DNA of 64,000 nucleotides. Origin: Candidatus Portnoybacteria bacterium (GTDB lineage: Bacteria > Patescibacteriota > Minisyncoccia > Portnoybacterales > GWB1-42-6). Positions within the stretch are counted from its first letter, which is position 1. Every line of letters begins with the position of its first letter. The translations under genes were made by a program, and so were the position numbers. Below, piece after piece: positions 1 to 64,000 of the stretch. The stretch is taken from positions 76,379 through 140,378 of the forward strand of contig JAQTYI010000002.1 in the NCBI GenBank assembly GCA_028688325.1. Direction: 5' to 3'. The notes under the pieces are model-generated. The model worked only from the letters and a program-made list of their open reading frames with translations, did not search any database and had not been told where the DNA came from.

Positions 1-1233
1 AATGGATGAGGCCACGATTTTCCCTTCTTGGATTTTCGCGCCGGGCACGGTTATTGATTTTATCAAACGGAATATTTTGCCATCGACGGAAGCAAAGCGG
101 GTTTTTTCCACCAGCGCCTGCGCACCGGAGCTGAACTCGTTATATATGGTAATGATGCCCTTGGCTTTATCATTGACCTGGCGCTGTCCGGTGGCGCTAA
201 ACTCCTGCGATTGACGCTTGTCTAATTTTACGAATTGCGCCGGAATCTTATTTTGCATAAAATCGATTTTGCCGACGCCCTTGTCCGCCGTAACTGCCAG
301 GTCTTGATTAACGGCTTCTGTTTTGGGTTGAATCGAAATTTCGGCTTTGGGCAGAATGAAATATAAAGCCAGCAAAGCAACGACCAACGCCGCGCCGGCA
401 AACATGCCCAAAAACTTGCCGGAAAAAAACGGCACGATAGGTTTTCTGCTCGGCTTTTCCGGTCTCACCTTTTCAATTTTTAACAATTCTCCGAGTTTCT
501 TCAGGTTAAAAGGCAGCAAGTGGCCAAAAAATGGTTTTTTTTCTCTGCCGGACCGCTCTCCTTTGGCCAGGCCGTGAATCGGAAATTCTTCTTCATTTTC
601 GCCTTCTTTGGTTTCCTCGCCGTCTTCCGGCCGGTCGAAAAAATTTTTTATTTTTTCTTCTTTCTGGTCATTCTCTTCCGAGCCGCCGCGCTCTTCTTCC
701 TCAACAAAAGAATCTCCGAGCGCTCTTTCGTTTATCAGCTCATCAAGCTCAGATGAATTGTCCGCTTCTCTCTTCACTGGCAACGAGATCTTTTCGTCTT
801 TCTCTTCTATTTCTATTGAGTGTCTTTCAACGACCGCTTTATTGGGTCGGATATCGCTGAATTGGCGCGGGCCGGAAACGCTTTCGCGCTTGGCCTTAAC
901 CTCATCTTCCAGCATCGACTCGTATTTTCCCTGTGATATGTCATGAAAAACCTCCTCGTCTTCTTCGAGTTTCTTATTTTTAGGCAAGGCCACCCGCGAA
1001 GCGATTCCCACGCGTTTGGCCATTTCCCTGGCAACGCTGTCTTTAGTTATCAGTATAACTTCCTTGTTCAGGCGCTCCGCCTCGCGCTTCAAAAGCTTCA
1101 TCGCAATGATGTTTTTCAGAACGGCGGAATCTTTTGCCGCGACTAAAAAAACCTCTTCTTCGGCTGTCTCCCAAAGACGCTCCACGACAGAGGTTATATC
1201 ATCCTTCGTTTTTAAATTTATGACTTTAGCCAT
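1..1233 (-). CDS. Partial hypothetical protein. The N-terminal 411 codons are present and the C-terminus runs off the window start. It has an acidic low-complexity region and one predicted TM helix.
   Basis: ATG at 1231-1233 on the minus strand, preceded by a GAGG-type SD. By hand translation the frame is open to position 1 (MAKVINLKTKDDITSVVERLWETAEEEVFLVAAKD ... FLGMFAGAALVVALLALYFILP ...). The ORF track lacks it because no stop codon falls inside the window. Confidence 0.5.
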   Translation of the reverse strand, partial: MAKVINLKTKDDITSVVERLWETAEEEVFLVAAKDSAVLKNIIAMKLLKREAERLNKEVILITKDSVAREMAKRVGIASRVALPKNKKLEEDEEVFHDISQGKYESMLEDEVKAKRESVSGPRQFSDIRPNKAVVERHSIEIEEKDEKISLPVKREADNSSELDELINERALGDSFVEEEERGGSEENDQKEEKIKNFFDRPEDGEETKEGENEEEFPIHGLAKGERSGREKKPFFGHLLPFNLKKLGELLKIEKVRPEKPSRKPIVPFFSGKFLGMFAGAALVVALLALYFILPKAEISIQPKTEAVNQDLAVTADKGVGKIDFMQNKIPAQFVKLDKRQSQEFSATGQRQVNDKAKGIITIYNEFSSGAQALVEKTRFASVDGKIFRLIKSITVPGAKIQEGKIVASSI

Positions 1234-1495
1234 TTTCCCTCGCTTAAATGGTTAATGTTTATATAAGTATAGCAAAAATTCCTTTAATCACAAATATGCA
1301 TATCCACCGCGTAAAATTATGAGCGGAGCAAAAAATTTTAATTAGACCGGGAGCGAGGATTTGCTTTTCTGAAACGCTCAGTTTTGCGAGCGGGCACGGT
1401 TCTCCGCCTTGGGCGGAGAGAGCGAGCAAAGCTGGCGAATAAAATTTCCACGCTGGGGAAATTTTATGTTTTCAGAAAGCAAGTCCGAGCAATTA

Positions 1496-3589
1496 TTATT
1501 CCAATATCGCCTTAATCCTGCGCACACCGGCAGATGATGCTTCTTCCTTTACGATCTTAAATTTACCCAGCGCTCCAGTGCGCTCGGCGTGCGGCCCGCC
1601 GCAAATTTCGCGGCTGAATGCGCCTTCGACAAGCTCAGGCGATAAATCTTTATCCCCTGAGCGACCCCGCATTTGCGGGGGAGTCGAAGGGTTTTCTATT
1701 GTATAAACTTTCACCTTGTTTCCGTATTTGGCGTCAAATACGCCTGTTGCCCCGGACTCTTTCGCTTTCTCCAAATCCATCTCTTCGCAAACCACCGGCA
1801 AATCATTTTTTATCTGCTCATTAACGATATCTTCGACTTGCTTGATCTGCTCGGGCGTCATTTTCTGGCCGTAGGAAAAATCAAAGCGCAAGCGCTCGGG
1901 TGTGATGTTGGAGCCCTTTTGCGACACTTGCTCGCCCAAGACCTTTTTCAACGCCGCCAGCATCAAATGCGCGGCCGTGTGGTATTTCACCGTCGCCTCG
2001 CTGGCATCCGCCAGCCCGCCCTTGAACATCCCGGCCGAAGCGGCGCGGGAAAGTTCCTGGTGTTTTTTAAATTCTTCCTCAAACTCTTTCTTGAACTCTT
2101 TTTCATTTACAAGTAATGCCCTACCTGCTAATTCTTCTTGTATCATTTCCAGAGGAAACCCGTATGTCTGATATATAAAAAACGCTTTTTTTGCATCTAC
2201 TCTATTAAATTCTTTTATTTCTGCGCCCAAAGATATCTTCTGAGTACTACCAATAAGAAGCATCTTATTTAATTCTTTCAATCCCTGCTCCAGCGTTTCT
2301 TTGAATTTATTTTCTTCCTTGACTAACTGATGGATGATGAATTCCTTATTCTTTTCCAATTCCGGATAAGTATCTTTATATATTCTGACAACTTCGCCTG
2401 CGAGTTCAAAAGAAAAATTTTCTTTGATGCCCAGAGAAAAAGCGTTGCGCACCGCGCGGCGAATGAGCCGGCGCAAAACATAACCCGCGCCGACATTGGA
2501 AGGCGTGATCCTTTTTTCATCGCCCAGAATGAAAGCGGCGGCCTTGATATGGTCGGCGATAATGCGCATCGCGCGCGTTATATCTTCTCTCTCCTTTTGT
2601 AAATCTAACCCCCCTGCGCCCCCCTTTAAAAGGGGGGGAGATACAGGTTTTTCTCCCCCCTTATGCAAAAGGGGGGTTGGGGGGTTAATTTCCCCTCTTC
2701 TTAAAGGAGAGGGCTGGGACGAGATTATACCGTATTTTTTCCCCGACAATTCCTCTATCTTTCCTATCAGCGGCCAAAAGAGTTCGTTATCAAAAGCGTC
2801 TCTTTTACCATTTAACACGGATGCCGTCCGCTCCAATCCCATCCCTGTGTCCACATTCTTTTGCTTTAATTTTTCAAACTTGCCCGCCGTGATTTTATTG
2901 AATTCCATAAAAACATCATTCCAAACTTCCATCACTCGAAAATCATTAATTTCTTCGTCAAAAGTTTTTTGTAAAATGCCAAGTTGCGACTCGGTATCAT
3001 AAAACATTTCCGTGGCCGGACCGCACGGCCCGGTTTGCCCGGCCGGCCCCCACCAGTTATCTTTAGTAGGCATTGGAAAAATTCGGTAATTTTTATTACC
3101 GGCAATTTTTGTATTGTATGAGCAAACTTCTGCCTCAATCCCAGCAGAAGCAAAAACTTTTTTCCAAACTTCAATTGCTTCCGTATCCTGTTCGCTATTT
3201 TCATCACCCATAAAAACCGTAACATACAGCCGCTGCGGGTCCATTCCCAGCCATTCCTTGCTAGTCAAAAATTCCCAGCTCCACTCAATCGCCTCTTTCT
3301 TAAAATAATCGCCCAGCGACCAGTTACCAAGCATCTCAAAAAAGGTCAGATGACGGTTATCACCAACATCATCAATATCAGAAGTGCGAATACATTTTTG
3401 TGCATCACAAAGCCGCGAACTGGCCGGATGCTTTTCGCCCATAAGATAGGGCACCAGCGGATGCATGCCCGCGGTAGTAAAAAGCACGGTCGGGTCGTTT
3501 TCGGGAATCAAAGAAGCCGAGGGGATTGTCGTATGGCCCTTTGTCTTGAAAAATTCCAGATATTTTTGCCTCAATTCTTTTGCGGTCAT
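1496..3589 (-). CDS. alaS: Alanine--tRNA ligase (short form, 697 aa), carrying in-frame repeat insertions.
   Basis: N-terminal class II AlaRS catalytic motifs (FFKTKGHTTIPSASLIP, FTTAGMHPLVPY, RTSDIDDVGDNRHLTFFEMLGNWSLGDYFK). C-terminal editing-domain motifs (HTAAHLMLAAL, CGGPH). Confidence 0.9.
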   Translation of the reverse strand: MTAKELRQKYLEFFKTKGHTTIPSASLIPENDPTVLFTTAGMHPLVPYLMGEKHPASSRLCDAQKCIRTSDIDDVGDNRHLTFFEMLGNWSLGDYFKKEAIEWSWEFLTSKEWLGMDPQRLYVTVFMGDENSEQDTEAIEVWKKVFASAGIEAEVCSYNTKIAGNKNYRIFPMPTKDNWWGPAGQTGPCGPATEMFYDTESQLGILQKTFDEEINDFRVMEVWNDVFMEFNKITAGKFEKLKQKNVDTGMGLERTASVLNGKRDAFDNELFWPLIGKIEELSGKKYGIISSQPSPLRRGEINPPTPLLHKGGEKPVSPPLLKGGAGGLDLQKEREDITRAMRIIADHIKAAAFILGDEKRITPSNVGAGYVLRRLIRRAVRNAFSLGIKENFSFELAGEVVRIYKDTYPELEKNKEFIIHQLVKEENKFKETLEQGLKELNKMLLIGSTQKISLGAEIKEFNRVDAKKAFFIYQTYGFPLEMIQEELAGRALLVNEKEFKKEFEEEFKKHQELSRAASAGMFKGGLADASEATVKYHTAAHLMLAALKKVLGEQVSQKGSNITPERLRFDFSYGQKMTPEQIKQVEDIVNEQIKNDLPVVCEEMDLEKAKESGATGVFDAKYGNKVKVYTIENPSTPPQMRGRSGDKDLSPELVEGAFSREICGGPHAERTGALGKFKIVKEEASSAGVRRIKAILE
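1653..1693. repeat. GC hairpin insertion in the alaS editing domain (ccctgagcga-ccccgcatttgcggggg-agtcgaaggg), related to the CTGAGCG/CGAAGG family.
   Basis: Palindrome ccccgcatttgcgggg flanked by ctgagcga / tcgaagg arms; encodes an extra STPPQMRGRSGDKD-type segment just before the CGGPH motif. Confidence 0.55.
2607..2718. repeat. Three tandem GC-stem hairpin units inserted in frame in alaS, encoding SPLRRGEINPPTPLLHKGGEKPVSPPLLKGGAGG.
   Basis: cccccctttaaaaggggggg, ccccccttatgcaaaagggggg and ccctcttcttaaaggagaggg units, each a C-run / T(A/T)A-loop / G-run palindrome. Confidence 0.7.
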
Positions 3590-3661
3590 TCTCGTTTAAT
3601 CTTAACAATTCAAATTCGTTTAGTAAATACGGCGATTGTCGTTTTAAAATAAATAAAGCTC

Positions 3662-3690
3662 TTGACTTCAAAAATAACTTGTGCTAAATT
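3662..3690 (+). promoter_or_regulatory. Sigma70-like promoter (TTGACT-17-TAAATT, TGn-extended) driving a non-coding ~460-nt region.
   Basis: ttgact tcaaaaataacttgtgc taaatt. Confidence 0.5.
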
Positions 3691-3697
3691 ATAAATA

Positions 3698-4157
3698 ATT
3701 CATCGTGTTCTTTCAATTCGGGAGCAATCCCAGAAAGGAGAATGCTTATTTGCTTGTTTCGGTCCTCAGTATAACTCTCGCTTTGGCCTGATATCCGTAA
3801 AAATCGTATCGGGAAAAGCGAATTTGAGGCAACCGGCCCGGATGGCCACAACCAAAGGGAGGGACTATTATGTTTCTACGAGCCGAACTTTGGCCCCCAT
3901 TTTGCCCGCATTATTTTGCCAGTTAGAACAATCTTCTAAGGCAAAGTGGGGGCTGGGAAATTCCCCGGACTATTTACAAGGCAAAAAACCGAATATCGTT
4001 CCTTGTCCGCCTTCCGCGCGGCAAAAAATGGACATCGCTTATCCGCGATGCCGTCCCTAATCCCCATTCATGATGCCTGGCTTTGTCCAAGCAATAAACA
4101 TTGAATCGCGAGGCGGGACAAATTCAAGGGCTCCCCTGAAAAGGAGCCCTTTTTATT
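3698..4157 (+). ncRNA. Candidate non-coding transcript of unknown class, bounded by a promoter and an intrinsic terminator.
   Basis: No ORF with an SD; promoter at 3662-3690; terminator hairpin gggctcc-cctgaaaa-ggagccc + T-tract at 4128-4158. I could not match RNase P or tmRNA motifs. Confidence 0.3.
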
Positions 4158-4158
4158 T
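4128..4158 (+). terminator. Rho-independent terminator (T-tract overlaps the mnmA stop codon).
   Basis: gggctcc cctgaaaa ggagccc tttttattt. Confidence 0.65.
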
Positions 4159-5512
4159 ACAGAATAATTCCTCCTCCCAAAACCTCTCCTCCTTTATATA
4201 ATACCGCGCTTTGCCCGGGCGTTACAGCCCGCTGGGGCTTGGCAAAAACCACAAACGACTTGTGCCCCGACCGCAGCCGGATAGCGGCCCGCGCCCCTTT
4301 GCCCTGATATCTTATCTTAACCTTGCAGCTCAAAGGTAATTTCGGCGAATTGCCGCTCACCCAGTTGATATCGCCGACGAACATTTCTTTCTGCAATAGA
4401 TCTTTTTTATTACTGCTCACATATAAAATATTTTTCTTCGGGTCTTTTTTAACGACATAAAAAGGGCCCGGCCCGCCAATGCTTGCCCGCTGGCCGATGG
4501 TAAAAAGCGGCAAACCGGCATGCTGCCCCAAGATTGACTCTTTTGTCATCCCGGGCTTGACCCGGGATCCAGGCCCCTGGATTCCCGCCTCCAGTTTATC
4601 CCGCACTTGATGCGGGGCGGGAATGACAGATGCAAAAATAATTTTCCCTGGCTTCAATTTCAAGTGCTTTTTTAAAAAAGCATTGTAGTCCCCCGCAAAA
4701 CAGATATCGAATGACTGATGCGCCTGATGAGGCAGCTGCCATTTTTTGGCCAGCCCGTAAACTTCTTCTTTGGTATATCCGCCAAGCGGAAAAAGCACCC
4801 GGCTAATTTGACCTTGGTTTAAAAGGTGCAAAAAATACGACTGATCCTTCTGTTTGTCTTTGGCGGTGAAAAGTTTATACCCTAAGCTGTCATCCTGAGC
4901 GATAGCGAAGGATCTCCCGCGCATGCGGGCCGACATTCGGCGAAGATTCTTCGCTTCACTCAGAATGACACTCATAGATTTTATTTGCGCATAATGGCCC
5001 GTAGCGATATAATCCGCGCCCAGTTTTTTGGCGCGCGCCAAAAACAGCCCGAATTTTATCCGGGGATTGCAGACCACGCAGGGATTGGGCGTTCTGCCCG
5101 CGCGAAGCTCGGCCAGAAAATAGTCCACGACCTCGCGCTTGAATTCTTTGGAAAAATCAAAAATGTAAAAGGGGATGCCCAATTTTCCGGCCACCAGCCG
5201 CGCGGCCGCTTCGCTTTCCGCGGAGCAGCAAGCATTTTCCGATCCGCGTAGATCCGCGTCCTCAAGATCCGCGTCTATCCGCGGTTTCCAGAAACGCATA
5301 AAAACCCCGGCCACATCATAGCCCTGCTCTTTAAGCAAAGCCGCGGCCACCGAAGAATCAACTCCCCCGGATAAGCCGACAAAGACACGCTTGCCGGCGC
5401 CTCCGGCTTTCCCGGAGCGTAATCGAGGAGATAAGCCCGCCGATGCCATTTTTCCTTCATTTTTTTGCATACCAGATAGTAGAAATTCGGCTGTGTATAA
5501 AATCCGCCTCAA
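4157..5512 (-). CDS. mnmA: tRNA-specific 2-thiouridylase MnmA, 451 aa, expanded by three in-frame repeat insertions.
   Basis: PP-loop VGLSGGVDSSVAAALL, then GVFMRFW ... C ... LGIPFY, KDQSYFL and a C-terminal MnmA beta-barrel. Length exceeds the typical ~360 aa because of inserts at 4544-4628, 4889-4970 and 5241-5284. Confidence 0.8.
   Translation of the reverse strand: MRRILYTAEFLLSGMQKNEGKMASAGLSPRLRSGKAGGAGKRVFVGLSGGVDSSVAAALLKEQGYDVAGVFMRFWKPRIDADLEDADLRGSENACCSAESEAAARLVAGKLGIPFYIFDFSKEFKREVVDYFLAELRAGRTPNPCVVCNPRIKFGLFLARAKKLGADYIATGHYAQIKSMSVILSEAKNLRRMSARMRGRSFAIAQDDSLGYKLFTAKDKQKDQSYFLHLLNQGQISRVLFPLGGYTKEEVYGLAKKWQLPHQAHQSFDICFAGDYNAFLKKHLKLKPGKIIFASVIPAPHQVRDKLEAGIQGPGSRVKPGMTKESILGQHAGLPLFTIGQRASIGGPGPFYVVKKDPKKNILYVSSNKKDLLQKEMFVGDINWVSGNSPKLPLSCKVKIRYQGKGARAAIRLRSGHKSFVVFAKPQRAVTPGQSAVLYKGGEVLGGGIIL
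4544..4628. mobile_element. MITE-like palindromic element, family A (TGTCATCCCGGG ... CGGGAATGACA), inserted in frame in mnmA.
   Basis: Terminal inverted repeats tgtcatcccggg / cgggaatgaca, with an internal gacccgggatccagg-N-cctggattcccgcc module shared with the copy at 24614-24733. Confidence 0.7.
4889..4970. mobile_element. MITE-like element, family B (GTCATCCTGAGCGATAGCGAAGGATC ... GATTCTTCGCTTCACTCAGAATGAC), in frame in mnmA.
   Basis: 26-bp imperfect terminal inverted repeats around a cccgcgcatgcggg palindrome. 82 bp, not a multiple of 3, so the in-frame junction is not resolved. Confidence 0.7.
5241..5284. repeat. Short tandem repeat GATCCGCGT x3 (plus a partial copy) inside mnmA, encoding RIDADLEDADLRGS.
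   Basis: gatccgcgtagatccgcgtcctcaagatccgcgtctatccgcgg. Confidence 0.7.
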
Positions 5513-5720
5513 TTACCTTGACCTGCCGAACTCTATAATTTTATCAAATTTTGCCAGCCAACGATAAATCGGCTAAACTGCCGAATTTTCACTATCTGGC
5601 ATAGAATAGTTTTAGCGCATAAATCCCCTCTTGGCAAATTAAAAAAATTGTAGTATAAAGAAACCAGATGCTTAGACGGCATTTTTAAATTTAATTAAAG
5701 CAATCCGAATCTACGAGTCA

Positions 5721-5790
5721 CATCCGAATGCTCCTAATGGAATTCGGATGGGCGCTTTCGGATAATGTCCTGAGCGGGGCGAAGGACTTT
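5721..5790. repeat. Degenerate family-B-like element plus a 9-bp-stem hairpin in the efp 5' region.
   Basis: catccgaat ... attcggatg hairpin (5721-5750) and gtcctgagcggggcgaaggac (5767-5787). Confidence 0.5.
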
Positions 5791-5806
5791 GCGCTATTTG
5801 GATGCT

Positions 5807-6373
5807 ATGATCAACTACAACGAACTCAAACCGGGTGTTTTTTTCGTGATGGACGGCGAACCCTATGAAGTCCTGGAATTCGGCTTTATGCGCATGCAGC
5901 AAAGAAAGCCGGTCGCCCAGACCAAGATCAAAAATATGCTCACCGGCAAGGTACTTAACCGCAATTTCCAGCACACCGACAGCTTCCAGGAAGCGGAGAT
6001 AGATTATAAAAAAGTTAAATTTTTATACGCCCACCGCGACAAATTCGTTTTCTGCGAGATGGATAATCCCTCGGCGCGCTTTGAGCTTTCCCAAGAAGCC
6101 ATCGGCGACAAGGCAAAATTTTTCAAACCCAATTCGGAAGTTGAGGTCGTGAAATTCGAAGATAAGCTCATCAATGTCGAGCTGCCCATAAAAATGCAGT
6201 TTAAGGTCATTGAAGCTCCCCCGTCCATTAAAGGCAACACTGCCCAGGGCGGCAACAAGGCCGTGAAAATCGAGACCGGCGCCATGATCAATGCGCCTCT
6301 CTTTGTTGAAGAAGGCGACATTATCGAGGTTAACACCCAAACGGGCGAATACTCCGGAAGAGTGAACAAATAG
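5807..6373 (+). CDS. efp: Elongation factor P.
   Basis: MINYNELKPGVFFVMDGEPYEVLEF ... three-domain EF-P architecture. The start is trimmed from the track ORF (5789) to the Met that aligns with EF-P N-termini. Confidence 0.9.
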   Translation: MINYNELKPGVFFVMDGEPYEVLEFGFMRMQQRKPVAQTKIKNMLTGKVLNRNFQHTDSFQEAEIDYKKVKFLYAHRDKFVFCEMDNPSARFELSQEAIGDKAKFFKPNSEVEVVKFEDKLINVELPIKMQFKVIEAPPSIKGNTAQGGNKAVKIETGAMINAPLFVEEGDIIEVNTQTGEYSGRVNK

Positions 6374-6397
6374 TTCAGCTAACAGTTAACAGTCAAC

Positions 6398-6430
6398 AAA
6401 AAACACCTTGCAGATGCGAGGTGTTTTTTT
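6398..6430. terminator. Bidirectional intrinsic terminator between efp (+) and the VirD4-like gene (-).
   Basis: aaaaaacacc ttgcagatgcga ggtgttttttt. Confidence 0.55.
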
Positions 6431-6483
6431 ATAAAATATCTTTATTATTTTTGTTTACTGTTATCTGTTTTCTGTTTGCTGAT

Positions 6484-8472
6484 TCACAGTTCCGCCGTTT
6501 CCCCCGGCTTCAGGTCTTTCATATCACCCTGACTCGCCGGCTGATTTTTTTGTTCCGGCATTTTTTCCGCGGATCTGGCAACCCCGTAAAATTTATCGTC
6601 CCCGTAGAGCTTTTCGCCACGAGGCGCAGCGCCTGGCGCGGCCGGGCCCACCACTTCATTCAGCGCGCTGCGCAATTCCGACAGATTCGGGCCGGTCCGC
6701 GGTTTTTTGATCGCAAACCTGGCTGGCTCGACGCGAGGGGCAAACTCGGGCATCTTGCGGCCGGTCGCCTCGCTCAGAGAGATGGTCGGGCCGGTTTCTT
6801 TTATGACCGGTCCGCTCTCATTTCTCACTCTTTCGTTAAAACTTTGGCTCTCGCCAAAGCGCTGAGGTGCGCTTTGGCTAATATTTTTCTTCAACCCGTC
6901 AACCTTAGGCGCGCCGGGATTTGGCGCCTGACTGCGGACTTTTATTAAGCAGTCCTTGCAATAAACAGGCCTTACGCCGTCGGGCTTAAAATTCAATTCC
7001 ACTCGCTTGCCGCATTCGAAACATTTGTCAACATATATCGGCCCACCCGCAACGCCAGCAATGCGGCCTGCCTGGCGAAGGGAGCTAACCGGTTGTTTGG
7101 CCAGTTGCGGCCTTTCCGAAGCGCGGCCCTGCGTCTGAGGCAAAGAATATCTTTTTTCGCCTTCTTCGCTTTCTTCTTCCACAAATCCGCTCCAACGCGC
7201 AATCTTCTCTTCCACTTCTTTGCGCGATAAGCCCCCGTAGCGCTCGCGGGAAACTTTGATTATCTTTTCCCGGTGGCTTTTTTCCGTGCGCTCTATCGGC
7301 GCCAGAGTCGTGGCTGAAAACGGCCGCGAGGAAAAACCATTTATCATTAATTTTAAATAAACCTGGGCAAACCCCAAGCCAACCAGGTCGTCAGCGACAA
7401 ATTCCGGCGAAAATTCTTTTTCCAAAAACTCTGCGTCCTCCGCCCCCACGCGAAAAACTATTATCGTGCCCACATTGCCAAAAACCGCGTCGCGCACCCT
7501 GGTGCTGGTGTCTGTAGCCAGCTGCCCGATGTATTGGTGCGCTAAAACAAGATTCAAATGATACTTTCTGGCCTCGGATAAAATATTGGCGAAGCTGTCT
7601 GTGGCAAAATTTTGGAATTCGTCCACATACAGATAAAAATCTTTTCTTTCATTTTCCGGAACATTGACCCGCGACATGGCAGCCAGCTGAATCTTGGTTA
7701 TCATCATGGCGCCAAGCAGCGCCGAAGCGTCCTCGCCGACCTGGCCTTTGGATAAATTCAGTATCAGAACTTTTCCTTCGTCCATCACTTTTCGCGGATC
7801 AATGGTGGATTTGGTCTGGCCCACAATATTGCGAATCAGGGGATTCGTTAAAAATTGCCCGACTTTGTTTTGGATGGGAGAAATGGCCTCCACTTCAAAA
7901 TTACCCTTATATTTTGAAAATTCATCCACCCAAAAACTTTTGACCACCGGATCTTTAACTTTATCCATCACCTTGGCCCGGTATTCTTTGTCCACGAGCA
8001 GCCGCATGATGCCAAGAAGCGTGGCGCCCGGATATTCCAGCAGCGCCAAAACCGCGTTTCGCAAAACATATTCCAAGCGCGGCCCCCAACTCTCGGCCCA
8101 AATCTTCTTGAACACGCCGATGAGCCCTGAAGCCACCAAATGACGGTGTTCGGAATCAACTTGTTCCATAACATTAAAAGCGATGGGGAAATCCATATCC
8201 GCGGGATTGAAATAGATGACATCGTTAACACGGTTGGACGGCACGAAATCTATCATCTTTTCGGCAAAATCGCCATGCGGGTCCACGATCGCCAGGCCCT
8301 TGCCCGCCTGAATATCCTGCTTGGCCATATTTTCCAGCAATGTTGTTTTACCTGTACCGGTTTTTCCCACGATATAAACATGGCGCTGCCTGTCGCCGTT
8401 TTTTATGCCGAACTTGCGCTTTTGGCTGCGAAAATCGGTCTCGCCGATAGTTGTGATATATTCTTCTGCCAT
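6484..8472 (-). CDS. VirD4/TraD/TrwB-like type IV coupling-protein ATPase with a C-terminal C4 zinc ribbon and a GC-rich disordered tail.
   Basis: Walker A VGKTGTGKTTLLENM, Walker B-like LYVDEFQNF, TrwB_AAD-like ARKYHLNLVLAHQYIGQL. Zinc ribbon CFECGKRVELNFKPDGVRPVYCKDC. The last ~150 codons are markedly more GC-rich than the rest of the gene. Confidence 0.6.
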   Translation of the reverse strand: MAEEYITTIGETDFRSQKRKFGIKNGDRQRHVYIVGKTGTGKTTLLENMAKQDIQAGKGLAIVDPHGDFAEKMIDFVPSNRVNDVIYFNPADMDFPIAFNVMEQVDSEHRHLVASGLIGVFKKIWAESWGPRLEYVLRNAVLALLEYPGATLLGIMRLLVDKEYRAKVMDKVKDPVVKSFWVDEFSKYKGNFEVEAISPIQNKVGQFLTNPLIRNIVGQTKSTIDPRKVMDEGKVLILNLSKGQVGEDASALLGAMMITKIQLAAMSRVNVPENERKDFYLYVDEFQNFATDSFANILSEARKYHLNLVLAHQYIGQLATDTSTRVRDAVFGNVGTIIVFRVGAEDAEFLEKEFSPEFVADDLVGLGFAQVYLKLMINGFSSRPFSATTLAPIERTEKSHREKIIKVSRERYGGLSRKEVEEKIARWSGFVEEESEEGEKRYSLPQTQGRASERPQLAKQPVSSLRQAGRIAGVAGGPIYVDKCFECGKRVELNFKPDGVRPVYCKDCLIKVRSQAPNPGAPKVDGLKKNISQSAPQRFGESQSFNERVRNESGPVIKETGPTISLSEATGRKMPEFAPRVEPARFAIKKPRTGPNLSELRSALNEVVGPAAPGAAPRGEKLYGDDKFYGVARSAEKMPEQKNQPASQGDMKDLKPGETAEL

Positions 8473-8585
8473 ATAATATTATAAGATTTGACTGTTGAAT
8501 TCTCTCCGCGCATACGAAAAACTTTAGAACAAAATCGAGATGAGCAAGGCGTAAAATTTGCGTGTTGTGGTGGGGCCCCGACCGT

Positions 8586-8605
8586 CAGGTCGGGGCGTTG
8601 AGGAT
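8586..8605. repeat. GC-rich hairpin (ccccgacc gtca ggtcgggg) between the membrane-partner gene and the VirD4-like gene.
   Basis: Perfect 8-bp stem; no U-tract on either strand. Confidence 0.6.
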
Positions 8606-8668
8606 AGTAAATTTAGACGAGCGAATCCGATTTTGTTAAGGTTTTATCGTCGCGCGGCGGTTTTTCTG

Positions 8669-8696
8669 GTTCTCTTTTGCCCGGGCAAAAGAGAAC
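8669..8696. repeat. 28-bp perfect palindrome gttctcttttgcccgggcaaaagagaac in the same intergenic region.
   Basis: Perfect dyad symmetry. Confidence 0.7.
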
Positions 8697-8737
8697 GAAC
8701 TAATTTCACGATTTCAGGAAGCAAATCCGAGCGATTT

Positions 8738-10015
8738 CTATTTCATGGGTAAGTCCACGGGCGGGCCGCCTTTTTTAACTTCCAGATACGGCGTCATCGG
8801 GCTGCGCACGCCAATAGTCGGGAAGTGAAACAGCGTGGCCAGCTCTTCAATATTCATAATATATCCATTTTCCCAAAACGAACGGGCGCGCATCATTCGC
8901 ATCAAAACCCGCTGCTTATAGGCCTTGCGGCCCTTGGCAAAAAGATAATTGGCCTTGGTGATCGTTGCGGGATCAGGCCTTAAACTATTCATATTCAAAT
9001 TGGCGGTCTGGGCGATAATACCCATGGTCGCCGAAACATTGGCCATGGTAAAAATATCCGACCGGCCGATGTAAACAAAATTAACTTTTGATTCAAAGCC
9101 CTTTTTGCTGGCTTTGAGTTCAATTCCTTGTATAACATCTTTATCTCCCTGGGAAAGATGCATCGCTAAACTGTAGGGCTCGTTTTTGTTGTCTTTTTTG
9201 TCGCGCGGCGGAGCGACATCGCCGAAGATGATAGCGTAAGCGGCATCATAAAAGGCCTCATACCAAGTGCGCGCCTCCATGGCGAAAATGCCTTCTTTCT
9301 TTTCGGGCGGTTTTTTGCCCAGCAATTTGTCGGCTATGGCTTTGGCTTTCTTCTGCCAGACATCGTCAATCGGCCGAAAAAGAATTTGCAGCCAGACCTG
9401 TTCTCCCTGCTTTAATTTGCCGAAAACTTCCATTAAGCCGGCCATCGGGTCGAAAAACGGCTGGTCGGTCTTGGCCACATCTATAAGTTCAACATAAGTT
9501 CTCAAGGGATAGGCGTCTTCATTGGCCATCTTCAAGCGCGCTCCCCATAAATTCCAATTTTTGTTCGGCACATCCGTCGGCACAGACCAGACATAATCCG
9601 GAACTTCCCTGATTTCCGCCTGGGGATATTGCGAATAAATCTGCGCCTCGACCAGATCACGAAATTTGCTTAGCGTGCGCAAATAAAAATGCGCTTCGCC
9701 GTTGATGCCAACCAGTTCAAAGCTGAAATAATCCTGCGTTTTACCTAAAATATATTTCTCGTATTTATATCCCACTGTGCCGATAACGCCCCACAGGCCG
9801 GCGAAAATCTGTTCCATATTTTTGGGCGAGCTTTCCACTTCTTTGGGCGGTTTAACCTCAAGCATGATCCAATCCAGTTGGCGCCACTGCCAGCGCTGAA
9901 TATAATACATCCATGATTTAAAAAAAATAACTGCCAAAAAAATCGGCAGCCATATCCAAGCAACCCTAAAGAAAAAATCCAGAAAGTTTAAATAGACGGT
10001 AAAGATCTCTTGCAT
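8738..10015 (-). CDS. Membrane protein (N-terminal TM segment plus a large soluble domain), co-oriented upstream partner of the VirD4-like ATPase.
   Basis: Hydrophobic N-terminus FFFRVAWIWLPIFLAVIFF; same strand and adjacent to the ATPase gene; no recognisable catalytic motif. Confidence 0.45.
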   Translation of the reverse strand: MQEIFTVYLNFLDFFFRVAWIWLPIFLAVIFFKSWMYYIQRWQWRQLDWIMLEVKPPKEVESSPKNMEQIFAGLWGVIGTVGYKYEKYILGKTQDYFSFELVGINGEAHFYLRTLSKFRDLVEAQIYSQYPQAEIREVPDYVWSVPTDVPNKNWNLWGARLKMANEDAYPLRTYVELIDVAKTDQPFFDPMAGLMEVFGKLKQGEQVWLQILFRPIDDVWQKKAKAIADKLLGKKPPEKKEGIFAMEARTWYEAFYDAAYAIIFGDVAPPRDKKDNKNEPYSLAMHLSQGDKDVIQGIELKASKKGFESKVNFVYIGRSDIFTMANVSATMGIIAQTANLNMNSLRPDPATITKANYLFAKGRKAYKQRVLMRMMRARSFWENGYIMNIEELATLFHFPTIGVRSPMTPYLEVKKGGPPVDLPMK

Positions 10016-10098
10016 TTTTTTAAAAAACTTGGTTTCGCCCTCCTTTTTTTTTGCGGGACGCGCGACGACCTCCGTTTTTTTGAATTATATCAAAAAAC

Positions 10099-10131
10099 AG
10101 ACCGCCTCGCAACAAGCGAGGCGGTCAAAAA
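10099..10131 (-). terminator. Intrinsic terminator downstream of the HARE-HTH gene (A-tract / 11-bp stem / T-tract).
   Basis: gaccgcctcgc aacaa gcgaggcggtc, flanked by A and T runs. Confidence 0.7.
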
Positions 10132-10133
10132 AG

Positions 10134-11207
10134 TTATTTTTTCAGAAGATAGGTTCCGCTGTCCGTGCGGCTGAAAATCTTGCGATTCTGCAAGTTGATC
10201 AAAATCGTATTTTCTTTGACCAGGCGTTTGGCCAAAACATTTTTAACTATTTCCTCTTTGGACAAGGGGCGGTTCTCTTTTTTCAAAAGTTGAACGATGG
10301 TTTGCGCCACGGTGCCCGGCTCATATCCCCATTCGGCCAAAGCATAGAGCCCCCGGCCCACCAGAACAAACCGCTTGTCTTTTATCAGTTCGTTGTGCAC
10401 GGTCTGCATATAGGCCTGGCGGCCAGACGGCAAAACCTTGTTTATTTCCGCCGTGACTTCCGAAAAATGCAGAGGTTTGCCGGCGTTTTTCAAGACGATA
10501 TAGGCCTTGTCTTTCACGCCGCGAGGACTGATCTCCGGCCAATGAACCAGGCCAAAATGACCCAGATGATTTTGTTCTATATTTTTGGAAGCGTCAACAT
10601 AGGAATGGACGGCCTTGGGAGAAAGCTCCGGGAACAGGACCTTGGCCGCGGACAAAAGTTCTTCTTTGCTCAAAACCTGCTTTTTGCCTTCCATGTGCTT
10701 AGCCAAAGAATCCACGGTTTTTTTTGCCGTTTTGACGGAGTTTTTGCTGCTGGTCCAGACGGAATAAAACTGGTCGCTTTCCGGCAAGCGCTCAAATTTG
10801 TTGCCCAGCGACATGATGAAATAGAAAGCCGAATGGCATTTGTCGAGAACGGACAAATCGCCTTCTTTTTTCATTCGCTCAATTTCTTTGACCGGAAAGC
10901 AAACATAGGTCAAATCATCATAAAGTTTGTGTTCTTTTTTCAGCTCACCGTGTTCCTTCATATGGTTCTCCACGGTCTTAAAAACCGGCTGAAATTTATC
11001 CATTATTTTGGCCTGTTTCAAAGTGGCCAGGCCCCCTTCCTCTATTTGGCGCACGCGCTCACGGGTAATGCCGTGGTCATTGCCGATTGCCTCCAGGGTG
11101 TGGCGCTTGCCGTCTTTCAGCCCAAAACGCCGCACAATCACCTCTTTGGTGCGGCTATTGGGGATAATCTGTATGGCCTCGTTGACTAAATTTAATATAT
11201 TCTGCAT
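10134..11207 (-). CDS. Sigma-70 region-4-like HTH protein with a C-terminal HARE-HTH (RpoE/delta-like) winged-helix domain.
   Basis: N-terminal RRFGLKDGKRHTLEAIGNDHGITRERVRQIE (region 4 signature). C-terminal HFSEVTAEINK ... KRFVLVGRGLYALAEWGY (HARE-HTH pattern). Confidence 0.6.
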   Translation of the reverse strand: MQNILNLVNEAIQIIPNSRTKEVIVRRFGLKDGKRHTLEAIGNDHGITRERVRQIEEGGLATLKQAKIMDKFQPVFKTVENHMKEHGELKKEHKLYDDLTYVCFPVKEIERMKKEGDLSVLDKCHSAFYFIMSLGNKFERLPESDQFYSVWTSSKNSVKTAKKTVDSLAKHMEGKKQVLSKEELLSAAKVLFPELSPKAVHSYVDASKNIEQNHLGHFGLVHWPEISPRGVKDKAYIVLKNAGKPLHFSEVTAEINKVLPSGRQAYMQTVHNELIKDKRFVLVGRGLYALAEWGYEPGTVAQTIVQLLKKENRPLSKEEIVKNVLAKRLVKENTILINLQNRKIFSRTDSGTYLLKK

Positions 11208-11253
11208 TATTGTCCGGCCTCTCCCGGCCGGGTATAAATATTACGATATGTCT

Positions 11254-11282
11254 AATATAGCACGGGGCTATAAATCTGTCAA
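11254..11282 (-). promoter_or_regulatory. Sigma70-like promoter for the HARE-HTH gene (TTGACA-17-TATATT on the minus strand).
   Basis: Reverse complement reads ttgaca gatttatagccccgtgc tatatt. Confidence 0.6.
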
Positions 11283-11323
11283 CTGCCGCTATAAAATATC
11301 AACCTGTCTTAAAAAATAAAAAA

Positions 11324-11351
11324 CATCGCCCTCTGCTTGGCGATGTTTTTT
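11324..11351. terminator. Intrinsic terminator downstream of secF.
   Basis: aaaaaa catcgcc ctctgctt ggcgatg tttttt. Confidence 0.65.
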
Positions 11352-11363
11352 CTACCGTTGACC

Positions 11364-12296
11364 CTATTTCCCCATCTTTTTTGCTATGCGCTTTTGCCGC
11401 CAATCCTCCCAGGTAACCAGCAAAGAGCTGGCCACGAAGATCGAAGAATATGTTCCGAAAAACACGCCGATCATCAAAAGCAAAGAGAAATATTTCACGC
11501 TTTCTCCGCCAAAGATAAAGATGGCCAGAAGCGTCAAAAACACCGTCAAGGAAGTATTGATGGAACGGGTCATTGTCTGGTTGATACTGATGTTGACGGT
11601 ATCTTTGAAATTTTCGCCCAATCCTTTGCGCAGATTCTCGCGGATGCGGTCAAACACGACGATGGTGTCGTGCACCGAAAAACCGAGAATCGTTAAAAGG
11701 CCCGTCACAAACAACAAGTCAATTTCCACTCCTAAATAATGCCCCAAGACGGAAAAAACGCCGATCGGAATGAAGATATCATGAAAAAGCGCGATGATGG
11801 CGGCCAGGCCGTATTTCCAGGAGGCCACTGGACGGGAAACTTTGCGGAAGGCAAAAGCGATATAAATAACTATCAAAAATAACACCGTGATGATAGATAG
11901 ATAAGCCCGGCCCTTGAGCTCTTCACCCACCACTGGCCCGATGGAATCAAATTTCTTTTCTTCCAGAGCACCCAAGGAAGCCAATGCCTGCAACGCCCGC
12001 TGATGAGAGGGCTCATCCAGGTCTTTAGTCCTGATGATAATTCCCCTATCGCCAGCCGACTGAACGGCCGCGTCACCCAGGCCCAAACCGGACAACACAT
12101 CCTTGATAGCTTTCGCTTCCGGCCGCGCCTGCGCAAACTCTATTTCAATGAACGAGCCGCCGGTAAAATCGATGCCGAATCTCAAAAGATGGCCGGATTG
12201 GAGAAATCCCCAATACAGCGTGCTGAAAATCCCCGCGCCAATGAGCAGGATGGAAAAAGTGTAAAATATTTTTCTACGGCCAACAACATTTATCAT
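11364..12296 (-). CDS. secF: Protein translocase subunit SecF.
   Basis: SecF topology and motifs (FGIDFTGGS, 6 TM helices); adjacent to secD. Confidence 0.85.
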   Translation of the reverse strand: MINVVGRRKIFYTFSILLIGAGIFSTLYWGFLQSGHLLRFGIDFTGGSFIEIEFAQARPEAKAIKDVLSGLGLGDAAVQSAGDRGIIIRTKDLDEPSHQRALQALASLGALEEKKFDSIGPVVGEELKGRAYLSIITVLFLIVIYIAFAFRKVSRPVASWKYGLAAIIALFHDIFIPIGVFSVLGHYLGVEIDLLFVTGLLTILGFSVHDTIVVFDRIRENLRKGLGENFKDTVNISINQTMTRSINTSLTVFLTLLAIFIFGGESVKYFSLLLMIGVFFGTYSSIFVASSLLVTWEDWRQKRIAKKMGK

Positions 12297-12377
12297 AGTG
12301 TTCGCTAATAACGCTAATTGTCAACGAATAATGCTAATAAGATTTTTTATTCGCGTTATTAGGATTTTAAATTCGCA

Positions 12378-13829
12378 TTATTGGTGATTACTCTTAATTC
12401 CGAACAACCACAATCTCTTTTCCATTTTCTCGCTCACAAATAATTTCAAGAAATTGCGCGTCACGAATATGGCCGAAAACATGCTCACGGCAATGCCGAT
12501 GGCCAAAGTCAGCGCAAATCCCTTAATGATGCTTGTGCCGAGCCAGAATAAGACCAAACAAGTGATCAATGAGGAAGCGTTGGAATCGCGGATGGAGGTC
12601 CAGGCGCGCTTAAAGCCCTCATCGATCGCGCCGCCCAGCGACTTGCCCCAGCGCAACTCCTCTTTTAAGCGTTCAAATATCAAAATATTGGCGTCCACCG
12701 CCATGCCGACCGACAGAATGAATCCGGCGATGCCCGCCAAAGTCAAAGTGACAGGAATCAATTTGAATATCAGTAAAACGATGGCCGAATAGATGGCCAG
12801 CGCCACCACCGCCATAAGTCCCGGCAAGCGATACCAGAATATCATAAACAACGCCACGGCCAAAATGCCTATCATGCCGGCAAACAAACTTTGCTTCAAT
12901 GATTGTTGGCCCAGTGACGCTCCGATACTCTGCTGGCTGATGAGTTTAATCGGCACGGGCAAGGCGCCGGCATTTAAGCGCTGGACCAATTGCTTGGCCT
13001 CGTCATATTTGAAATTACCGGTGATCTGCGCCTTGCCGCCGGTGATGGCTTCGTTAACGCGCGGCACGCTAATGGGCGAGCCGTCCAGATATATGGCTAC
13101 TTTTTTGCCGACATTTCGGCCGGTGATATCGGCAAAAAGTTTGGCGCCCTCGGCATTGAATTCCAGCCCCACCAACGGCTCGTTGGTATTCTGATTGAAT
13201 TCCAAGGTTGATTTGGCCAGATATTTTCCCGTGAGCTCGGTGGGCTTGAAATACGGGTCTTCCGTAAAATTTTTCTGCTGTTCTGGCAGCAAGGCCTTGT
13301 ATCTGTCCAGTATCGCCTGCGTTTCGGCTGCTATTCTTTCCTCGCGGAAATCAAGAAAAGGGGTCTCGCCTATCATGGCAATTGCCTGATGGATATCTTT
13401 AATGCCCGCCAACTCCACTATCAGGCGATAATGGCTTCCCACGGTATCCACCTGCACCAAGGGCTCGGCCACTCCGAATAAGTTTACGCGCCGTTCGATG
13501 ACATCGCGCACGCCCTGCATTGAATTGGTATATTGGCTTTTATCAATGCTGCTCAAATCCGCCTCATAGACCAAATGCGTGCCGCCCTGCAAGTCCAGGC
13601 CCAGCCGGAAAGGCAAATTAAAATACTGCGGGATATTGGGAAGCGTCTTTAAAACCGCCGACTTGTTCTTTTGAGCATTTATCCAATCAACCGGCCTGTC
13701 CCAAGCGCGCGGATAGATGGCAAAACCGGCGATGGCGGCCAATAAAAAAATCGCCACCACGGTCCAAGCGGTTTGCGACATCTTTTGTTTGGTGAATATG
13801 GCCGAGAAAAATCTTGACGCGAAATTCAT
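12378..13829 (-). CDS. secD: Protein translocase subunit SecD.
   Basis: LGLDLQGGTHLVYEADL, periplasmic domain and C-terminal 6-TM bundle typical of SecD. Confidence 0.85.
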   Translation of the reverse strand: MNFASRFFSAIFTKQKMSQTAWTVVAIFLLAAIAGFAIYPRAWDRPVDWINAQKNKSAVLKTLPNIPQYFNLPFRLGLDLQGGTHLVYEADLSSIDKSQYTNSMQGVRDVIERRVNLFGVAEPLVQVDTVGSHYRLIVELAGIKDIHQAIAMIGETPFLDFREERIAAETQAILDRYKALLPEQQKNFTEDPYFKPTELTGKYLAKSTLEFNQNTNEPLVGLEFNAEGAKLFADITGRNVGKKVAIYLDGSPISVPRVNEAITGGKAQITGNFKYDEAKQLVQRLNAGALPVPIKLISQQSIGASLGQQSLKQSLFAGMIGILAVALFMIFWYRLPGLMAVVALAIYSAIVLLIFKLIPVTLTLAGIAGFILSVGMAVDANILIFERLKEELRWGKSLGGAIDEGFKRAWTSIRDSNASSLITCLVLFWLGTSIIKGFALTLAIGIAVSMFSAIFVTRNFLKLFVSEKMEKRLWLFGIKSNHQ

Positions 13830-13928
13830 TGTTAAAGCAAAATGAAAAAATAATCTCCTTCCATAATAACCATCGGGACTTAAAAAGTCAATAAAAAAAC
13901 GGCCAAACTATAAGCCCGGCCGCCAAAG

Positions 13929-14420
13929 TTAAATTTCACTGGCCTCGCGCAGATCTTTATGGAGAATCTTCATGGACTCTTTATTGTTGTACAAAACCCG
14001 TCCACGGATCTTTTTTCCTTCCAACACCAAAGGCAGCCAGTGCCTGTCAATAGTCCACATCTCATGATACGGAATATCTTTGATATCAAACCATTCCGGC
14101 CTCATCATTTCGTCCGTCTCTTGCGGCTCGCCGGAAAACTTCTTAACCACAAAGATATGTGTTTCGTTGACTATTCCCGGCTCATTGGCAAATCTAAACT
14201 CGATAAAACCAACCTTCTCTCTCGTCTCAACAACCAAACCGGATTCATCCTTGGTCTCGCGATCCAGACATTCTTCGATTGTTTCCCACTCTTCCACATG
14301 CCCGCCAAAGCCATTCCATTTGCCAACGCCCATCCTCCCTTTTTTCTTAAGGCCCAGAAGGATAAAAGATGGCCGGGAAATTATGCCGAGAGTCAAAACT
14401 ACCTTCATATCGTCCTCCAT
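13929..14420 (-). CDS. NUDIX hydrolase (MutT/NUDT1-like).
   Basis: GKWNGFGGHVEEWETIEECLDRETKDESGL Nudix box. Confidence 0.75.
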   Translation of the reverse strand: MEDDMKVVLTLGIISRPSFILLGLKKKGRMGVGKWNGFGGHVEEWETIEECLDRETKDESGLVVETREKVGFIEFRFANEPGIVNETHIFVVKKFSGEPQETDEMMRPEWFDIKDIPYHEMWTIDRHWLPLVLEGKKIRGRVLYNNKESMKILHKDLREASEI

Positions 14421-14429
14421 AAAAAGAGC

Positions 14430-14954
14430 TTAATTAAATTTCACTTCCTCTTCGCTTTTGCCATTCAAAATCTCGTCCACCATCCTTATCTCATCCAAGA
14501 TGCCTTTTATTAAATCGTATTTTTTGCATTCTTCATAGCTTGCCCAAATAAATTCGGTCGCATCCTCATCCAGCTTCACTTCGCCGGATTTATACGGCGC
14601 GTAAAAACTCAAAGTGATAACAGGTATGCCATCCGGCCTGAGGAACGCCAAGTCCAGCAAGTATTTTATAAAACCCACTTCCAAATTAACCTCTTCCTTG
14701 ATTTCCCGGCGCAATGAAGTATATAAAGCGTAATACCAATGCCCGTCGTCGGTTGTCGGCGGCGTAGTCGCATAGTCGTCCGTTTCCAACCCGCCGCCCG
14801 GCACGGTCCATTTGCTCGGAAAAACCTTTTTATGCGGACTGCGCTTGGTTATCAGATATTTATATTTAACTTGCCCTGAGCCCGTCGAAGGGCCATTTTC
14901 TTTCTTATGGATGATGGCGGTGGAAACGATGCGATGCAATTCCTGGTTTGGCAT
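14430..14954 (-). CDS. NUDIX hydrolase with an unusual insertion inside the Nudix box.
   Basis: PGGGLETDD[YATTPPTTDDGHWYYALY]TSLRREIKEEVNLEV: GX5E ... REUXEE elements present but split by a ~20 aa insert. Confidence 0.6.
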   Translation of the reverse strand: MPNQELHRIVSTAIIHKKENGPSTGSGQVKYKYLITKRSPHKKVFPSKWTVPGGGLETDDYATTPPTTDDGHWYYALYTSLRREIKEEVNLEVGFIKYLLDLAFLRPDGIPVITLSFYAPYKSGEVKLDEDATEFIWASYEECKKYDLIKGILDEIRMVDEILNGKSEEEVKFN

Positions 14955-14977
14955 TGATATATATTAATATTAGAAAT

Positions 14978-15322
14978 TTATTTTAATTCCCATGCTATCA
15001 AACCATACTTTTTTATTTTATCACGATAGCTCGGGAAGCCATAATACATTTTCCGCAATTCCGTTTCGGTCTTAACCGCCGGATTAATCTGGCTCGGCCG
15101 GTATTTTTTAAGCAGCGCGGCAATCGTCGGAAAAACCCGCGCCGCAACGACTTGTTTTATAAATTTTTTCCGCCCGCACGACAAACAAACTTTATCTCCC
15201 GTCTGTATTTTTCGATATTTCTCCGTTGCGGCGCGGGTCTCTATTTTCTTCTCCCCCGACTTTATCACCTCAAAAATATCGCGATTTTCCGCTCTGAATT
15301 TAATATTAATCCTGCCTTTCAT
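14978..15322 (-). CDS. ASCH/PUA-like domain protein.
   Basis: Small beta-barrel-like protein MKGRINIKFRAENRDIFEVIKSGEKKIETR ... GDKVCL. Start trimmed to the internal Met so it does not overlap the upstream gene. Confidence 0.45.
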   Translation of the reverse strand: MKGRINIKFRAENRDIFEVIKSGEKKIETRAATEKYRKIQTGDKVCLSCGRKKFIKQVVAARVFPTIAALLKKYRPSQINPAVKTETELRKMYYGFPSYRDKIKKYGLIAWELK

Positions 15323-15326
15323 AACA

Positions 15327-15871
15327 TTAATGTGTAAGAGAATATATCTGCGTATCATAACCTCTTGTTTCCTCGTCGTCCCGGGATAAACTCAAGGATT
15401 CTATAACCTCAAAAATTTCATTCCTGATCTTTTGCGGATCGGCGTCTCTCTCGGTTAATTTTTCAATCTCAATGAAATTGCCCAATTTTTCAACCTCATC
15501 AAGGCAAATTGCATATTCTCCAAGCTTCCCTGACCGCCGCAGTTTTTTTGCTTCTACGGCCGGAGTGTATCCTAAAGCAGTGAGAATTTTATTCATCGCC
15601 TCGGGATCATTTATTTCCGTTTCATACTCAAGATTATCCATCTCTCCAGATCTTTGCTGCTTAAGATTGAGTTCGGCAATATTTTTTGAAAAACGCATGC
15701 GGATGATAATGTCCCCCTCTTTTGAGCTTTGCCATTCTTCCTTGCTGTTTCCTTTTGAATATATAACATCGCGCTGGCTGATGGGGCCGGAAAGAAGGCA
15801 TCCTTTTTCTTCAAGTTTTTTTGGATATCGTCCAGGTCGGAAATTTTAATTTTTATTTCTATTTCTCTCAT
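15327..15871 (-). pseudogene. CYTH-domain (CyaB/thiamine-triphosphatase-like) gene interrupted by a -1/+1 frameshift in a 7-nt homopolymer.
   Basis: N-terminal frame MREIEIKIKISDLDDIQKNL ends at a T7 run (15816-15822 on the plus strand). The alternative frame continues with LEEKGCLLSGPISQRDVIYSKG ... RMRFSKNIAELNLKQQ ... ICLDEVEKLGNFIEIE, matching CYTH motifs. The track shows two overlapping ORFs, 15611-15871 and 15327-15698. Confidence 0.55.
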
Positions 15872-15880
15872 ATTTTAATA

Positions 15881-16420
15881 TTATTTTCCGCTCCGCAAAA
15901 ATTCGCTTAATTTGTTCAGAGCGTTTCTCCTCATGCTTATCTCATTCTTTTCTTCCCGACTCATCTCCGCGAAAGTTTTTTCATAACCGTCGGGCAAAAA
16001 TATCGGATCCCAACCGAAATTGGTTTCGCCCTTAGGATTAACTATCCGCCCTTTTATCGCGCCCTCAAAAAAATAGATCTCTTCGCGATTTTTGGCATAG
16101 CCGATGATGGTTTTCGCCTCCGCCTTGTTGTTCCCCAATTTCTCGGCAATCTCGGCCAGGCCGTCATTTCCTATCGTCTGTAAAAACCATTTTATCAATG
16201 GCCCGGGCAATCCCTTCAGGCAATCAAAATACAGCGAAGTATCTTCCACTATGAATTCTCCGTCCGCATGATTGAACGCCTCGGTTAATTTTGTTTTTAT
16301 GATTTCCTTTGCGTCAATTTCCTGAATTTCCGGCAGATCGATATCCAGTTGCTCCACATCCGGCAAAATAGATTTTACTTCCTCAAATTTATTTTTATTC
16401 CCTGTAATAAAATAAATCAT
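15881..16420 (-). CDS. rdgB: Non-canonical purine NTP pyrophosphatase (RdgB/HAM1/ITPase).
   Basis: [14 protein letters not shown] ... FIVEDTSL ... GWDPIF motifs. Confidence 0.85.
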
Positions 16421-16429
16421 AATATTATT

Positions 16430-19108
16430 TTATTTTCCACAACACTTCTTATATTTCTTGCCGCTCCCACAAGGGCAAGGATCATTGCGCCCCACTTCCC
16501 CGTCTTTTTTCTCGGCCACAACCTGGCCAGAAATGATATTTTTAACTTCTCGCCTTTCAGCCGCCTGCTCGCTCATTATGCCGACTTTATAAATAGAGCC
16601 GACAAAGCTGCTCTGGATTGCGCCCAGCAGGCGCTGAAAAAGGCGCATGCCTTCGTTTTTATATTCCACCAGCGGGTCTTTCTGGCCGTAGGCGCGCAGT
16701 TTTACAGAATGGCGCAGATGCTCCATTTCGTCCAAGTGCTCCATCCAGAACATATCGATGGTGCGCAAATAGAACATTTTCTCGATTTCGCGCATACTGG
16801 CCTCACTGACCTCTTTTTCTTTTGTCTCGTAGGCCTGCCTGGCCGAATCGGACAAATATTTTTCCAGCTCTTCCTTGTTTTTAATTTCGGCCATCTTCTG
16901 CTCAGCATCGCTGGGCAGATTAAAGATCGCTTTGACACCCTCCTGAATTTCCGCCAGATTCCAATCCTCGCGATAATCGCCTGGCGCGTGAAAATCGATG
17001 ATCTTGGTTATTTCTTTATCGATTATTCCCAAAACCTCATCGCGCAAGCTATCGGATTCCAAAACTTCCAGCCGCTTGCGATAGATGGTTTCGCGCTGCT
17101 TATTCATCACATCGTCATATTCCAGAACATGCTTGCGAGTATCGAAATTAAAGCCCTCTATCTTGGCCTGCGCGTTCTCGATGGCGCGGGAAATCATTTT
17201 ATTCTCGATGGGCTGGTCTTCCGGAATCTGCATAACTTCCATCAGCCGTTTAATTTTATCGGGTGCAAAAATGCGCATCAGGTCGTCTTCCAGCGAAACG
17301 AAAAATTGCGAAGAGCCGGCGTCCCCCTGGCGGCCGGAGCGGCCGCGCAGCTGATCATCGATGCGCCGCGCTTCGTGGCGCTCAGTGCCGATGATATGCA
17401 AACCGCCGAGCGCGACAACTTCGTCGTGTTCTTTTTGCCAATTGTTTAAATCTCCCTCTTCGAGTCCTGTCGGCCTAACCCCTCCTAAAGGAGGGGAACC
17501 CGCATCGCCGCTCCCTCCCTTTAGGGAGGGCTGGGGAGGATTTTCATCAGGTCTTCCACCAAGAATAATATCCACGCCGCGGCCCGCCATATTGGTCGCC
17601 ACCGTCACCCCGCCCTTGCGGCCGGCCTTGGCGATTATCTGCGCTTCCCGCTCGTGGTTTTTGGCATTCAACAATTCATGCGGAATGCCTTCTTTTTTCA
17701 AAAATTGGCTTAATAGTTCATTTTTTTCTATGGAAACCGTTCCCACCAGCACCGGCTGGCCCGCGTCGTGCCGGTTTTTTATCTCCCGCGCCACGGCGAC
17801 AAATTTCCCGTGTTCGGTGCGATAAATGCTGTCGGGCATATCCACGCGCACCATCGGCTGATTGGTCGGCACGATAACGACATCCAATTTATAAACTTTA
17901 GAAAATTCCTCGGCGGATGTTAAAGCCGTGCCGGTCATGCCGGACAGTTTTTTATACAAGCGGAAATAATTCTGGAAAGTTATCGTCGCCAAGGTGCGCG
18001 ATTCTTTCTGCACGGGCACCCCTTCTTTGGCTTCCAAGGCCTGATGCAAACCTTCGCTGTAGCGGCGGCCCTGCATCAAGCGGCCCGTAAATTCATCAAC
18101 GATTATTATTTCGCCGTCTTTCACGACATAATCTTTGTCGCGCTTGAAAAGCGCTTGCGCGCGCAGCGCCTGCTCCAAGTGGTGCGCGTATTTTATCCCG
18201 CCTTCGGTATAGATATTTCCCATGCCCAAAATCTTTTCCACCTTATCTATGCCCTCTTCCGTCAAAGTGGCGGCGCGCATTTTTTCATCGAGATTGTAAT
18301 CAACATTTTCAACAAGACGCGGAGCGATTTTAGAAAAGGTCTCGTATAGTTTTCCCGAATCCTCGTCCGGCGCGGAAATTATCAAAGGCGTGCGCGCTTC
18401 GTCTATCAATATCGAGTCCACTTCGTCCACTATGGCAAAGTTATGTTTGCGCTGAGACATATCTTTCAATTCAGCCACCATATTGTCGCGCAGATAATCG
18501 AAACCGAATTCGTTGTTGGTACCGTAAGTGATGTCGGCGGCATAGGCCTCGGGCCGGCGGACTTCTTTTAGATTCGCCATCTCCACCGTAATCTCGTTCT
18601 TGTCCAACACCACGGGTTCATATATATAGGATCTTTCGTGTTGCAGGCAACCCACGGAAAGCCCCAACAAATTAAAAACCGCGCCCATCCAGTTGGCATC
18701 GCGCTTGGACAGATAATCGTTCACCGTAACAACATGCGCGCCTTTTCCTTCAAGCGCGTTAAGATATATCGCCAAAGTGGCGGTTAAGGTTTTTCCTTCG
18801 CCCGTTTTCATTTCGGCAATCTTGCCTTCATGCAAAACCATTCCGCCGATAAGTTGCGCGTCAAAATGCCGCTGGCCCAAAGCTCTTTTGGCCGCCTCGC
18901 GCGTCAGCGCGAAGGCCTCCGGCAAAATTTCATCCAGCGTTTGACCTTTTTGCAAACGCTCCCTGAGCTCCTGTGTTTTGTTTTTCAATTCCTCAACCGA
19001 AAAACGCCCGAACTCCGGTTCAAGCTTGTTTATCTGTTCAACGATGGTTTCGTATTTGGCAATGCTCCCCCCGCCCGCGTTGCCGAAAAAATTAGTTAAA
19101 AACGACAT
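16430..19108 (-). CDS. secA: Preprotein translocase ATPase SecA, with an in-frame palindromic-repeat insertion.
   Basis: Full SecA architecture (DEAD motor motifs, PPXD, HWD/HSD) and C-terminal zinc finger CPCGSGKKYKKCCG. Insert NPPQPSLKGGSGDAGSPPLGGVRPTGLEEGD encoded by 17478-17538. Confidence 0.95.
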   Translation of the reverse strand: MSFLTNFFGNAGGGSIAKYETIVEQINKLEPEFGRFSVEELKNKTQELRERLQKGQTLDEILPEAFALTREAAKRALGQRHFDAQLIGGMVLHEGKIAEMKTGEGKTLTATLAIYLNALEGKGAHVVTVNDYLSKRDANWMGAVFNLLGLSVGCLQHERSYIYEPVVLDKNEITVEMANLKEVRRPEAYAADITYGTNNEFGFDYLRDNMVAELKDMSQRKHNFAIVDEVDSILIDEARTPLIISAPDEDSGKLYETFSKIAPRLVENVDYNLDEKMRAATLTEEGIDKVEKILGMGNIYTEGGIKYAHHLEQALRAQALFKRDKDYVVKDGEIIIVDEFTGRLMQGRRYSEGLHQALEAKEGVPVQKESRTLATITFQNYFRLYKKLSGMTGTALTSAEEFSKVYKLDVVIVPTNQPMVRVDMPDSIYRTEHGKFVAVAREIKNRHDAGQPVLVGTVSIEKNELLSQFLKKEGIPHELLNAKNHEREAQIIAKAGRKGGVTVATNMAGRGVDIILGGRPDENPPQPSLKGGSGDAGSPPLGGVRPTGLEEGDLNNWQKEHDEVVALGGLHIIGTERHEARRIDDQLRGRSGRQGDAGSSQFFVSLEDDLMRIFAPDKIKRLMEVMQIPEDQPIENKMISRAIENAQAKIEGFNFDTRKHVLEYDDVMNKQRETIYRKRLEVLESDSLRDEVLGIIDKEITKIIDFHAPGDYREDWNLAEIQEGVKAIFNLPSDAEQKMAEIKNKEELEKYLSDSARQAYETKEKEVSEASMREIEKMFYLRTIDMFWMEHLDEMEHLRHSVKLRAYGQKDPLVEYKNEGMRLFQRLLGAIQSSFVGSIYKVGIMSEQAAERREVKNIISGQVVAEKKDGEVGRNDPCPCGSGKKYKKCCGK
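17478..17538. repeat. Two GC-stem hairpin units inserted in frame in secA, encoding PPQPSLKGGSGDAGSPPLGG.
   Basis: cccctcctaaaggagggg and ccctccctttagggaggg; same architecture and same PxLKGG peptide as the alaS units. Confidence 0.7.
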
Positions 19109-19148
19109 ATGTTAGTCCTAATCCTCGCTATTTATTTTTGTCACATTA

Positions 19149-19177
19149 ATAATACCCATTAAATGTTATATTATCAA
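19149..19177 (-). promoter_or_regulatory. Sigma70-like promoter for secA (TTGATA-17-TATTAT on the minus strand).
   Basis: Reverse complement reads ttgata atataacatttaatggg tattat; the -35 sits 1 bp from palindrome copy 1. Confidence 0.55.
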
Positions 19178-19178
19178 T

Positions 19179-19216
19179 CTTGGACACTTTTACGCTATAG
19201 CGTAAAAGTGTCCAAG
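19179..19216. repeat. 38-bp perfect palindrome, copy 1 (cttggacacttttacgctatagcgtaaaagtgtccaag), abutting the secA -35.
   Basis: Perfect dyad symmetry. Core cacttttacgctatagcgtaaaagtg is shared with copies 2 and 3. Confidence 0.8.
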
Positions 19217-19258
19217 AGACAGCCGACAACAACTTCTCTATCCCTCCAGTATGGACTC

Positions 19259-19852
19259 CTACACATTAAAATATTTTTTTAATCTTTTGTCGATATCTTT
19301 AATGTCCGACTCCAGATATAGAATATCATCGCCGACTCCAAAAAAATCCGAAATAAAATCAATCTCTTTTTTGCAGTCAAATGGATAAATAAAAACACTT
19401 TTCTGAAGCTGCAGCATCCTCAAATTTTTGAATTTAGAGCGCAAAGCATCTCTGGCTTGTTTTTTATCTTCTGGTATGTCAAAAATTATTACCCGCCATT
19501 TGCCGTCCCATCGCTTATCGTTTTTTAATTCAATCCTATCGACATCATATTTTAATAATTCTTCCCGGCCTTTTTTCGTTAAAATCATCTCTGCCCGCCC
19601 ACCCCTCATTTTTCTTTTTATTAATTTTCTTTTTTCTAACCGGCCGACATATCGCCTGGCGCTTGACCGGTTGAAATTTTTCCAAGAAACATAATTTTCG
19701 TCTTTTAATAAAAAACTAAAAGCTGACACCGCGTTAGGCGCCGCTATCGCCGCCAACAAAACCCCGCCCATCCCCAAAAACTTCAGAATGGCCTTAGCTG
19801 AAAAAGCGTCCGAATCTTTATTTAATTCCTTTATTTTATCAAATATTCTCAT
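19259..19852 (-). CDS. Small regulator-like protein: hydrophobic N-terminus, winged HTH, and a C-terminal Cas2-like/PaaX_C-like ferredoxin fold.
   Basis: RRYVGRLEKRKLIKRK ... ILTKKGREELL (wHTH-like). WRVIIFDIPEDKKQARDALRSKFKNLRMLQLQKSVFIYPFD ... ILYLE closely matches the Cas2/PaaX C-terminal signature. Confidence 0.5.
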   Translation of the reverse strand: MRIFDKIKELNKDSDAFSAKAILKFLGMGGVLLAAIAAPNAVSAFSFLLKDENYVSWKNFNRSSARRYVGRLEKRKLIKRKMRGGRAEMILTKKGREELLKYDVDRIELKNDKRWDGKWRVIIFDIPEDKKQARDALRSKFKNLRMLQLQKSVFIYPFDCKKEIDFISDFFGVGDDILYLESDIKDIDKRLKKYFNV

Positions 19853-19950
19853 TTTAGTAATTCAAGTCCTTTTCAAATTGCCATCCTTATGATTCTTATT
19901 ATATTATGTATGCCATATATTGGCGCCGCGTATTTTATTATTTTAATTTT

Positions 19951-19998
19951 ATCATCCTGGACACTTTTACGCTATAGCGTAAAAGTGTCCAGGATGAT
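19951..19998. repeat. 48-bp perfect palindrome, copy 2 (atcatcctggacacttttacgctatagcgtaaaagtgtccaggatgat).
   Basis: Perfect dyad. Located between the divergent PaaX/Cas2-like gene and the 146-aa gene. Confidence 0.8.
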
Positions 19999-20056
19999 TG
20001 CCTATTCTATTATATATCTTGTACCTGTTGTACATCGACCATTCAACCTCGGCCTA

Positions 20057-20085
20057 TTGACAAGTTGATAAAAAGATTCTATACT
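20057..20085 (+). promoter_or_regulatory. Consensus sigma70 promoter (TTGACA-17-TATACT) for the 146-aa gene.
   Basis: ttgaca agttgataaaaagattc tatact. Confidence 0.7.
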
Positions 20086-20150
20086 GTACTGCGTTGACTT
20101 ATCCGGCTCTTTTTATCTGAAAATATATACCAAACCAACAAGGAGGAATT

Positions 20151-20591
20151 ATGGATGCGAAAGAAAAACAGTTCGGAGAGATTAACACCGTGCTTGCCAA
20201 AGAGCTTGAACATCACGCCAGGCCAGGCAGAAGCATGATGGGGCCGCGCTTCAAGATGACATTCTATTTTTCCTTTGCTCACCTGTCCGACGGGCGCCGT
20301 ATCAATATGGTTTCCAAGGTAACGGGAATCCCGGTTGCGGAGCTGCGCGAATACCGCGAATTCCGCAAAACGGAAATCCCGCGATTGCTCAAAAAGATAT
20401 TCTTGGAAAATCCGGATTTGGCTCCAAGCAACAAAGAAATCCAAAATGGCAGCGCCTGGGGCGATATGCAACCAGAGTTTTCCAAAAAGATGAGCGTTTG
20501 GGCAAAAAAGACCAGTATCAATTTCCACATCATCCGCGCCGTCTGGGACGAAACACTGCCCAGCAAACGCCAAAAGATCTTTGGAAATTAA
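20151..20591 (+). CDS. Hypothetical 146-aa protein with a possible internal HTH (INMVSKVTGIPVAELREYREF), expressed from its own strong promoter and terminator.
   Basis: SD AAGGAGG 4-5 nt before ATG; sigma70 promoter at 20057-20085; intrinsic terminator at 20611-20645; no recognisable family. Confidence 0.5.
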   Translation: MDAKEKQFGEINTVLAKELEHHARPGRSMMGPRFKMTFYFSFAHLSDGRRINMVSKVTGIPVAELREYREFRKTEIPRLLKKIFLENPDLAPSNKEIQNGSAWGDMQPEFSKKMSVWAKKTSINFHIIRAVWDETLPSKRQKIFGN

Positions 20592-20610
20592 AACGATATC
20601 CGAAACAGCA

Positions 20611-20645
20611 CAAGGACTGCAAATGCAGTCCTTGTTTTTTTATTT
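20611..20645 (+). terminator. Rho-independent terminator after the 146-aa gene.
   Basis: caaggactgca aat tgcagtccttg ttttttttatttatttt. Confidence 0.8.
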
Positions 20646-20850
20646 ATTTTACACAATTTTCTTATAATCTTTTTGAATACAGCAAAAATTTTGTCGGGTC
20701 GTCTTTGGCAAAGATTTCCGGAATGTCTTCATTTCATCAATTGTTTTTATTTTCATAATTTTGTGCCCATCTAACCAAACCGCGACTTTCCAATTTTCAC
20801 ATCCGCTATTTGCACCATATACCATAGGAGGCCCTATTTTCATTTTATCA

Positions 20851-20890
20851 TCTTGAGCACTTTTACGCTATAGCGTAAAAGTGCTCAAGA
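20851..20890. repeat. 40-bp perfect palindrome, copy 3 (tcttgagcacttttacgctatagcgtaaaagtgctcaaga), with compensatory arm changes (ggacac>gagcac, gtgtcc>gtgctc).
   Basis: Perfect dyad; same core; the left flank ttttatcatc is shared with copy 2. Confidence 0.8.
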
Positions 20891-21074
20891 ACTACTGTTA
20901 CATACCGATACCAATACTGATCGAACTTATTCAATCCGGCAAATTCCCCACCTCTCTCTGCTGAAAAAATTAGATAAAAAAGGACATTTTTATTTTTATC
21001 GTCCTGAACTTGATTCAGGATCCAGAAGATTAAATTTATACCAAATTATACAAAAAAATAGCCGAAATTGCAAA

Positions 21075-21108
21075 TAAAAAACCACCGATACTAAACATAA
21101 AATCGGTG
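21075..21108 (-). terminator. Intrinsic terminator downstream of the GNAT-like gene.
   Basis: Minus strand reads caccgat-loop-atcggtg followed by gttttttatttg. Confidence 0.6.
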
Positions 21109-21131
21109 ACTAAATACGATCCTATAAATAA

Positions 21132-22349
21132 TCAAAGTTTTTTCGTATAGAATAAAAACATTGACTCGTCTCCGCCGTCCTTGCTCTTTAAGTAAACATC
21201 CGGGCCAACACCATTTTCGCCGGATTGAAAACCATTTTTTTGGTATCTCTCCGCCTCGCCTTCCCTGTGTACAAGCATAACCTCTACATCAATATTTTTT
21301 CCGTAACCCTTTATTGCCTCTGCTAATCTATCAACAGATTCCGGACTGTCGGGATTTACCCCATCCCAATTAACCCATAAAATATTTTCATAAACGCCAA
21401 TAGAAGCTATACAAAAGTTTTCAATGTTCCCTTGCTTATCCCGCAAAACAAAACTGTGTGGTTCAAAAATAACCGGCTCTCCTTTCTTCTGTTGTAAAAA
21501 AAGATCCAAACAGACCCTAAACTCTTCCATTCTATCAGGAGAGTATATTTTTTCGGCTAATTTTAAAATTTCCTCCTTATTCTCAACGGCTATTTCTTCG
21601 GTCGGAATAAAAGGTTCTATCTGCTGATTACTTATATTGGAAAAATAAGAAAAGAGATCTCTTCCCGGCCCAAAATAATCCTTTACATTAAAACTCTGCT
21701 TGTAGCCAGCATTTTCGTATTTTCGGCGCGCCCTATCTTCACTTACCCAATCACTTGTTTCACTGGCAATTAAAGTACCGCCTCTCGCTTTGGCTAATTT
21801 TTCAGTCCAATTTAAAATGAAACCGCCCACTCCGGAGTTTTGGTATTTCTTACTAACAGCGTACCAACCGAGGCGAACGACCATATGATGCTTTTCTGGG
21901 TCTAAAAGATTCCTGGTACCAAGCCCGGCTGCATCTTGGATGTCGGTCGTAAAAATACCAGTCAGCGCAAATGGCTTATTCTCATCATCAGTAATAACAT
22001 AATACTCGGCTGTGTAAAGCGTTGGGTGGTCTAGTTTTTCTTGCTCAAGATAAGAATCAATTTCTTCTTTAAGATCCGGAAAAGAAACATCTTCACCCTC
22101 CCAAGAATCCTTTACTTCCCGAAATAGTTCTTCAGTAAAATTATCACTCATAGCAAAAACTCGAAACTTAATTGGCGTTTCTCCTTCCTTAGTTTTTTTT
22201 ATTATTTCGTGCTCGAATAAGGGCGCCTCGGGCCTCTCTTGGTTCTTCTTGAATTCTTCCCGGCTAACGACTCCTTGCAGAAATCTTTCTTTTTTTTGTG
22301 ATTCAGTTTCTTGATTATAAACCTGATTTTCAATTTTTTCTTTAATCAT
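21132..22349 (-). CDS. Hypothetical protein with a GNAT-like acyl-CoA N-acyltransferase core.
   Basis: VVRLGWYAVSKKYQNSGVGGFILNWTEKLAKARGG resembles the GNAT motif A (Q/RxxGxG/A); the rest is unassigned. Confidence 0.4.
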   Translation of the reverse strand: MIKEKIENQVYNQETESQKKERFLQGVVSREEFKKNQERPEAPLFEHEIIKKTKEGETPIKFRVFAMSDNFTEELFREVKDSWEGEDVSFPDLKEEIDSYLEQEKLDHPTLYTAEYYVITDDENKPFALTGIFTTDIQDAAGLGTRNLLDPEKHHMVVRLGWYAVSKKYQNSGVGGFILNWTEKLAKARGGTLIASETSDWVSEDRARRKYENAGYKQSFNVKDYFGPGRDLFSYFSNISNQQIEPFIPTEEIAVENKEEILKLAEKIYSPDRMEEFRVCLDLFLQQKKGEPVIFEPHSFVLRDKQGNIENFCIASIGVYENILWVNWDGVNPDSPESVDRLAEAIKGYGKNIDVEVMLVHREGEAERYQKNGFQSGENGVGPDVYLKSKDGGDESMFLFYTKKL

Positions 22350-22354
22350 AAAAA

Positions 22355-23140
22355 TTAATCATACAAATTAAATAAAGATTGGGCAGTTTTATAGAAAATG
22401 TTCTCTTTCTCTTTTTTGGTTAATTGCAGTCGGTTTATATAGCCAACATATCCTTTTTGGTCACACAGGTTCCAATCAGTCCCGAATAGAAGCTTATCAG
22501 TTGAGCCACCAAACAAAAGATAATCAGAAAATAGTCTTTTTAATAAAATTTTATCCTGCGGCTTAACAGAGTCGTATACCAGACCAGAACAATCTATGTA
22601 GACATTTTTATTTTTATAAGAAACCTCCGCCGCATCCTTTGCCCAAGGATTGCCAAAATGAGCAATCACGATTTTTAAGTTTGGCAGATCAGAAGCCAAA
22701 TCATCAAAAATCAAAGGATGTGCATATTTTAATTTTGCGTCTTTTGCTTGATTCCAAGTATCACCGCTATGAAAAATTGCCGGTTGATTGTATTTTTCCA
22801 ACAGATTCAAATAAGGCCTCAAGATTTTGTCACTGGGATAAAAATGCTCATAACCAGTGTAAAATTTTAAACCGTAAATCTTTTTACCGGCTAACCATTC
22901 TTCTATCTGCTCTGGCGTTGATCTATTCTGAGAAAGCGGAGAAATTGAAGCAATCGGGAAAAGAATTCCCTTGAACAATGAAGATTCGCACAACAGTTTC
23001 TCGTTGGCGCAATTAAACATTTCGCCGGCATAAACCAAGGCCTTTTTTATTTTAGCTTTTTTCATTGAAGCAACTATTTCTTGTGCTCCAAATTTCTTAT
23101 CGGGATAAAATTCAAGATGGGTATGGCAATCTATAATCAT
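22355..23140 (-). CDS. Metal-dependent TIM-barrel amidohydrolase (amidohydrolase_2-like).
   Basis: MIIDCHTHL ... HSGD ... IVIAHFG ... FGTDW motif series. Confidence 0.6.
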   Translation of the reverse strand: MIIDCHTHLEFYPDKKFGAQEIVASMKKAKIKKALVYAGEMFNCANEKLLCESSLFKGILFPIASISPLSQNRSTPEQIEEWLAGKKIYGLKFYTGYEHFYPSDKILRPYLNLLEKYNQPAIFHSGDTWNQAKDAKLKYAHPLIFDDLASDLPNLKIVIAHFGNPWAKDAAEVSYKNKNVYIDCSGLVYDSVKPQDKILLKRLFSDYLLFGGSTDKLLFGTDWNLCDQKGYVGYINRLQLTKKEKENIFYKTAQSLFNLYD

Positions 23141-23226
23141 AGGTTAATACTATCAAATATTCACATTAAAAGACAATCTTTATCGTTAATTTTATTATCA
23201 TCGGAATTATTGTAAAAAAATAATTG

Positions 23227-23265
23227 AAAAGGGGCACGGATGAATTTGTCCGCGCCCCTTGTTTT
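23227..23265. terminator. Intrinsic terminator-like hairpin downstream of the flavoprotein gene.
   Basis: aaaa ggggcacgg ... ccgcgcccc ttgtttt. Confidence 0.45.
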
Positions 23266-24086
23266 CAACAGTTTGGCTCCAAATATTTGAAGTCATCCCA
23301 TTGATAGCCGCTTTCCTTGAGCATCCTCGAAATAAGAACTAAATTGCGCCCATCGGCTCGCATCGTGTTATCAACCCATTCAAATTTTCTTTGATTGATA
23401 ACCCGCAAACCAATGCGAACTAGTTTTCTATTCAAAAGATTTGGCTTGAATACTTGACCCCAGGGCAACGCCCAAACTCCCATTGCTCTTAGTTGGCCAG
23501 CCATCCAGCCAAGCGCCATATTCGCCCCGTCTCCTTCTTGAGAAGCCAATAAAACACAAGGATTTCCAAACAGAGGTTCCTTGCCGTTTTTGAAGGTGAT
23601 TTCATAACGATTCTCTTCTATCGCCGTCATTTTATCAATGAGAATTTTTATTGCGGCTGAGGGCGAAGACCAATGAACTGGCGTGGCGAATACAAAGGCG
23701 TCGGCGTCGATCATCGCCTGCAGGATTTCATTGGTGTCATCGTCGCAGTGGATGCATGGGAATTCACATTCCCTGTCCGAATCCGACACGCAACCCTCGC
23801 ACGGTTTCATCTTTTTCTCGCACAGCATTATGACCTTTGTCTCCGCGCCGAAGCTTCTGGCATGAGCCAATAGCGTTTCCAGCATTTTATGGCTGCTGCT
23901 TTTGGCGCCGCGCGGACTGCCGGAAATGCCCAGGATCTTTATGGGCCCCTGGAATTTTTCCCTCGGTTTCAAGCGAACTTCCACGGTTTCCGTGCCTATC
24001 AACCGCCTCAGTAAATTGAACAAAAATACTTTCCATGCGTTCATTTTTTCCTCCTGTATGCCTGAATTGTTGTATTTTAGGAACAA
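23265..24086 (-). CDS. NAD(P)H-dependent FMN reductase / iron-sulfur flavoprotein-like protein.
   Basis: ILGISGSPRGAKSSSHKMLE flavodoxin-like motif, plus a cysteine cluster CEGCVSDSDRECEFPCIHCDD. Confidence 0.55.
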   Translation of the reverse strand: MFLKYNNSGIQEEKMNAWKVFLFNLLRRLIGTETVEVRLKPREKFQGPIKILGISGSPRGAKSSSHKMLETLLAHARSFGAETKVIMLCEKKMKPCEGCVSDSDRECEFPCIHCDDDTNEILQAMIDADAFVFATPVHWSSPSAAIKILIDKMTAIEENRYEITFKNGKEPLFGNPCVLLASQEGDGANMALGWMAGQLRAMGVWALPWGQVFKPNLLNRKLVRIGLRVINQRKFEWVDNTMRADGRNLVLISRMLKESGYQWDDFKYLEPNC

Positions 24087-24206
24087 AATTACCCTATCTG
24101 ACTATTCTTATATTATACACTTTTGATTATGATTTGTCAATATATCAGACGCCAAACAAAAAACCGCCCTGCATTTTGCGGAGCGGCAAAAACTTCCCAA
24201 AAAAAA

Positions 24207-24605
24207 TTAAAATAAATTTCTGGCTTTCATCATCGCGGCGAATTCCTTCGACGATTTGCCTTGGCTCATTTTTTCCATCGGGCAAAGGTCGTCGCCTTCT
24301 TTGTTTAAAATACACTTAACGATTTTTTGATATTCCACTTTCGCGCCGCCGCGCGCCAAGACGATAAGCGCCCCGCGGGAAATCAGCGGCGTCATCACCT
24401 TTTTCACTCCGCCATAAATTAGCAGCAGCGCGGCGGCGCGGCCCACGACTTTATCGAAAACCGTAGCTCCGCGCATCTGCGCTTTATGTTTTTTCAGGCA
24501 AAAAATCAGCGGCGCAAGCCGCTGTTTTTTTGATTTGTATATGACTTTTCCGCCTTTGATCAGCGCGAAAGCGAGTTTTTTGTCGGTGAAATATTTTAAA
24601 TCCAT
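24207..24605 (-). CDS. Hypothetical small protein.
   Basis: ORF MDLKYFTDKKLAFALIKGGKVIYKSK ..., lying immediately downstream of a MITE-like element; no firm family assignment. Confidence 0.35.
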   Translation of the reverse strand: MDLKYFTDKKLAFALIKGGKVIYKSKKQRLAPLIFCLKKHKAQMRGATVFDKVVGRAAALLLIYGGVKKVMTPLISRGALIVLARGGAKVEYQKIVKCILNKEGDDLCPMEKMSQGKSSKEFAAMMKARNLF

Positions 24606-24613
24606 TCCCAATT

Positions 24614-24733
24614 TGTCATCCCGGGCTCCCGCCTCGCCCGACGAACATGCCGGCCTCGCCGAGTCAGGCGGGCGAGTCGAGGCGGGTGACCCGGGATCCA
24701 GGTCCTGGATTCTCGCCTTCGCGGGAATGACAT
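24614..24733. mobile_element. MITE-like palindromic element, family A, intergenic copy.
   Basis: tgtcatcccgggc ... gacccgggatccaggtcctggattctcgcc ... gcgggaatgaca; fills the gap between two minus-strand genes. Confidence 0.7.
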
Positions 24734-25266
24734 TACTGTTTTATTTCGTTTCCTAAAAATTTCCGTAGAGATATAACCGCTACGGGCACCAGTAAAATCT
24801 GCAACGCAATCCCCCGCCAGCCATCTTTGACGGCGCTGACGACAAACGGCATAGCCGCCAATTTGGTCGGCAGCAAAATCAGGCCAGCAAACAAAACTGC
24901 CCGTCCCAAAATCAACGCGCCAACAAGCGACAGCCAGATATTTTTCATCTTCTGCTGGAAAAACCCCGCCAAGAAACCATAGGCGGCAATTTCGATGACG
25001 ACAAACGGCAAAACCATAGCCGGCGGCATGCCGGTCAAAGAGTAGCTAATAAGCGGCGTTAAAACGCCGATCGCCAAACCCGCTTGCCAACCAGCAAGCA
25101 AAGCGCCGGCGAGCACGAAAAAATGCATAGGCAGAAACAGCCGGCCGGCTGCCACGCCGCCAAGATAGTGCGCCAGCATCGGCGTCAGCACCGATAAGAC
25201 GGTAAACGCAAAAACAAAAATCGCGGTTTTTACTTTTGTTAAATGCAGAACTTGGAGATTCGTCAT
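24733..25266 (-). CDS. Polytopic membrane protein, ECF-transporter S-component-like.
   Basis: 177 aa, 5-6 predicted TM helices, no soluble domain. Confidence 0.4.
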   Translation of the reverse strand: MTNLQVLHLTKVKTAIFVFAFTVLSVLTPMLAHYLGGVAAGRLFLPMHFFVLAGALLAGWQAGLAIGVLTPLISYSLTGMPPAMVLPFVVIEIAAYGFLAGFFQQKMKNIWLSLVGALILGRAVLFAGLILLPTKLAAMPFVVSAVKDGWRGIALQILLVPVAVISLRKFLGNEIKQ

Positions 25267-25309
25267 ATTTTTATTATTTAATATGTTAATTATTAATTAA
25301 TTGATTAAT

Positions 25310-26434
25310 TTATCTTTTTTCGTAATCCGGCCACCAATAAAGACCCTTATCTTCCTTTTTTAACTGACCCATAAATTCTTCTCGGCGCAGATACAATTTT
25401 TTCTGCACTCTGGGGTTGGCCTCAGAAAGAGCATAAGAAAAAAGAATGGGTGAAGCAATGGTGACATCAGCATAAACCACCACGGTGTTTTGCAGCTCGT
25501 TAGGATTGACTTTTCCCCAAGAAACAGCTTCCGAAGGGGTGGCGCCGGAAAGCCCGCCCCATTGCGGCGAATCCATGGTTATCTGAATAAAATAATCGTG
25601 TCCGCCCCGCTCAATGCCCAAGCACTCCCAAAGCATGGGCTGGGTTTGCATATAAAAATTTTTGGGGCTGCCGCCGCCCAAAATTATCGCCCCGTTCTGT
25701 TTGGCGCACATTACAATCGCGGCGGTTTCCAAAACATCAAGATTGGGATCGATGGTTAAATTGATGCCATCTGGCACATAAGAAGCCATATTCATGCCCA
25801 AAGTGGAATCGCCCGGCGAAGAGGTGTAAATGGGAATATTCAGTTTGGCCGCTTGCGCCAAAATGGAAATTTCCGGATTTTTAGCTTTGGCCAAAAGCTT
25901 GCGGCCGATATAATGGTGCAGTTCGCAAGAAGAAATGGCTCCTCTGGGCGCGTCTTTTTCAAAAGACGTGATCTGATCAAGAAATTTATCGGTTCTTATC
26001 AAAGTGTCGGCCCCCAGATAAGTATCGTAAATCCTCACAATCCCGTTTTTCCAAAGCGTCGCGTCATCTATATTAAAGACGCCTTTATGCAAATTCAAAC
26101 CCAGAGCAAAATGCATATCATGATAAAGATTGGCGCCGGTGGAGATAATGAAATCTATAAAACCCGCTTTCATCATGGAAACAATCATGCCCGACATGCC
26201 GGCCGGCGTGAGCGCTCCGGCCATGGTCAAACAAATAGTAGCCGAGTTTTGCGACTTTAACATTTTACGCGTCAATAATTGACAGGCCTCGCTCAAGCGG
26301 GCGGAATTATAGGATTGAAAATAACCGTCGACTAATTTTTTAATGCTTAGATTTTTTTTCAGCTCGCGTGCTTCTATTTTGCGTCCGCTCAAAAAATTCT
26401 GTCTTAGCGACTTTCGTTTTTTCTTTTTAGCCAT
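25310..26434 (-). CDS. Deoxyhypusine synthase-like protein (paralog 1).
   Basis: DHS-family pattern IISTGANLYHD, ILGGGSPKNFY and a C-terminal WGK; about 45% similar to paralog 2. Confidence 0.65.
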   Translation of the reverse strand: MAKKKKRKSLRQNFLSGRKIEARELKKNLSIKKLVDGYFQSYNSARLSEACQLLTRKMLKSQNSATICLTMAGALTPAGMSGMIVSMMKAGFIDFIISTGANLYHDMHFALGLNLHKGVFNIDDATLWKNGIVRIYDTYLGADTLIRTDKFLDQITSFEKDAPRGAISSCELHHYIGRKLLAKAKNPEISILAQAAKLNIPIYTSSPGDSTLGMNMASYVPDGINLTIDPNLDVLETAAIVMCAKQNGAIILGGGSPKNFYMQTQPMLWECLGIERGGHDYFIQITMDSPQWGGLSGATPSEAVSWGKVNPNELQNTVVVYADVTIASPILFSYALSEANPRVQKKLYLRREEFMGQLKKEDKGLYWWPDYEKR

Positions 26435-27269
26435 AAATATAGCATATCAGCTTATAGATTAATTTAGCCACTAAAAAATCCGGCGCGTGAAGGCCTTTTA
26501 TCGGCGCCAATTCCACGAAGTCCGCGCCGATAATGGTTTTTTTGGCGCAAACCGCCCGCAAAATATTTATCGCTTCATACCAGTCCAGCCCGCCGGGCTC
26601 GGGCGTGCCGGTTGACGGCATTATGCCACAGTCAAACACATCAACATCAAACGATATATAAACTTTATTCTTGAGGCCCTCTACTATTTCTTCAATTTGC
26701 CATTTCTTTTTATCTTTGGCCCAAAAAGTTTTTATGCGGCTTTGATTTTTCTCCCAAAAATTAAGCTCGTCGTTTTCGTTGCTGATGTTTCTGATTCCCA
26801 CCTGCACTAAATTTATCCCGAGATAATCGAGGGACCGGCGCATAGCCGCGGCGTGAGAATATTTTTTTCCCAAATATCCGTCGCGTAGATCGGCGTGCGC
26901 GTCAAATTGCAAGATGCTAAAATCATCAAAGCCGGATTTTTTGTATTGGCCAATAATGAATTGTGTTATGCTGTGTTCTCCGCCTAGAATTATCGGTAAT
27001 TTTTTATTTTTAAGCGAATCGCCGACAATCGCTTCCATCTTTTTAATATTCTTCGGTTCCTTAACCGTCTCGATGGCGACTTTTTTATATGTCTCTTGCC
27101 AAAGCTCTTCGTCAAAAAGTTCCACTTGCGAGCTGGCTTTAATTATGGCTCCAGGGCCCTTATCCGCCCCGCCGCCATAAGTCGTCGTCGCTTCAAAACC
27201 AAAAGGCACAATTATAACTTGCGCCTCCCGCCCGAGCCCTTCTTTGATATCTAAGAAATTTTTTGCCAC
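26427..27269 (-). CDS. speB: Agmatinase (arginase/ureohydrolase family).
   Basis: ILGGEHSIT, FDAHADL, SFDVDVFDCG ... TGTPEPGGL manganese-binding motifs. Confidence 0.8.
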   Translation of the reverse strand: MAKNFLDIKEGLGREAQVIIVPFGFEATTTYGGGADKGPGAIIKASSQVELFDEELWQETYKKVAIETVKEPKNIKKMEAIVGDSLKNKKLPIILGGEHSITQFIIGQYKKSGFDDFSILQFDAHADLRDGYLGKKYSHAAAMRRSLDYLGINLVQVGIRNISNENDELNFWEKNQSRIKTFWAKDKKKWQIEEIVEGLKNKVYISFDVDVFDCGIMPSTGTPEPGGLDWYEAINILRAVCAKKTIIGADFVELAPIKGLHAPDFLVAKLIYKLICYIYG

Positions 27270-27279
27270 AAAAAATAAA

Positions 27280-28449
27280 TTACAATTTGCTATTTTTCAA
27301 TAAGCCGTTTTTCTTTTTTCCTTTGTCAAAATACGCTTTCAGCGTATGTTTGCGCAACGCTTTGTCCAAAAGCGCCACCGCTTCTTCTCGCTGATCGAAC
27401 AAGCGCCTCGGCTCCTTCTCCAGTCCTTCCTGCATCAATGCGTGAACAATAAAAGGAAAAACAGCTGTGACATCGGATAAAACATATTGCGAATTTTTCA
27501 CGCATTCCTCCGATGTCTTGCCCCAAGTATGGGCTTCTGAGGCAGTACAAGAAGACAGACCGCCGTTTTGCACATGCGCGTCGCAAATCTGCACATCGGT
27601 GTCATAGCCGCCGACATCCAAGTCGCAAATTTGCGCCAGATACGGCTCCGGCTGCAACGAATAATTTTTTGGCACGCCCCCGCCTAAAATTATGATGGAA
27701 AGTTTTTTGCTGAATTTATTCTTGGCCAAATAATGATATGCGCCGAATTCATGAATATCGTCTTCCAGGTTAATTCCGAAATGGTATTTATGCCCCAGCT
27801 TTTTTTTCAAAAACGCTAAATTCAAAAAAATGGAGCCGTCCTGCGGGGCGCCGCAAAATATCGGCACGCTATTGCGATAGGCCTGCACCAGAATGCTGCG
27901 GTTCAAATCGGCGCGCTTGAATCGCCTGTTACCAAACCGCGCCAGATGCCTGCCCAACAGATAATGAAATTCCGTTGTAGTCATTTGTTTGGCAAAATCC
28001 GGCCGCCGCACCAAGTCCACCACCAAATTATCCGTTTCCCAAAGATCGTCTTCCGGAAACCCCGTATCATATATCCTGGTCCAGCCGGCCTTGCGCAGCT
28101 TTATGTCGCATTGATTCGGATTCACCTCATACCAATTATCGCTTTCCTGCCGCTGCAGATCATGATAAAGATTGGCGCCGGTGGTCGTGATGATATCTAC
28201 CAAGCCGGATTTTATCAGCGGGATGATGCAGGAAACGCCAAAATCCGCCGGTGTCATCGCGCCCGACAACGCCAAAACAATAGTATGATCTTTTTCGATC
28301 ATCCGCCTGATTATCTGGTAGGCATTTTTCACTTCGCGCCCCACATAGGCGCCAAACGCCTTCTCAAGGAGTTGCGCGGTGGTTTCATTGCCCGTGATGG
28401 GTTCGGACAACACTCTTTTGCCCACCAGCCGCTTGGTTAAATGTTTCAT
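27280..28449 (-). CDS. Deoxyhypusine synthase-like protein (paralog 2).
   Basis: ITTTGANLYHD, ILGGGVPKNY, WGKT; DHS family. Confidence 0.65.
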   Translation of the reverse strand: MKHLTKRLVGKRVLSEPITGNETTAQLLEKAFGAYVGREVKNAYQIIRRMIEKDHTIVLALSGAMTPADFGVSCIIPLIKSGLVDIITTTGANLYHDLQRQESDNWYEVNPNQCDIKLRKAGWTRIYDTGFPEDDLWETDNLVVDLVRRPDFAKQMTTTEFHYLLGRHLARFGNRRFKRADLNRSILVQAYRNSVPIFCGAPQDGSIFLNLAFLKKKLGHKYHFGINLEDDIHEFGAYHYLAKNKFSKKLSIIILGGGVPKNYSLQPEPYLAQICDLDVGGYDTDVQICDAHVQNGGLSSCTASEAHTWGKTSEECVKNSQYVLSDVTAVFPFIVHALMQEGLEKEPRRLFDQREEAVALLDKALRKHTLKAYFDKGKKKNGLLKNSKL

Positions 28450-28484
28450 TCTACAAACAAGCCCCTCCGGCTATATTTAGTTTT

Positions 28485-29075
28485 TTAGCTGTGGCCGTTG
28501 CCATTTGTTTCTTTTTGCTCCAAATAGCTTGGCAAAATGAAAACTGCCGCGGCCAGCACAGTAGTCCATGACCCGTCTTTATTGCCAATGGCCGATTGAG
28601 TAATATTGGTCGTTTTAACGATTTTGCCGCTCATCTTATACAAGTCCTCCCGTTCGTCCCAGGCGGTATTGGGATCAAATTCTATGCCGAGCGTTGAAGC
28701 CAACATGGAAGCGGCCAAATCCTCGGCATATTCGCCCGCTTTTTGGTCGGTCTCGCCGAAAGAATGATGCTCTGAAAGATAACCGTATTGCTGTTCTCCC
28801 TCCGCCGGCACGGCGCAGCCGACCGAAGCAGCAATCAAGCGGTTGGCTTCATTGGTGGCGTTGCGGCTCATAACGCAATAGATTATTTGCCCGGGATGAA
28901 TTAATTTTAAGCCGTCTTCTTTGGAAATGCGCTTGCAGCCCGGCGGAAATATGCTGGAAACCGTCACTAAATTGAAAGGAGCGATGCCGGCGTCGCGCAA
29001 GGCCATTTCAAAAGAAGTCAGATATTCTTTATGAACTCCCACCCCTTTTGTAAAAAATACTCTGCTCGGAACCAT
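28485..29075 (-). CDS. pdaD: Pyruvoyl-dependent arginine decarboxylase.
   Basis: [13 protein letters not shown] ... [25 protein letters not shown]: PdaD signature including the SS cleavage site. Confidence 0.8.
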
Positions 29076-29094
29076 ATAAATTAGTGGTTAATGA

Positions 29095-29493
29095 TTAATG
29101 ATTAGGATCTCGTTTTTTAAAGCGCGCCAGCGAAGAAAGCCCGAATTTCTTTTTTATGCTTCGCGCGCCGCGGATGAAAATCGTTTCTTTTTTTGTTTTG
29201 AATTTTTTTATTTCCTGCTCCAATTCGTTCCGCACTTCGTCAATAGCGGTATACAGGTCTTCCCTTTCCGATTCAGCCCGGAACATTCTGCCGCCAGCGC
29301 TCAAATTAATTTCCGCCCGGAAAATATCGCCTCTTTTGTGGCGGCCAGTCGTGCGCCCGACCTCCACTTCGCATTTTATCGTCTCTTCGCTAAAATTGCC
29401 CAAAAACTTCCCCAGGCCATTGATTTTTCTTTGAAGATAATCTTCGATGCTTGGAGTTAAAATAAATTTTTTGCTTTTGAAAATAATTTTCAT
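29095..29493 (-). CDS. hpf: Ribosome hibernation promoting factor / RaiA family.
   Basis: MKIIFKSKKFILTPSIEDY ... TGRHKRGDIFRAEINL motif. Confidence 0.75.
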   Translation of the reverse strand: MKIIFKSKKFILTPSIEDYLQRKINGLGKFLGNFSEETIKCEVEVGRTTGRHKRGDIFRAEINLSAGGRMFRAESEREDLYTAIDEVRNELEQEIKKFKTKKETIFIRGARSIKKKFGLSSLARFKKRDPNH

Positions 29494-29569
29494 AAAAATA
29501 TTTTCTTACTTCTATGATACTACACTAAAAAATAAATGCAATAGAAAATACTAAAAAATAAATTTCTAA

Positions 29570-29670
29570 ATCCTGATGTCTAATTTCCAATGAAAATCTC
29601 AATGTCCAATGTCTAATTTTTGGTCATTAAGAAACCAGCTATTTCATTAGGCATTAGAAATTAGTAATTT
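29570..29670. repeat. AT-rich repeat block on the left flank of murB, containing TAATGAC/GTCATTA and AATGTC words.
   Basis: gtctaatttccaatga and taatttgacatttag, inverse of words in the right-flank block. Confidence 0.5.
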
Positions 29671-29675
29671 GACAT

Positions 29676-30611
29676 TTAGAGCCCGAGATATCTGACTTCT
29701 TCCTCCAGTTCTATTCCATATTTTTCTTTCACGGATTTTTTTATTATCACTATCAATTCCAAAACATCTTTGGCTTTGGCGCCGCCGGTGTTGATCATAT
29801 AGTTGGCGTGGCCTTCCCAAATTTTGGCGCCGCCCTTTTGCGTTCCCGCCAAACCGCATTGGTCTATCAGAAATCCAACGCCCAATTTTCCCTCGCGCAC
29901 GCGCGAAGCAAGTTCTGGATGATCTTTCAGCAACTCATCTTGCTCCCCTTTTGTCCGATAATTTTTAAAAATGCAGCCGGCCGAAGGGAACGGCGGAGAA
30001 TGCTTGACGACTTTTTTGGCTTCGTTCAAAATCTCGTCTATTTCAGTTTGCTCTTTTTTTATAAAATTCAGATTAATTTCCAAAATTATTTCGCCTGTTT
30101 TTTTGAAGCGGCTGTGCCGGTAATCAAAACCGCATTCTGCCTTGCTTAATTTTTTAATATTTAAATCCGCGTCTAAAATCGTAACTTCTTCAACTATCCG
30201 CGAGATATCCTGGCCCAAGCGCCCCGCGTTGCCGCATACCGCTCCGCCGACGGTGCCCGGAATGCCAAAGCCCCATTCGGCGCCGCTGAAGCCGTCTTTG
30301 GCGGTTTCCACGATAAGTTTATTAAATAGCGCGCCCGCACCGCAAACCGCGACAAGATTGTCGCCTTCTCTTTGATATTCGATCTCCGACATTTTGCATT
30401 TTATGACAAGCCCCCTAAAACCCTCATCGCTCGCCAGCAAATTGCTGCCTCCGCCCAAAATAAAAAACAGCAAGGAATTCTCTTTGGCCCATTTTATCGC
30501 TTCTATCAACTCTTGGGCGGTTTTTACCGCCGCAAAATATCTGGCCGGCCCGCCGATGCGGAAAGTGGTATGGGAAGCTAAGCTAATGTTTTCTTGCAAA
30601 TTATTAATCAT
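29676..30611 (-). CDS. murB: UDP-N-acetylenolpyruvoylglucosamine reductase.
   Basis: FRIGGPARYF ... ILGGGSNLL FAD-binding motif and a C-terminal MurB domain. Confidence 0.85.
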   Translation of the reverse strand: MINNLQENISLASHTTFRIGGPARYFAAVKTAQELIEAIKWAKENSLLFFILGGGSNLLASDEGFRGLVIKCKMSEIEYQREGDNLVAVCGAGALFNKLIVETAKDGFSGAEWGFGIPGTVGGAVCGNAGRLGQDISRIVEEVTILDADLNIKKLSKAECGFDYRHSRFKKTGEIILEINLNFIKKEQTEIDEILNEAKKVVKHSPPFPSAGCIFKNYRTKGEQDELLKDHPELASRVREGKLGVGFLIDQCGLAGTQKGGAKIWEGHANYMINTGGAKAKDVLELIVIIKKSVKEKYGIELEEEVRYLGL

Positions 30612-30639
30612 TTATGTTTATGTGTTTTTTATAATGACA

Positions 30640-30750
30640 AAATCCTAATGACGAATGGCAAATCAATGACTAATGACTAAATGTCAAACTATAAATTTTT
30701 GACATTTGGGCTTGGGATTTTATTTGTCATTGGAAATTGGTCATTTGTTA
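30640..30750. repeat. AT-rich repeat block on the right flank of murB, partly the inverse complement of the left block.
   Basis: taatgac x4; ctaaatgtcaaa and tcattggaaattggtcat are reverse complements of left-flank words. Confidence 0.5.
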
Positions 30751-30752
30751 TT

Positions 30753-32540
30753 CTATCTTAACACCTCCGCTCCCGTCTTATACAAATCTCTTTCTCTCGC
30801 ATTTACTATATATACCATATTCCAACTCCGGCCGGAATCGGCAAATTGTTGCGCGCTCATATTCAACCAATGCTTGGTGCCGTCGCCGTTGATCTCATAA
30901 ACCCGCGCATCGCCGTCCGCCCGCACCAGCCAGGCATCTTGATAAAAATTAAGCTGCTCCGGCGCCACCTCGATGACATTTTGCCACCCCAAATGCGGAT
31001 AGGCCGACAGAATTTGCGGCGTCTGCAGCCAGCGCCGATAATTTCCTTTTATGATGAACACTTTTTCTTCGCCCTTGGCGCGGATCAAAGAACCGTCGGG
31101 AAAATTCGGGTTCGCAGGCCGCAGTTCAGGCAAAGGCGCAACGCTCGGCTCCGGCGACAAAGGCGAAATTAAGAAAGGCGGCAGCTGGTTGTCCGCTGTT
31201 GTTTTAACGGTATAAGAAAATTGGCGGGCCGGATCGCTGGCCGAAAAATTGGAATTTTTTGTCTGGCTGGACAAAATCAAAATTACGCGCACGACCTGAT
31301 TGCCGAATCTTTCCACTATGGTTGCCGCCAATCGAGCCGAGTCGAAAGACAGCGGGCGGACGCTTTTTGCGCCATTATTTTCAATGATCACCAGCGCCGC
31401 CTGCCAGTTGGCCGCGCCTGCGCCTTGAATTTTAACCATTAAATTCAGGCCGCTTCCTTGCGGCAATATTTCATACCACCGGCCAGCCCAGTCCTTTATC
31501 GCGTCGGAAAAAGTAAATTCCATTCCTTCGCGCACGCTCAAAAGATTACTCATTTGGGGACTGACATGCAACCGCTCATAAGGCAAAAGGGGGCTTAAAT
31601 AACAATATTTCTGGCCCTCGCCTATTTGGCAATCGTCAATATAATCGGCGATTATCCAATTGGCGAAAACATCCCCGAAGCGCTCGGAAAATCCGCCGTC
31701 GGCCAAGGCCTGATCTATGCTGGCGATGCCCACCGCCTCGGTTTTCATCATGCGCGTCAAGATCTGCTCGCCGTAGCGGTTTACCAGATATTGCATGAAA
31801 AGATTGGCTGCGCCGTAATCGGAAAACTCATTTTGCCACTCGGTCAAAGAATCGGTCGGGTAGCGCAAAAAATCTTTCACCCGCCGTTCCAAGTTGCTGC
31901 CCGAATACGGGCTGTCGTAGCCGCAAAGGGATGAAGCGTATTCGGAGCGCGCCTCATTCAGCCAAACATCTTCCACGCTGTTGCGCAATTTTTCTTTTTG
32001 GTAAAAGTTTATCATATGCTGAAATTCGTGCGCCAAAAAATCCTTGGCCGAAGACGAAGCGGCATACGAAGAATTTAAATAGAGAATTTCTCGCTCGTTG
32101 GAATTGGCAATCTGCGCCCGCGGATATTCGTCGAACGAATTGAAATAGCCGCCGGCCCCCTTTCTTATTTTGGTAATCAAAACAACGACGCGCAGATCGT
32201 TATCAATGCCCGGCGACCATTCGGAACCGTAAACCTTGGTCAGCCGGGGATAGATCGTTTTATCAAATTCAACGGCTAAATTTAAAATTGCCGCGCCGGC
32301 ATCCTCTTTTTCCACCGGCCCCGATTCGGACCACCAATCGTTGGCCGCGTAAAACAGAGCGTGGTCGCCAACCTGCAAAAGAGTGGCACTAACTTGCGTG
32401 CGCCCGAGAAGATCATAAGCGGTATCCACGAAAAAGGTTTTGTTCTCGCCCATATCAAAAGCCAGCGCGTTTCCCGCGCATAAAAAACCGCCAAAAACCA
32501 TTCCTGCGACCAACCATGAAAATTTGTTTTTTTTCGCCAT
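30753..32540 (-). CDS. Secreted protein with an HExxH zinc-metallopeptidase-like motif.
   Basis: N-terminal signal peptide MAKKNKFSWLVAGMVFGGFLCAGNALA; LAHEFQHMINF. Confidence 0.45.
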   Translation of the reverse strand: MAKKNKFSWLVAGMVFGGFLCAGNALAFDMGENKTFFVDTAYDLLGRTQVSATLLQVGDHALFYAANDWWSESGPVEKEDAGAAILNLAVEFDKTIYPRLTKVYGSEWSPGIDNDLRVVVLITKIRKGAGGYFNSFDEYPRAQIANSNEREILYLNSSYAASSSAKDFLAHEFQHMINFYQKEKLRNSVEDVWLNEARSEYASSLCGYDSPYSGSNLERRVKDFLRYPTDSLTEWQNEFSDYGAANLFMQYLVNRYGEQILTRMMKTEAVGIASIDQALADGGFSERFGDVFANWIIADYIDDCQIGEGQKYCYLSPLLPYERLHVSPQMSNLLSVREGMEFTFSDAIKDWAGRWYEILPQGSGLNLMVKIQGAGAANWQAALVIIENNGAKSVRPLSFDSARLAATIVERFGNQVVRVILILSSQTKNSNFSASDPARQFSYTVKTTADNQLPPFLISPLSPEPSVAPLPELRPANPNFPDGSLIRAKGEEKVFIIKGNYRRWLQTPQILSAYPHLGWQNVIEVAPEQLNFYQDAWLVRADGDARVYEINGDGTKHWLNMSAQQFADSGRSWNMVYIVNARERDLYKTGAEVLR

Positions 32541-32647
32541 AAACCGCTTTCCGTTTTCCGCTCCATTTTTATAATACCCTCATTTTACTAAAATTTTTCC
32601 CTAAACTCAATGAGTCCCCCATCTTTAATAAAAATAGAAAGAAAAAC

Positions 32648-32676
32648 TTGCCAAAATCAACAAAAAATCATAAAAT
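32648..32676 (+). promoter_or_regulatory. Candidate promoter for the plus-strand glycan operon (TTGCCA-17-TAAAAT).
   Basis: ttgcca aaatcaacaaaaaatca taaaat. Confidence 0.45.
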
Positions 32677-32703
32677 CAAAACAGTGGAAATACCTTCTTA
32701 TTT

Positions 32704-34065
32704 ATGAGCGCCTTGACGAGAAAAATCAAAGAATTTTTTTGTTTGGCGGGCGATATCGCCATGCTTTATTTGGCGTTGTTTTTGACCCTGCTCATCCGTT
32801 ACGGCTACGATTGGCGGGAAAATTGGCGCTCCCATTTTTTGCCTTTTACCCTGATCTTTTTCTTTTCTTTAATAATTTTTTATATTCTCGGCCTTTACGA
32901 CCTGTCGCTGGCCCGCAATAATCTTTATTTCTTCACTGTTCTGACCAAGGCGCTTGTCATCAGCACCGTTCTGGCTATTTTATTTTTCTATTTTATTCCT
33001 TATTTCGGCATCGCGCCCAAAACCAATCTCCTCATAAGCTTCGGCATTTTTGCCGTTCTTTTTTTCTTTTGGCGGCAATTCTATAACCGCTTCATCAAAA
33101 GTCCCGGCCTGATGAATAATGTTCTGGTCCTGGGGCAGAACGAAGAAACAAAAGAACTGGTCCAATATATAAAAACCAATCCTCAGCTTGGCTATCGCAT
33201 AAAAAAAATCGTGAGCGCCGATGATGTTAAAATTCTTTACGATCTCATTGAAACCATCATCCAGGAAAAAATCCAGACCGTGGTCATCACCGCCAACCCC
33301 CACGAAGATAAAAACCTATCCAGGAATCTGTATCAATGCATTCCTTTGAAAATTACGGTGGCGGATATGCCGTTGTTCTATGAAAAAATCACCGGTAAAA
33401 TTCCGGTGTCCTCCATCGGCGAAATGTGGTTTTTACAGAATCTGATGAACAGCCATAAAATCTTCTTCGGGGGAGCGAAAAGGTGCGCCGATATTTTTTT
33501 CACGCTCATTATCGGGTTTTTCACTTTCGTGCTCACGCCTTTTATCGCTCTGCTGATAAAAATTGACAGCGTCGGCCCCGTTTTTATATGGCAAAAAAGG
33601 GTCGGGATAGACAACAAAATATTCAAGATAGCCAAATTCCGCTCCATGCTTGCGCTCGCGCCCGACGGCAGTGCCGAAAAAAATGGCGCCCAATGGTCTG
33701 ACGAAAAAGATAAACGGATAACCCGCGTGGGCAAGTGGCTGCGCAAAACGCGGCTGGACGAGCTGCCTCAGATTTGGAATGTTTTAAAAGGCGAGATGAG
33801 TTTTGTGGGGCCGCGGCCGGAACGACCGGAGTTCGCGTTTTCTAACGAATTGCTTTCTCGCGTCCCCTTCTACCAGGTGCGCCATTCCATAAAGCCGGGC
33901 CTCACCGGTTGGGCGCAGATAAAATATCCCTACGGCTCTTCGGTTGAAGACACGCTGCAAAAATTACAATACGACCTTTACTACATTAAAAACCGCTCGG
34001 CCGCGCTGGATCTGGCCATCACCTTGAAAACCATCAAAATAATCCTCTCCGGCGGCGGACGATAA
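32704..34065 (+). CDS. Polyprenyl-phosphate sugar-1-phosphate transferase (bacterial sugar transferase, WbaP/PglC family).
   Basis: N-terminal TM region, then C-terminal KFRSM ... DELPQ ... SFVGPRPERPEF ... GLTGWAQI motifs. Confidence 0.8.
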   Translation: MSALTRKIKEFFCLAGDIAMLYLALFLTLLIRYGYDWRENWRSHFLPFTLIFFFSLIIFYILGLYDLSLARNNLYFFTVLTKALVISTVLAILFFYFIPYFGIAPKTNLLISFGIFAVLFFFWRQFYNRFIKSPGLMNNVLVLGQNEETKELVQYIKTNPQLGYRIKKIVSADDVKILYDLIETIIQEKIQTVVITANPHEDKNLSRNLYQCIPLKITVADMPLFYEKITGKIPVSSIGEMWFLQNLMNSHKIFFGGAKRCADIFFTLIIGFFTFVLTPFIALLIKIDSVGPVFIWQKRVGIDNKIFKIAKFRSMLALAPDGSAEKNGAQWSDEKDKRITRVGKWLRKTRLDELPQIWNVLKGEMSFVGPRPERPEFAFSNELLSRVPFYQVRHSIKPGLTGWAQIKYPYGSSVEDTLQKLQYDLYYIKNRSAALDLAITLKTIKIILSGGGR

Positions 34066-34084
34066 TAAATGTGATTTATCGAAT

Positions 34085-34738
34085 ATGAACTTCTTTGAAT
34101 TAATAAAATCCCGGCGCAGCATCAGAAAATTTTCCCCTCAAAGCATCAGCCGAGATTTGATAGAAAAAATTATTGAGTCCGGCGCTTACGCCCCGTCCGC
34201 CTGCAATATCCAGGGCTGGCGGTTTGTCGTGGTTGATGAACCTCTGCTCAAAGAAAAAATCTTTGACCTGGGCGGATCCGCCATTATCAGATCGGCGCCT
34301 GTCGTAATCTTAGTTTTCTACGATAACCGCACCACCAATACAGAATACGCCGACTATATCCAAAGCGCCGCCGCCGCCATGCAAAATATGCTGCTGGCCG
34401 CCGCGGAACTGGGCTTGGGCGCCTGCTGGGTGGCCCACCTGCCGCGCAAAAAAGATTTGCGAAAACTTTTTAACTCTCCGAAATATTTTGAGCCGATCGC
34501 CGCGATGCTGCTGGGCTTTAAAGACGGCTCGCCGGACACCGCGATGCCGCGCAAATTTGCCCTGGCCAAGATCGTCGGTTATAATGCCTTTGCCGACATC
34601 GCCGAAAAAACCGGCGCGCCGGACAATCTTTTTTTAAAACGGCTGGCCAGAAAAATATATTATCGCCTGCCCGGCGGCCCGAAAAAACTCTTGAATAATT
34701 TTATCGATAAGAACTTCGTGAAAAAATTTAAAAATTAA
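34085..34738 (+). CDS. Nitroreductase-family flavoprotein.
   Basis: RRSIRKFSPQSISRDLIEKIIESGAYAPSACNIQGWRFVVV. Confidence 0.75.
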   Translation: MNFFELIKSRRSIRKFSPQSISRDLIEKIIESGAYAPSACNIQGWRFVVVDEPLLKEKIFDLGGSAIIRSAPVVILVFYDNRTTNTEYADYIQSAAAAMQNMLLAAAELGLGACWVAHLPRKKDLRKLFNSPKYFEPIAAMLLGFKDGSPDTAMPRKFALAKIVGYNAFADIAEKTGAPDNLFLKRLARKIYYRLPGGPKKLLNNFIDKNFVKKFKN

Positions 34739-34741
34739 TTT

Positions 34742-35623
34742 ATGCCAAACTACAAGATAACCGGCTTGACCGCTGTCGTGCCGGTCCATAATGAAGAGTT
34801 AATAGTGAAAAAGGTGCTGGAAGACCTGAGGTCTTGCCTCGGGCAATCCGGACTCGACTGGGAGATAATCGCGGTTAATGACGGCTCAAAAGATAAAAGC
34901 CAAGCGATATTGGAAAGTATTTTCGGCATAAAGATCCTTACGCACCCCGAAAACCGCGGTTACGGCGCCAGTTTGAAAACCGGCATCAAAGAAGCGAAAT
35001 ATGACTGGATATTGATAATTGACGCGGACGGTACCTACCCCATCTCCGCCATCCCGGAATTTTTAAATTGCGCCGGCAATTACGATATGGTCAGCGGCTA
35101 CCGCACCGGCAAAAATCACGATGCCCGGTGGCTTGGCCTCCAAAAAATCGTCAAATTCATCCTGAAAAAATTGGTCGGCTATGTCTGCGGCCAAAAAGTC
35201 AGGGACATCAACTGCGGCCTCCGCGTTTTCAGCAAAAAGATAGTCCTGGAGTTTTGGCATCTTTATCCTGAAGGATTTTCCTTCACCACGACCTCGCTGA
35301 CCGCTTTTTTATCCCATGGCTACTCGGTCAAATTCTTGCCCATTGATTATCACCCGCGCCAAGGCAAATCCGGCATCCGGCCCCTGCGGGATTTTTACAA
35401 CTTCATCAATCTTATTCTGAAAATCGCCCTCTTCTTCCGCCCCCTGAAAGTTTTCGCGCCCATCAGCATACTGCTTTTTTTGGCCGGCCTTGTTGTGGCC
35501 GTTTATTCAGCGGTCTTCTTGCCCAAGATCCTGGATACCTCGGTAACCCTGCTCTTTGTTTCTTCTTTGCAAACGCTGTTTTTCGGACTCCTGGCCGCGC
35601 TGATAGTCCGGCGGCCGGAATAA
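34742..35623 (+). CDS. GT2 polyprenyl-phosphate glycosyltransferase (DPM1/ArnC-like) with C-terminal TM helices.
   Basis: VVPVHNEE ... IAVNDGSKDKS ... DADG; two C-terminal TM segments. Confidence 0.8.
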   Translation: MPNYKITGLTAVVPVHNEELIVKKVLEDLRSCLGQSGLDWEIIAVNDGSKDKSQAILESIFGIKILTHPENRGYGASLKTGIKEAKYDWILIIDADGTYPISAIPEFLNCAGNYDMVSGYRTGKNHDARWLGLQKIVKFILKKLVGYVCGQKVRDINCGLRVFSKKIVLEFWHLYPEGFSFTTTSLTAFLSHGYSVKFLPIDYHPRQGKSGIRPLRDFYNFINLILKIALFFRPLKVFAPISILLFLAGLVVAVYSAVFLPKILDTSVTLLFVSSLQTLFFGLLAALIVRRPE

Positions 35624-35639
35624 TCAGCTAAATCAAAAA

Positions 35640-37052
35640 ATGAAAATCTTATTGATCAGCCCGCCTGATTCCAACGAGATCCTGAGTTGTAATCCGGAAC
35701 TGGTAAAAAAAGAGAGAGGTTGCGACCCGCCGCTGGGTCTTTTATATTTGGCCGGGTATCTGGAAAAACAACCGGGCCTCGAGATAAAAGTTCTGGACAC
35801 GCAAGTTGAAAAGCTGGATTACCGACAGATAGAAGAACGGGTCCGGGAATTTATGCCGGATGTAGTGGGCATGACCATTATGACTTTTACCATTTTTGAT
35901 GTGTTGGAAGTCGTGAAAATCGTTAAGAAAATATCGCCAACTATTAAAGTGGCTCTGGGCGGACCGCACGCACACATCTACCCCAAAGAAACCCTGGACC
36001 TGCCGGGCGTTGATTTTGCCATCTTGGGCGAAGGCGAAGCGGCTTTGGCTGGATTGCTCGCCAACATCAATCAACCGGAAAAATTGAAAATGGTAAAAAA
36101 TCTGGCCTTCAAGCATAACGGCCAATTCATCAATACCGGAGTCCAGGACTTCATCAAGGACCTTGATTCCCTGCCCTTCCCGGCGCGCCATCTTGTCCCC
36201 TACAAAAAATACACCAATCTCTTGGCCAAAAAAACACCCCACACCACCATGTTCACCTCGCGCGGCTGCCCTTACCAGTGCACTTTTTGCGACCGCCCAA
36301 CGATGGGCCGGTTCTTCCGTGCCCGCTCGGCTAAAAACATCGTGGACGAAATGGCGCAATGCGTAAAAATGGGCATCGAAGAAATTTTCATTTACGACGA
36401 CACTTTTACCGTTGACCGCCAGCGCGTTATTGCCATTTGCGACGAAATACAGCGGCGCGGCCTAAAATTCACTTGGGACATTAGGGCGCGCGTTAATACC
36501 GTGGACGAAGAAGTGCTGACCAAATTAAAAGCGGCCGGTTGCGAACGCATCCACTACGGCGTTGAGGCCGGCACTGAAAAGATCCTGAAAGTTCTGAACA
36601 AGGGGATCCACCTGGATCAAGCGCTGGCTGTTTTCCGCCTGACCCAAAAGATCGGCATCTCCACTTTCGCTTATTTTATGATCGGCGCGCCGGAGGAAAC
36701 CAAAGCCGATGTTTTGGCTTCCATTGAATTTGCCAAAAAACTGAACCCTGCTTTCGTCCAGGTGACCACGCTAACGCCTTTTCCGGCAACTAAGATATAT
36801 CTCGACGCGTTGGCCACGGGCCAGATATCCAATGACTACTGGCTGGAATTTGCCCGCCACCCCAAACGGGATTTCCAAACGCCCCACTGGACGAAGATCT
36901 TATCCGAAGAAGAGCTGCGGGAACTCTCAACCCGATTTTATAAAGAATTTTATGTCCGGCCCGGCTACATTTTTAAACAGCTTCTTCAAATAAGGTCTTT
37001 GGGCGAACTTATTAAAAAAAGCAAGGCCGGTTTAAAAATAATCTTCTCTTAA
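35640..37052 (+). CDS. B12-binding-domain radical SAM enzyme.
   Basis: N-terminal cobalamin-binding Rossmann-like region (MKILLISPP ... GMTIMT) and a TSRGCPYQCTFCD CxxxCxxC cluster. Confidence 0.8.
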   Translation: MKILLISPPDSNEILSCNPELVKKERGCDPPLGLLYLAGYLEKQPGLEIKVLDTQVEKLDYRQIEERVREFMPDVVGMTIMTFTIFDVLEVVKIVKKISPTIKVALGGPHAHIYPKETLDLPGVDFAILGEGEAALAGLLANINQPEKLKMVKNLAFKHNGQFINTGVQDFIKDLDSLPFPARHLVPYKKYTNLLAKKTPHTTMFTSRGCPYQCTFCDRPTMGRFFRARSAKNIVDEMAQCVKMGIEEIFIYDDTFTVDRQRVIAICDEIQRRGLKFTWDIRARVNTVDEEVLTKLKAAGCERIHYGVEAGTEKILKVLNKGIHLDQALAVFRLTQKIGISTFAYFMIGAPEETKADVLASIEFAKKLNPAFVQVTTLTPFPATKIYLDALATGQISNDYWLEFARHPKRDFQTPHWTKILSEEELRELSTRFYKEFYVRPGYIFKQLLQIRSLGELIKKSKAGLKIIFS

Positions 37053-37073
37053 ATTATCGCCTTTAAAGATTAT

Positions 37074-37835
37074 ATGCTAAATTTCTTCTCCCGCCTTACC
37101 CAAGAAATCAAATACCAGCGGCAAAATGACTGGACGCTCCGGGAAGTGGGCGCGCATTGGGACGCCACCACGGACTATGACGACATCAACGAACGGACCT
37201 ATTCTTATTTCCGCCGCTTTGTTGACGCCTTCGCTCTCTATCCTGATTTGACGCCCGGCGCCACGCTGGATATCTGCAGCCGCACGGGCAACGGCACAGC
37301 TTACTATTTTGAACGCGGTAAAATTACGGATGTCGTCTGCGCCGATGTTTCCCAAAAAATGCTGGATATCTGCCACCAACACCTCAAAGACAAAAACATT
37401 GAGCACGAATTATCTCTTTTTACGGATTGGCCCCTGCCCTTCGCTGATAAACAATTCGATACTGTCTTGTCTTTTGAAACCATCGAACATATCGCCCAAC
37501 CCGAGGTCTTCCTGAAGGAGCTGGGGCGCGTTATCAAGCCCGGCGGCACCCTCATTCTGACTATGCCCAATATTTTATGGGAAGCTGTTCATTTTCTGGC
37601 CGCGGTCTTCAAATTCCATCACAGCGAAGGCCCGCACACTTTTTTGCGGAAAAAATTCGTGTCCGAGCAACTGGCCAAAAATAATTTTAAGATCCTCGCC
37701 CGGCAAACCACCATTTTAATTCCGGGCGGCCCCAAAAAACTGATAAAGCTGGGTGAGTATCTGGAAAAATTTTTGCCTGCTTTTATTGTTGACTTTCTGG
37801 GCCTGCGACACATTTTTATCTGCCAAAAAATTTAG
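37074..37835 (+). CDS. Class I SAM-dependent methyltransferase.
   Basis: LDICSRTGNG motif I and an IKPGGTLILT post-I region. Confidence 0.7.
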   Translation: MLNFFSRLTQEIKYQRQNDWTLREVGAHWDATTDYDDINERTYSYFRRFVDAFALYPDLTPGATLDICSRTGNGTAYYFERGKITDVVCADVSQKMLDICHQHLKDKNIEHELSLFTDWPLPFADKQFDTVLSFETIEHIAQPEVFLKELGRVIKPGGTLILTMPNILWEAVHFLAAVFKFHHSEGPHTFLRKKFVSEQLAKNNFKILARQTTILIPGGPKKLIKLGEYLEKFLPAFIVDFLGLRHIFICQKI

Positions 37836-37844
37836 CTCGCATGA

Positions 37845-37958
37845 ATCCCGTTAGAAGCCGCGATTGCGCCAGGATAAAACAGAATTTACATATCACTTTA
37901 TAATAATACTAAATCCGTCGTAGCTCGTGATTTTTCAGATCGCGATCTGCTTCTAACG
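37845..37958 (+). promoter_or_regulatory. Long inverted repeat whose 3' arm covers the start codon of the rSAM gene at 37961.
   Basis: atcccgttagaagccgcgat ... atcgcgatctgcttctaacgggatgaaa; the 14-bp perfect arms are atcccgttagaagc / gcttctaacgggat. Confidence 0.5.
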
Positions 37959-37960
37959 GG

Positions 37961-39385
37961 ATGAAAATACTTTTAATCGTTCCTCCCTACACCAACTTTG
38001 AAGGCATGAAAGAATCCGGCGGCCATATGCTTTCGCTGGGACTGGCCTACATCGCGGCCTATTTGCGTTCAAAAAGCGACGACCAAATAGAAATATTGGA
38101 CACGGAAGTGGAAGGGTTGAATTATGACCAGATAAAAGACCGGATAAAAAAATATAGCCCGGATATCTGCGGCTTCAACTGCCCTACGCCGACCATGGCC
38201 CATGTCGGCCGCCTAACCGCCCTGATAAAGCAAGTTTTGCCCGCCTGCCAAGTGATCCTGGGCGGTATCCATCCCACGGTCATGCCGAACGAATCCCTCC
38301 AAGAAACCGGCGCCGATTTTGCGGTCATCGGCGAAGGCGAAATAACTTTTTATGAACTGATCGAAGCCCTGAAGCAAAAACAAACTGACCTTTCAAAAAC
38401 ACCCGGGCTGGCTTGGCGCATCGGCCAAAAAATCATCCTCAACGCGCCGCGCGAATTCATCAATGACCTGGATGCTCTGCCTTTCCCGGCGCGAGATCTA
38501 TTCGACCTGCCACTTTATTATTCCGCGCCAACCAAAAAAGTTAGCAAGGAGAACGCTACTCCCATCTTAACTTCGCGCGGCTGCCCTTTTAATTGTATCC
38601 ATTGCTGTTCCCGCGTGGTCTGGCAAGGCCGGTTGCGCTTCCGCTCGGCTCAAAATGTTCTGGCGGAGATCGAAGAATGCATCAATAAATACGACCTGAA
38701 AGAATTCAATTTTTTTGACGACACCTTTACCGCTAACCGCGCTCGCGTTATAGAAATATGCCGGGGACTGATTAACCGCCGTCTTAATATTTCCTGGATC
38801 TGTTTTTCCCGGGCTAATACCATAGACAAGGAGCTGGCGGCCATTATGAAGCGGGCCGGCTGCCAAAAGATATCCTTTGGCCTGGAAAGCGGTTCTCAAG
38901 AAATTCTGAACTTGATGAGAAAAAATACCACGCTGGCCATGGCGCGCCAAGCGGTCGCCGATGTCGCCAACAGTAATATTGCGGTCCATGCGAGCTTCAT
39001 GCTGGGAAATGTGGGCGAAACCGAAAACACCATAAAAGAAACCTTGGCTTTTGCTAAAGGCCTGCCGCTGGATAATGCCACTTTTTTCATCACCTCCCCT
39101 TTCCCCGGCACCGACCTCTACGATATCGCCCGGCGCCTCGGCAGCATCAACAGCCGGACCCGCTGGGAAGAATTCGCCCCGCTAACCAACGCTTCTCCCA
39201 TCCTCGTGCAAAAGAATGTTTCCAAGGAACGCCTGATATACTGGCAAAAGCGCGCCTTCCGGGAGTTTTACCTCCGGCCAAAATATATCATCAGGAAATT
39301 ACGCCTGCTGACTTCCTGGAGCGGCATAAAAACCCTGCTGGAAGGATTAAGAATTCTTATCAGGATAATATTTAAGAAAATTTAG
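37961..39385 (+). CDS. B12-binding-domain radical SAM enzyme.
   Basis: MKILLIVPP ... TSRGCPFNCIHCCS. Confidence 0.8.
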   Translation: MKILLIVPPYTNFEGMKESGGHMLSLGLAYIAAYLRSKSDDQIEILDTEVEGLNYDQIKDRIKKYSPDICGFNCPTPTMAHVGRLTALIKQVLPACQVILGGIHPTVMPNESLQETGADFAVIGEGEITFYELIEALKQKQTDLSKTPGLAWRIGQKIILNAPREFINDLDALPFPARDLFDLPLYYSAPTKKVSKENATPILTSRGCPFNCIHCCSRVVWQGRLRFRSAQNVLAEIEECINKYDLKEFNFFDDTFTANRARVIEICRGLINRRLNISWICFSRANTIDKELAAIMKRAGCQKISFGLESGSQEILNLMRKNTTLAMARQAVADVANSNIAVHASFMLGNVGETENTIKETLAFAKGLPLDNATFFITSPFPGTDLYDIARRLGSINSRTRWEEFAPLTNASPILVQKNVSKERLIYWQKRAFREFYLRPKYIIRKLRLLTSWSGIKTLLEGLRILIRIIFKKI

Positions 39386-39386
39386 C

Positions 39387-40805
39387 ATGCCAAACAACAA
39401 ATGTCTTTTCGTTTATGTCGGACAATCGGATATGGGATTCACTTTGGCCGGCCAAAGGGACTATGGCATGAAAAGAGAGCCCCAAATCGGGTTTGCCTAT
39501 CTTAGCGCTGTTTTGCAACAACAAAATGTTGACTCGGAAATTTTAGACCTGACAATTCATCCCCACACCAAAGAATCGCTAAATGACTATATTGGGAAAA
39601 CTGATCCGATTTTTGTCGGCTTCTACGCCGCTGCCGCCATCAAGGATTGCCTGATCGGTTTTTTGCGGTCAACCCGGCAGAAACTTCCGAACTTAAAAAT
39701 ATTCGTCGGCGGGCCGGATATGTTTGAGTATAAAGATTACATAGCGGCCGGCGCGGATATTTACTGCTTAGGGGAGGGAGAAAGAACCATTGTAGAATTG
39801 CTTGACTGGTGCCAAGGGAAAAAAGAAAAACACCAGATTAAAGGCATCGCTTATAAAGACGGTGCCGGCAAATTTCACCAGGCCCCAGCGCAAGAGTTTA
39901 TTAAAAATCTTGATGAGCTCCCCTTTCCGGCTTGGGATAAGTTCGACCTGAATAATTATTACGATTATCATGTTTTTGATATGGCTCAACCCTACGCCAC
40001 TATTATGGCCTCACGCGGCTGCCCCTTTAAATGCAGCTACTGCCTTTCCAATAAGATTTGGGGCGGCGTTTGCCGGCGGCGTTCTCCGGATAATGTTCTG
40101 GCGGAAATTGATTATTTGGTGCAAAAACGCGGCGTCAAATATATTAAATTCCAAGATGACATTTGGGCGCTGCTGGATATTAATTGGGCCACGGAATTTT
40201 GCCAAAAATTAATAAACCGGAAATATAATTTAAAGTGGCGGTGTATATTACACCCAACCAGCTTTTTAAATAATCGCGATAAAATTCTCCCGTTAATGAA
40301 AAAAGCTGGCTGCACCTCCGTGACCATCGGCTTGCAATCCGTCTCCGCCAGGATCTTGAAAAATATCCATCGCGATCCGGGACAACCGGCCGCTTTAGCC
40401 AACCTGGTCAGCCAGGCAAAAAAAGCCGGCCTGCTAAACAGCGTTGACTTCATTTTCGGCCTGCCGGGCGAAACCGAAGAAACCATTGAAGAAAATATCA
40501 AGTTTGCGATAAAGGTCAAGCCGACTTTTTGCGGCTTCTATGCTCTGTCTATTCTGACCGGCTCGGATATTTGGCAAGACCAAAAGCAAGGAAAATTCCA
40601 AGGCCTGCCGGAAGATATTGTTCAAAAAAGATGCAAAGAAGCCGCCCGGCGCTTTTATACTGATCCCGGCGTCTTTTTTAACACCTTCTTTTCTATCATG
40701 AAAACAAATCCTAAATGGATATTGCGGGCCCTGGGCCACACCAAGTATTTATTAAATCTTTCCGGCGTTTTAGGCAAAAAAACGATTAATGTTAACCGAC
40801 AATAA
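39387..40805 (+). CDS. B12-binding-domain radical SAM enzyme (paralog of 41720-43135).
   Basis: ASRGCPFKCSYCLS cluster; N-terminal region alignable with the inverted paralog. Confidence 0.7.
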   Translation: MPNNKCLFVYVGQSDMGFTLAGQRDYGMKREPQIGFAYLSAVLQQQNVDSEILDLTIHPHTKESLNDYIGKTDPIFVGFYAAAAIKDCLIGFLRSTRQKLPNLKIFVGGPDMFEYKDYIAAGADIYCLGEGERTIVELLDWCQGKKEKHQIKGIAYKDGAGKFHQAPAQEFIKNLDELPFPAWDKFDLNNYYDYHVFDMAQPYATIMASRGCPFKCSYCLSNKIWGGVCRRRSPDNVLAEIDYLVQKRGVKYIKFQDDIWALLDINWATEFCQKLINRKYNLKWRCILHPTSFLNNRDKILPLMKKAGCTSVTIGLQSVSARILKNIHRDPGQPAALANLVSQAKKAGLLNSVDFIFGLPGETEETIEENIKFAIKVKPTFCGFYALSILTGSDIWQDQKQGKFQGLPEDIVQKRCKEAARRFYTDPGVFFNTFFSIMKTNPKWILRALGHTKYLLNLSGVLGKKTINVNRQ

Positions 40806-40807
40806 TT

Positions 40808-41716
40808 ATGCTAAAAAAATTTCTTAAAAAAAGTTATCTGCTCATCGGCCTGGCTATCTTTGTTTGGGTTATGAAAGATATTAATTTTGCCGAGCTCGTT
40901 AAAATAATTCCCAATATAAATATCTGGTATTATATTTTGGCTCTTGTTTTATATCTGCCCGTCGCGCTGCTCAAATCCTACCGATGGAAAAAGATCCTGG
41001 AAATTCAAGGCATCGTCTATTCCTTTAAGGATGCTTTCTATATTTATAACTCCAGCCTGCTGCTGGGCTTGGTCACGCCGGGCAGGATAGGTGATGCCAG
41101 CAAGGTTCTCTACCTGAAAAAAGATAACCGATCTTTCGGGCAAGCGGTTTTTGGCGTCCTCTTTGACAAGGTCTCCGACTTGGTTTTTGTGGCTTTGTTC
41201 TTAGCGATCACTTTTCCTTTCTTGCCTCTGGTCCCGCGTCTGGCCGTCAATTACCCCGCTCTTTTTCAATTTTCCTTGCTCGTTGGCGGGTCGGCAATCA
41301 TTCTTTTCTCTTTCGTCTATTTTAAAAAAAATAGCCGGCTACGCCAGCTGACCCTGAGGACTATAGAAGAACTCAAGAAATTCAAGATAAAAGATGACCT
41401 CTACCTGTTGATCCTGACCGCTTTCACTTGGTTCATCTATTTTTTCATGATCTATCTTATCGCGGTCAGCGTCGGCATCAATAGCCAAATCGGATTTTTC
41501 TACTTAGCTTTTTCCGCCGCCCTGATAACTTTAGCCGCCCTCTTGCCAATCTCGGTTCTGGGCATCGGCACCCGAGAAGCCGCCTTATTATTTTTTCTGC
41601 TACCGCTGGGATTAAATAAAGAAACTATCGTCCTTTTTTCGCTGCTGATAACCTTCAATTATCTCGGCCTTTTTCTGATCTGCTTCTATGCCTGGTTCAA
41701 AAAACCGATGGTATAA
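40808..41716 (+). CDS. Flippase-like / lysylphosphatidylglycerol-synthase-TM-region (UPF0104) membrane protein.
   Basis: 8 TM helices; YRWKKIL ... GRIGDASKVLYL signature. Confidence 0.6.
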   Translation: MLKKFLKKSYLLIGLAIFVWVMKDINFAELVKIIPNINIWYYILALVLYLPVALLKSYRWKKILEIQGIVYSFKDAFYIYNSSLLLGLVTPGRIGDASKVLYLKKDNRSFGQAVFGVLFDKVSDLVFVALFLAITFPFLPLVPRLAVNYPALFQFSLLVGGSAIILFSFVYFKKNSRLRQLTLRTIEELKKFKIKDDLYLLILTAFTWFIYFFMIYLIAVSVGINSQIGFFYLAFSAALITLAALLPISVLGIGTREAALLFFLLPLGLNKETIVLFSLLITFNYLGLFLICFYAWFKKPMV

Positions 41717-41719
41717 AGA

Positions 41720-43135
41720 TTATTTTATGCTTTTACTTTTAACTTTGGAAAGGCCGGAAAGATCAAACACATAATCCAGGTGCCTTAAAGCCAGCAAGGG
41801 CCAGGCCGGATTCCTTTTCAGCATAAATTTGAGGATATTGAAAACTACTGCCGGATTCGTGAAAAAACGCCGGGAGGCCTCTTTGCATTTTTTATCCAAA
41901 AGCTCCCTGGGCAAGGACTGATAATTCCCTTCTTCTTTCGCCTGCCAGATATCAGAACCCGGCAATAAGGACAGCACATAGAAAGCCGTGAAGGTCGGTT
42001 TCACTTTCAAAGAATAACGGATAGATTCCTCGATGGTCTCCTCGGTCTCGCCCGGCAAGCCGAAAATGAAAGCCGTACTGTTCAAAATGTCTTCTTGCTT
42101 CATCACCTCTATCAATTTAGCCAAGGCCTCCGGTTCCGCGGGGCTTCTTTTTATATTCCGCAATATCTTAGACGAAGCGGATTGCAAACCGGTATTTATG
42201 GATGTGCAACCGGCCTCTCTCATCCTCGGCAAAATTTCCTTTTGGCTTTTCAGAAAACTCATCGGATGCAAAATGCACCGCCAAGTTAAATCATACTTCC
42301 GGTTTTTTATTTCGCGGCATATTTCTTTGGCCCAGCCATCATTCTGCCACGACCAGATGTCATCCTGAAAAGTGATGGTTTTGACCCCGAGCTCCCTGAC
42401 CAGATAATCTATCTCCCTCATCACATGCCCAACCGAACGCAAACGATACTTGCCCTGCCAAATTTTGTGGGAAACGCAATAAGCGCAACAAAAAGGACAG
42501 CCCCGGGAAGCCATAATGGATGTATGGGGCGGCCGCATGTCAAAAACATGATAGTCGTAATAATTGTTCAGATCGAATTTATCCCAGGCCGGAACGGGCA
42601 GCTCATCCAAATTTTCTATCAACTCCCTCGGCGGCGTGGAAATTATCTGTCCGCCTTCTTTATAAGCAATCCCTTTTATGTCGTTCCGCCGTTTTTTACC
42701 GGCCGCGTAGTCGATCAATTCCGCCATAGTTCGCTCGCCTTCGCCCAAGCAATAGGCGTCAGCGCCCGCGTTAAGATAGGCGGCGAAATCATAAACATCC
42801 GGCCCGCCGACGAATATTTTCAGGTCCGGGAACCTTTGATGGAGAAATTCTATGAATTCCACCAAATTATCTTTTATGGCCGCGGCCGCGTAGAGGCCGA
42901 CAAACAACGGCGCCAGGGCCGCCACATAATCAGCCAGCCATTCCTTGTTATGGGATTGGACGGTAAAATCAAGGATTTCCGGCTCCACCCCGCGCTCTCG
43001 TGCCACGGCAGCCAAATAAGCCGAGCCGATCTGCGGCTCTCTCTTTATCCCGTAGTCCCTCTTTTTGGCCAGCATATAATCCATATCCGTCTGGCCGACA
43101 TAAATAAAAACGCATTTCTTTGAGATATTATTCAT
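41720..43135 (-). CDS. B12-binding-domain radical SAM enzyme (inverted paralog of 39387-40805).
   Basis: ASRGCPFCCAYCVS; MNNISKKCVFIYVGQTDMDYMLAKKRDYGIKREPQIG parallels MPNNKCLFVYVGQSDMGFTLAGQRDYGMKREPQIG. Confidence 0.7.
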   Translation of the reverse strand: MNNISKKCVFIYVGQTDMDYMLAKKRDYGIKREPQIGSAYLAAVARERGVEPEILDFTVQSHNKEWLADYVAALAPLFVGLYAAAAIKDNLVEFIEFLHQRFPDLKIFVGGPDVYDFAAYLNAGADAYCLGEGERTMAELIDYAAGKKRRNDIKGIAYKEGGQIISTPPRELIENLDELPVPAWDKFDLNNYYDYHVFDMRPPHTSIMASRGCPFCCAYCVSHKIWQGKYRLRSVGHVMREIDYLVRELGVKTITFQDDIWSWQNDGWAKEICREIKNRKYDLTWRCILHPMSFLKSQKEILPRMREAGCTSINTGLQSASSKILRNIKRSPAEPEALAKLIEVMKQEDILNSTAFIFGLPGETEETIEESIRYSLKVKPTFTAFYVLSLLPGSDIWQAKEEGNYQSLPRELLDKKCKEASRRFFTNPAVVFNILKFMLKRNPAWPLLALRHLDYVFDLSGLSKVKSKSIK

Positions 43136-43145
43136 ATATTTGACC

Positions 43146-44852
43146 CTATCTGACCAGATTAAGGATAAATGACTTTATAGGAGAAATTTTCGGTTCGCCG
43201 GCCGAAGAGAGGCCGTCGGTCAGGTTTATGGCGCCCGATGACTCGGTGATCTTTTTAGACAGTTCGCTGTCATAAGCCATAATATAGCCGACTTTAAAAT
43301 CAGCAAAGGCCTCCTTAATTTTATTTTCCGCCAGCAGCTTTTTTACGGTTGCCTCACGGAAGATAACAATAGATTTTTCCGCCAGATAATTCAACAAAAC
43401 GGCATCCTGAGTATCCGAGCTAAAAGCGATAACCCGATCGGACTTTATATCGCGGCTTTTTATCTGGGCAAGATAATGCTCTGTTCTCGCGGAGTTACCG
43501 TTATAAACATTGCCGAACACCACATGGTCGGCTAAAAAAATGCTATACGCGAAAATGAAGATCAAAAAGAAAGAAAAAATCAGATTATTCTTAGCGGATA
43601 AACCAAGCTTTTCTTTGAGGATATCAATCAGATAAAATATCCCTAAAGAAGCTAACAGCGGCATCGCCCAGGAAAAATCCATCAGGTGGGGCCGCGAAGC
43701 CAAAACGACAAAAGACAGCAAGAGAATTGTTGTTGTCACCCAAAAAATAAAAAACTTATAGAGATCTTCGTCTTTGCGTCTTAAATAGAATAAACCTAGT
43801 AGCGCCAGGAACATCACGACCGGTCCGCCGGCCTCTTGCAACGAGAAAAAATAGCCCAGATGCCCGGCTAAAAGCAACCCGCCCAAAGGCAACCTTTCCC
43901 AAAAAGCCGCGCTACCCTCGCCGGTGTTCCCCAGCACTTTCTTTAATTGTAAAGATTCCATAAATCCGGCATTTTTTATTCCGGCATTATAGCTATCCAA
44001 AAAACTCTGTCTCTCGAAGTGATAAGTATAGGGATCCGGGTATAAGTGGCCGTAAAGCGAGAAATCCTGGAAGCTGTTTTCCGACTGGGCGTTGGAAAAA
44101 AATAATTTTGAATAGACATTCCCGCCTTCTTGGCTGAAAAAAGACGGAATGTAAAAAACCGATAGAATTAAAACTACCGGAATAAAAAGCGGGATTAGCA
44201 GCCGGCGAGAACGGTAGAGCCAAAAATATAAAAATAAAATGGGGATGAGCAGCAGAAAGGCCTCTCTGGCCAAGGCCGCCAAAACCAGGCAGATCCCGGC
44301 CGAAAACAGCCAGATATTTTCTCGGCGTGCACCGCGGCCAAAAACAAAACACAGGAAGAAAAGCGACAAAAATAAAAATGCAAATTCATAACTCCCGATA
44401 GAATAGATTTGCTGCCAAAGGATCGGGGTTAACGCGTAGAGTGCCGAAAACAAAGCGGCGGCTCCAAACCCGTAAAGGCGGCGGACAACCACGGCGAATA
44501 TCAATAGCGCCAAACAATTCAATAGGATAGAAACAATAACCAAAACATCCGGCGACAACGGACCCGTCACCTTGAACAGGGCGGCATATAAATAAGTGGT
44601 CAACTTATTGCCGGCTAAGGCAACTTCCGCCTCATCTTTGACCAACGATGGCGCCAAAAAAACATTTAATTTATTTTCAAAGCCAAAAACGCCGGTCTGC
44701 TGAAAATTCTTCGCGATAACCAGCGAGTCCTTTATCTTATACGGCGCCTGGCCTTTGAACAGCACCGGCGCGTACCAGACACAAAAACTGCCGATAAATA
44801 TCGTTGTAAAAAATAACAAAAGAAGGACTATTTTTTTTATTGAACTGCTCAT
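43146..44852 (-). CDS. Polytopic GT-C-like membrane glycosyltransferase (ArnT/PMT-like).
   Basis: About 12 TM helices with short loops and a C-terminal soluble domain; co-operonic with GT2 and flippase-like genes. Confidence 0.45.
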   Translation of the reverse strand: MSSSIKKIVLLLLFFTTIFIGSFCVWYAPVLFKGQAPYKIKDSLVIAKNFQQTGVFGFENKLNVFLAPSLVKDEAEVALAGNKLTTYLYAALFKVTGPLSPDVLVIVSILLNCLALLIFAVVVRRLYGFGAAALFSALYALTPILWQQIYSIGSYEFAFLFLSLFFLCFVFGRGARRENIWLFSAGICLVLAALAREAFLLLIPILFLYFWLYRSRRLLIPLFIPVVLILSVFYIPSFFSQEGGNVYSKLFFSNAQSENSFQDFSLYGHLYPDPYTYHFERQSFLDSYNAGIKNAGFMESLQLKKVLGNTGEGSAAFWERLPLGGLLLAGHLGYFFSLQEAGGPVVMFLALLGLFYLRRKDEDLYKFFIFWVTTTILLLSFVVLASRPHLMDFSWAMPLLASLGIFYLIDILKEKLGLSAKNNLIFSFFLIFIFAYSIFLADHVVFGNVYNGNSARTEHYLAQIKSRDIKSDRVIAFSSDTQDAVLLNYLAEKSIVIFREATVKKLLAENKIKEAFADFKVGYIMAYDSELSKKITESSGAINLTDGLSSAGEPKISPIKSFILNLVR

Positions 44853-44871
44853 AAACTTTTTATAATTATAA

Positions 44872-46884
44872 TCATAAAACCTTATAAATCCTTACGATTT
44901 TTTTTTCGCTTGATTTTTCGAACATCAGATCTAAATTATTATTAACCAAGCATTTTTGCTCTATGCCTTCAGGCCAGCTTCCATCAACATAAAGATATTG
45001 ATAATTTAAATATTTGATAGCGCTTGATAGGCATTCATCTAAAACGCTCTTATATCGAATTGCCGCCTCTTTTGAAGCATTAGCAGGGCCATATTGCTCT
45101 TTGAAATTACTATAAAAATTGGGCGCTAATCTCCCGGTAAGAACAACGAATCTAGAATTATAATCTGTGCCCGCTTGCGTTTCGTTAGGGATCAAAAAAT
45201 AATCATTGATAGTTGTTTGCTCTCTGATCCAACGAAAAGCTTCGGTTTCTATCTCTGTCTTGAAAGGCTTGGCCACTAAGGGTTGCCCCTTCTCCAAAGA
45301 CGGAAAGGCCGCCTGCACAACAAGATATAGCGCTCCCTGAAAAATAAAAATCGAGACCAGAAAAACCGCTAGAATTTTTTGCGGCCTATTTTTTAAATAT
45401 AGAAATAGCCATCCCAAAAATAAACCAAAACTAAAATTCCAAAATAAAGAAGCTAAAAATTTAGTCCTGGTCAAATCCCCTTGCCAGGCGCCAACTGTCA
45501 AGACCAATGGAATAAAAAGAGAAACGAATATAAGCAAAATAAAAAATAATCCTTCGCGAAAAAAATTTTTAAAAAAATACCTGGCGACGGGAATAATAAA
45601 AATAGCCAACAAACCCCACCCTAAAAACATCTCCCAGCTAAAAATGGGGATCGTTGAAAATTGCCTTGTTTTTCCAGTATAGATTAAACCGTTTGAAAGA
45701 TATTCCGCGGTAATTGAAAAATTATTGCCGGTCGAATAATTATGATCTAAAAATAACCCCTTAACAGTCTGGGTTATGGTCCCGCCCTGCAAAACTGCGC
45801 TTAGGCTCCCTAAAAACAAAACCAATAACGAACTTTTTAAAAAAAATTTTCCAGCTTCCCAGTCTTTTTTAAAAACACCATATAACAACGGGTATAAGAA
45901 AAAAACGATGCCAAGAACCCCAAAAAATACTTCGGCGCTTAAAGCTAAAAAAGAAAATAACACGCTCGCTAATAATGATATCCTCAGCCACCTATTTTTA
46001 TCGTTAATTATCCTGAAATATAAATAGATGATCGTCAGTGTTAAAGCAAAGCCTAAGGCCGCCCAAACGGTCTGAAAATTTTCTATTGTTAAGGTAGTCA
46101 CATGCGTACTCCCTTCGTCTAAAAATAAGCCGCTCAAAAACCTAAAAGGAGCTTCTGTTGGCAGGCTTAAAATATAATTTTTAAACAAATAGAATAAATC
46201 TCTAAATCCATAAAAAAACACTAGATTGCCGCCCAAGATCATCGCCAAAGACGCAAAATAGGCTTTAAAGCTGTCCTTACAAAAACTTTTTGCTAGCGCA
46301 AAACCTAGTAAAAAGACGGTCCCAATAATAAAGAAGTTAAAAAGGTCGAAGCCGAACCAAAGGGGCAAACCGGTAACTTTATAAATAGCGGCGATAAAAA
46401 GGCCCCAACCATAATGATATAAAGTGTAAAGATTAGGGTTAAAAACATCTTTCACCGGAAAATTATTTTCGGCGATAGTAGCGACAAGAGGAAGATGAGT
46501 AAGGCTACTGGTTTCGCCTATTGTCCGAAGACCGGATATCCCGGACAGGATCATTAATATAAAAACCGTAATAAATAAAATTTTCCTATATTTTTTATCA
46601 ATTCCCCATTCTACTTTTTCTTGCCGTTTATTAAGAAGGTATAAAAAATAAGATGCGGCAGCCAGCCCAATTAATATCAGGTAAAAATTTATTTGTATTT
46701 TAATTAAATAAGAAAGTGCGTTAAGTAAAAACGAGTAGACTCCATGCCCTACTATAAAAGCCAGCGGAATCAGTGTCTCTATCTTATTTTCTCCAAGGAC
46801 AAATCTGGATAGATTCCAACCAAAAAATAATATGATGCCAAAAAAAACAAGCAACAAAAATGCGGTGAGAATTAAAGCAATCAT
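44872..46884 (-). CDS. Large polytopic membrane protein (possible second GT-C / polymerase-like).
   Basis: 670 aa, more than 14 TM helices, C-terminal soluble domain. Confidence 0.4.
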   Translation of the reverse strand: MIALILTAFLLLVFFGIILFFGWNLSRFVLGENKIETLIPLAFIVGHGVYSFLLNALSYLIKIQINFYLILIGLAAASYFLYLLNKRQEKVEWGIDKKYRKILFITVFILMILSGISGLRTIGETSSLTHLPLVATIAENNFPVKDVFNPNLYTLYHYGWGLFIAAIYKVTGLPLWFGFDLFNFFIIGTVFLLGFALAKSFCKDSFKAYFASLAMILGGNLVFFYGFRDLFYLFKNYILSLPTEAPFRFLSGLFLDEGSTHVTTLTIENFQTVWAALGFALTLTIIYLYFRIINDKNRWLRISLLASVLFSFLALSAEVFFGVLGIVFFLYPLLYGVFKKDWEAGKFFLKSSLLVLFLGSLSAVLQGGTITQTVKGLFLDHNYSTGNNFSITAEYLSNGLIYTGKTRQFSTIPIFSWEMFLGWGLLAIFIIPVARYFFKNFFREGLFFILLIFVSLFIPLVLTVGAWQGDLTRTKFLASLFWNFSFGLFLGWLFLYLKNRPQKILAVFLVSIFIFQGALYLVVQAAFPSLEKGQPLVAKPFKTEIETEAFRWIREQTTINDYFLIPNETQAGTDYNSRFVVLTGRLAPNFYSNFKEQYGPANASKEAAIRYKSVLDECLSSAIKYLNYQYLYVDGSWPEGIEQKCLVNNNLDLMFEKSSEKKIVRIYKVL

Positions 46885-46971
46885 AAAAAATTAACGACGG
46901 CTAATTAAGATTACCTACCAAAGATGCTTTTAGTTTACTGGTCTGATCAAAAATTATATATGCACCCCCGA

Positions 46972-48096
46972 TCAACCAACGATTTCAATTACCGTTTTGA
47001 TAATATATTCAGTCTCTTTTTTGGTCAATTTCGGATACAGCGGCAATGTTATGGTTCTCAGACCGATATCTTCGGCGACCGGAAAATCGCCTTCTTTCAG
47101 TCCATATTTTTTCCGGTAATAACTCAGCAAGTGCGCCGGACTATAATTGACCACCGTATTAATGCCCTTCAACCGCAATTGTTGCATTATGGCATCGCGC
47201 CGACTCTTGCCGACCAAGATTGTGTATAGGTATCGCGCTGAAACGGTATCGGACTCCAGCCCTAGCAAGGTTATTCCTTTTATTTTAGAAAAATATTTAT
47301 CGTATGTTTGACAGATTTTTTCTCTGATCTTAAGCCGCCGGTCAACCCGCTTAAGCTGATCGAGCATCAAAGCCGCCTGGATGTTGCTCATATTGCACTT
47401 AAAGCCCAAGAATTCTTTATCATAATGGACATACGTTTTGCCGTACCGCTCGGAAACGTCTTTACTTAAACCGTGAGACCGAGCCTGCTTGAACCAATCA
47501 TTCGCATCAGCGATATTAGTCGCGATCGCTCCGCCTTCACCGCAAGTAATATTTTTAGTGGCGTAGAAACTGAAACAAGCGATATCCCCTAGCTGAGCGG
47601 GGGCGGCGCCGTCTCTTTTACCTTCCAGACAATGCGCCGAATCTTCAATTATTTTCAAACCGTATTTATCCGCCAGGCTCCTGATCTTTCGCATATCGCA
47701 CATTTGACCGTATAAATGGACCGGCAAAATAGCTTTGGTTTTTTTTGTTATCTTACTCTCTATCAAATCAGCGTTGATATTACCGGTTCCAGCTTCAACA
47801 TCAACCAGAACCGGCTTAGCCCCGACGTATTCAATCGCGTCCAAGGTCGCCGTATAAGTTAACGGGGTGGTGATAACTTCATCGCCCGAACCAATGCCAA
47901 AATAAGCCAGAGACAAATGCAACGCCGCCGTACCGCTCATCAATCCGACCGCGTATTTAGCACCGAGATACTGGGCTAATTTTTTTTCAAAATCAGCCAC
48001 TGTTTCGCCGGTCGTCAAAAAAACTCCTTTCAAAACTTTATTCAAGTTCGCGATATCCGCCTTGCTGATATCATGCTTATAAAACTCTATCTTCAT
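46972..48096 (-). CDS. DegT/DnrJ/EryC1/StrS-family PLP-dependent sugar aminotransferase.
   Basis: GLMSGTAALHLSL ... IIEDSAH ... FSFYATKNI (PLP lysine). Confidence 0.8.
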   Translation of the reverse strand: MKIEFYKHDISKADIANLNKVLKGVFLTTGETVADFEKKLAQYLGAKYAVGLMSGTAALHLSLAYFGIGSGDEVITTPLTYTATLDAIEYVGAKPVLVDVEAGTGNINADLIESKITKKTKAILPVHLYGQMCDMRKIRSLADKYGLKIIEDSAHCLEGKRDGAAPAQLGDIACFSFYATKNITCGEGGAIATNIADANDWFKQARSHGLSKDVSERYGKTYVHYDKEFLGFKCNMSNIQAALMLDQLKRVDRRLKIREKICQTYDKYFSKIKGITLLGLESDTVSARYLYTILVGKSRRDAIMQQLRLKGINTVVNYSPAHLLSYYRKKYGLKEGDFPVAEDIGLRTITLPLYPKLTKKETEYIIKTVIEIVG

Positions 48097-48103
48097 GCCT
48101 TGT

Positions 48104-49141
48104 CTAATGGATTATTTTTTTACCGTCTTTGTTGATTATCGGAATTTTTCTCATCCATAATCTTGTTTCCCACCATTCTTGATTGTTTCTATACCAGTCA
48201 ATGGTTTTTTCCAGGCCGCTTTCAAAAGAAATTTTTGGTTGCCAGCCTAAAAGCTTCCTTGCTTTTTCAATATCCGCGGTATGACGAAAAACTTGACCCG
48301 GCCTGTCATCCGTATAGGTTATTAACGATTTCGGTCTCTCCATTTTTTCCACAATAATTTCAGCGATTGTTTTAATGCTTATACTCTTGCCTGTCCCAAT
48401 ATTTATCACCTGTCCTTTGAGTTTTTCTATGTCTCCGCTCATGATTTTATCTATCGCCTGGCATGTGTCCTCAACATTAACCCAATCTCTTTGCGCGCTG
48501 CCATCGCCATGAACGGTTATCGGCTCATTTAAAAGACAGTTAGTAATGAATCTTGGAATTACTTTTTCTAAATGCTGCCTGGAGCCATAATTATTAAACG
48601 GCCTAACAATCACCACCGGAATATCATAGGTGGCCCAGTAAGAGTAAACCAGCCTATCGGCGCCGGCTTTAGCCGCCGCGTAGGGACTCATCGGCAAAAG
48701 CGGATGCTCGTCTTCCTTCATCGTATCTGAATTTGCCGTGCCATAAACCTCCGAAGTAGAGATGTGAATAAACTTTTCTATTCTTTTCTTGTGTTTTGAT
48801 ACGGCATTCGCCACCGATTGAGTCCCCAGGGTATCCGTCTGAAAAAAAATCAAGTTATCATAGATCGAACGCGTAACATGCGTTTCCGCCGCGAAATGAA
48901 CAACTATATCCGCGTTAGAAACAAGTTCGTCAACTAAATCATTATTGCAAATATTGCCATAAACCAACTCAAAGCGCTCCTTATTTCTCAGCATTTCCGG
49001 ATCAAAATTATCAATTCCTCCGGCATAAGTTAAACAGTCCAAAACAATAATTCTATAATCGGGGTATTTCTTAAAAAGATATCCGGTAAAATTACTGCCG
49101 ATAAATCCGGCTCCGCCGGTGATTAAAACTGTTTTTTTCAT
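48104..49141 (-). CDS. rfbB: dTDP-glucose 4,6-dehydratase (NAD-dependent epimerase/dehydratase).
   Basis: VLITGGAGFIGSN ... YAAAKAG YxxxK. Confidence 0.8.
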   Translation of the reverse strand: MKKTVLITGGAGFIGSNFTGYLFKKYPDYRIIVLDCLTYAGGIDNFDPEMLRNKERFELVYGNICNNDLVDELVSNADIVVHFAAETHVTRSIYDNLIFFQTDTLGTQSVANAVSKHKKRIEKFIHISTSEVYGTANSDTMKEDEHPLLPMSPYAAAKAGADRLVYSYWATYDIPVVIVRPFNNYGSRQHLEKVIPRFITNCLLNEPITVHGDGSAQRDWVNVEDTCQAIDKIMSGDIEKLKGQVINIGTGKSISIKTIAEIIVEKMERPKSLITYTDDRPGQVFRHTADIEKARKLLGWQPKISFESGLEKTIDWYRNNQEWWETRLWMRKIPIINKDGKKIIH

Positions 49142-49187
49142 AATTTTAATTAAAATTCATTAAACTTGTTTTTTATATTTATAATCG

Positions 49188-49889
49188 TTAAAATTCCCGT
49201 TTTTCAAAAAGCAGCTTTGCCTCGGGACCGCAATTAAATATGGCATCAATAATAGATAGATGAGAAACGAACTCCTTACCCAATTGCCTATAAACCGGAT
49301 GCTTATAATCGTGAAAATAAACACTTATATCATCCTGCTTAAACTGCTCAACGGAGATATAGTCTCGCGCGGCATCTCCCGTAAGGTAACTGTCTATCCC
49401 GAGCTCCTTGCAAATCGCGATCAGCCTGTCAGATTTTTTAAAATTACGGTCTATGTTCAACTCGGAAGAAAAAACTATTTTTCTTTCAATCTCTAAAATT
49501 CCAGCCGCCCAATAAATAATTGGCATCAATAAATCGATTAAAAGCCGGGGTTTTTTTGATAATATTTCGGATAGTCCCGGGCCATATTTTGAGAACCACT
49601 CAGTTTTGCTATATGCGTGCTTAATCGTCTCTATGTGATTTTTTTGCCAATCAAAACCATAGCTGATCAAAGCTTCGTTTATTTTTAAATCCTCTCTTGA
49701 TGTCCCAGCCGTATTGACCGGAACGGTAAGAGTGTGTATTTTATCGCCGAATTTAATCCTGTTTCGATTTCGCCAATCTCTTCTTGTATATTGAACGTCA
49801 TCATAAATTACAAAAACATCGGACTGAAATAGAAGATCAAAAAATCCCGCCCAGGGAAGATAACCCGGTTGTAAAATAGCGCCGGTCAT
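49188..49889 (-). CDS. WbqC-like protein.
   Basis: MTGAILQPGYLPWAGFFDLL ... pattern of the WbqC family; overlaps the next gene by 4 bp (ATGA). Confidence 0.55.
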   Translation of the reverse strand: MTGAILQPGYLPWAGFFDLLFQSDVFVIYDDVQYTRRDWRNRNRIKFGDKIHTLTVPVNTAGTSREDLKINEALISYGFDWQKNHIETIKHAYSKTEWFSKYGPGLSEILSKKPRLLIDLLMPIIYWAAGILEIERKIVFSSELNIDRNFKKSDRLIAICKELGIDSYLTGDAARDYISVEQFKQDDISVYFHDYKHPVYRQLGKEFVSHLSIIDAIFNCGPEAKLLFEKREF

Positions 49890-50830
49890 CTTCTTTCTGA
49901 TTTCAAAACTTTAAAATAATTATATTTCCATGACTTATACGGCCAGTCTGCGCATTTGGCGCAGATATCAATTTTGTCAAATTTACGATCAAGATGATAT
50001 TTTCTGTAACTTTCGAATTTTTTACCGTTCCAAATATCATAAATTTTCTTCCGATTAACATCACCAACAACATGATTACGCTTCAAATCATCGGCGCAAA
50101 ACAGAGCCAAACCGTCGCTGTTAATATGCAACCTGTCAAAAGGCCATGGACAAGGCACTCTCTTTGATTTATCTAAAAATGGTTCCGTAAAATTAGCCTG
50201 ATCTAAAACATTCCACGTTATCCATTTGCGGAAAATCACCGTATCGACTTTATTTTTCCAATAGTCGACAACTGCCTGAGGATCTTTTAGCTTATCGGGT
50301 TGGTTAATAACACTAACGGCCACGATAGTCTTTGCTTTTAGCTCCCTTTTTCGCGACATCAATAATTCAATATTTCTCTTAACCGAATCGAAATCCAGTC
50401 CTATTCTGATTTTGGAATATGTTTTCTTGTCCATCGCGTCAACGGAAACCTCAATCAGGTCGATACCGGCTTTCAAAAGCCGGTCTATTTTTTCCGGGTT
50501 CAACAGAGCGCCATTAGTGATAAAACCGATCCGGGCGCCTTGCTTTATCGCATATTCAACCAAATCAATTATTTTCTGATTTAACAAAGGCTCCCCCAAC
50601 CCGGTGATTCTGATCAAAGAACCATACTGCCCCGCCTCCCAGGCGATCCTTTTAAAAACCTTTTCCGGCATAACTTTATTCTTATCGACCTGCCTTAATT
50701 CTGAATGCAAATTAAAAGGACAATGCGGACACCGCGAATTACAAATATTAGAAACCCAAAGCACTAACATCGGCGGAAAATCTGCCACTTTGCAAAATTT
50801 ATCTGGTATGTGTTCCTTCTGTCCGGTCAT
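49886..50830 (-). CDS. Radical SAM / SPASM-domain enzyme.
   Basis: NICNSRCPHCPF and a C-terminal Cys-rich SPASM-like region. Confidence 0.75.
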   Translation of the reverse strand: MTGQKEHIPDKFCKVADFPPMLVLWVSNICNSRCPHCPFNLHSELRQVDKNKVMPEKVFKRIAWEAGQYGSLIRITGLGEPLLNQKIIDLVEYAIKQGARIGFITNGALLNPEKIDRLLKAGIDLIEVSVDAMDKKTYSKIRIGLDFDSVKRNIELLMSRKRELKAKTIVAVSVINQPDKLKDPQAVVDYWKNKVDTVIFRKWITWNVLDQANFTEPFLDKSKRVPCPWPFDRLHINSDGLALFCADDLKRNHVVGDVNRKKIYDIWNGKKFESYRKYHLDRKFDKIDICAKCADWPYKSWKYNYFKVLKSERR

Positions 50831-50917
50831 CGGTTATTTAAGGGGTCAATTAACATTAAAATCGCTATGCTTGATTACGAATTTACCATAATTTATTAAA
50901 CCATCGACGGCTCAATA

Positions 50918-51847
50918 TTAACAATATTCCGCGTAAGCCGATTGCCAATCACGGCAGGCCCGACACAGTTCCGGTAACTCATCGAAGCGATTCTGCAAAT
51001 GCATTTTTCGATATTCTCTGAGCTGGCCGCGCCAAAGCTCCTTTAAGGAAAGCTCTTTGGCATTACCGCACTTCACCTGACAATGCATATCCACTGAGCA
51101 CAAAGCGACTTCGCCATCAGCGCAAATATTCATTGTTTTCATTAACCAATAGCACGGCTTACGCTCAATCTCTTCGTTGCGCCAAAGATTTGGTGCGCTG
51201 ACCAACCCCCCCCAACTTACCTTGGGGCGAATTTTTACGTTAACGCCTTGATCGGCCCAAAACTTTTTAAAATCATCGAGTCCGCGTTCGTTCTCTTCGC
51301 TCAACACGAACTGGGCAAAAATTTTCTGCTCAGGCTTACCGTATTTATCAAGCAGCTTCTTATAATTGATTATATTTTGACGGGTCTTATAAAAATCGCC
51401 TCCCGCCCTGATTTTATTATAGTCTTCTTCGTTCGCGGCATCGATACCGACATAAATCGCGTCTAAGCCCGATTCGATCACGGCCTGCGCCTTTTTTTCA
51501 TCCATCAAAGTGCCGTTGGTGTTGGTAACGACATCTTTCAACCCTTTATCCTTCGCGTATTTTATGCGCGCGGCGATATCGGGAACAAGGAACGGTTCTC
51601 CGAAAAAAATCTCCCAAACGCGGGCCTTGGGATTCTCAACTGCTATTTCATCAATGATCTTTTTATAAAGCGCCAGCTCCATATTCTTGAATGGCCGATA
51701 TTTGGCAATATTTTTATGGTCACAGGCGGTGCAATGCAAATTACAGCAGTTGCTGTTCTCGATCAAAATAACTTCCGGAAAATTTTCCGCCTCTTTGATC
51801 CGATTAGCTTTTTCGATATCACTTTTATAAGTCATTTTATTTTTCAA
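50918..51847 (-). CDS. Radical SAM / SPASM-domain enzyme.
   Basis: NCCNLHCTACDH and a C-terminal Cys-rich region. Confidence 0.75.
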   Translation of the reverse strand: MKNKMTYKSDIEKANRIKEAENFPEVILIENSNCCNLHCTACDHKNIAKYRPFKNMELALYKKIIDEIAVENPKARVWEIFFGEPFLVPDIAARIKYAKDKGLKDVVTNTNGTLMDEKKAQAVIESGLDAIYVGIDAANEEDYNKIRAGGDFYKTRQNIINYKKLLDKYGKPEQKIFAQFVLSEENERGLDDFKKFWADQGVNVKIRPKVSWGGLVSAPNLWRNEEIERKPCYWLMKTMNICADGEVALCSVDMHCQVKCGNAKELSLKELWRGQLREYRKMHLQNRFDELPELCRACRDWQSAYAEYC

Positions 51848-53549
51848 TTAAATAATCTTCTATGAATAGCGCTTCGATGCCGCTGGTAAAAAAAGTTTTC
51901 AACGCATCTTCAGGCGAATTGACGATTGGCTCGCCGTTCAGGTTAAAAGAAGTATTGAGCAGAACAGGAACACCCGCGCGTTCTTCAAATTCATCCAGAA
52001 GTTCGCGAAGCAGGGGCTCTTCATTCCTTGAAACGGTCTGCAGCCTGCCGGTGCCATCTTGATGCACGACAGCCGGAACTTTTTTTATAGCTTGTTCTCT
52101 AAATTTAAACGCCTTTTCCATATATCGCACCTGATCGCTGTCTCTCGTCTCAAAATACTCGCTCAATCTTTCGAAGGGAATCATCGGAGCGAATGGCCGA
52201 TAAGCCTCTCTATATTTTACCATACTATTCAACTTGTCCTTCATCTCTTTATTTTTTGGCGAAGCAAAAATGGAACGATGACCCAATGCGCGCTGGCCAA
52301 ACTCGCTTCTTCCCTGAAACCAGCCGATGACCTTGTTCCGGGCCAAAAGGTCGGCGGCCTCCGCCGCGCGATTTTTCAGGCGGCGACTTTTTATTTTATA
52401 TTTTTCAAGCAACTCCCCTATCTTTTCAGAAGAATATTCTTTTCCGATGGCAGCGGTTTGGCCGGGCGCCTGGACCTTGATGCCAGACTGCAACGCCGCG
52501 CTAAACGCCGCGCCGATGGAATTGCCGCTGTCATCCGGGGCGAATCCAATCGAGCAACGGGAAAAATCAGTTTTTTGAACCACCGATCCGTTAAACAAGC
52601 AGTTCATGGCTGTGCCGCCGCTCAAGACTAGGTTTTTCGATCCAGTCTGACGACTGAGAAAAGCCAGGTTATTTTCCATAACTCTTTCGAACATTTCTTG
52701 CCCAGCAGCCGCAATATCATAATGCTTTTTTAAAAGTTGTTCGTTTGGCTTCCTGGCCGAGCCAAAAAGCTTTTCCATTTTTTCACTGTAAGATTTCGGC
52801 TGATCAAAATTATAAAAACCGAAATACGAGAGATCCAGCTCATAATCGCCATCCTTTAAAATTCTGACCAGCTTGCTCATTTGCGGAGCAAAAACTTTTT
52901 TATTGCCGTAAGCCGCCATGCCCATCACTTTCCACTCGTCAGCGAATGGCCGATAACCCAAAAAATCGGTCAATGCGGCATAAAGACAACCGACAGATTC
53001 GGGAAAAAACTTAGTCCTGATGGTTTCGAGCTTATCGTTTTTCGCATAGATCCAGGAAGTCACCTTTTGTTCGCTCCAACCGTCAGTCACCATCAGAGCG
53101 CATTCTTCAAACCCCGAGATCTGATAAGCCGCCTGGGCATGGCAAGCATGATGGTCGACAAAAATAATATTGGTTTTATTCCCGTTATCAAAATCAAAGC
53201 TGGAATTGGCCTGCTTAACGCCTCGCTCAAACAGCGGAAGCAGATGATTGGGAACCGAAGCGAGCCACTCGCCCGGATAACGCATCCAATCAGAAAATCC
53301 GCCGCGATATTTCATGGCAACGTTTTCGCCGGCGTTCCAACCGATCGCAAAAATATCCACGTTTTCAGGAGAGATTTTACAATAATCCAGACAAAAATCG
53401 AGAGCTTTATGAGGAAAAGCTTTGTCCTGCTTCACGCGCGTAAATCTTTCTTCCGGTGAGCCGGCCACGAGTTTGCCGTCTTTCAAAATAACGGCCGACG
53501 CAATCGGCCCCGATTGATGGATACCAACAATATATGAAGATTTTTCCAT
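51837..53549 (-). CDS. NodU/CmcH-family carbamoyltransferase.
   Basis: IVGIHQSGPIASAVILKDGKLVAGSPEERFTRVK N-terminal ASKHA-like domain plus a C-terminal YrdC-like domain. Confidence 0.8.
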   Translation of the reverse strand: MEKSSYIVGIHQSGPIASAVILKDGKLVAGSPEERFTRVKQDKAFPHKALDFCLDYCKISPENVDIFAIGWNAGENVAMKYRGGFSDWMRYPGEWLASVPNHLLPLFERGVKQANSSFDFDNGNKTNIIFVDHHACHAQAAYQISGFEECALMVTDGWSEQKVTSWIYAKNDKLETIRTKFFPESVGCLYAALTDFLGYRPFADEWKVMGMAAYGNKKVFAPQMSKLVRILKDGDYELDLSYFGFYNFDQPKSYSEKMEKLFGSARKPNEQLLKKHYDIAAAGQEMFERVMENNLAFLSRQTGSKNLVLSGGTAMNCLFNGSVVQKTDFSRCSIGFAPDDSGNSIGAAFSAALQSGIKVQAPGQTAAIGKEYSSEKIGELLEKYKIKSRRLKNRAAEAADLLARNKVIGWFQGRSEFGQRALGHRSIFASPKNKEMKDKLNSMVKYREAYRPFAPMIPFERLSEYFETRDSDQVRYMEKAFKFREQAIKKVPAVVHQDGTGRLQTVSRNEEPLLRELLDEFEERAGVPVLLNTSFNLNGEPIVNSPEDALKTFFTSGIEALFIEDYLIEK

Positions 53550-54559
53550 TATTTTTTTACGGCGCGAACTCCCAGCGTCGCTTTTAAAAAATATCCTTTT
53601 TCGAGCAAATTTTCTTTGATTTTTTGTACACTACTCCACCTGGAGCGCGTACGGAAATCATTTGTATCAAGCACTTTGAAATTACCAAAGCCGCCTTTTT
53701 CAAGCCAAGATAGCATCTGCGCCGGGGAGATTCTGTGACGAAAAGAGCTTGAGTACCAATCAAAATTATGCAGATGCTTTAACATGAAGCTAGGCTGGCC
53801 GGAAAGATGAAAAATATTCTCGAAAATTGGTACCGCCCCCGGAATATATTCTATGCAGGTCGGAATTAAAGAGAGATAATAAATAACCTTAACCGGCAGA
53901 CGTTTGGTCAAACCACAGATACAATTGTCGATAAATTTTTGGAAAGGGGTCAGGTTCCGGTAAACCAACAAGACAATTTCACCGCCCGGCTTAACTTTTT
54001 TACCCAGACACTCGACAGCCTTTTCCGGGTCCGGCGTCATCATCAGAACCCCATGACAATAGACGATATCGAAATATTCATCTTTAAACGGCATTTTAAA
54101 AAGATCTGATTGCAAAAAGTGAATGCCCGTAAACTCACGGCAGTTTTCGACAGCGCGCTCAATCGCCTGCGTAAAATCAAAACCAACAATATTGCCGGCC
54201 CCCTCTTCTGCGAACTGAACAAGCCAACGACCGTTGCCGCAACCGGCATCAAGAATATCTTTTCCGACAAGATCACCTTTTTCCCAGCCAGTCAGTTCAT
54301 AAAATCTTTCTTTATTCCGCTTCGCCTTGTGCCAATCCATTCTCAAAAGATAATGCTCGAAATTCTTGCTGTAGTTATCAAATCTATCACTTTCCGGGAG
54401 TAATCTCGGAATTCCCTTGATTATAGGATAAATTTTGCCGCACGAACTACATTTTATGTCGCCGGAGACTATCACACCATTCTCCCTGAGTATATTTTCA
54501 AAACTAAACTTGGCTCCACATTCAGGGCAAACGATTATTTCTATTAACGTTTCTTCCAT
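53549..54559 (-). CDS. Class I SAM-dependent methyltransferase with an N-terminal Trm112-like zinc ribbon.
   Basis: CPECGAKF ... CSSCGKIYPIIKGIPRLL, then ILDAGCGNGRW. Start trimmed to MEETLIEII to limit overlap with the upstream gene. Confidence 0.6.
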   Translation of the reverse strand: MEETLIEIIVCPECGAKFSFENILRENGVIVSGDIKCSSCGKIYPIIKGIPRLLPESDRFDNYSKNFEHYLLRMDWHKAKRNKERFYELTGWEKGDLVGKDILDAGCGNGRWLVQFAEEGAGNIVGFDFTQAIERAVENCREFTGIHFLQSDLFKMPFKDEYFDIVYCHGVLMMTPDPEKAVECLGKKVKPGGEIVLLVYRNLTPFQKFIDNCICGLTKRLPVKVIYYLSLIPTCIEYIPGAVPIFENIFHLSGQPSFMLKHLHNFDWYSSSFRHRISPAQMLSWLEKGGFGNFKVLDTNDFRTRSRWSSVQKIKENLLEKGYFLKATLGVRAVKK

Positions 54560-54570
54560 ACTTAATTTAA

Positions 54571-56433
54571 TTACAAAAAATACTTTTCCCACCAGCGCTG
54601 AAAAACTACAAGCTCCCAAATTTTGTTCGACATCCGGGTAAATTCTTCTGAAGAAAAGGCCGGCTGGCTAGAAGAATAATAGCATCCAAGCAGCCTTTTG
54701 ACAATATTTGGATCAAATAAACCGTGCGCCTTAAGGCGCTTCGATAAAAGAGCTTCTTCGACAAAACCGCGCATATTTTTAAAAAGCCAATAATTAAGAG
54801 GCAAGATAAAACCCTCTTTGGGCCGGTTTATTATATGAGCGGGCAGATAACCTTGAGCTGCTTGCTTCAATACATACTTGACCGATCCCCGCTTAATCTT
54901 CAAGCTGCCGGGAATGGTCGCCGCGAATTCAACCAGGCGCGTATCCAAAAAAGGCGGGCGCAGCTCAATCGAATGAGCCATAGATAATTTGTCACTGTAA
55001 GAAAGCACCTGGTCCGGAAAAACACCCTTGAATTCGGCTTCAAGAACCTTATTGAGCGCATCGCGGCTGGTTCCGGCGGCAAAATATCCTCTCCATAACT
55101 TACCGGTGTCGAATCCGCGAATACGAGTCTTGAATTTCTTGCTATAAAAGACTTTCTTTTCCATTTCGCTGAAAACGGATAATTGTGATCGCCATTGCCA
55201 AGGCTTCATCTTTTTGAACCGGCGCAAGATTTTTTCATCGTTCAGAGAGAGGCCAATATCTTTCAGCGCGGCCTCGTCGAAACCGGAGGCCTGGAAAGAT
55301 TCCAGGGGCGAGGCGAGACGATGTGACAAATAACTTCCGAAAAGTTCGTCGCCGCCGTCGCCCGAAAGCGCCACTTTGACATATTTTTTTATGAGCCGCG
55401 AAATGAAAAAAGTCGAAGTCACCGCCGCGAAAGGCTCATCAAATGCTCCGATCACATCGTCAATACCCTCAGGAATCTCTTTCCAAGACATTATATATTC
55501 ATGGTGACAAGTTTTATAAAGCTTAGAGATTTCCCTGGCGGCGTTCAGATCATCGAGTTTGTTTTCAAATTTTTCTTCGTAGCCTAAGCAAAACGTGTTG
55601 ATCGGCTTTTTTGTGCATTCGCTCATCAAAGCCAAAACAAGGCTTGAATCAAGTCCGCCGCTGAGATACGCGCCCACCGTAACATCGCTCCTCATTCTCA
55701 GCCTGACCGAATCGGAAAGAAGTTTAATTATTTTTTGAGCGGCTTCTTTTTCCTCGATTTCATTGTTTTCTTTATATTCAAAATCCCAGTATTTTTCTTT
55801 TTTTATCTTATTATTTGATATCGAAATCAGTTCGCCCGGGACCAAAGAAAAAATCCCCTTAAACATAGTTTTAGGCGCCGGCGTGTGCTTTAAGGACAAA
55901 TAATGATGCAGGCTTTCAATTTCAATTTCTTTTTTATACCCAGGATGGGCCAGGATCGCCTTGATTTCCGAGCCAAAAATAAAATTTCCGCCGCCGAAAA
56001 AATAATAAAGAGGCTTAATCCCTATCTGATCTCTAACAAGGATCAGCTTCCCCAACCGGCAGTCCCAGATCGCGATGGCGAACATCCCATTGAGGCGAAC
56101 CGGAAAATCAAGGCCGTATTCTTCATAAAGATGAACGATAGTTTCAGTATCTGACTTCGTTGAAAAAATATGACCCTTTTTTTCCAGGTCATCTTTCAGC
56201 TCTAAATAATTAAAAATCTCTCCGTTAAAGACGACCCAGACGGTTTTGTCTTCGTTAGAAATCGGCTGACGCCCGCCGGTCAGATCGATTATGCTCAAAC
56301 GGCGCATCCCCAAATTGATACCATCACCGACGTAAAAACCCTCATCATCGGGCCCACGATGCTCCAGGGTGTCCGTCATCTTTTTTATCAACCGCTCATC
56401 AGGCTGACCGCTAAAACCGCAAATTCCGCACAT
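54571..56433 (-). CDS. Asparagine synthase (glutamine-hydrolysing)-family amidotransferase.
   Basis: MCGICGF N-terminal nucleophile and a SGGLDSS PP-loop. Start trimmed to Met-Cys. Confidence 0.85.
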   Translation of the reverse strand: MCGICGFSGQPDERLIKKMTDTLEHRGPDDEGFYVGDGINLGMRRLSIIDLTGGRQPISNEDKTVWVVFNGEIFNYLELKDDLEKKGHIFSTKSDTETIVHLYEEYGLDFPVRLNGMFAIAIWDCRLGKLILVRDQIGIKPLYYFFGGGNFIFGSEIKAILAHPGYKKEIEIESLHHYLSLKHTPAPKTMFKGIFSLVPGELISISNNKIKKEKYWDFEYKENNEIEEKEAAQKIIKLLSDSVRLRMRSDVTVGAYLSGGLDSSLVLALMSECTKKPINTFCLGYEEKFENKLDDLNAAREISKLYKTCHHEYIMSWKEIPEGIDDVIGAFDEPFAAVTSTFFISRLIKKYVKVALSGDGGDELFGSYLSHRLASPLESFQASGFDEAALKDIGLSLNDEKILRRFKKMKPWQWRSQLSVFSEMEKKVFYSKKFKTRIRGFDTGKLWRGYFAAGTSRDALNKVLEAEFKGVFPDQVLSYSDKLSMAHSIELRPPFLDTRLVEFAATIPGSLKIKRGSVKYVLKQAAQGYLPAHIINRPKEGFILPLNYWLFKNMRGFVEEALLSKRLKAHGLFDPNIVKRLLGCYYSSSQPAFSSEEFTRMSNKIWELVVFQRWWEKYFL

Positions 56434-56437
56434 ATTT

Positions 56438-57310
56438 TTACTCCCGCCTATTAACATTTAATCTGCAAATAACGCCTTTCTTTATAACCTCTCTTTGACC
56501 CAAAACCACCCATTTGAACCACAACCGGAAAATATCTTCTATGGAATCAATTATGGCCCCCAGCCTTGTCCCCTTGGCCTCGCCGGCTTTCCTGGGAATA
56601 AAATTCACCGGAACTTCTTTTATGGACAGCCCGTGCCAATAAGACTTTATCAATCCTTCGGGATTGGCAAAAGAACTTTTCGCTTCATATTTTACCGACT
56701 GGATCCATTTGGTTGGATAAAAAGTGATATTCTGAAAATCCGAAAGAGGCACCCGAAAAAGAACCCTTATAAGAAGATAATTGATGACCGACACGACAGC
56801 TTTAAATATCGTGTCGGAGCGCTTGGTCAAGTGCTTAACGCCGAAAAGTTTTAAAATTACGGCCACTGGGGCTAAAAACCTTAATTTTATCTCTACTGGA
56901 CTCCGCCTGACACCTTGAACGATATCGTAGGTTTTTAGATTTTCTAAAAACAACCTCAAGTATGAAACATCGTAACACCAATCCACCATTTGCCAAAATA
57001 AATAATCTTTGGTAGCCGCCTGAATCGCCCGCCGGCTGGAATAGCCAATATTCAAATTCTTATGGTTCCGGAATATTTTTAATCGCGGATTCTTGGCCCG
57101 GATCGACTCGGCGATTTCGTAGGTTTTATCTGTGCTACCATCGTCTATCAGAATAATTTCATAGTCGTACACCGCCTCATCCATCAGGTTTAACGCTCTT
57201 TCCAGAAACTCCTTAATCAAAAGCTCTTCATTATAAGCCCAGCTGAGCAAAGAAACACTCCGGTCAAATTTACCATTTAATAAATTTTTTAATCCGTTAT
57301 CTTTAGTCAT
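56438..57310 (-). CDS. GT2 glycosyltransferase.
   Basis: LLSWAYNEE ... ILIDDGSTDKT. Confidence 0.7.
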   Translation of the reverse strand: MTKDNGLKNLLNGKFDRSVSLLSWAYNEELLIKEFLERALNLMDEAVYDYEIILIDDGSTDKTYEIAESIRAKNPRLKIFRNHKNLNIGYSSRRAIQAATKDYLFWQMVDWCYDVSYLRLFLENLKTYDIVQGVRRSPVEIKLRFLAPVAVILKLFGVKHLTKRSDTIFKAVVSVINYLLIRVLFRVPLSDFQNITFYPTKWIQSVKYEAKSSFANPEGLIKSYWHGLSIKEVPVNFIPRKAGEAKGTRLGAIIDSIEDIFRLWFKWVVLGQREVIKKGVICRLNVNRRE

Positions 57311-57343
57311 GATATTTATTGTTTAAAATATGGCCGACCTTGT

Positions 57344-58360
57344 TTATATTTTTTGCTCCGTAGCCTTCAATTTGGTCCTGGCCAATAAAATTAAATCTGA
57401 TCCCTCTATGATGCCTCCTATCATACCTATAGTCAAAGAGAGCACCCCGAAAGCCAGAGACAAGAAAAGCGCCGATTCCCTGGCTATCCCGACAGAACCC
57501 AAAAAATAAACAAAAGAACCCTCTCTGATGCCAAAACCAAAAAAGGTGACCGGAGCCAAAATTAAGGCGAGGTTAGACAGACAATTTACGACAAAAACAT
57601 CAAAAAAAGAAACATCTATACTAGCAGCCGCGGCCAGCGCATAAATAGCGACTGAGCTGATCACATACATTATAGCCCCCACCGCCACAGCCCAAGCCAA
57701 TAAAAAATAGTTTTTTGAATAAGATCGGAGCGCAAAAAAAACTTTATCTAAAATATCTTCCGCCGGAGAATATATCCTTGCCGCTATCTTTTTTAAACAA
57801 ACCTCTATTTCCCCCATAAACAGCAAAGAACAAAAAAATAAAGCCAGGAGGGCGACTGAGATTATCGCCAACTCGTGATAATAAGGGAATCCTTCAGAAC
57901 CCGGAACAAAAGAGCCAAGAACAATAGACAAAAGTAAGCCGACAAAACCGGTCAAACGATCCATAAAAATAGCGCTCACAAGAACTCGCCTATCTTGCGA
58001 AGTCTTAAAAACCCGATAGCACTTGATCAGATCGCCGGTGACTGCCCCACCAGGCATGATCGCGGTATAGAATAAGCCGATCAAGTTCAGCTTCAAATAA
58101 TAAATCAGTTTCAATTTAGCGCCTAAAAAAGAGGCCAACCGGCGCCATTTAACGGTGCTGATAAAAAAATGCGCGCTACAAATAAAAAATGCAACCAGCA
58201 CCAAACTAAGACTGGTCTTAAAAAAAACTGAATAAAAAACCTTAAACTCTATTTTTAAAAAAATTAAATATAGGATAAGGAAAGTGGCAACCATCCGTAA
58301 AAAAAAGAGAGTTTTATTTTTTTGTTCTTTTTGTTTCAAAAACATACATATAAGCCCCAA
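57344..58360 (-). CDS. Flippase-like (UPF0104) membrane protein, second copy.
   Basis: 8 TM helices, same architecture as 40808-41716. Confidence 0.5.
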   Translation of the reverse strand: MGLICMFLKQKEQKNKTLFFLRMVATFLILYLIFLKIEFKVFYSVFFKTSLSLVLVAFFICSAHFFISTVKWRRLASFLGAKLKLIYYLKLNLIGLFYTAIMPGGAVTGDLIKCYRVFKTSQDRRVLVSAIFMDRLTGFVGLLLSIVLGSFVPGSEGFPYYHELAIISVALLALFFCSLLFMGEIEVCLKKIAARIYSPAEDILDKVFFALRSYSKNYFLLAWAVAVGAIMYVISSVAIYALAAAASIDVSFFDVFVVNCLSNLALILAPVTFFGFGIREGSFVYFLGSVGIARESALFLSLAFGVLSLTIGMIGGIIEGSDLILLARTKLKATEQKI

Positions 58361-58366
58361 CAGCCA

Positions 58367-59020
58367 CTATTGATCTCGCTTCTTAACCGCGATATAAACA
58401 TTGGCGTAGACCGCTGGTTCTCCTTTTATCCTGCCGTCCAGCCAAGCCGCCAATTTTTGACTCCAACGCAAAAACCTATTAGCCCAAGGCCCTTGTTTTT
58501 TTTCTTTATAGGCCTTAAAACGGCTAAAAAAAGACAATCGGACCAGTTCTTTAAGCGTAGTAAAGAATTTTCCGTAAGATTCGCACTCTAAAATTTCAAA
58601 ACCGGCGTTCCGAAACAAAGATATTAACCCGTCTTTGGTGTAGCGAAAATAATCTTTGGGGTCGGGATGATAGGGCGCCAAGAATGGGCATGATAAAACA
58701 CATATTCCGCCACTCTTTAATACCCGGAATATCTCCTCTATCATTACCCATGGCTTCTCAACATGCTCTAAAACTTGGGTCGAAATGACCGTATCAAAAG
58801 AGCCGTCTTCAAACGGCAAAGCCAAAACATCCCCCACCACATCTATATGTTCGCCCGGGAACATATCTAAAGCGATGTATTCGGTCGCTTTGTCTTTTAT
58901 AATATCGCGGTATTTGGCCGAACCCGCCCCCAAATCCAAGGTCCGTCCGACAATGAAACGGGTAAAATATTGGACCGCTTCCTTGGTTTGAGTTATATTT
59001 TTATCGTTAATTTTTTTCAT
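58367..59020 (-). CDS. Class I SAM-dependent methyltransferase.
   Basis: TLDLGAGSAKY motif I; VLKSGGICVL. Confidence 0.7.
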   Translation of the reverse strand: MKKINDKNITQTKEAVQYFTRFIVGRTLDLGAGSAKYRDIIKDKATEYIALDMFPGEHIDVVGDVLALPFEDGSFDTVISTQVLEHVEKPWVMIEEIFRVLKSGGICVLSCPFLAPYHPDPKDYFRYTKDGLISLFRNAGFEILECESYGKFFTTLKELVRLSFFSRFKAYKEKKQGPWANRFLRWSQKLAAWLDGRIKGEPAVYANVYIAVKKRDQ

Positions 59021-59708
59021 TTTCGCAGACCAAAAAATTCAAGAATGACCAGTTAGGCCAGGCAAAAATATTTAAAATTCGGTGCCAACCGACCATACGG
59101 CTCGGGAAAAAATAAGTCAGCAAAGAAGAAACGGGAAAGGTCGGAAAAAGACCCCGCCTTTTTTTTATCGTGAACTTAAATTCCCTCAGAAGCTCCAAGT
59201 ATTCGGCGATCGGACGGTCGCTGATATGGCGCTTCGCCTCGGAGGTCCTGATGAGCCGGCCCAGAAAGAAAAAAGTGAACCGGGAAGCAAAATGCGCCAA
59301 ATTGGACAAAGTCAGGATCAAAGTTCCGCCCGGCTTTAATATCCTCTTTATTTCTTTCAGCGCCGCTTCCTGGTCTTCAAAAGATAGATGTTCTAACACG
59401 CAAAGACACAGCGCTGTGTCAAAGCTGTTATCGGCAAATCCCGTTCGCGTGAGGCCGCGTTTTAAAACAAATTCGGATTCGTAATTCAGGTCCAGCCCGA
59501 CAATATCATATCCCCTTTCTTTGAACTTCTCCACTAAAACCCCTTCCCCGCAACCCAAGTCAATGATCTTCCGGCTTTTATCCAAACTCGTTAAGGTTTT
59601 TTCCACCAATCTCATCTTGGCCACATACACGGGAAAAAACCGCCAGTCATTATCGAGGTTCTTATGGTAATCGCCTTTTTCCAGATATTCGTTCTCTCTA
59701 TTAGCCAT
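59007..59708 (-). CDS. Class I SAM-dependent methyltransferase.
   Basis: IIDLGCGEGVL motif I; LKPGGTLILT. Confidence 0.7.
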   Translation of the reverse strand: MANRENEYLEKGDYHKNLDNDWRFFPVYVAKMRLVEKTLTSLDKSRKIIDLGCGEGVLVEKFKERGYDIVGLDLNYESEFVLKRGLTRTGFADNSFDTALCLCVLEHLSFEDQEAALKEIKRILKPGGTLILTLSNLAHFASRFTFFFLGRLIRTSEAKRHISDRPIAEYLELLREFKFTIKKRRGLFPTFPVSSLLTYFFPSRMVGWHRILNIFAWPNWSFLNFLVCENEKN

Positions 59709-59730
59709 TGTTAATCATCTTACCAAAAAC

Positions 59731-59759
59731 TTGTAAAAAATCAAAATTTTTAGTATTAT
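59731..59759 (+). promoter_or_regulatory. Candidate promoter for the plus-strand GT2/DegT/rSAM operon (TTGTAA-17-TATTAT), in the divergent intergenic region.
   Basis: ttgtaa aaaatcaaaatttttag tattat. Confidence 0.5.
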
Positions 59760-59793
59760 TAGCATATCTTAATCCGTTGATTTTTATATCATC

Positions 59794-60747
59794 ATGGCAA
59801 ACGAAATCTATCTTTCTCTGGTCTCTCCGGTCTGCAACGAAGAGCCCAGTCTGAAAGAACTCTACGCGAAAATTAAAAAAGCTCTCGGCGCCATTGATAA
59901 AAAGTCCGAGATAATTTTTGTTGACGACGGCTCTTCCGATAACAGCTTCCGCCTGCTGCGGGAGCTGGCCGCCAACGACGATGGCGTAAAGATCGTCCGC
60001 TTCATCCGGAACTATGGCCAAACCGCGGCCTTGGCGGCCGGGTTTGATCTGGCCCAAGGCGAGGTCATAATCCAGATGGATGCCGATCTGCAAGATGACC
60101 CAGAGGATATTCCCAGGTTTTTAGAAAAGATCAACGAGGGCTACGACCTGGTGGTCGGCTGGCGGAAGAACCGGCAGGACCGGTACCTGACCAAAACCTT
60201 ACCCTCAAAGATCGCCAACGCCATCATTTCCCGGATCACCAAAGTTAAGCTCCATGATTATGGCTCTCCCATGAAAGCTTACCGGAGCGGGATATTAAAA
60301 AATATATCTCTCTATGGAGAGATGCACCGCTTCATCCCCGCTTATATGGCCTGGCACGGCGCCAAGATCATTGAGATAGAAGCCACGCATCACGCGCGGC
60401 AGTTCGGCCAAACCAAATACACCCTCTGGAAGACCTTTAAGGTCATCTTAGATGTCATCACGGTAAAATTTCTGCTTAACTACATTAACCGGCCTATGCA
60501 TTTTTTTGGCGGCGCGGGCTTTTTTGCTTTGGCCGCCAGCTTTTTAACCCTGGCCGCGGCCCTGATCCTCAAATTCGGCTATCAATTCAACCTAAATCGC
60601 AATCCGCTCCTGCTCATTTCGGTTTTCTTAGCTATCGTCGGCGTGATGTTCATTCTGCTTGGCCTGCTGGCTGAAATATTAGTCCGGGTATATTTTGCCG
60701 CCCAGAATAAGCAAAGCTATATCGTCAAAGAAAAAATAAATCTATAA
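59794..60747 (+). CDS. GT2 polyprenyl-phosphate glycosyltransferase (DPM1/ArnC-like) with C-terminal TM helices.
   Basis: LSLVSPVCNEE ... FVDDGSSDNS ... MDADLQDDP. Confidence 0.8.
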   Translation: MANEIYLSLVSPVCNEEPSLKELYAKIKKALGAIDKKSEIIFVDDGSSDNSFRLLRELAANDDGVKIVRFIRNYGQTAALAAGFDLAQGEVIIQMDADLQDDPEDIPRFLEKINEGYDLVVGWRKNRQDRYLTKTLPSKIANAIISRITKVKLHDYGSPMKAYRSGILKNISLYGEMHRFIPAYMAWHGAKIIEIEATHHARQFGQTKYTLWKTFKVILDVITVKFLLNYINRPMHFFGGAGFFALAASFLTLAAALILKFGYQFNLNRNPLLLISVFLAIVGVMFILLGLLAEILVRVYFAAQNKQSYIVKEKINL

Positions 60748-61997
60748 TGCGCTTTTTTTCCAAGCTCCCCAGAGCCAAGGCCTATTTGAAATTATCAGAA
60801 TTGCTGATGATTTTTTTAAAGATACTGTCCACCAAGCTTCAGGCCGGCGAAAAAACGATAGCCTGGGAAGCGGCCTTCAGTGAGCGCCTGGGCTCCACCG
60901 GCGCTCTTTGTTTATCCCGGGCCCGGTTAGCCTTATTTTTTTTACTGAAAAATCTGGGCCTGCCGGCGGGCAGCGAAATCATTATGACCCCCCTGACCAT
61001 CGCCGATATGGTCAACGCGGTGCGCTGGGCGAAGTTGAAGCCGGTTTTTTGCGACTTGGGCGTCAATACCTATAATATCGACTACCGGATGCTGCGCCAA
61101 CTCATTACTCCGCGCACCCGCATCCTTTTTATCACCCACCTGAATGGCCTGGCCACGGATATGGACGAGATAATGGCCATCGCCCGCCAGCATAGTTTGA
61201 TAGTTATTGAAGACGCCTCTCAAGCCTTGGGCGCCGCTTTCAAAGGTAAAACGCTGGGAACGTTCGGGCTGGCCGGTATCTTCAGCCTATCTTTCATGAA
61301 AACCTGCTGCACTCTTTTTGGCGGAATGATAATTTCCGATGACCGCGAGCTCCTGAAAAAAATCCGCCAAGAAACCAGAAATTTTCCGGCACCCGGCAGA
61401 GTCTCTTTATTGAAAGAAACTATCAGGAATATTATAATTTATCTGGCCACCAACCGTTTTGTTTTTTCGCTGGGCACCTATTATTTCATAAAATTTTCCG
61501 GCCGCCTGGTCGCCAAATTCATTAAGAGCAATCCACCGGCCGAATTGACCGACGAGCCGCCAAAAAAGCTTCTTTGCTCTTATACCGATTGCCAAGCCGA
61601 GCTGGGGCTAAAAATATTAAAGCGCTTATCAGCGGAGGATGGGCAAAGAATAAAAAATGTTGAAGCCTTGACCGCCGCGCTCTCCGGTGAAGCAAAAAAA
61701 TATCTTCCGCTTATACTGCCGGAAACTAAAAATGTTTTTTGGCGCCTGCCCTTCCAGACCAACGATCCGATAAATTTCCAAAAATACTTGCTGAAGAATT
61801 ATATCGATAGCGCCAGTACCAATCTGATCGTGGCCACGGAAGAGGAAGCCTTCAAAGAATACGCCGGCCAACCCGCGCCCAACGCCCAACTCGCCCACCA
61901 AACAATATTCCTGCCTGTCCACTCCTCTTTCAGCGCCAACGATATGAGATTCCTGGCGCGAATTCTAAATAATTATACCGGCCAAAACCGAGCCTAA
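60747..61997 (+). CDS. DegT/DnrJ/EryC1-family aminotransferase-like protein.
   Basis: IIMTPLT ... IVIEDASQALGA ... FSLSFMKTC (PLP lysine). Confidence 0.6.
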   Translation: MRFFSKLPRAKAYLKLSELLMIFLKILSTKLQAGEKTIAWEAAFSERLGSTGALCLSRARLALFFLLKNLGLPAGSEIIMTPLTIADMVNAVRWAKLKPVFCDLGVNTYNIDYRMLRQLITPRTRILFITHLNGLATDMDEIMAIARQHSLIVIEDASQALGAAFKGKTLGTFGLAGIFSLSFMKTCCTLFGGMIISDDRELLKKIRQETRNFPAPGRVSLLKETIRNIIIYLATNRFVFSLGTYYFIKFSGRLVAKFIKSNPPAELTDEPPKKLLCSYTDCQAELGLKILKRLSAEDGQRIKNVEALTAALSGEAKKYLPLILPETKNVFWRLPFQTNDPINFQKYLLKNYIDSASTNLIVATEEEAFKEYAGQPAPNAQLAHQTIFLPVHSSFSANDMRFLARILNNYTGQNRA

Positions 61998-62001
61998 AAA
62001 T

Positions 62002-63099
62002 ATGCTTAAACAGCTTAAACGCCAGTACCATAATATTTTCAAAATCGGCGCGGTTTCCCCCTGGCCGCTGCTACGCAACGGCCTGACCTTTCCTTTCCGC
62101 TATAAATTCAATCTGGACTCCAAACCCGTCAACATCATCTGGGACATCACTTATCGCTGCAACCTCAATTGCCATTATTGTTTTTTTGCCGTCAGCCGAC
62201 CGCTAAAAAAAGAGGTTGAGTTGCCGACCGAAAAAATAATCAAATTCGTCTCGCAAGTTGCCAAATATAAGCCCAGTTTTTATTTTACCGGCGGCGAACC
62301 GCTGCTGCGACCGGACCTGGAAAAAATAATCGCGGCCATCCGCGCCAATAAAATGAAGGTCGGCCTGAACACCAACGCCACTTTAATGACCCGCGAGCGC
62401 CTGCTTAGCATGGATAAAGCCGGTTTGAACTACATCATCGTTTCGCTCGACCCGAACAAAGAAACAACGGATAAAGCGCGCGGAGCGGGTGTCTACGACA
62501 AAGCCCTGCAAACCATCAAGATGGCCAAAGAGATGAATTTGCGAGTCCGCCTGACGGTTAACTGCGTGGTGGACGAAACCAATTTCCAATATTTGGACGG
62601 CTTCCTGGACATGATCGAAACGCTCAATGTTGACGCGCTGAAATTATCATTTGTGCATTTCAGCGCCGGCGCCGAGATAAAGAACCATGTGGCCGATTGC
62701 GCGCGTCGGCTCGGGATCGACGCCAATTGGGCGCCCGATTGTTTTCAAAAAGAAATCCCGGGTTTTGGCGAAGAGATTGCCGCCAAAATCCGATCCCTCA
62801 TGCCAAAGATCAAACGAATGAAAACACCGGTATCTTTCAACCCCAATCTCAGCGAAAAAGAAACCGTTAACTGGTTCAACTCCGCCAAGCCCTTGAACCG
62901 AAAATGCCTTTTCATTTTCAATGTGGTCCGGTTGTCGCCCAACGGCGATATTTATCCCTGCCAGCTCGTCAACCACCCGGTCGGCAACATCACGCAAGGC
63001 GATTTTCTTAAAATTTACAATAATCAATTCTATAAGACCCTGCGCCGAGAATTCAAAAAGGCGCCCTTCCCCGCCTGCTTGCGCTGCAACAAACAATAA
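62002..63099 (+). CDS. Radical SAM / SPASM-domain enzyme.
   Basis: DITYRCNLNCHYCF and a C-terminal CxxC ... CLRC region. Confidence 0.75.
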   Translation: MLKQLKRQYHNIFKIGAVSPWPLLRNGLTFPFRYKFNLDSKPVNIIWDITYRCNLNCHYCFFAVSRPLKKEVELPTEKIIKFVSQVAKYKPSFYFTGGEPLLRPDLEKIIAAIRANKMKVGLNTNATLMTRERLLSMDKAGLNYIIVSLDPNKETTDKARGAGVYDKALQTIKMAKEMNLRVRLTVNCVVDETNFQYLDGFLDMIETLNVDALKLSFVHFSAGAEIKNHVADCARRLGIDANWAPDCFQKEIPGFGEEIAAKIRSLMPKIKRMKTPVSFNPNLSEKETVNWFNSAKPLNRKCLFIFNVVRLSPNGDIYPCQLVNHPVGNITQGDFLKIYNNQFYKTLRREFKKAPFPACLRCNKQ

Positions 63100-63104
63100 T
63101 CCCA

Positions 63105-64000
63105 TGACAAACCAACCAAAAATAATTTTTACCCGCCCCTTGCTAACCCCGGAAGAGATGTACGGAGAGCTGGCCAGCGCCGGCGCGGCCGAGGCCTCAG
63201 TGGGCCTTTGTTCTTTAGCAGCCGCCACCCGGCAAGCCGGTTTTGGCACCCAAATAATCGACGCAGTCGCTTTAAATTTGAAAAATGACGAGCTGGCCGC
63301 TCAGATTGTGGCCGCCGCACCGGATTTTGTCGGCATTTCAGTGGTCACGCTAGCCGCCTATAACGCCGGCGACCTGGCCGAAAAAATAAAAAAATTAAAT
63401 CCCGAAATCATCACTCTGATCGGCGGCGTCCATATCACTTCCGTGCCGGAAGAGACCATGAAGCGCTTTCCCGCTTTTGATATCGGCATCATCGGCGAAG
63501 CGGAAATCACGATTGCGGAGTTATTAAAGGCCTTGCGCGATAAACGAAAATTAGCCGATATTCCCGGGCTGGTCCTTCGCCAAGAAGGCGCTCTGATAAA
63601 AACTCCCAAAAGAGAGTTCATCAAAGACCTTGATTCCTTGCCGCTGCCGGCTTGGGACCTCCTGCCCGATCTCCACCAATACTACAAGCCGCCGGCTTGG
63701 AGCTTGAACCAGGATACTTCCATGCTAATTATTTCTTCCCGCGGCTGTTCCAACGCCTGTATTTATTGCGACCGGGGCTGTTTTGGCACATTCGTGCGCA
63801 TCCACAGCGCCGACTATGTTTTTAAGATGATAAAAGACCTCTACGAAAACTACGGCGTTAAGCAGTTCCGCATCAACGACGATAATTTTATCCTTTTTAA
63901 ATCTCGGACCCGAGAAATTTGTCATAAAATAATTGAATCCAAGCTCCCCATCAAGTGGTCCTGTTTTGGCCGGGCCGACTCGGTGGAACCGGAAATGCTG
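63105..64000 (+). CDS. B12-binding-domain radical SAM enzyme, partial (3' end beyond the window).
   Basis: ATG at 63105; N-terminal B12-binding-like region, then SSRGCSNACIYCD; frame open to the window end. Confidence 0.7.

Follow-up and report, generated by a model that had tools for sequence, protein, structure and literature searches.

Type IV coupling proteins (T4CPs) of the TrwB (R388), VirD4 and TraD class are motors with an N-terminal transmembrane (TM) domain and a P-loop domain that bears an all-alpha insertion, and in the VirB4 ATPases the N-terminal domain joins the ATPase ring to the membrane via VirB3. In Patescibacteria, 5713 VirD4-type T4CP homologs have been counted in 2918 genomes, with virB4 nearby in just 148 cases, and their function was left open; TrsD of pGO1-type type IV secretion systems (T4SSs), a stand-alone protein resembling the VirB4 N-terminal domain, is also abundant in the phylum (PMC12102498). 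Ca. Southlakia epibionticum has a t4cp homolog, which may or may not be of the DUF8128-linked family, that is non-essential while other T4SS genes are essential (PMC12102498). The VirD4-like ATPase CedD of Sulfolobales works in DNA import (PMC11823120).

Here we describe a gene pair from a 64,000-nt stretch of Candidatus Portnoybacteria DNA (the window) that can be set beside these systems. Its ATPase has the P-loop domain and all-alpha insertion of TrwB, VirD4 and TraD but no N-terminal TM domain; a membrane anchor and a TrwK/VirB4-like domain of about 380 residues, probably N-terminal in type, come instead from a separate upstream gene. Also unlike those proteins, the ATPase carries a zinc ribbon, and the pair is chromosomal, vertically inherited and unlinked to relaxase or T4SS genes. 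With CedD/TedD, which act in DNA import and not export, it has in common a VirD4-like ATPase encoded apart from the rest of its system, and some CedD/TedD orthologs likewise have no TM domain, other factors being presumed to anchor them; however, CedD/TedD are archaeal, neither a DUF8128 partner nor a zinc ribbon is known there, and the NCBIfam match, at 39 bits where the cut-off is 600, is limited to the P-loop region. We consider it fairly probable that the two genes encode a split T4CP, a membrane-tethered motor likely serving a T4SS encoded elsewhere.

Results

The pair lies co-oriented on the minus strand with a 265-nt spacer, as a preliminary description had it: a gene for a 425-aa membrane protein (8738-10015) precedes that of a 662-aa ATPase (6484-8472). 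The nucleotide-binding domain of the ATPase (aa 1-440; 7153-8472, minus strand) has no TM segment, as is true of the whole protein, and retains the Walker A (GKTGTGKT, aa 36-43) and Walker B (YVDEFQNF, D284/E285) motifs of TrwB, VirD4 and TraD, both invariant in 45 homologs. Pfam TrwB_AAD_bind is its best and longest match (59.3 bits, cut-off 20.5; aa 25-344, 4e-16), T4SS-DNA_transf and TraG-D_C also exceed their cut-offs, and the solved relatives closest by sequence are TrwB (1e9r, E 7e-7) and DotL. The identical protein from Candidatus Portnoybacteria is labelled 'type IV secretion system DNA-binding domain-containing protein' at NCBI; all NCBIfam equivalog models for TraD and VirD4 score far below their cut-offs, and confidence in the structure model is low except over aa 45-310 and in the zinc ribbon. 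Judged by these profiles the ATPase is of the TrwB/VirD4/TraD class and not of the HerA/FtsK class, which upholds an earlier assignment made from its Walker motifs and a TrwB_AAD-like motif.

A variable acidic and polar linker (aa 441-478; 7039-7152, minus strand), which aligns poorly, varies in length and has pLDDT <50, connects this domain to a treble-clef CxxC-x17-CxxC zinc ribbon (aa 479-515; 6928-7038, minus strand; pLDDT ~90), already recognized in the preliminary description as a C4 ribbon. The ribbon reads CFECGK...CKDC and includes FKPDGVRPVYC; its four cysteines (C484, C487, C505 and C508) are invariant in 45 aligned sequences, and of 71 complete ATPases encoded at distant loci, a strict regular expression recovers the motif in 39. 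Its match to zf_Tbcl_2 lies above the cut-off (34.5 bits against 27, 1.6e-8) and that to TIGR04272 just under it (33.4 bits against 36). Beyond the ribbon, the tail (aa 516-662, with the stop codon at 6484-6927, minus strand) is rich in Pro, Ala, Gly, Glu and Lys and predicted to be disordered apart from two short helices. Its GC content, 0.58 against 0.451 for the window, ranks it among the highest 0.08% of 441-nt windows, confirming that it is GC-rich, but it is not simply a low-complexity segment of some 150 aa: it holds three conserved motifs, (S)EPVIKETGxxISLSEA, KKxRxxxxLSELRxxLxEV and a C-terminal LKPGExxEL, and no tandem repeats were found in it. Most of the GC excess falls on the first two codon positions (0.558 against 0.447), as a Pro/Ala/Gly/Arg-rich composition would lead one to expect. 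With this composition, with ribbon and tail motifs that are family-wide and with no tandem repeats, the tail is not a recent acquisition, and the earlier alternative of growth by repeats finds no support either. Such an extension at the C-terminus, ending in conserved motifs, is reminiscent of the TraM-binding tail of TraD.

The upstream gene encodes a DUF8128 (PF26449) protein with an N-terminal TM helix, a presumably cytoplasmic domain and a Pro-rich tail (...PPxxLP), and with NIEELATLFHFPT as a conserved motif, so that its first description as a single-TM membrane protein was right about the helix but incomplete. The top 13 Foldseek matches are all TrwK/VirB4 chains (probability 0.99-1.00), although differences in domain orientation keep the TM-scores low (0.32-0.35). 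The resemblance is probably to the TrwK/VirB4 N-terminal domain, given that DUF8128 has no P-loop and that its target-normalised TM-score is higher (0.31) to the 457-residue TrwK chain, and DUF8128 brings its own TM helix, as VirB3-VirB4 fusions do. At the level of sequence, searches that included Pfam and NCBIfam matched DUF8128 neither to VirB4 N-terminal families nor to the CagE_TrbE_VirB or VirB4 models, and its associated ATPase is VirD4-class and not VirB4-class. A much weaker likeness links DUF8128 to EccE of type VII systems; the ATPase, however, is not EccC-like, and no other ESX components accompany it.

The partnership of the two genes is conserved. In loci with room for an ATPase gene, this gene directly follows DUF8128 in the same orientation in 80 of 84 cases (linkage loci from at least 581 species genomes and many Patescibacteria lineages), with a median gap of 16 nt and frequent overlap; in four loci a lytic transglycosylase gene takes its place. 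The membrane partner is thus conserved next to the ATPase, and elsewhere the two are joined in a single polypeptide. On the Bacillus subtilis plasmid NZ_OX419581, a 913-aa protein annotated 'DUF87 domain-containing protein' matches the DUF8128 profile over aa 56-312 (hhalign probability 97.3%, E 2e-11), including the motif ILNIEELSGIVRFPS, and the ATPase over residues ~323-760 (26% identity, E 8e-21); its gene adjoins those of a replication-relaxation relaxase and the TcpD/TcpE conjugation proteins. On a groundwater contig (L135), one ORF of 815 aa joins a TM helix to DUF8128 (E 2e-16) and, at 42.6% identity (E 4e-99), to the ATPase. In both proteins the two homologous halves stand in the same order as in the pair and share the junction motif EELAxxxHFP, but the zinc ribbon and the tail motifs are missing from both. 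The L135 protein has the N-terminal TM helix of the pair, whereas the annotated B. subtilis ORF has none and ends in a long acidic C-terminus. The N-terminal region of a haloarchaeal plasmid T4CP-like protein matches DUF8128 more weakly (probability 63.6%, E 7e-5). Because single-chain fusions of both halves exist, we read the pair as a split monoderm-type coupling protein, of which the DUF8128 protein is the N-terminal half.

These data also bear on whether the pair might be a HerA/FtsK-type helicase, a defence-island NTPase or the remnant of an integrated conjugative element, and not a coupling protein, which we regard as highly improbable. DUF87 does exceed its Pfam cut-off on the ATPase (32.1 bits against 23.2), with weak matches to nSTAND and HerA_C, but the latter two lie under their cut-offs and TrwB_AAD_bind is both better and longer. 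Relatives occur in suggestive company, a fused protein among CHAT and TPR genes in Bradyrhizobium and a stand-alone ATPase core (42% identity) among transposases on a Sulfitobacter plasmid; in the Patescibacteria, by contrast, chromosomal synteny is kept across lineages with no integrase or relaxase, a nuclease partner such as NurA is absent, and the family is essentially missing from viral contigs (one partial match in 2.9 million).

The neighbourhood of the pair recurs as secD-secF-(sigma-r4/HARE)-DUF8128-ATPase-efp-mnmA. In the window, a gene for a 357-aa protein with sigma-70 region 4 and a HARE-HTH domain by Pfam and NCBIfam (10134-11207, minus strand) lies immediately 5' of DUF8128, as in most of 86 related loci; this frequent but not constant insertion between secF and DUF8128 is absent from about ten, six of which have secF directly before DUF8128. 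Between this gene and DUF8128 in the window, a consensus scan places a putative terminator-like hairpin (10126-10100; 11-bp stem, then a T-run) and, overlapping it just upstream of DUF8128, a putative TG-extended promoter-like site, TTGCGA-17-TATAAT (together 10084-10126, minus strand). The position of secD-secF immediately 5' in most loci, adjacent even where the sigma-r4/HARE gene is missing, and of secA nearby in the window would fit a Sec-linked protein-export accessory, whether an EccE/EccC-like (type VII-like) or a Sec-associated ATPase module. We find this improbable: about a quarter of the loci have no secDF upstream, synteny by itself is weak evidence in small, little-rearranged genomes, the ATPase fits T4CP profiles and shows no Pfam match to EccC/FtsK_SpoIIIE, and neither WXG100-type nor further type VII genes turned up.

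Genes for T4SS components, relaxases, pilins or competence proteins were found neither in the window nor within 6 kb on either side of the pair in the 86 loci. Within the window, the earlier remark that VirB4, relaxase and pilin genes are missing holds for the ~33 ORFs scanned with Pfam; ~18 further ORFs of at least 150 aa lay outside the scan. This isolation, with the near-universal presence, vertical inheritance and housekeeping context of the pair, would suit an autonomous membrane-tethered DNA translocase that acts independently of a T4SS, in DNA uptake with ComEC and type IV pili or in FtsK-like chromosome clearing or segregation. We count in its favour the common ancestry of T4CPs and FtsK, the import role of the Sulfolobales ATPase, and the zinc ribbon and its basic motifs, which suit nucleic-acid binding; exaptation of t4cp genes was kept possible by previous authors (PMC12102498). 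We nonetheless think it rather unlikely, as competence or division genes do not adjoin the pair, at least one Saccharibacterium is reported to have FtsK and so has no gap to fill, the closest relatives at the level of architecture, the fusions, lie beside relaxase and conjugation genes, and no channel-forming partner was found.

The spacer contains a feature of a different kind. Of two perfect hairpins noted at first, that at 8669-8696 is exactly placed, a 14-bp perfect palindrome, while the other (9-bp stem, 4-nt loop) lies at 8575-8596, 10 nt from the 8586-8605 first given. Their lack of U-tracts applies to the gene strand only, for on the plus strand CGG-TTTTT (8658-8665) follows a long hairpin. 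Perfect hairpins with stems of at least 8 bp are in excess throughout the window (33 against 7.4 expected), and 16 of the 33 fall in intergenic sequence, 13% of its length. Both spacer hairpins belong to an element at 8506-8699 (plus strand) made up of a long imperfect hairpin (8506-8657), whose apical stem-loop is that at 8575-8596, a T-run (8661-8665) and the palindrome. We found this element of ~195 nt at 40 further metagenome loci with different neighbours, 37 distinct sequences including that of the window; 60 pairs make up its consensus structure, of which 32 show compensatory changes, its paired cells reach 94.4% against 83.0% in shuffles (matched by none of 500), and it has no Rfam match. 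In relatives the spacer has a median length of 16 nt, and that of a 97%-identical relative is 180 nt of different sequence. We therefore find no support for the initial reading of the hairpins as attenuation or processing sites of this locus: they are parts of a separate conserved dispersed DNA or RNA element, outside the ancestral structure of the pair.

Like REPIN/BIME, ERIC and Correia-type repeats, the element forms an imperfect palindrome 150-200 nt long, intergenic and within operons, with orientation bias and compensatory stem changes; it differs in its large conserved internal loop, very high conservation across organisms and apparently low copy number, and in that no terminal inverted repeats, duplicated target or link to a transposase came to light. 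We tentatively view it as an inserted mobile palindromic element (REPIN, ERIC or MITE type) or an IS200/IS605-type derivative, the alternatives being a gene for a small structured RNA, read antisense to the operon, or a terminator module for antisense transcription. Insertion agrees with its occurrence between unrelated gene pairs, its absence from the same spacer in relatives of at most 97% identity and its tight fit between a stop codon and the next gene's start. The orientation bias (about 27 loci like the window, five opposite) would be expected of strand-specific single-stranded-DNA transposition or of an RNA, and we also count in favour of these readings the strong covariation, the better plus-strand fold (-62.8 kcal/mol against -45.7 on the gene strand), the invariant G-U pairs and the T-run that follows. 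Against them stand the low apparent copy number (one in the 64-kb window, none in ~1 Mb of other Patescibacteria loci), the absence of any visible target-site duplication, conserved target motif or transposase, and a cross-sample conservation high for a selfish repeat; nor did a conserved promoter emerge, although 11 of 27 loci, in flanks that are 72% A+T, have a -10-like hexamer upstream.

Discussion

We propose that the two genes encode one machine, a split T4CP like those of monoderm and archaeal conjugative elements. The DUF8128 protein would contribute one membrane helix and a cytoplasmic module that is TrwK/VirB4-like, probably of the N-terminal domain, and EccE-like, and the ATPase a TrwB/VirD4-class P-loop motor that has lost its own membrane anchor or may never have had one. 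In physical contact with the ATPase ring, presumably a hexamer, DUF8128 would tether it to the cytoplasmic membrane, standing in for the VirB3/VirB4-N-terminal module or the T4CP TM domain. The zinc ribbon and tail motifs may bring in a substrate or adaptor, and ATP hydrolysis would drive or gate its transfer to a membrane channel; since six single helices are unlikely to form such a channel, another membrane component would be needed.

The substrate would most likely be nucleic acid or nucleoprotein, and the pair may plausibly act in DNA transfer or uptake. From the literature, and not from the genes around the pair, we infer coupling to a T4SS, the most likely partner being the phylum's relaxase-less chromosomal T4SS, encoded elsewhere in the genome; the non-essential t4cp homolog of Ca. 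Southlakia epibionticum weighs against this view. Whatever its substrate, the pair is not a mobile element: it is a vertically inherited chromosomal core module of the Patescibacteria.

A TrwB/VirD4-class ATPase with a zinc ribbon and a conserved tail

Both open reading frames of the preliminary description are present, a 662-aa ATPase (6484-8472, minus strand) and its 425-aa membrane partner (8738-10015, minus strand), and profile searches support the description of the former as VirD4-like: the best Pfam match is TrwB_AAD_bind at aa 25-344 (E 4e-16, 59.3 bits against a cut-off of 20.5), accompanied by T4SS-DNA_transf (28.9 bits, cut-off 20.1), TraG-D_C (28.5 bits, cut-off 22) and the generic central domain DUF87, likewise above its cut-off. 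By these curated thresholds the protein carries the P-loop nucleotide-binding domain of type IV coupling proteins (T4CPs), and its Walker A (GKTGTGKT, aa 36-43) and Walker B (YVDEFQNF) motifs are invariant across an alignment of 45 homologs. The only solved structures related to it by sequence are TrwB (best, E 7e-7) and DotL, and a 100% identical NCBI protein from Candidatus Portnoybacteria is named 'type IV secretion system DNA-binding domain-containing protein'. With regard to the all-alpha insertion, the TrwB_AAD_bind match covers profile positions 11-312 of 387, and the AF2 model places a helical block at aa 107-232 between core strands, in a model of low overall confidence (pLDDT 59.6) that is confident at aa 45-310 and at the zinc ribbon (about 90).

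Other ATPase classes gave weaker or no matches. HerA_C scores 18.5 bits, under its Pfam cut-off of 22, FtsK_SpoIIIE is unmatched, and the nSTAND and AAA families stay below their Pfam cut-offs; the protein lacks the domains specific to HerA/FtsK-type translocases and has no nuclease gene, NurA-type or other, among its neighbors. Because HerA_C, nSTAND and AAA fall short while TrwB and DotL are the solved relatives, we do not place it among the HerA/FtsK-type translocases, an assignment that the preliminary description had named as one that would overturn its reading. As for VirB4-type ATPases, TIGR00929 matches the P-loop alone (19.5 bits versus 643) and AAA_10 is unmatched. Partial matches to the named T4CP equivalogs of NCBIfam also remain far below threshold (SXT_TraD, 56.6 versus 366; CD1115, 42 versus 250; CedD, 39 versus 600). 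The ATPase chain has no N-terminal transmembrane anchor, with no hydrophobic segment preceding Walker A at aa 36; the anchor would be supplied in trans by the partner protein, and in a single-chain fusion from a groundwater metagenome it lies in cis.

The C4 zinc ribbon was also correctly recognized at the outset. The Pfam profile zf_Tbcl_2 (PF23477) matches aa 483-510 above its cut-off (34.5 bits against 27; 1.6e-8), TIGR04272 falls just below its own (33.4 bits against 36), and four cysteines at the family spacing, CxxC-x17-CxxC, identify a treble-clef zinc ribbon. These cysteines, together with FKPDGVRPVYC, are invariant among the 45 aligned homologs, and a strict regular expression finds the ribbon in 39 of 71 complete ATPases from distant loci, many of which terminate in a PG(E/Q)x(I/V)xF or LRxxL motif.

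Beyond the ribbon lies a tail rich in Pro, Ala, Gly, Glu and Lys (aa 516-662), with a GC content of 0.58 versus 0.451 for the window, which ranks it in the top 0.08% among windows of its size. Most of the excess falls at codon positions 1 and 2 (0.558 versus 0.447 in the core; GC3 is 0.626 in the tail and 0.561 in the core). The 45-homolog alignment resolves three conserved motifs joined by variable linkers, (S)EPVIKETGxxISLSEA, KKxRxxxxLSELRxxLxEV and a C-terminal LKPGExxEL, and the AF2 model shows a disordered tail with two short helices at conserved motifs. We found no tandem repeats in it. The conserved motifs, the absence of such repeats and the codon-position-1/2 GC excess led us to reject the earlier suggestion of a recent acquisition or repeat-driven expansion; the conserved motifs, lack of tandem repeats and disordered model instead mark the tail as an old, functional, disordered interaction region. 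A search for other protein contexts with just the ribbon and tail as query yielded only two C-terminal fragments.

The ATPase and DUF8128 genes form a conserved chromosomal pair

We compared 86 loci, 6 from exact-protein look-ups and 80 from a genome scan, calling their ORFs and searching them with phmmer. The only queries were the seven window proteins, so that the comparison follows these seven genes and is blind to relaxase or mating-pair genes in the 86 loci. The membrane partner, which as shown below belongs to the family DUF8128, was expected to be conserved beside the ATPase, and it is: the ATPase gene lies directly 3' of the DUF8128 gene, co-oriented, in 80 of the 86 loci, and two further loci run out at a contig edge. 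In the remaining four, DUF8128 is followed by a lytic transglycosylase gene, of the YceG/MltG type in three and with G5 and DPBB domains in one (L024:2628-3602, L064:7150-8037, L081:1875-2771 and L086:6307-7347). The gap between the paired genes has a median of 16 nt, overlap is frequent, and the window's 265 nt is the largest gap seen.

The surroundings of the pair are themselves syntenic. Most loci read secD-secF-(sigma-r4/HARE-HTH)-DUF8128-ATPase, and the minus-strand neighbors in the window are alaS, mnmA, the pair, sigma-r4/HARE-HTH, secF, secD, two NUDIX genes, Ham1 and secA, with efp on the plus strand; conserved secDF, efp and mnmA neighbors occupy most of the flanks at the 86 loci. 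A Sec-linked role of the pair is an unlikely alternative; secDF is absent upstream in roughly one quarter of loci. The gene immediately upstream of DUF8128 in most loci (10134-11207, minus strand, in the window) encodes a 357-aa protein with sigma-70 region 4 and a HARE-HTH domain (RNA polymerase delta-like); it is absent in about ten loci, in six of which secF directly precedes DUF8128, and it may belong to the module as a third, DNA-binding component or may simply be syntenic.

No VirB4, relaxase or pilin gene occurs among the approximately 33 window ORFs that we scanned with Pfam, a set that excludes some 18 ORFs of at least 150 aa, and within that scope the window is as free of such genes as first described. 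Neither these ORFs nor the Pfam-annotated neighborhoods of relatives link the ATPase to a relaxase or to mating-pair formation. Searches also found no tRNA or Rfam family in the window. The identical NCBI protein is encoded on a 788,852-bp contig, which identifies the window as chromosomal DNA of a Parcubacteria-type Patescibacterium. Among 2.9 million viral contigs, the DUF8128-ATPase family yields a single partial match at a contig edge, which argues against a phage or mobile origin of the pair. Linkage, synteny and near-absence from viruses together form the pattern of a vertically inherited core module.

The predicted fold of DUF8128 resembles VirB4

The 425-aa partner itself has no match in our local Pfam or NCBIfam copies, and its family membership was established through homologs: the PF26449 (DUF8128) assignment is precomputed for 118 of the 120 homologs listed, including ones 97% and 82% identical to it, and neighbors are labelled PF26449:DUF8128. 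The family comprises 3357 representatives at 50% clustering (E 1e-3 or better); the 150 best are without exception stand-alone and 340-550 aa long. The genome scan found DUF8128 in at least 581 species genomes, from lineages that include Azam-, Moran-, Yanofsky-, Terry-, Sung-, Niyogi-, Uhr-, Kerfeld-, Buchanan-, Kuenen-, Magasanik-, Lipton- and Portnoybacteria.

An AF2 model built from 42 sequences (pLDDT 82.2, pTM 0.75) predicts a long N-terminal helix at aa 2-46, whose hydrophobic core is VAWIWLPIFLAVIFF, and after it an alpha/beta domain. In each of two independent structure searches, the closest known fold to this model was that of TrwK/VirB4. With Foldseek, TrwK/VirB4 chains take all of the top 13 places (E 5e-5 to 6e-4, probability 0.99-1.00), and entries containing EccE3 rank next with much weaker scores. 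At the sequence level, DUF8128 matches neither the CagE_TrbE_VirB nor the VirB4_CagE model (Pfam, NCBIfam), and no relatives emerged from a PDB profile search or from tblastn against plasmids; its links came only from fold comparison and from profile-profile comparison with fusion proteins. As DUF8128 contains no P-loop and its highest target-normalised TM-score was obtained with a TrwK chain of 457 residues, the modelled fold probably corresponds to the N-terminal domain of VirB4.

Fusion proteins unite the two genes in one architecture

Homologs of the ATPase occur in 613 plasmid records (tblastn) from Bacillus, Streptomyces, haloarchaea, Sulfolobus and others. On the Bacillus subtilis plasmid NZ_OX419581, the match lies within a 913-aa 'DUF87 domain-containing protein' whose residues ~323-760 are 26% identical to the window ATPase (E 8e-21) and whose aa 56-312 align with the DUF8128 profile over 252 columns (hhalign probability 97.3%, E 2e-11), an alignment that takes in ILNIEELSGIVRFPS opposite ILNIEELATLFHFPT. 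The corresponding N-terminal region of a haloarchaeal plasmid homolog aligns more weakly (probability 63.6%, E 7e-5), including SELAGVVHL; for the homologs from Bradyrhizobium, Sulfolobus pTC and Rhodococcus, comparison of the N-terminal region with DUF8128 revealed no similarity. A second fusion, on the groundwater metagenome contig L135 (575-3022, minus strand), joins a TM helix, DUF8128 and the ATPase in one frame of 815 aa; its DUF8128 part (E 2e-16) bears the motif STEELASVFHFPT, its ATPase part is 42.6% identical to the window protein (E 4e-99), and it is devoid of the zinc ribbon. As these fusions show, the window encodes the N- and C-terminal parts of a single architecture in two separate genes.

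The Bacillus fusion gene adjoins a replication-relaxation (relaxase) gene, and after the fusion gene come those for a 'conjugal transfer protein', for TcpD and TcpE, and for a large ATP-binding protein. The relaxase linkage typical of T4CPs is therefore present for the fused Bacillus homolog, whereas none was found for the window ATPase among the scanned ORFs. A less likely alternative is that the pair acts as an autonomous DNA translocase. Two other plasmids carry relatives in different company: a stand-alone 395-aa ATPase core, 42% identical, among transposases on the alphaproteobacterial Sulfitobacter plasmid NZ_CP081110 (L088:6980-8167), and, on a Bradyrhizobium plasmid (L089:6098-8224), a relative of 708 aa whose N-terminal region is unrelated and whose neighbors are CHAT and TPR genes. 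From these we conclude that a TM-less T4CP-like core circulates outside conjugation contexts too.

The spacer between the genes holds a separate structured element

The 265-nt spacer folds as RNA far better than its shuffles (z -5.6), and the preliminary description proposed that its hairpins might be processing or attenuation sites. At the same position, relatives have spacers of 60, 47, 23 and 59 nt, and one whose protein is 97% identical has 180 nt of different sequence. Given this lack of conservation even at 97% protein identity, we rejected a role as conserved attenuator or processing sites of the operon.

The two hairpins behave differently in exact metagenome searches: hairpin 1 (8669-8696) returned nothing, its sequence varying among copies with the pairing kept, and the 22-nt hairpin 2 (8575-8596) returned 90 matches. 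Conserved sequence extends to both sides of the match, as in the window, in 40 of the 90 (37 distinct sequences, including the window copy); the remainder are unrelated uses of the stem, some of them ordinary terminators. The homologous unit spans about 195 nt (about 8506-8699 in the window), folds best on the plus strand and occurs at 40 metagenome loci within the contigs L094-L181. Its first part is a long imperfect hairpin that CCGCGC/GCGCGG closes and that contains a large conserved internal loop and the invariant apical stem-loop; a T-run and then the covarying hairpin 1 follow. The invariance of the apical helix arises solely from its use as the search key.

From 27 sequences, RNAalifold derives a gene-strand structure of 48 pairs, of which 28 show compensatory changes (-45.7 kcal/mol). 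For the plus strand it predicts 60 pairs, 32 with compensatory changes (-62.8 kcal/mol), including three invariant G-U pairs. When the gene-strand structure is imposed on the alignment, 94.4% of cells are paired versus 83.0% in shuffles (0 of 500 as high), double-sided changes affect 28 pairs versus 18.2 (0 of 500), and slid controls reach 42-54% pairing. Rfam gave no match at the gathering threshold in the window, and chance-level ones only (E 0.37 and 2.1) at 8440-8760 when E was allowed up to 10.

The genes flanking the element differ from locus to locus, and it sits wedged between an upstream stop codon and a downstream start; one copy lies just upstream of the L135 fusion gene. The element may be a mobile palindromic element, an antisense small RNA or an antisense terminator module. 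One 386-kb contig carries two copies, no target motif was seen, and viral contigs yielded no copy. Both neighbors are antisense to the better-folding strand in about 27 loci, as in the window, and are not in 5 loci. A sequence-profile search detected a single copy in the 64-kb window; across about 1 Mb of other Patescibacteria loci it detected none. We conclude that the spacer holds a lineage-specific insertion of a conserved structured element, which is uninformative about any regulation shared by the DUF8128-ATPase family.

The 97%-identical relative carries its different, hairpin-bearing spacer of 180 nt at the same site (L004:7279-7458, GCCCCGCTTTAGCGGGGC), and the copies on contigs L122 and L148 contain a nested extra hairpin, CTCGCCCCGTTAGA...TCTAACGGGGCGAG. 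The L004 spacer and the nested hairpins suggest a modular family of intergenic hairpin units. The element is a well-supported conserved structure outside Rfam. It represents a new small RNA or else a mobile palindromic element of a new kind, in bacteria that have received little study.

Other features of the window

A perfect palindrome of 40-48 nt with the core TCTTGGACACTTTTACGCTATAGCGTAAAAGTGTCCAAGA is present in three copies (19178-19217, 19951-19998 and 20851-20890), which flank a 164-aa ORF without annotation (20079-20573) and a small gene whose product bears a PaaX_M (Cas2-like) domain (19259-19852). The copies could be operator sites or repeat elements. A polyamine gene cluster on the minus strand (25310-29075) combines two genes resembling deoxyhypusine synthase (25310-26434 and 27280-28449) with one of the agmatinase/arginase family (26427-27269) and one for a pyruvoyl-dependent arginine decarboxylase (28485-29075); two deoxyhypusine synthase paralogs are unusual for a reduced bacterial genome. 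Paired short perfect hairpins of G/C runs, ~35 nt apart, lie within the coding sequences of alaS (2619-2676) and secA (17479-17530), examples being CCCCCCTTTAAAAGGGGGG with CCCCCCTTATGCAAAAGGGGGG and CCCCTCCTAAAGGAGGGG with CCCTCCCTTTAGGGAGGG. Three large minus-strand ORFs of 595, 568 and 670 aa (30753-32540, 43146-44852 and 44872-46884) have no Pfam match and lie in or beside a glycan-biosynthesis region with sugar transferase, DegT aminotransferase, carbamoyltransferase, methyltransferase, asparagine synthase and radical SAM genes.

Discussion

Patescibacteria possess a phylum-specific type IV secretion system (T4SS) that is mostly relaxase-less and related to monoderm conjugation systems (Quinonero-Coronel et al., 2025; PMC12102498). 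Among 2918 Patescibacteria genomes the same study counted 5713 VirD4-type T4CP homologs, of which only 148 lie near virB4, and it acknowledged that the role of the thousands of orphan VirD4-like genes far from T4SS loci is unknown; it also described many stand-alone, VirB4-N-terminal-like TrsD proteins, mostly beside virB4, noted that the t4cp of Ca. S. epibionticum was not essential, and stated that exaptation 'cannot be ruled out' (PMC12102498). For Parcubacteria-type lineages at least, our analysis joins these orphan ATPases to DUF8128 in an obligate two-gene unit. The literature that we searched yielded no mention of DUF8128 and no description of the split architecture. New here are the VirB4-like fold predicted for DUF8128, probably that of the N-terminal domain; the split and fused architecture, which links the pair to monoderm coupling proteins; and the phylum-wide chromosomal conservation, the conserved tail motifs and the recognition of the hairpins as a separate conserved element.

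Our account of substrate and partner machinery is an inference. DUF8128 would tether a ring of the ATPase at the membrane in an N-out, C-in topology, which fits the positive-inside rule given IQRWQWRQ after the helix; the zinc ribbon and tail would recruit a substrate or adaptor, and the motor would feed a channel. The most economical partner would be the chromosomal T4SS of the phylum; the sequence analyzed covers 64 kb of the window genome and ±6 kb at the other loci. For the alternative of an autonomous translocase there is a comparable motor, as CedD, a VirD4-like ATPase of Sulfolobales that in some species is without a TM domain, serves DNA import (PMC11823120). FtsK is reported in Saccharibacteria, which speaks against the idea that the pair replaces FtsK. 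In its most extended form, which we regard as improbable, our preferred T4SS-linked reading would make the pair an unrecognised phylum-wide coupling protein: a VirD4-class motor docked to the membrane through a VirB4-N-terminal-like module, providing an architectural link between VirB4 and VirD4, with the zinc ribbon and tail motifs as substrate receptor, and core because it feeds the essential relaxase-less epibiont T4SS or imports host nucleic acid through that T4SS.

The two-gene unit, the VirB4-like fold predicted for DUF8128 and the Bacillus fusion give the orphan ATPases of Patescibacteria a concrete architecture and a domain of unknown function a role, and the pair thereby bears on the relationship of the VirB4 and VirD4 ATPases.

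Follow-up and report, generated by a model that had tools for sequence, protein, structure and literature searches.

Perfect palindromes around a short PaaX-like gene of Patescibacteria as possible operators of an autoregulated winged-helix/Cas2-like protein

The window, that is, the whole stretch of 64,000 nucleotides from a Candidatus Portnoybacteria bacterium that we analyzed, contains secA, a gene for a 197-aa PaaX-like protein and an ORFan gene for a 146-aa protein, with three long palindromes around them (Table 1). This layout, including the divergent promoters of the PaaX/Cas2-like and 146-aa genes and the secA -35 box adjoining the first palindrome, is as described in an earlier sequence-only reading of this DNA. 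From the stop codon of the PaaX-like gene to copy 1 there are 41 nt; on its other side, copy 1 lies upstream of the secA -35 box (TTGATA, 19177-19172) and abuts it directly. Copy 2 lies upstream of both the PaaX-like gene and the promoter of the 146-aa gene, and the extended -10-like box TGATAAAAT at its edge is a candidate promoter of the PaaX-like gene. In the relatives L005, L015, and L022, the position of copy 1 is conserved, the secA promoter lies next to the palindrome in the same register (relatives' sequences, by eye), and TGGTA[AT]A[AC]T boxes are found at the equivalent palindrome edge. The consensus signals of the 146-aa gene suggest that it may be strongly expressed.

Table 1. Coordinates of the features at the locus, given as positions in the window.
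Feature	Position	Strand	Description or basis
secA	16430-19108	-	gene layout of window
Predicted secA promoter, TTGATA-N17-TATTAT	19149-19177	-	consensus scan
Palindrome copy 1	19178-19217		40 bp, perfect
PaaX-like gene, 197 aa	19259-19852	-	Pfam PF20803 match
Extended -10-like box TGATAAAAT	19946-19954	-	copy 2 edge nearest PaaX-like gene; read from sequence
Palindrome copy 2	19951-19998		48 bp, perfect
Predicted promoter of 146-aa gene, TTGACA-N17-TATACT, near-consensus	20057-20085	+	consensus scan
146-aa ORFan gene	20151-20591	+	strong Shine-Dalgarno
Predicted terminator of 146-aa gene	20610-20645	+	terminator scan
Palindrome copy 3 with 16-nt left flank	20835-20890		perfect 40-bp palindrome at 20851-20890
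Displaced secA 5' end fragment (pseudo start codon)	20959-20987	-	repeat family D2; far side of module

The three palindromes are perfect, share the exact 26-bp core CACTTTTACGCTATAGCGTAAAAGTG (starts at 19185, 19962, and 20858; none expected from shuffles) and are by far the longest in the window; the next longest perfect palindrome has 28 bp, and the longest in Markov-random windows has only 14-24 bp. Copy 1 proved perfect as reported, while its extent had to be corrected from 38 bp (19179-19216) to 40 bp. No fourth copy of the inner 16-mer of the core was found in the 64 kb with up to 3 mismatches allowed. When folded as single-stranded DNA, each copy gives a single hairpin (-20 to -25 kcal/mol; z-scores between -10 and -13). 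The paired substitution previously noticed in copy 3 (GGACAC/GTGTCC to GAGCAC/GTGCTC) is real and compensated, and a T/C change in copy 2 is also compensated on the opposite arm. The flank of copy 2 with its -10 box recurs as the 16-nt left flank of copy 3, and the copy 2/copy 3 segment forms the direct-repeat family D1 (56 nt, 88% identity). The copies are spaced 777 and 896 bp apart with genes in between, which rules out a CRISPR array (25-40 bp repeats, 25-70 bp spacers) in agreement with the sequence-only reading. An origin, terminus or dif-like site was also rejected, as the GC skew is uniformly negative with no switch in the window and the copies flank a gene. Intrinsic terminators, with a short G+C-rich stem and a T-run, were rejected as well: the terminator scan did not call the palindromes, which have no U-tract, and the flanking genes own canonical terminators (Table 1; a further one at about 21080-21112).

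Pfam analysis of the 197-aa protein detected PF20803 (PaaX_M) at residues 113-186 (E 5.1e-20). There was no match to the PaaX_C effector (phenylacetyl-CoA) domain, the protein ending 11 residues past the Cas2-like domain, and TIGR02277 scored 27.5 bits against a cut-off of 264. The protein is composed of a winged helix and the Cas2-like PaaX_M domain, without an effector domain. In the AF2 model (pLDDT 75), residues 42-91 form a helix-helix-helix-wing unit, and the winged-helix region has weak HMM matches to the wHTH proteins AspA, TubR, MarR, and PadR. The best PDB match by Foldseek was E. coli PaaX (8A39, E 2.7e-5, 185 aligned columns), with Cas2 proteins next. A hydrophobic stretch at the N-terminus was considered as a membrane anchor; AF2 confidence is low there, and the conserved GGxLxAAxxAPN motif could be part of the winged-helix bundle instead. 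The family is limited to Patescibacteria and hugely diversified there, with at least 1268 clusters at 50% identity (E<=1e-30), and PaaX_M is annotated in 120 of the 120 homologues listed. The Asp aligned with the catalytic Asp of Cas2 is invariant in the family, as are six more residues, which hints at a possible role beyond dimerisation. The gene is single-copy wherever seen. Across 81 loci no conserved partner gene was found, the neighbours being housekeeping genes (secA, truA, topA, serS, and others), and paa catabolic genes are absent from the neighbourhood. Pfam and NCBIfam gave PaaX_M and weak Cas2 matches, and no HUH, transposase or integrase domain. An association with phages, plasmids or defence was rejected: there was no match in PHROGs, only weak Cas2 matches in PADLOC, no homologue in the phage search and only distant canonical PaaX in the plasmid search, and a single weak match on a viral contig (L106) has no repeat.

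We searched GTDB for the exact 20-mer core and found 25 loci, 24 of which belong to Patescibacteria (CPR). Each exact-core CPR locus is a perfect palindrome of 28-50 bp whose outer arms differ among genomes; all 31 CPR copies from other genomes extend at least 4 bp per arm past the core (usually 8-12 bp), and arm length among exact-core copies is 14-25 nt. Consistent with the link to the wHTH/Cas2-like gene proposed from the window, this gene is adjacent in 9 of the 25 loci, several of them flanked on both sides, and most of the 80 metagenome loci collected via homology to the 197-aa protein alone carry a repeat. In this protein-first sample, an inverted repeat (score >=11) was detected at 89 of 160 gene flanks compared with 6 of 93 control windows 1-1.5 kb away; about 30% of the loci had no repeat at this threshold. 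The repeat is lineage-specific, with a median position of ~24 nt before the ATG upstream and ~24 nt after the stop codon downstream, and the two repeats share a word of at least 10 nt in 36 of the 66 loci having both flanks. A -10-like box is located at the gene-proximal edge of 20 of the 42 upstream repeats, compared with 22-34% at other edges and a background of 12.5%. The downstream copy keeps its place behind the stop codon also where a convergent gene comes next (8 of 24 loci), so it is not generally a promoter operator. Among 14 lone copies, 9 lie 9-75 bp past a stop codon, 4 between convergent genes and none between divergent genes. Hundreds of unlinked copies, the outcome that would have made this a generic REP-like element, were not found: there is none elsewhere in the 64 kb, and at most one lone exact-core copy was found in each of nine MAGs with exact-core gene-flanking copies. 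Lone copies with identical arms occur on other contigs of the same MAG in two cases (L003/L021, 40/40; L022/L013, 36/36). Literature searches on PaaX in connection with Patescibacteria (CPR), Cas2-like proteins or perfect palindromes gave no relevant paper, and the element appears undescribed in the literature searched.

The arms co-vary, as suggested from the window, both within it and over the 31 CPR copies from other genomes. Of the 8 pairs that adjoin the searched core on its outer side, ~97% are Watson-Crick, with all four pair types present, and the covariation score was 0.485 compared with 0.155 in shuffles (0 of 500 reach 0.485) and 0.10-0.16 in slid controls. Copies within one genome differ at arm positions, with compensation; compared with copy 2, its equivalent in the close relative L107 differs at five arm positions, each of them altered on either arm. 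Base-specific protein contacts cannot explain this compensated drift, which points to a hairpin- or cruciform-dependent process. Dyad classes were also observed to follow protein clades; as the correlation between recognition helix and dyad class is inseparable from shared ancestry, it was not taken as evidence.

The sequence-only reading had described a two-gene island that might be one insertion. A single insertion is not supported: the palindrome-gene-palindrome unit beside secA is common to relatives, with 80% protein identity. Synteny of the PaaX-like gene with secA is kept in relatives that are 72-80% identical, and the core module is ancestral in this clade. The 146-aa gene is absent from L005, L015, and L022, and copy 3 is absent from L107. 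The ORFan has one homologue only among 5.8 billion proteins, and Pfam, PHROG, NCBIfam and PADLOC gave no match for it. Located between copies 2 and 3, it is a passenger specific to this clade, and the ORFan, an ORF64 remnant and copy 3 together form a clade-specific structural variant seen in the window. The displaced secA 5' fragment was found by local alignment in the window, L005, L015, and L022 (72 bp at 93% identity in L022). A general target-site duplication was rejected, as flanking direct repeats or target-site duplications were found at none of 24 other loci and the secA 5' duplication is clade-specific.

Because the element brackets the PaaX-like gene CPR-wide and its arms stay complementary despite change, it is most likely, as far as the sequences tell, the binding site of that protein. 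We favour, with moderate confidence, the explanation that a short PaaX-like protein regulates itself and has the palindromes as its cognate operators, the symmetry of their arms being maintained by a process that depends on hairpins or cruciforms. In E. coli, the operator of PaaX is a dyad of 39 bp, TGATTC-N27-GAATCA, and PaaX represses its own promoter Px (PMC9493321). The truncated PaaX-type protein would use its Cas2-like domain for dimerisation, and the dimer would bind across the ~40-bp dyad like E. coli PaaX. Copy 2 overlaps the putative extended -10 promoter of the gene, and its occupancy would lead to autorepression. Copy 1, located in the first non-coding DNA past the stop codon, may serve as a second (auxiliary or looping) operator, and its location at the conserved secA -35 box may couple secA to the PaaX-like protein. 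Copy 3 may be a duplicate of copy 2 and its promoter flank that arose when the ORFan segment entered the locus. The arm symmetry could come from selection for extrusion or from template-switch correction of quasi-palindromes. Among the three roles offered earlier (operator, REP/RAYT-like or attC-like substrate, structured RNA), the operator fits best, given the PaaX operator geometry, the -10 box at copy 2 and the secA promoter at copy 1. The low copy number in the 64-kb window and in the nine MAGs is like that of a small regulon.

Several observations count against operators. The placement of lone copies (post-stop, convergent, never divergent) is more terminator- or REP-like than operator-like, and compensated arm differences within one genome speak against base-specific readout. 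The dyad centre varies freely in one protein clade whose recognition helices are nearly identical, and the loci without a repeat at the threshold point the same way. The invariant Cas2-aligned Asp and the six other invariant residues hint at more than dimerisation.

We consider it unlikely that the module is REPIN/RAYT-like or otherwise recombinogenic, in which case the gene would have its own substrates on either side, like a RAYT gene among REPs. An active Cas2-fold nuclease, with the winged helix as a guide, would then act on the hairpin or cruciform form of the element and copy, move or exchange it along with neighbouring DNA, and the Asp aligned with the catalytic Asp of Cas2 would fit this. 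The gene is bracketed tightly on both sides whatever its neighbours, some lone copies with identical arms occur elsewhere in the same MAG, and lone copies in general are found at the 3' ends of genes but not between divergent genes; however, the copy number is very low, with only three clustered copies in 64 kb, and the gene is single-copy and syntenic with secA in relatives. The covariation is of the hairpin type without wobble, as expected of DNA, whereas the protein has no HUH, transposase or integrase domain, and the phage and plasmid searches gave no homologues beyond the weak viral-contig match. Breakpoints at the element are consistent with recombination: between L003 and L025, homology is lost precisely where the downstream palindrome has its outer edge, 1.2 kb being inserted there; in L002, the palindrome and 70 nt form a direct repeat of 111 bp; and the ORFan insertion in the window comes with a duplicated palindrome. 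Whole-module replacement is seen between L034/L038 and L040, whose flanks are 86-92% identical and whose cassettes only 65-70%; the secA 5' fragment is duplicated beside the module, and tRNA genes lie <=150 bp from it in 6 lineages. These rearrangements could nevertheless be by-products of palindrome instability, and flanking direct repeats are not general.

A new hairpin-DNA system, in which a winged-helix-guided Cas2-fold protein would recognise the palindromes beside its own gene in their cruciform or hairpin state and perhaps cut or resolve them, is in our view also unlikely. If it were true, the symmetric arm turnover, edge breakpoints, cassette replacement, and ORFan capture would be products of its activity, and the module would be a functional analogue of REPIN-RAYT or hairpin-end elements. 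To our knowledge, the only mobile or adaptive setting in which this fold has been described so far is the CRISPR integrase, with Cas2 as a subunit.

We regard as very improbable an RNA-level element, namely long transcript-end hairpins acting as terminator, insulator, stabiliser or RNase III site, with the Cas2-like (RRM-like) protein perhaps binding or cutting them. Certain members of the Cas2 family are RNases, downstream and lone copies lie 9-75 nt past stop codons, and a Shine-Dalgarno sequence is located within some palindromes (e.g., L042, L053). The dyad centre, GC-N4-GC with an N4 that is sometimes not self-complementary (TATC, TGGA), resembles a tetraloop on a clamp, but the orientation of the asymmetric loops relative to the gene is mixed (16 vs 7, by eye). 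G.U-compatible pairs are essentially absent: among 1577 stem pairs, 16 G.T mismatches (1.0%) are about as rare as 10 A.C mismatches (0.6%), and the 8 variable pairs of alignment A2 contain 2 wobble cells only. Copy 2 lies upstream of both predicted promoters, and the absence of a U-tract and the neighbours' own terminators also argue against transcript ends, so the purely RNA role among the earlier suggestions is disfavoured. A known RNA family was dismissed, since Rfam gave only chance mir-287 matches (24-26 bits, gathering score 80).

We likewise give very little credence to functionless long arms, with a functional short core of 12-20 bp and perfect extensions produced by neutral template-switch 'perfecting' during replication. 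In L027 the ACGCTATAGCGT core occurs four times with no palindromic arms around it, and L026 has degenerate arms, both beside an intact gene, and arm length varies; on the other hand, 31 of 31 exact-core CPR copies extend past the core on both arms. Symmetric multi-site arm replacement between ~96% identical genomes would suit such perfecting, but four related loci (L042, L053, L083, L096) have stably kept an inherited T.T mismatch, so symmetrisation is not automatic, and one clade keeps its arms better than its centre.

Patescibacteria have tiny genomes with very few recognisable regulators, and the PaaX-like family is among their large, lineage-typical families, annotated only as 'hypothetical' or 'PaaX-like'. 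If the palindromes are operators of the PaaX-like protein, a readable cis-partner would give a target sequence for each family member, and regulons would be predictable straight from genomes; the possible link to secA expression in one clade is a lead. Hundreds of co-diversified protein/dyad pairs would form a natural series for specificity evolution, and the wobble-free compensated arms show, with a clarity rare in nature, selection or a mutational mechanism at work on the hairpin potential of DNA and not of RNA. Should the Cas2-fold domain be catalytic, the module would represent a new class of hairpin-directed DNA element.

Compared with known systems, neither of the memberships suggested earlier, REP/RAYT and attC, was retained, as the defining features of both fail. 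As in integron attC cassettes, repeats able to form hairpins closely enclose ORFs, one of them an ORFan, with an extra cassette-like segment between two copies. An integron attC array was rejected, however, because the repeats are perfect and symmetric, whereas attC sites are imperfect, have extrahelical bases and are single-strand specific; there is no recurrent neighbour gene and no IntI/attI platform among the conserved neighbours, and the constant 'cassette' is always one gene family. The likeness to REP/REPIN-RAYT lies in a vertically inherited gene that is present once and has cognate hairpin-forming palindromes on either side, in a few extra intergenic copies at gene 3' ends and in lineage-specific sequences that change together with the protein. 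Membership was rejected although the cognate flanking palindromes match, since the protein is not an HUH Y1 (IS200-like) transposase and 2-4 copies were found per genome instead of tens to hundreds dispersed; the palindromes here are also perfect. Lrp/AsnC-type regulators combine a wHTH with a ferredoxin-fold oligomerisation domain, autoregulate at palindromic sites and can be global or architectural. The protein here resembles them in its predicted DNA-binding winged helix fused to a beta-alpha-beta-beta-alpha-beta domain, but its fold is Cas2-like, not RAM/ACT, and its sites are much longer. Unlike PaaX of E. coli and Pseudomonas, with about 305 aa, the protein has 197 aa and no C-terminal effector domain, there are no paa catabolic genes near the module, and the short family is restricted to Patescibacteria and hugely diversified. 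The palindromes are fully perfect over 36-58 bp in place of two hexamers with a free spacer, their arms co-vary between copies, and a second copy stands immediately after the stop codon. The two have in common an N-terminal winged helix and, after it, the Cas2-like PaaX_M domain; a long dyad target of ~39 bp, with one site at the protein's own promoter, would be a further likeness, since size and dyad form agree and -10-like boxes are located at the proximal edge here.

The earlier observation is confirmed, and the palindromes of the window proved to be one case of a module seen across the CPR, in which co-diversifying, self-complementary dyads lie on both sides of a short PaaX-like gene; no description of such a module was found in the literature searched. 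The 64-kb window has exactly three copies of the 26-bp core, where chance would give none, and the inner 16-mer with up to 3 mismatches has no further copy there. All three copies are perfect palindromes, as the sequence-only reading had stated, and only its extent for copy 1 (38 bp, 19179-19216) had to be corrected, to 40 bp. They are the longest perfect palindromes of the window (the runner-up has 28 bp, and same-composition random sequence gave up to 14-24 bp), and each single-stranded copy folds into one hairpin of -20 to -25 kcal/mol, with z-scores of -10 to -13. The copies differ at one T/C position and a GA/AG pair, and the opposite arm mirrors every difference; the paired substitutions reported earlier are real. 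Copies 2 and 3 also have a left flank of 16-18 nt in common (a 56-nt repeat, 88% identity), indicating that the repeated unit is asymmetric. The runner-up, GTTCTCTTTTGCCCGGGCAAAAGAGAAC at 8669-8696, has a core unlike theirs, lies 42 bp past the stop codon of a gene at 8738-10015 (-), and is possibly a further dyad site or a terminator.

Features around the palindromes in the window, and tRNA genes near the module in compared loci (L numbers, from other genomes and metagenomes)
Feature	Source	Position	Strand	Remarks
secA	window	16430-19108	-	
Copy 1	window	19178-19217		40 bp, perfect palindrome
197-aa gene	window	19259-19852	-	Pfam PaaX_M ('central Cas2-like domain'), 5e-20
Copy 2	window	19951-19998		48 bp, perfect palindrome
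146-aa gene (ORFan)	window	20151-20591	+	near-consensus promoter, strong ribosome-binding site, canonical terminator
Copy 3	window	20851-20890		40 bp, perfect palindrome
tRNA	L003	1821-1894		
tRNA	L025	6714-6785		
tRNA	L002	1177-1259		
tRNA	L055	3708-3783		
tRNA	L063	2742-2816		
tRNA	L081	3638-3822		
tRNA	L103	606-694		

Scanning the 20-mer TTTTACGCTATAGCGTAAAA against one genome per species (596 Gb), we found 25 loci, against about 0.5 expected by chance. Twenty-four are CPR-like, including three (L003, L021 and L024; records CAYIBX01 and CAYHQC01) labelled 'uncultured Gammaproteobacteria' that carry a CPR module; since their identity to L025, a Patescibacteria MAG, is 85-89%, their taxonomic label or binning is probably wrong. 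The last, from Algoriphagus, is a bare 20-mer without palindromic extension and served as negative control. The CPR copies with the exact core are all perfect palindromes (31/31, 28-50 bp), whose arms outside the searched core vary in sequence from genome to genome and keep their complementarity.

The domain search gave the 197-aa protein weak Cas2 and winged-helix matches besides PaaX_M. Its AF2 model (pLDDT 75; >87 in the Cas2-like half) best matches E. coli PaaX (8A39); a further two PaaX-like structures come next, ahead of many Cas2 proteins. The protein ends after the Cas2-like domain and thus lacks the PaaX effector domain. Within the PaaX fold family it is a truncated member that has been re-purposed. 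The 146-aa protein has one homologue in 5.8 billion proteins, and family searches gave it no assignment. In the SecA protein, a Gly/Pro-rich insertion (…PDENPPQPSLKGGSGDAGSPPLGGVRPTGLEEGD…) lies inside the motor domain, at residues ~480-520 (17560-17680).

In 9 of the 25 exact-core loci the palindrome adjoins a gene for a relative of the 197-aa protein (30-81% identity), with copies on both sides of the gene at once in five (L002, L003, L022, L024 and L025); under tolerant searching, L001, L005 and L015 also proved to have a second, degenerate copy. To avoid circularity, 80 metagenome loci were sampled by protein homology alone. The results showed that many of these genes are flanked by long perfect palindromes of wholly different sequence. 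With the tolerant search, 89 of 160 gene flanks gave an inverted repeat, compared with 6 of 93 control windows, and in 36 of the 66 loci with both flanks present the repeats on the two sides of the gene have a word of at least 10 nt in common. Loci scored as lacking repeats often have degenerate ones, examples being L026, with imperfect arms, and L027. Around the gene of L027 are four bare 12-14 bp cores, ACGCTATAGCGT (2780-2900 and 3560-3600), three of them in tandem upstream, without self-complementary arms; this may be a natural core-only variant. The dyad centres are GC-N4-GC (GCTATAGC 15 times, GCGATCGC 12, ACGATCGT 8, ACTATAGT 8 and GCTATCGC 5). The median distance from the end of the upstream repeat to the ATG is ~24 nt. 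Between the stop codon and the start of the downstream repeat the median is likewise ~24 nt, regardless of whether the next gene is in tandem (16 loci) or convergent (8). In L042 (2504-2535) and L053 (718-749), the outer dyad ends read TCTCCT…AGGAGA, so that one arm is also the Shine-Dalgarno of the PaaX-like gene. L073 has a 54-bp perfect lone copy of its own dyad class (1534-1587), 1.4 kb upstream of the module and longer than its gene-flanking copy. The PaaX-like gene is present once per genome wherever seen, no recurrent neighbour gene was found, and the family comprises 1268 clusters (50% identity) at E<=1e-30 and 6172 at E<=1e-3.

Among the roles proposed earlier, that of operator is the most probable, and the module failed the membership tests for REP/RAYT and attC. 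It also failed those for intrinsic terminators, Rfam families and CRISPR, in agreement with the earlier view that the arrangement is not CRISPR-like. The main rival is a REPIN/RAYT-like hairpin-nuclease module, on which the rearrangement signals around the module bear. The ORFan, a GNAT paralogue remnant (ORF64) and copy 3 are absent in relatives with 80% protein identity, and L107 has the ORFan and lacks copy 3. ORF64, a 64-aa ORF at 20649-20843 (-) starting 7 nt from copy 3, is unlikely to be a gene: L015 has a second GNAT paralogue whose 3' end is weakly matched by the C-terminal part of the ORF, and in the close relative L107 this part alone is kept, where it ends an intact GNAT gene. Beyond the module lies a displaced secA 5' fragment (20946-20987, compared with 19068-19108), a decayed copy of the first ~10-14 codons with the ATG, which also occurs in L005, L015 and L022 (in L022, 72 bp with 93% identity to the secA of that genome). 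The pattern resembles a duplication of att type or of a target site, or else repeated gene conversion; no comparable flanking repeats were found in 24 other loci. L003 and L025 are homologous precisely as far as the outer edge of the downstream palindrome, where an insertion of 1.2 kb brings in two genes, and L002 has a 111-bp direct repeat (palindrome plus 70 nt) and a tRNA-Leu between two palindrome copies. The flanks of L034 and L038 are 86-92% identical to those of L040, but the cassette only 65-70%; divergence begins 20-40 bp outside the repeats in L034, and the variable region of L040 reaches roughly 530-680 bp further on each side. At this one chromosomal site (L034 2878-3639, L040 1500-3431), the whole cassette and repeats are swapped and the dyad differs, an allelic or cassette-exchange pattern. 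Six lineages have tRNA genes no more than ~150 bp from the module, far above a uniform spread over the 3-kb flanks. All these signals could stem from the PaaX-like protein's own activity, and the Asp aligned with the Cas2 catalytic Asp is invariant in the family. Just as well, long palindromes could have produced them as a side effect, and domain, phage and plasmid searches found no transposase, integrase, phage or plasmid link of the module; we regard a hairpin nuclease of this kind as unlikely.

Covariation was counted on 28 distinct copies of the exact-core palindrome. The eight pairs directly outside the core are ~97% Watson-Crick with only two wobble cells, and all four pair types are seen (one position has AU 10, CG 10, UA 7 and GC 1). 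The covariation score was 0.485, compared with 0.155 for shuffles (0/500 as high) and 0.10-0.16 for slid controls. That the dyads act as RNA hairpins is quite improbable: 85 distinct stems (1577 pairs) contain 53 mismatches, 16 of them G.T and 10 A.C, showing no wobble tolerance of the RNA-stem type; asymmetric 4-nt centres (TATC or GATA) occur in both orientations relative to the gene; and copy 2 lies upstream of both flanking predicted promoters. These observations favour a constraint at the DNA level, acting on both strands.

The operator reading draws on promoter elements at the dyad edges. An extended -10-like box, TGATAAAAT on the minus strand (19954-19946), lies at the gene-proximal edge of copy 2, and L005, L015 and L022 have TGGTA[AT]A[AC]T at the equivalent edge. 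Family-wide, a -10-like box marks this edge in 20 of 42 upstream repeats, compared with 22-34% at other edges and a background of 12.5%. The predicted secA promoter, TTGATA-N17-TATTAT, adjoins copy 1 and is kept in the same register in L005, L015 and L022. Since promoter elements are predicted at the copy edges, the asymmetric left flank common to the three copies would be a promoter piece, and each copy looks like a leftward-reading operator-promoter unit. The operator model leaves unexplained the compensated arm drift, the positions of lone copies (those away from a PaaX-like gene) and a dyad centre that, in one clade with near-identical recognition helices, is free to vary while a sub-terminal CAGTTAT-like word is conserved. 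Lone copies lie 9-75 bp past stop codons, four between convergent genes and none in divergent intergenic regions, with arms identical to the gene-flanking copies of the same MAG. Copies in one genome differ at arm positions, with separate compensation for each. In L107, whose aligned region is an estimated ~96% identical to the window, the copy 1 core carries a compensated T>C/A>G, and in copy 2 both arms differ at five positions, between nearly unchanged flanks. Orthologous copies of other lineages also show compensated changes, transversions included. Self-complementarity itself is therefore maintained. A functionless extension of the arms is quite improbable. Arm symmetry could be kept by selection for a hairpin or cruciform, or by template-switch correction of quasi-palindromes, an established mechanism; a T.T mismatch is stably inherited in four loci, indicating that symmetrisation is not automatic. 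The full reading, in which cognate operators mediate autorepression and, in the clade of the window, secA control, and a hairpin-dependent process keeps the arms symmetric, has about an even chance of being right. E. coli PaaX binds TGATTC-N27-GAATCA, a 39-bp dyad, and its own promoter is repressed by steric hindrance (PMC9493321); compared with this operator, the dyads of the module measure 36-58 bp.

Follow-up and report, generated by a model that had tools for sequence, protein, structure and literature searches.

The gene under study lies in a 64-kb window, the whole stretch of Candidatus Portnoybacteria DNA that was analysed, and is accompanied by three perfect palindromes. Its open reading frame at 19259-19852 is genuine. 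The product is 100% identical to the Ca. Portnoybacteria MAG protein PHT44_02675; an exact look-up of the window protein returned no record. The features of the locus, in window positions, are the following.

16430-19108, minus strand: secA, probable second target of the proposed regulator in this clade (Pfam SecA domains on the orthologous gene of related loci; conserved adjacency)
19149-19177, minus strand: predicted secA promoter directly after pal1 (TTGATA-17-TATTAT; consensus scan)
19168-19176, minus strand: extended -10 element TGATAATAT, an alternative reading of the secA promoter (sequence motif)
19178-19217, no strand: pal1, 40-nt perfect palindrome between the stop codon of the gene and secA, proposed operator at the secA promoter
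19259-19852, minus strand: gene for a PaaX_M-domain protein of 197 amino acids with a winged helix and a Cas2-like domain (open reading frame, Pfam, Foldseek)
19295-19516, minus strand: Cas2-like (PaaX_M) ferredoxin-fold domain, residues 113-186 (Pfam, AF2, Foldseek, invariant columns)
19424-19471, minus strand: helix α1 of the Cas2-like domain, residues 128-143, proposed reader of the palindrome centre (covariation)
19562-19678, minus strand: recognition helix and beta-hairpin wing of a winged helix-turn-helix, residues 59-97 (AF2, profiles, hhalign)
19709-19798, minus strand: conserved hydrophobic N-terminal segment ILxxLxxGGxLxAAxxAPNA, residues 19-48 (homologue consensus)
19946-19954, minus strand: extended -10-like element TGATAAAAT, overlapping the gene-proximal end of pal2
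19951-19998, no strand: pal2, 48-nt perfect palindrome 99 nt upstream of the start codon of the gene, proposed autoregulatory operator
20151-20591, plus strand: orphan ORF146 in an insertion of about 0.9 kb bounded by pal2 and pal3, outside the conserved module
20851-20890, no strand: pal3, 40-nt perfect palindrome, distinguished from pal1 by a mirrored change of GGACAC to GAGCAC

The gene sits 150 nt upstream of secA on the same strand, in agreement with the sequence-only reading, which had placed it directly upstream of secA, and the order palindrome, gene, palindrome, secA is kept in orthologues down to 60% identity. The survey of homologous neighbourhoods for recurring partners, which that reading had suggested, revealed no fixed partner gene. 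SecA is the neighbour only inside the Portnoybacteria-level clade, and more distant homologues adjoin an MFS transporter, an FtsW-like gene and others. The 13 neighbouring genes scanned are of a housekeeping type (DS, ECF transporter, TM1506, FMN_red, amidohydrolase, GNAT, secA, Ham1, CYTH, ASCH, NUDIX, SecD). Neither paa nor cas genes were found among them, paa context was also absent at the homologous loci, and the scan of the 64-kb window detected no CRISPR or repeat array, in line with the earlier remark that no cas genes or CRISPR array are nearby. ORF146 is represented by 2 proteins in the database and has a promoter at 20057-20085 and a terminator at 20610-20635. The surrounding insertion, whose ends were drawn from repeat family D1 and gene order, is missing from the loci L106 and L107. 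ORF146 was considered as a recurring cassette partner and rejected, being an orphan with this narrow representation.

The Cas2-like fold proposed earlier for the C-terminal half was confirmed, and the PaaX_C label given to it was not. Residues 113-186 matched PaaX_M (PF20803), the Cas2-like middle domain of PaaX, with 71.8 bits (E=5.1e-20, cut-off 24). Pfam detected no PaaX_C in the window protein, which ends 11 residues past the PaaX_M match. Models of Cas2 itself remained under threshold (PF09827, 15.5 bits versus a cut-off of 23.8; TIGR01573, 17.1 versus 24.5), and the PADLOC Cas2 models gave weak matches with E values of about 1e-3. The full-length PaaX equivalog TIGR02277 was not reached either, since its 27.5 bits are one tenth of the cut-off of 264.55. 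No match to the PaaX-type N-terminal winged helix PF07848 was obtained even at E<=1.

With the AF2 model as query, the top Foldseek match was E. coli PaaX (8a39, E=2e-6, 185 aligned columns); Rv0674, 3l09, winged-helix regulators and Cas2 proteins ranked next. The Cas2-like domain was modelled as a beta-alpha-beta-beta-alpha-beta fold with pLDDT values of 86-96, and its similarity to the Cas2 structures 3exc, 5zyf, 2ivy and 8ia4 (target TM-scores of 0.45-0.65) agrees with the expectation of a Cas2-like fold. In hhalign, the protein aligned to E. coli PaaX residues 51-174 with a probability of 92.5%, the alignment stopping at residue 174 of 316; recognition helix and wing were aligned to PaaX residues 51-90. 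A phmmer search of the window protein against PDB sequences gave no match, and the family profile gave weak winged-helix and Cas2 matches in the PDB. The winged helix named in the sequence-only reading was recovered in the AF2 models as a helix at residues 62-74 followed by a beta-hairpin at 78-91 (strands 78-83 and 86-91). Profile comparison gave weak matches (E=0.002-0.05) to the winged helices of AspA, AF1382 and MarR.

PaaX is the phenylacetyl-CoA-responsive repressor of the paa operon of E. coli (PDB 8a39; TIGR02277/COG3327). Like PaaX, the window protein has a Cas2-like PaaX_M domain with a WDGKW motif, preceded by a predicted N-terminal winged helix; it lacks the helical PaaX_C domain of about 130 residues, which is the phenylacetyl-CoA sensor of PaaX. 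Identity to PaaX is about 18-21%. Homologue records carry names such as 'Transcriptional regulator, PaaX family', 'phenylacetic acid degradation operon negative regulatory protein' and 'CRISPR-associated endonuclease Cas2', which would suggest an ordinary phenylacetate-pathway repressor or a CRISPR-associated protein. Scores, domains and gene context refute both identities, and the chance that either name is correct is negligible. The protein is neither the phenylacetate PaaX nor a CRISPR Cas2, because PaaX_C, paa genes, cas genes and a CRISPR array are all absent from the respective searches of protein, scanned neighbours and window.

For Cas2, a protein of CRISPR adaptation, and its relative VapD, which occurs on its own, protospacer binding independent of sequence and nuclease or toxin activities have been described. 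Common features are the ferredoxin-like beta-alpha-beta-beta-alpha-beta fold, an (F/Y)DI motif with an acidic residue ending β1, and a Q-x-S-V-F motif. Unlike Cas2 and VapD, the domain found here is fused to a winged helix, and the covariation described below points to sequence-specific DNA reading by its helix α1; neither cas1 nor a CRISPR array accompanies it in the regions scanned. Residues D116, W119, R120, D125, Q150, S152 and C160 are invariant in the Cas2-like domain. Across 104 sequences D125 does not vary, nor do Q150, S152 and C160. Judging from the register of the sequences, D125 appears to correspond to the acidic residue that ends β1 in Cas2 (HMM position about 8).

The palindromic repeats that had been noted on both sides of the gene proved to be the perfect palindromes pal1 and pal2, to which pal3 was added as a third. 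The 40-bp duplex reads TCTTGGACACTTTTACGCTATAGCGTAAAAGTGTCCAAGA. Together with a flank of 16 nt, pal3 is a duplicate of pal2 (repeat family D1, 88% identity over 56 nt). The palindrome core occurs in 3 copies in the 64-kb window, all within 1.7 kb of the gene, compared to 0.00 expected from shuffles. Folded as single-stranded DNA, the palindromes reached -20 to -25 kcal/mol (z = -11 to -13). Orthologues with as little as 60% identity also carry a site at the pal1 position (L001, L013, L005, L101, L105 and L007), that of L007 being an 11/16 quasi-palindrome only.

Our survey of related genes revealed a large family of about 1,300 clusters at 50% identity (E<=1e-30), almost entirely from bacteria of the candidate phyla radiation (CPR), with at least 591 loci in species-representative genomes. 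Several paralogues per genome are common. No second gene copy was found within any single homologous locus. Flanking sites were surveyed in 85 non-redundant homologous loci as zero-loop palindromes with at least 13 of 16 pairs within 300 nt. Such palindromes lay upstream in 45 loci and downstream in 52; 35 loci had them on both sides. Their density of 1.86 per kb in the flanks versus 0.095 per kb elsewhere is about 20 times the background. Site length across the family is 34-48 bp. The arms are lineage-specific and each paralogue has its own, while the centre RCnA|TnGY is conserved (95% of sites have C at -3, 93% have R at -4 and 82% have A at -1). In 58 of 75 sites (77%) the four central nucleotides are self-complementary, compared to a chance of 1/16. 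Where sites are weaker, the outer arms and the centre stay symmetric and the middle of the arms does not. At upstream sites, the extended -10 sequence TGnTAnnnT was found in gene direction in 17 of 44 cases versus 3 of 44 in the opposite direction (background 5%), 11-37 nt from the site centre.

When transcribed, the palindromes would form stem-loops of 18-22 bp in 5' or 3' untranslated regions, which the Cas2-like domain might bind or cleave. The Cas2 fold is RRM-like, and RNase activity has been reported for some Cas2 and VapD proteins. Downstream and solitary copies do lie at transcribed positions, e.g. 4-45 nt after stop codons, the predicted hairpins are very stable, and mirrored differences between the arms preserve pairing. 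Several properties of the sites speak against such RNA binding or processing, which we regard as very improbable. Mismatches showed no G.U-type excess on the sense strand (6 GT/TG versus 9 AC/CA among 36), the would-be loop is the self-complementary centre, and the weaker sites give up pairing in the middle of the arms. Many upstream copies are located upstream of or over the -10 box and therefore would escape transcription. Rfam yielded no family at the palindromes except sub-threshold mir-287 matches with 24-26 bits versus a threshold of 80 bits.

An all-against-all screen of protein residues versus palindrome bases related the centre of the sites to helix α1. The top pair was E128 and base -2 (z=17.5; all z values here are raw, prior to correction for phylogeny). 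The half-sites of proteins with E at residue 128, where helix α1 starts, carry T or G at base -2 in 118 of 119 cases; those of proteins with any other residue there carry C or A in 33 of 34. Base -4 paired with D135 (z=11.1, the second strongest overall), R138 (z=7.0) and K131 (z=6.6). Clear covariation of the winged-helix recognition helix with the outer arms was not found in this screen, in which the pairs A65/-11, R66/-16 and R67/-19 stayed at background level (z of about 3-5).

Taken from the sequences, the protein very probably recognises the flanking palindromes of about 40 bp. The best explanation, to which we assign a probability of roughly 0.6, is that a PaaX-type dimer binds these palindromes and thereby represses the gene that encodes it, with secA as a further controlled gene in this clade. 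A symmetric dimer would be placed on each palindrome. Its two winged helices would contact the outer arms, and the Cas2-like dimer would read the centre RCnA|TnGY with helix α1. Like Cas2, the protein is probably a dimer, judging from its fold and the dyad symmetry of the sites. Binding to pal2 would repress the gene itself, where we infer repression rather than activation, and binding to pal1 would control secA. Both roles are suggested because pal2 and pal1 abut promoter-like elements of the respective genes. Such a regulator would operate without the ligand-binding PaaX_C domain.

The flanking sites of homologues and the covariation of helix α1 lend strong support to the idea, raised in the sequence-only reading, that the palindromes next to the gene are the target of the protein. 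As to the nature of this action, which had been left as either nuclease or regulatory, the data favour a protein that binds the duplex sequence-specifically and controls transcription, rather than a nuclease directed at hairpins, because of the symmetric centre, the symmetry retained in weaker sites, the abutting extended -10 boxes and the similar span of the PaaX operator. E. coli PaaX represses its own promoter and has a long dyad-symmetric operator of 39 bp, TGATTC-N27-GAATCA (PMC9493321). The 34-48-bp sites described here, as putative operators, would match it. In contrast to the PaaX operator, our sites are perfectly palindromic over their whole length, their conserved centre covaries with helix α1, and they are located on both sides of the gene. 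MarR and PadR repressors likewise are winged-helix dimers on palindromes overlapping their own promoters, which fits the weak profile and fold matches to such proteins. Here, the dimerisation module would be the Cas2-like domain, which apparently touches DNA itself. The proposed operators have about twice the length, and a second site is situated downstream of the gene.

Not all sites fit an operator function. In about 8 of 25 inspected loci the downstream palindrome was present although the next gene is convergent; hence, the downstream palindrome is not always a promoter operator. Solitary palindrome copies were found between convergent genes just past the stop codons (L094, L102 and L104). 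Dispersed copies exist, but they appear few in the 64-kb window, homologous loci and metagenome contigs that were covered. Differences between copies were mirrored in both arms in 20 cases and unmirrored in 18. Mirrored differences are not predicted by protein contacts alone and point to pairing of the arms in a hairpin or cruciform or through template-switch correction.

These observations recall the REP/RAYT systems, in which a chromosomal gene present once has cognate, species-specific palindromes on its two sides and solitary intergenic copies often lie at gene 3' ends. A comparable selfish or domesticated gene-palindrome pair may be considered, with the protein as a palindrome-specific nuclease or recombination factor. 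Its winged helix would do the targeting, and a Cas2-type acidic site at the dyad would nick or cut the centre, thereby seeding, maintaining or duplicating palindromes. The invariance of D125 makes catalysis conceivable. Such a role would also be in agreement with cognate palindromes next to the gene, with palindromes kept perfect by mirrored substitutions, with the duplicated palindrome and flank that bound the orphan-gene insertion of about 0.9 kb, with solitary copies at gene 3' ends and between convergent genes, and with centres resembling restriction sites such as GCGATCGC, GCGGCCGC and CCATGG. Nevertheless, we consider it unlikely. In contrast to REP sequences, the palindromes are perfect and loopless with 34-48 nt, the apparent copy number is a few per genome, all copies in the window are local, and the gene adjoins the palindrome in 8 of the 18 matching contigs of a metagenome scan. 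The position upstream of secA is constant over 60-100% identity and solitary sites are kept at orthologous positions (L095 and L110); therefore, there is no sign of recent mobility. The lack of a second gene copy at any locus likewise counts against such a role. A single relative was found among 2.9 million viral contigs, and regarding a defence or phage link, PADLOC gave only the weak Cas2 matches and PHROGs no useful match. Pfam, NCBIfam, PADLOC and PHROGs detected no HUH/Y1 transposase or recombinase domain in the window protein, which thus differs from RAYT proteins. The symmetric centre suggests recognition of a duplex rather than of a single-stranded hairpin, unlike in REP/RAYT systems, and E. 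coli PaaX, a repressor, is also acidic at the position aligned to D125 by hhalign.

A further variant with an equally small chance regards the Cas2-like domain as an active sequence-reading module in place of a mere dimerisation scaffold. Its helix α1 would read the palindrome centre and its invariant Cas2-type Asp at the dyad would nick or cut it, within a CPR-wide, self-flanked system that resembles REP/RAYT and creates, perfects and spreads long palindromes. If true, this would explain why substitutions are mirrored, why solitary copies lie at 3' ends and why palindromes bound the orphan insertion, and it would expose a pre-CRISPR function of the Cas2 fold.

The hydrophobic character of the N-terminus, noticed earlier, was borne out by a best 19-residue Kyte-Doolittle window averaging 1.99, far more hydrophobic than in PaaX. 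Windows of at least 1.6, i.e. transmembrane-like, were found in 98 of 118 homologues, and a strongly basic flank follows on the C-terminal side of the segment. The segment could form helices 1-2 of a winged helix like that of PaaX, or else anchor the protein in the membrane. Instead of a promoter-specific regulator, the protein might be an architectural or roadblock DNA-binding protein that loops, insulates or stops read-through at palindromes bracketing genes, and its hydrophobic N-terminus might in addition tether these loci to the membrane. The presence of sites on both sides of the gene irrespective of the orientation of its neighbours would agree with this, as would the solitary sites in 3' untranslated regions and between convergent genes, and the weak profile matches to AspA (E=0.002) and TubR (E=0.063), whose winged helices bind centromeres. 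The orientation-specific enrichment of extended -10 boxes at upstream sites argues against it. Furthermore, AF2 did not model one membrane-spanning helix but broken helices of low confidence, which in a second run with 104 sequences lay at residues 19-27 and 41-48 with pLDDT values of about 50-68. In length, the segment approximates PaaX residues 1-50 and equals the soluble PaaX helices 0-2, and in some homologues it is only weakly hydrophobic (about 1.0-1.2). An architectural role is doubtful on this evidence.

Returning to the PaaX-type regulator, the downstream palindromes next to convergent genes, the solitary copies, the mirrored differences, the invariant D125, the transmembrane-like N-terminus and the lack of an evident ligand-binding domain count against it. 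Literature searches combining PaaX with Cas2 or with Patescibacteria yielded no paper, and those combining Cas2-like with winged helix, or CPR transcription factors with palindromes, yielded nothing relevant. What is mainly new here are the palindromes on both sides of the gene for this putative PaaX-type regulator.

To our knowledge, regulators that can be recognised in CPR (Patescibacteria) genomes are few, and hardly anything has been learned about gene control in these bacteria. If each paralogue indeed binds its adjacent palindromes, operators and regulons could be read directly from sequence. The relations of E128 to base -2 and of D135 to base -4 provide a recognition code that is open to testing. 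A Cas2-fold domain that reads DNA sequence would bear on the origin of Cas2 and PaaX, and in Ca. Portnoybacteria secA, encoding the motor of protein export, would be under the control of a dedicated regulator.

The gene under study is an open reading frame that lies upstream of secA and is flanked by palindromes, as the sequence-only reading had described; 150 nt separate its end from secA. The features concerned are:

16430-19108, minus strand: secA, identified from the SecA domains (Pfam) that its orthologue next to the gene carries in related loci
19178-19217: pal1, a perfect palindrome of 40 nt
19259-19852, minus strand: open reading frame of the PaaX_M-domain protein, 197 aa
19951-19998: pal2, a perfect palindrome of 48 nt
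20851-20890: pal3, a perfect palindrome of 40 nt

The 22-nt core of pal1, pal2 and pal3 occurred three times in the 64 kb compared to none in 100 shuffles, and computed single-strand folding of the three palindromes gave -20 to -25 kcal/mol (z = -11 to -13). The open reading frame lies among housekeeping genes, namely deoxyhypusine synthase, an ECF transporter component, TM1506, FMN reductase, amidohydrolase, and GNAT on one side, and secA, Ham1, CYTH, ASCH, two NUDIX genes, and SecD on the other. A CRISPR-like array, already reported missing from the vicinity, is absent throughout the 64-kb window. The protein is 100% identical to the hypothetical protein PHT44_02675 of a Candidatus Portnoybacteria MAG, encoded on a 788,852-bp contig. 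The SecA of the window (16430-19108) carries a Gly/Pro-rich insert at about residues 515-560 (…DENPPQPSLKGGSGDAGSPPLGGVRPTGLEEG…).

The main result of our analysis is that the palindromes accompany the gene across homologous loci. We scanned 85 non-redundant loci of homologues for zero-loop palindromes in which at least 13 of the 16 pairs about the centre are complementary. Such a palindrome occurs no more than 300 nt from the gene on its upstream side in 45 loci and on its downstream side in 52; 35 loci have one on each side. Their density amounted to 1.86 per kb in the gene flanks versus 0.095 per kb elsewhere in the same loci. By a stricter score, 41 out of 77 flanking palindromes were perfect and loopless, and the median length was 38 nt. 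Most loci without a strong palindrome have a quasi-palindrome that is symmetric in the outer arms and centre only. The arms vary by lineage and between paralogues of one genome; the two copies of one locus are nearly identical. Orthologues keep the order palindrome-gene-palindrome-secA across the range of 100% to 60% identity, and more distant homologues have neighbors other than secA.

Searching 1.84 billion cluster representatives with a profile gave 1,318 clusters at E<=1e-30 and, with the limit relaxed to E<=1e-10, 3,765; the proteins of the best 150 clusters were mostly 170-240 aa long. At least 591 loci were found in species-representative genomes, and those fetched were essentially all from Patescibacteria/CPR. 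Homologues are variously named 'PaaX family regulator', 'CRISPR-associated endonuclease Cas2', or 'hypothetical' in their sources. Several genomes encode two or more divergent paralogues; in the pairs L010/L020 (MHUW01), L018/L057 (MEYR01), and L043/L086 (CAZKLP01) each paralogue has a different cognate palindrome. Only one relative was found among 2.9 million viral contigs, the distant L112 3001-3426 (IMGVR_UViG_3300031949_000100), with 32% identity over residues 57-195. The literature searched contained no paper on this PaaX_M family or its palindromes, but one may exist elsewhere.

Pfam assigned the C-terminal half of the protein to PaaX_M, the 'PaaX protein central Cas2-like domain' (residues 113-186, 71.8 bits, E=5.1e-20). 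The scores for Pfam Cas2 (15.5 bits, cut-off 23.8), NCBIfam cas2 (17.1, cut-off 24.5), and the NCBIfam PaaX equivalog (27.5 bits, cut-off 264.55) were all below threshold, and the PaaX_C effector domain is absent. Therefore, the label PaaX_C given from sequence alone has to be changed to PaaX_M, while the Cas2-like fold proposed along with it stands. A PaaX orthologue is ruled out by the missing PaaX_C, the lack of a paa context, and an equivalog score of one tenth of the cut-off. Although fold and motifs are shared with Cas2, a CRISPR Cas2 is ruled out by the sub-threshold models and the absent CRISPR context.

Two AF2 models, built on alignments of 51 and 104 sequences, both predict a helix (62-74) followed by a beta-hairpin (78-91), in agreement with the winged helix suspected earlier, as well as a linker helix at 93-105 and a beta-alpha-beta-beta-alpha-beta domain at 119-182 (pLDDT 86-96). 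The top Foldseek match in the PDB was E. coli PaaX (8a39, E=2e-6); Rv0674 and 3l09 ranked next, ahead of winged-helix regulators and several structures of Cas2. In hhalign, residues 59-185 of the family profile corresponded to residues 51-174 of E. coli K-12 PaaX with 92.5% probability, and PaaX is the system that the window protein would work most like. Residues G95, D116, W119, R120, D125, Q150, S152, and C160 are invariant in 104 homologues. From the HMM register we infer that D125, in the FDIPE motif, corresponds to the acidic residue with which β1 of Cas2 ends.

The hydrophobic N-terminus pointed out earlier comprises the conserved residues 19-48 (consensus ILxxLxxGGxLxAAxxAPNA), and its computed hydropathy is transmembrane-like: 98 of 118 homologues have a 19-residue window that averages 1.6 or more. 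However, AF2 predicts two short low-confidence helices and no single long helix, and the stretch has the length of the soluble helices ahead of the recognition helix in PaaX; it may be a membrane anchor or belong to the winged helix.

Half-sites of all palindromes were aligned on the dyad, with -1 next to the centre. Of the half-sites, 95% carry C at -3, 93% a purine at -4, and 82% A at -1, resulting in the centre consensus RCnATnGY with the dyad between A and T (common forms GCTATAGC, GCGATCGC, ACTATAGT, ACGATCGT, GCCATGGC, GCGGCCGC, and GCATATGC). In 58 of 75 sites the four bases at the centre are self-complementary, versus 1 in 16 by chance. T or G at -2 coincides with E at residue 128 in 118 out of 119 half-sites (77 loci), and in 33 out of 34 half-sites CCATGG centres go with Q, H, V, K, or S at this residue and CATATG centres with I, M, V, or N. 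These switches are repeated in several sequence clusters and also occur inside one cluster. Each protein column was screened for covariation with DNA positions -1 to -20 by statistics that ignore phylogeny. E128 and base -2 form the strongest pair (z=17.5), followed by D135 and base -4 (z=11.1); both values are uncorrected and lie above a phylogenetic background of about z=5-6. The next-best partners of base -4 were R138 and K131, and in the AF2 models residues 128, 131, 135, and 138 share one face of helix α1 in the Cas2-like domain. This pattern is as expected if helix α1 reads the site centre. The window protein very probably recognizes the flanking palindromes specifically. The 1.3-kb contig L100 contains two palindromes of different specificity types 57 nt apart (133-162 and 219-252, with GCCATGGC and GCTATAGC centres) and no family gene.

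Four observations point to duplex DNA rather than an RNA hairpin as the target. Among 36 mismatches of imperfect sites, 6 are GT/TG and 9 AC/CA on the sense strand, i.e. there is no G.U preference; the would-be hairpin loop is itself symmetric; in weaker sites symmetry persists in the outer arms and at the centre but is lost from the middle part of each arm; and no Rfam family matches the palindromes. Hence, binding of an RNA hairpin by the protein is the least favored explanation and highly improbable. The palindrome span agrees with the 39-bp operator of E. coli PaaX, TGATTC-N27-GAATCA, and PaaX represses its own promoter (PMC9493321). Of 44 upstream sites, 17 have the extended -10 motif TGnTAnnnT on the side toward the gene, at a distance of 11-37 nt from the site centre, compared to 3 of 44 on the opposite side and 5% of random windows. 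In the window, two promoter-like elements are located at palindromes:

19946-19954, minus strand: extended -10-like TGATAAAAT, which ends pal2, 99 nt before the start codon
after pal1, ahead of secA: TTGATAATAT, readable as an extended -10 or, alternatively, as a -35 paired with TATTAT at 19149-19154

With a probability of roughly 0.6, the window protein is a PaaX-type DNA-binding dimer recognizing the palindromes, repressing its own promoter and, in the secA-linked clade, controlling secA. TGATAAAAT is also found on the minus strand after pal3, but in the stretch that follows (20649-20850) it points toward no clear gene, and a 64-aa ORF without Pfam match is the sole candidate; it may give rise to a short transcript ending at a bidirectional terminator near 20610-20635.

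The downstream palindrome is also present where the following gene runs convergently. When metagenomes were scanned for the Portnoybacteria-type core, 18 contigs matched, with the gene adjoining the palindrome in 8, and several of the remaining contigs contain solitary palindromes surrounded by kilobases of sequence:

L094 2869-2908, L102 2275-2326, L104 506-549: solitary palindromes 4-22 nt past stop codons, between convergent genes
L095 4551-4592, L110 6989-7030: solitary Portnoybacteria-type palindromes about 95-195 nt upstream of a tRNA-Met/tRNA-Met/tRNA-Asp cluster

The former three positions do not fit promoter control. The latter two, from related metagenome contigs, occupy orthologous positions and have different outer arms. 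The L094 palindrome follows a 488-aa gene read as cysS and precedes a separate hairpin-plus-T-run terminator. Differences between copies were mirrored in both arms in 20 cases (in the window, GGACAC/GTGTCC versus GAGCAC/GTGCTC) and unmirrored in 18, a count biased by the choice of good palindromes. Even so, the mirrored changes imply that the arms pair, either in a functional cruciform or hairpin or by template-switch correction of quasi-palindromes. Relative to the orthologous loci L106 and L107, which have a single palindrome at this site, the window contains an insertion:

19999-20850: insertion of about 0.9 kb, bounded by pal2 and pal3
20057-20085: ORF146 promoter, near-consensus TTGACA-17-TATACT
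20151-20591, plus strand: orphan ORF146, represented by only 2 proteins in a 5.8-billion-protein database
20610-20635: intrinsic terminator of ORF146

Including a 16-nt flank, pal2 and pal3 are duplicates (19939-19994 versus 20835-20890, 88% identical). The sites on convergent sides, the solitary copies, the mirrored changes, and the insertion keep two other explanations alive: an architectural or roadblock DNA binder, possibly tethered to the membrane, which we regard as unlikely, and a nuclease or REP/RAYT-like factor, which seems rather unlikely. The sole likeness to RAYT genes is that the gene is flanked by its own palindromes.

The family apparently represents a short CPR-wide PaaX_M-domain regulator flanked by its own cognate palindromes, in which the Cas2-like domain appears to read DNA. 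Provided that the mechanism deduced from sequence holds, this would be a new activity for the Cas2 fold, and the family would offer a regulatory code readable from sequence in poorly understood organisms.
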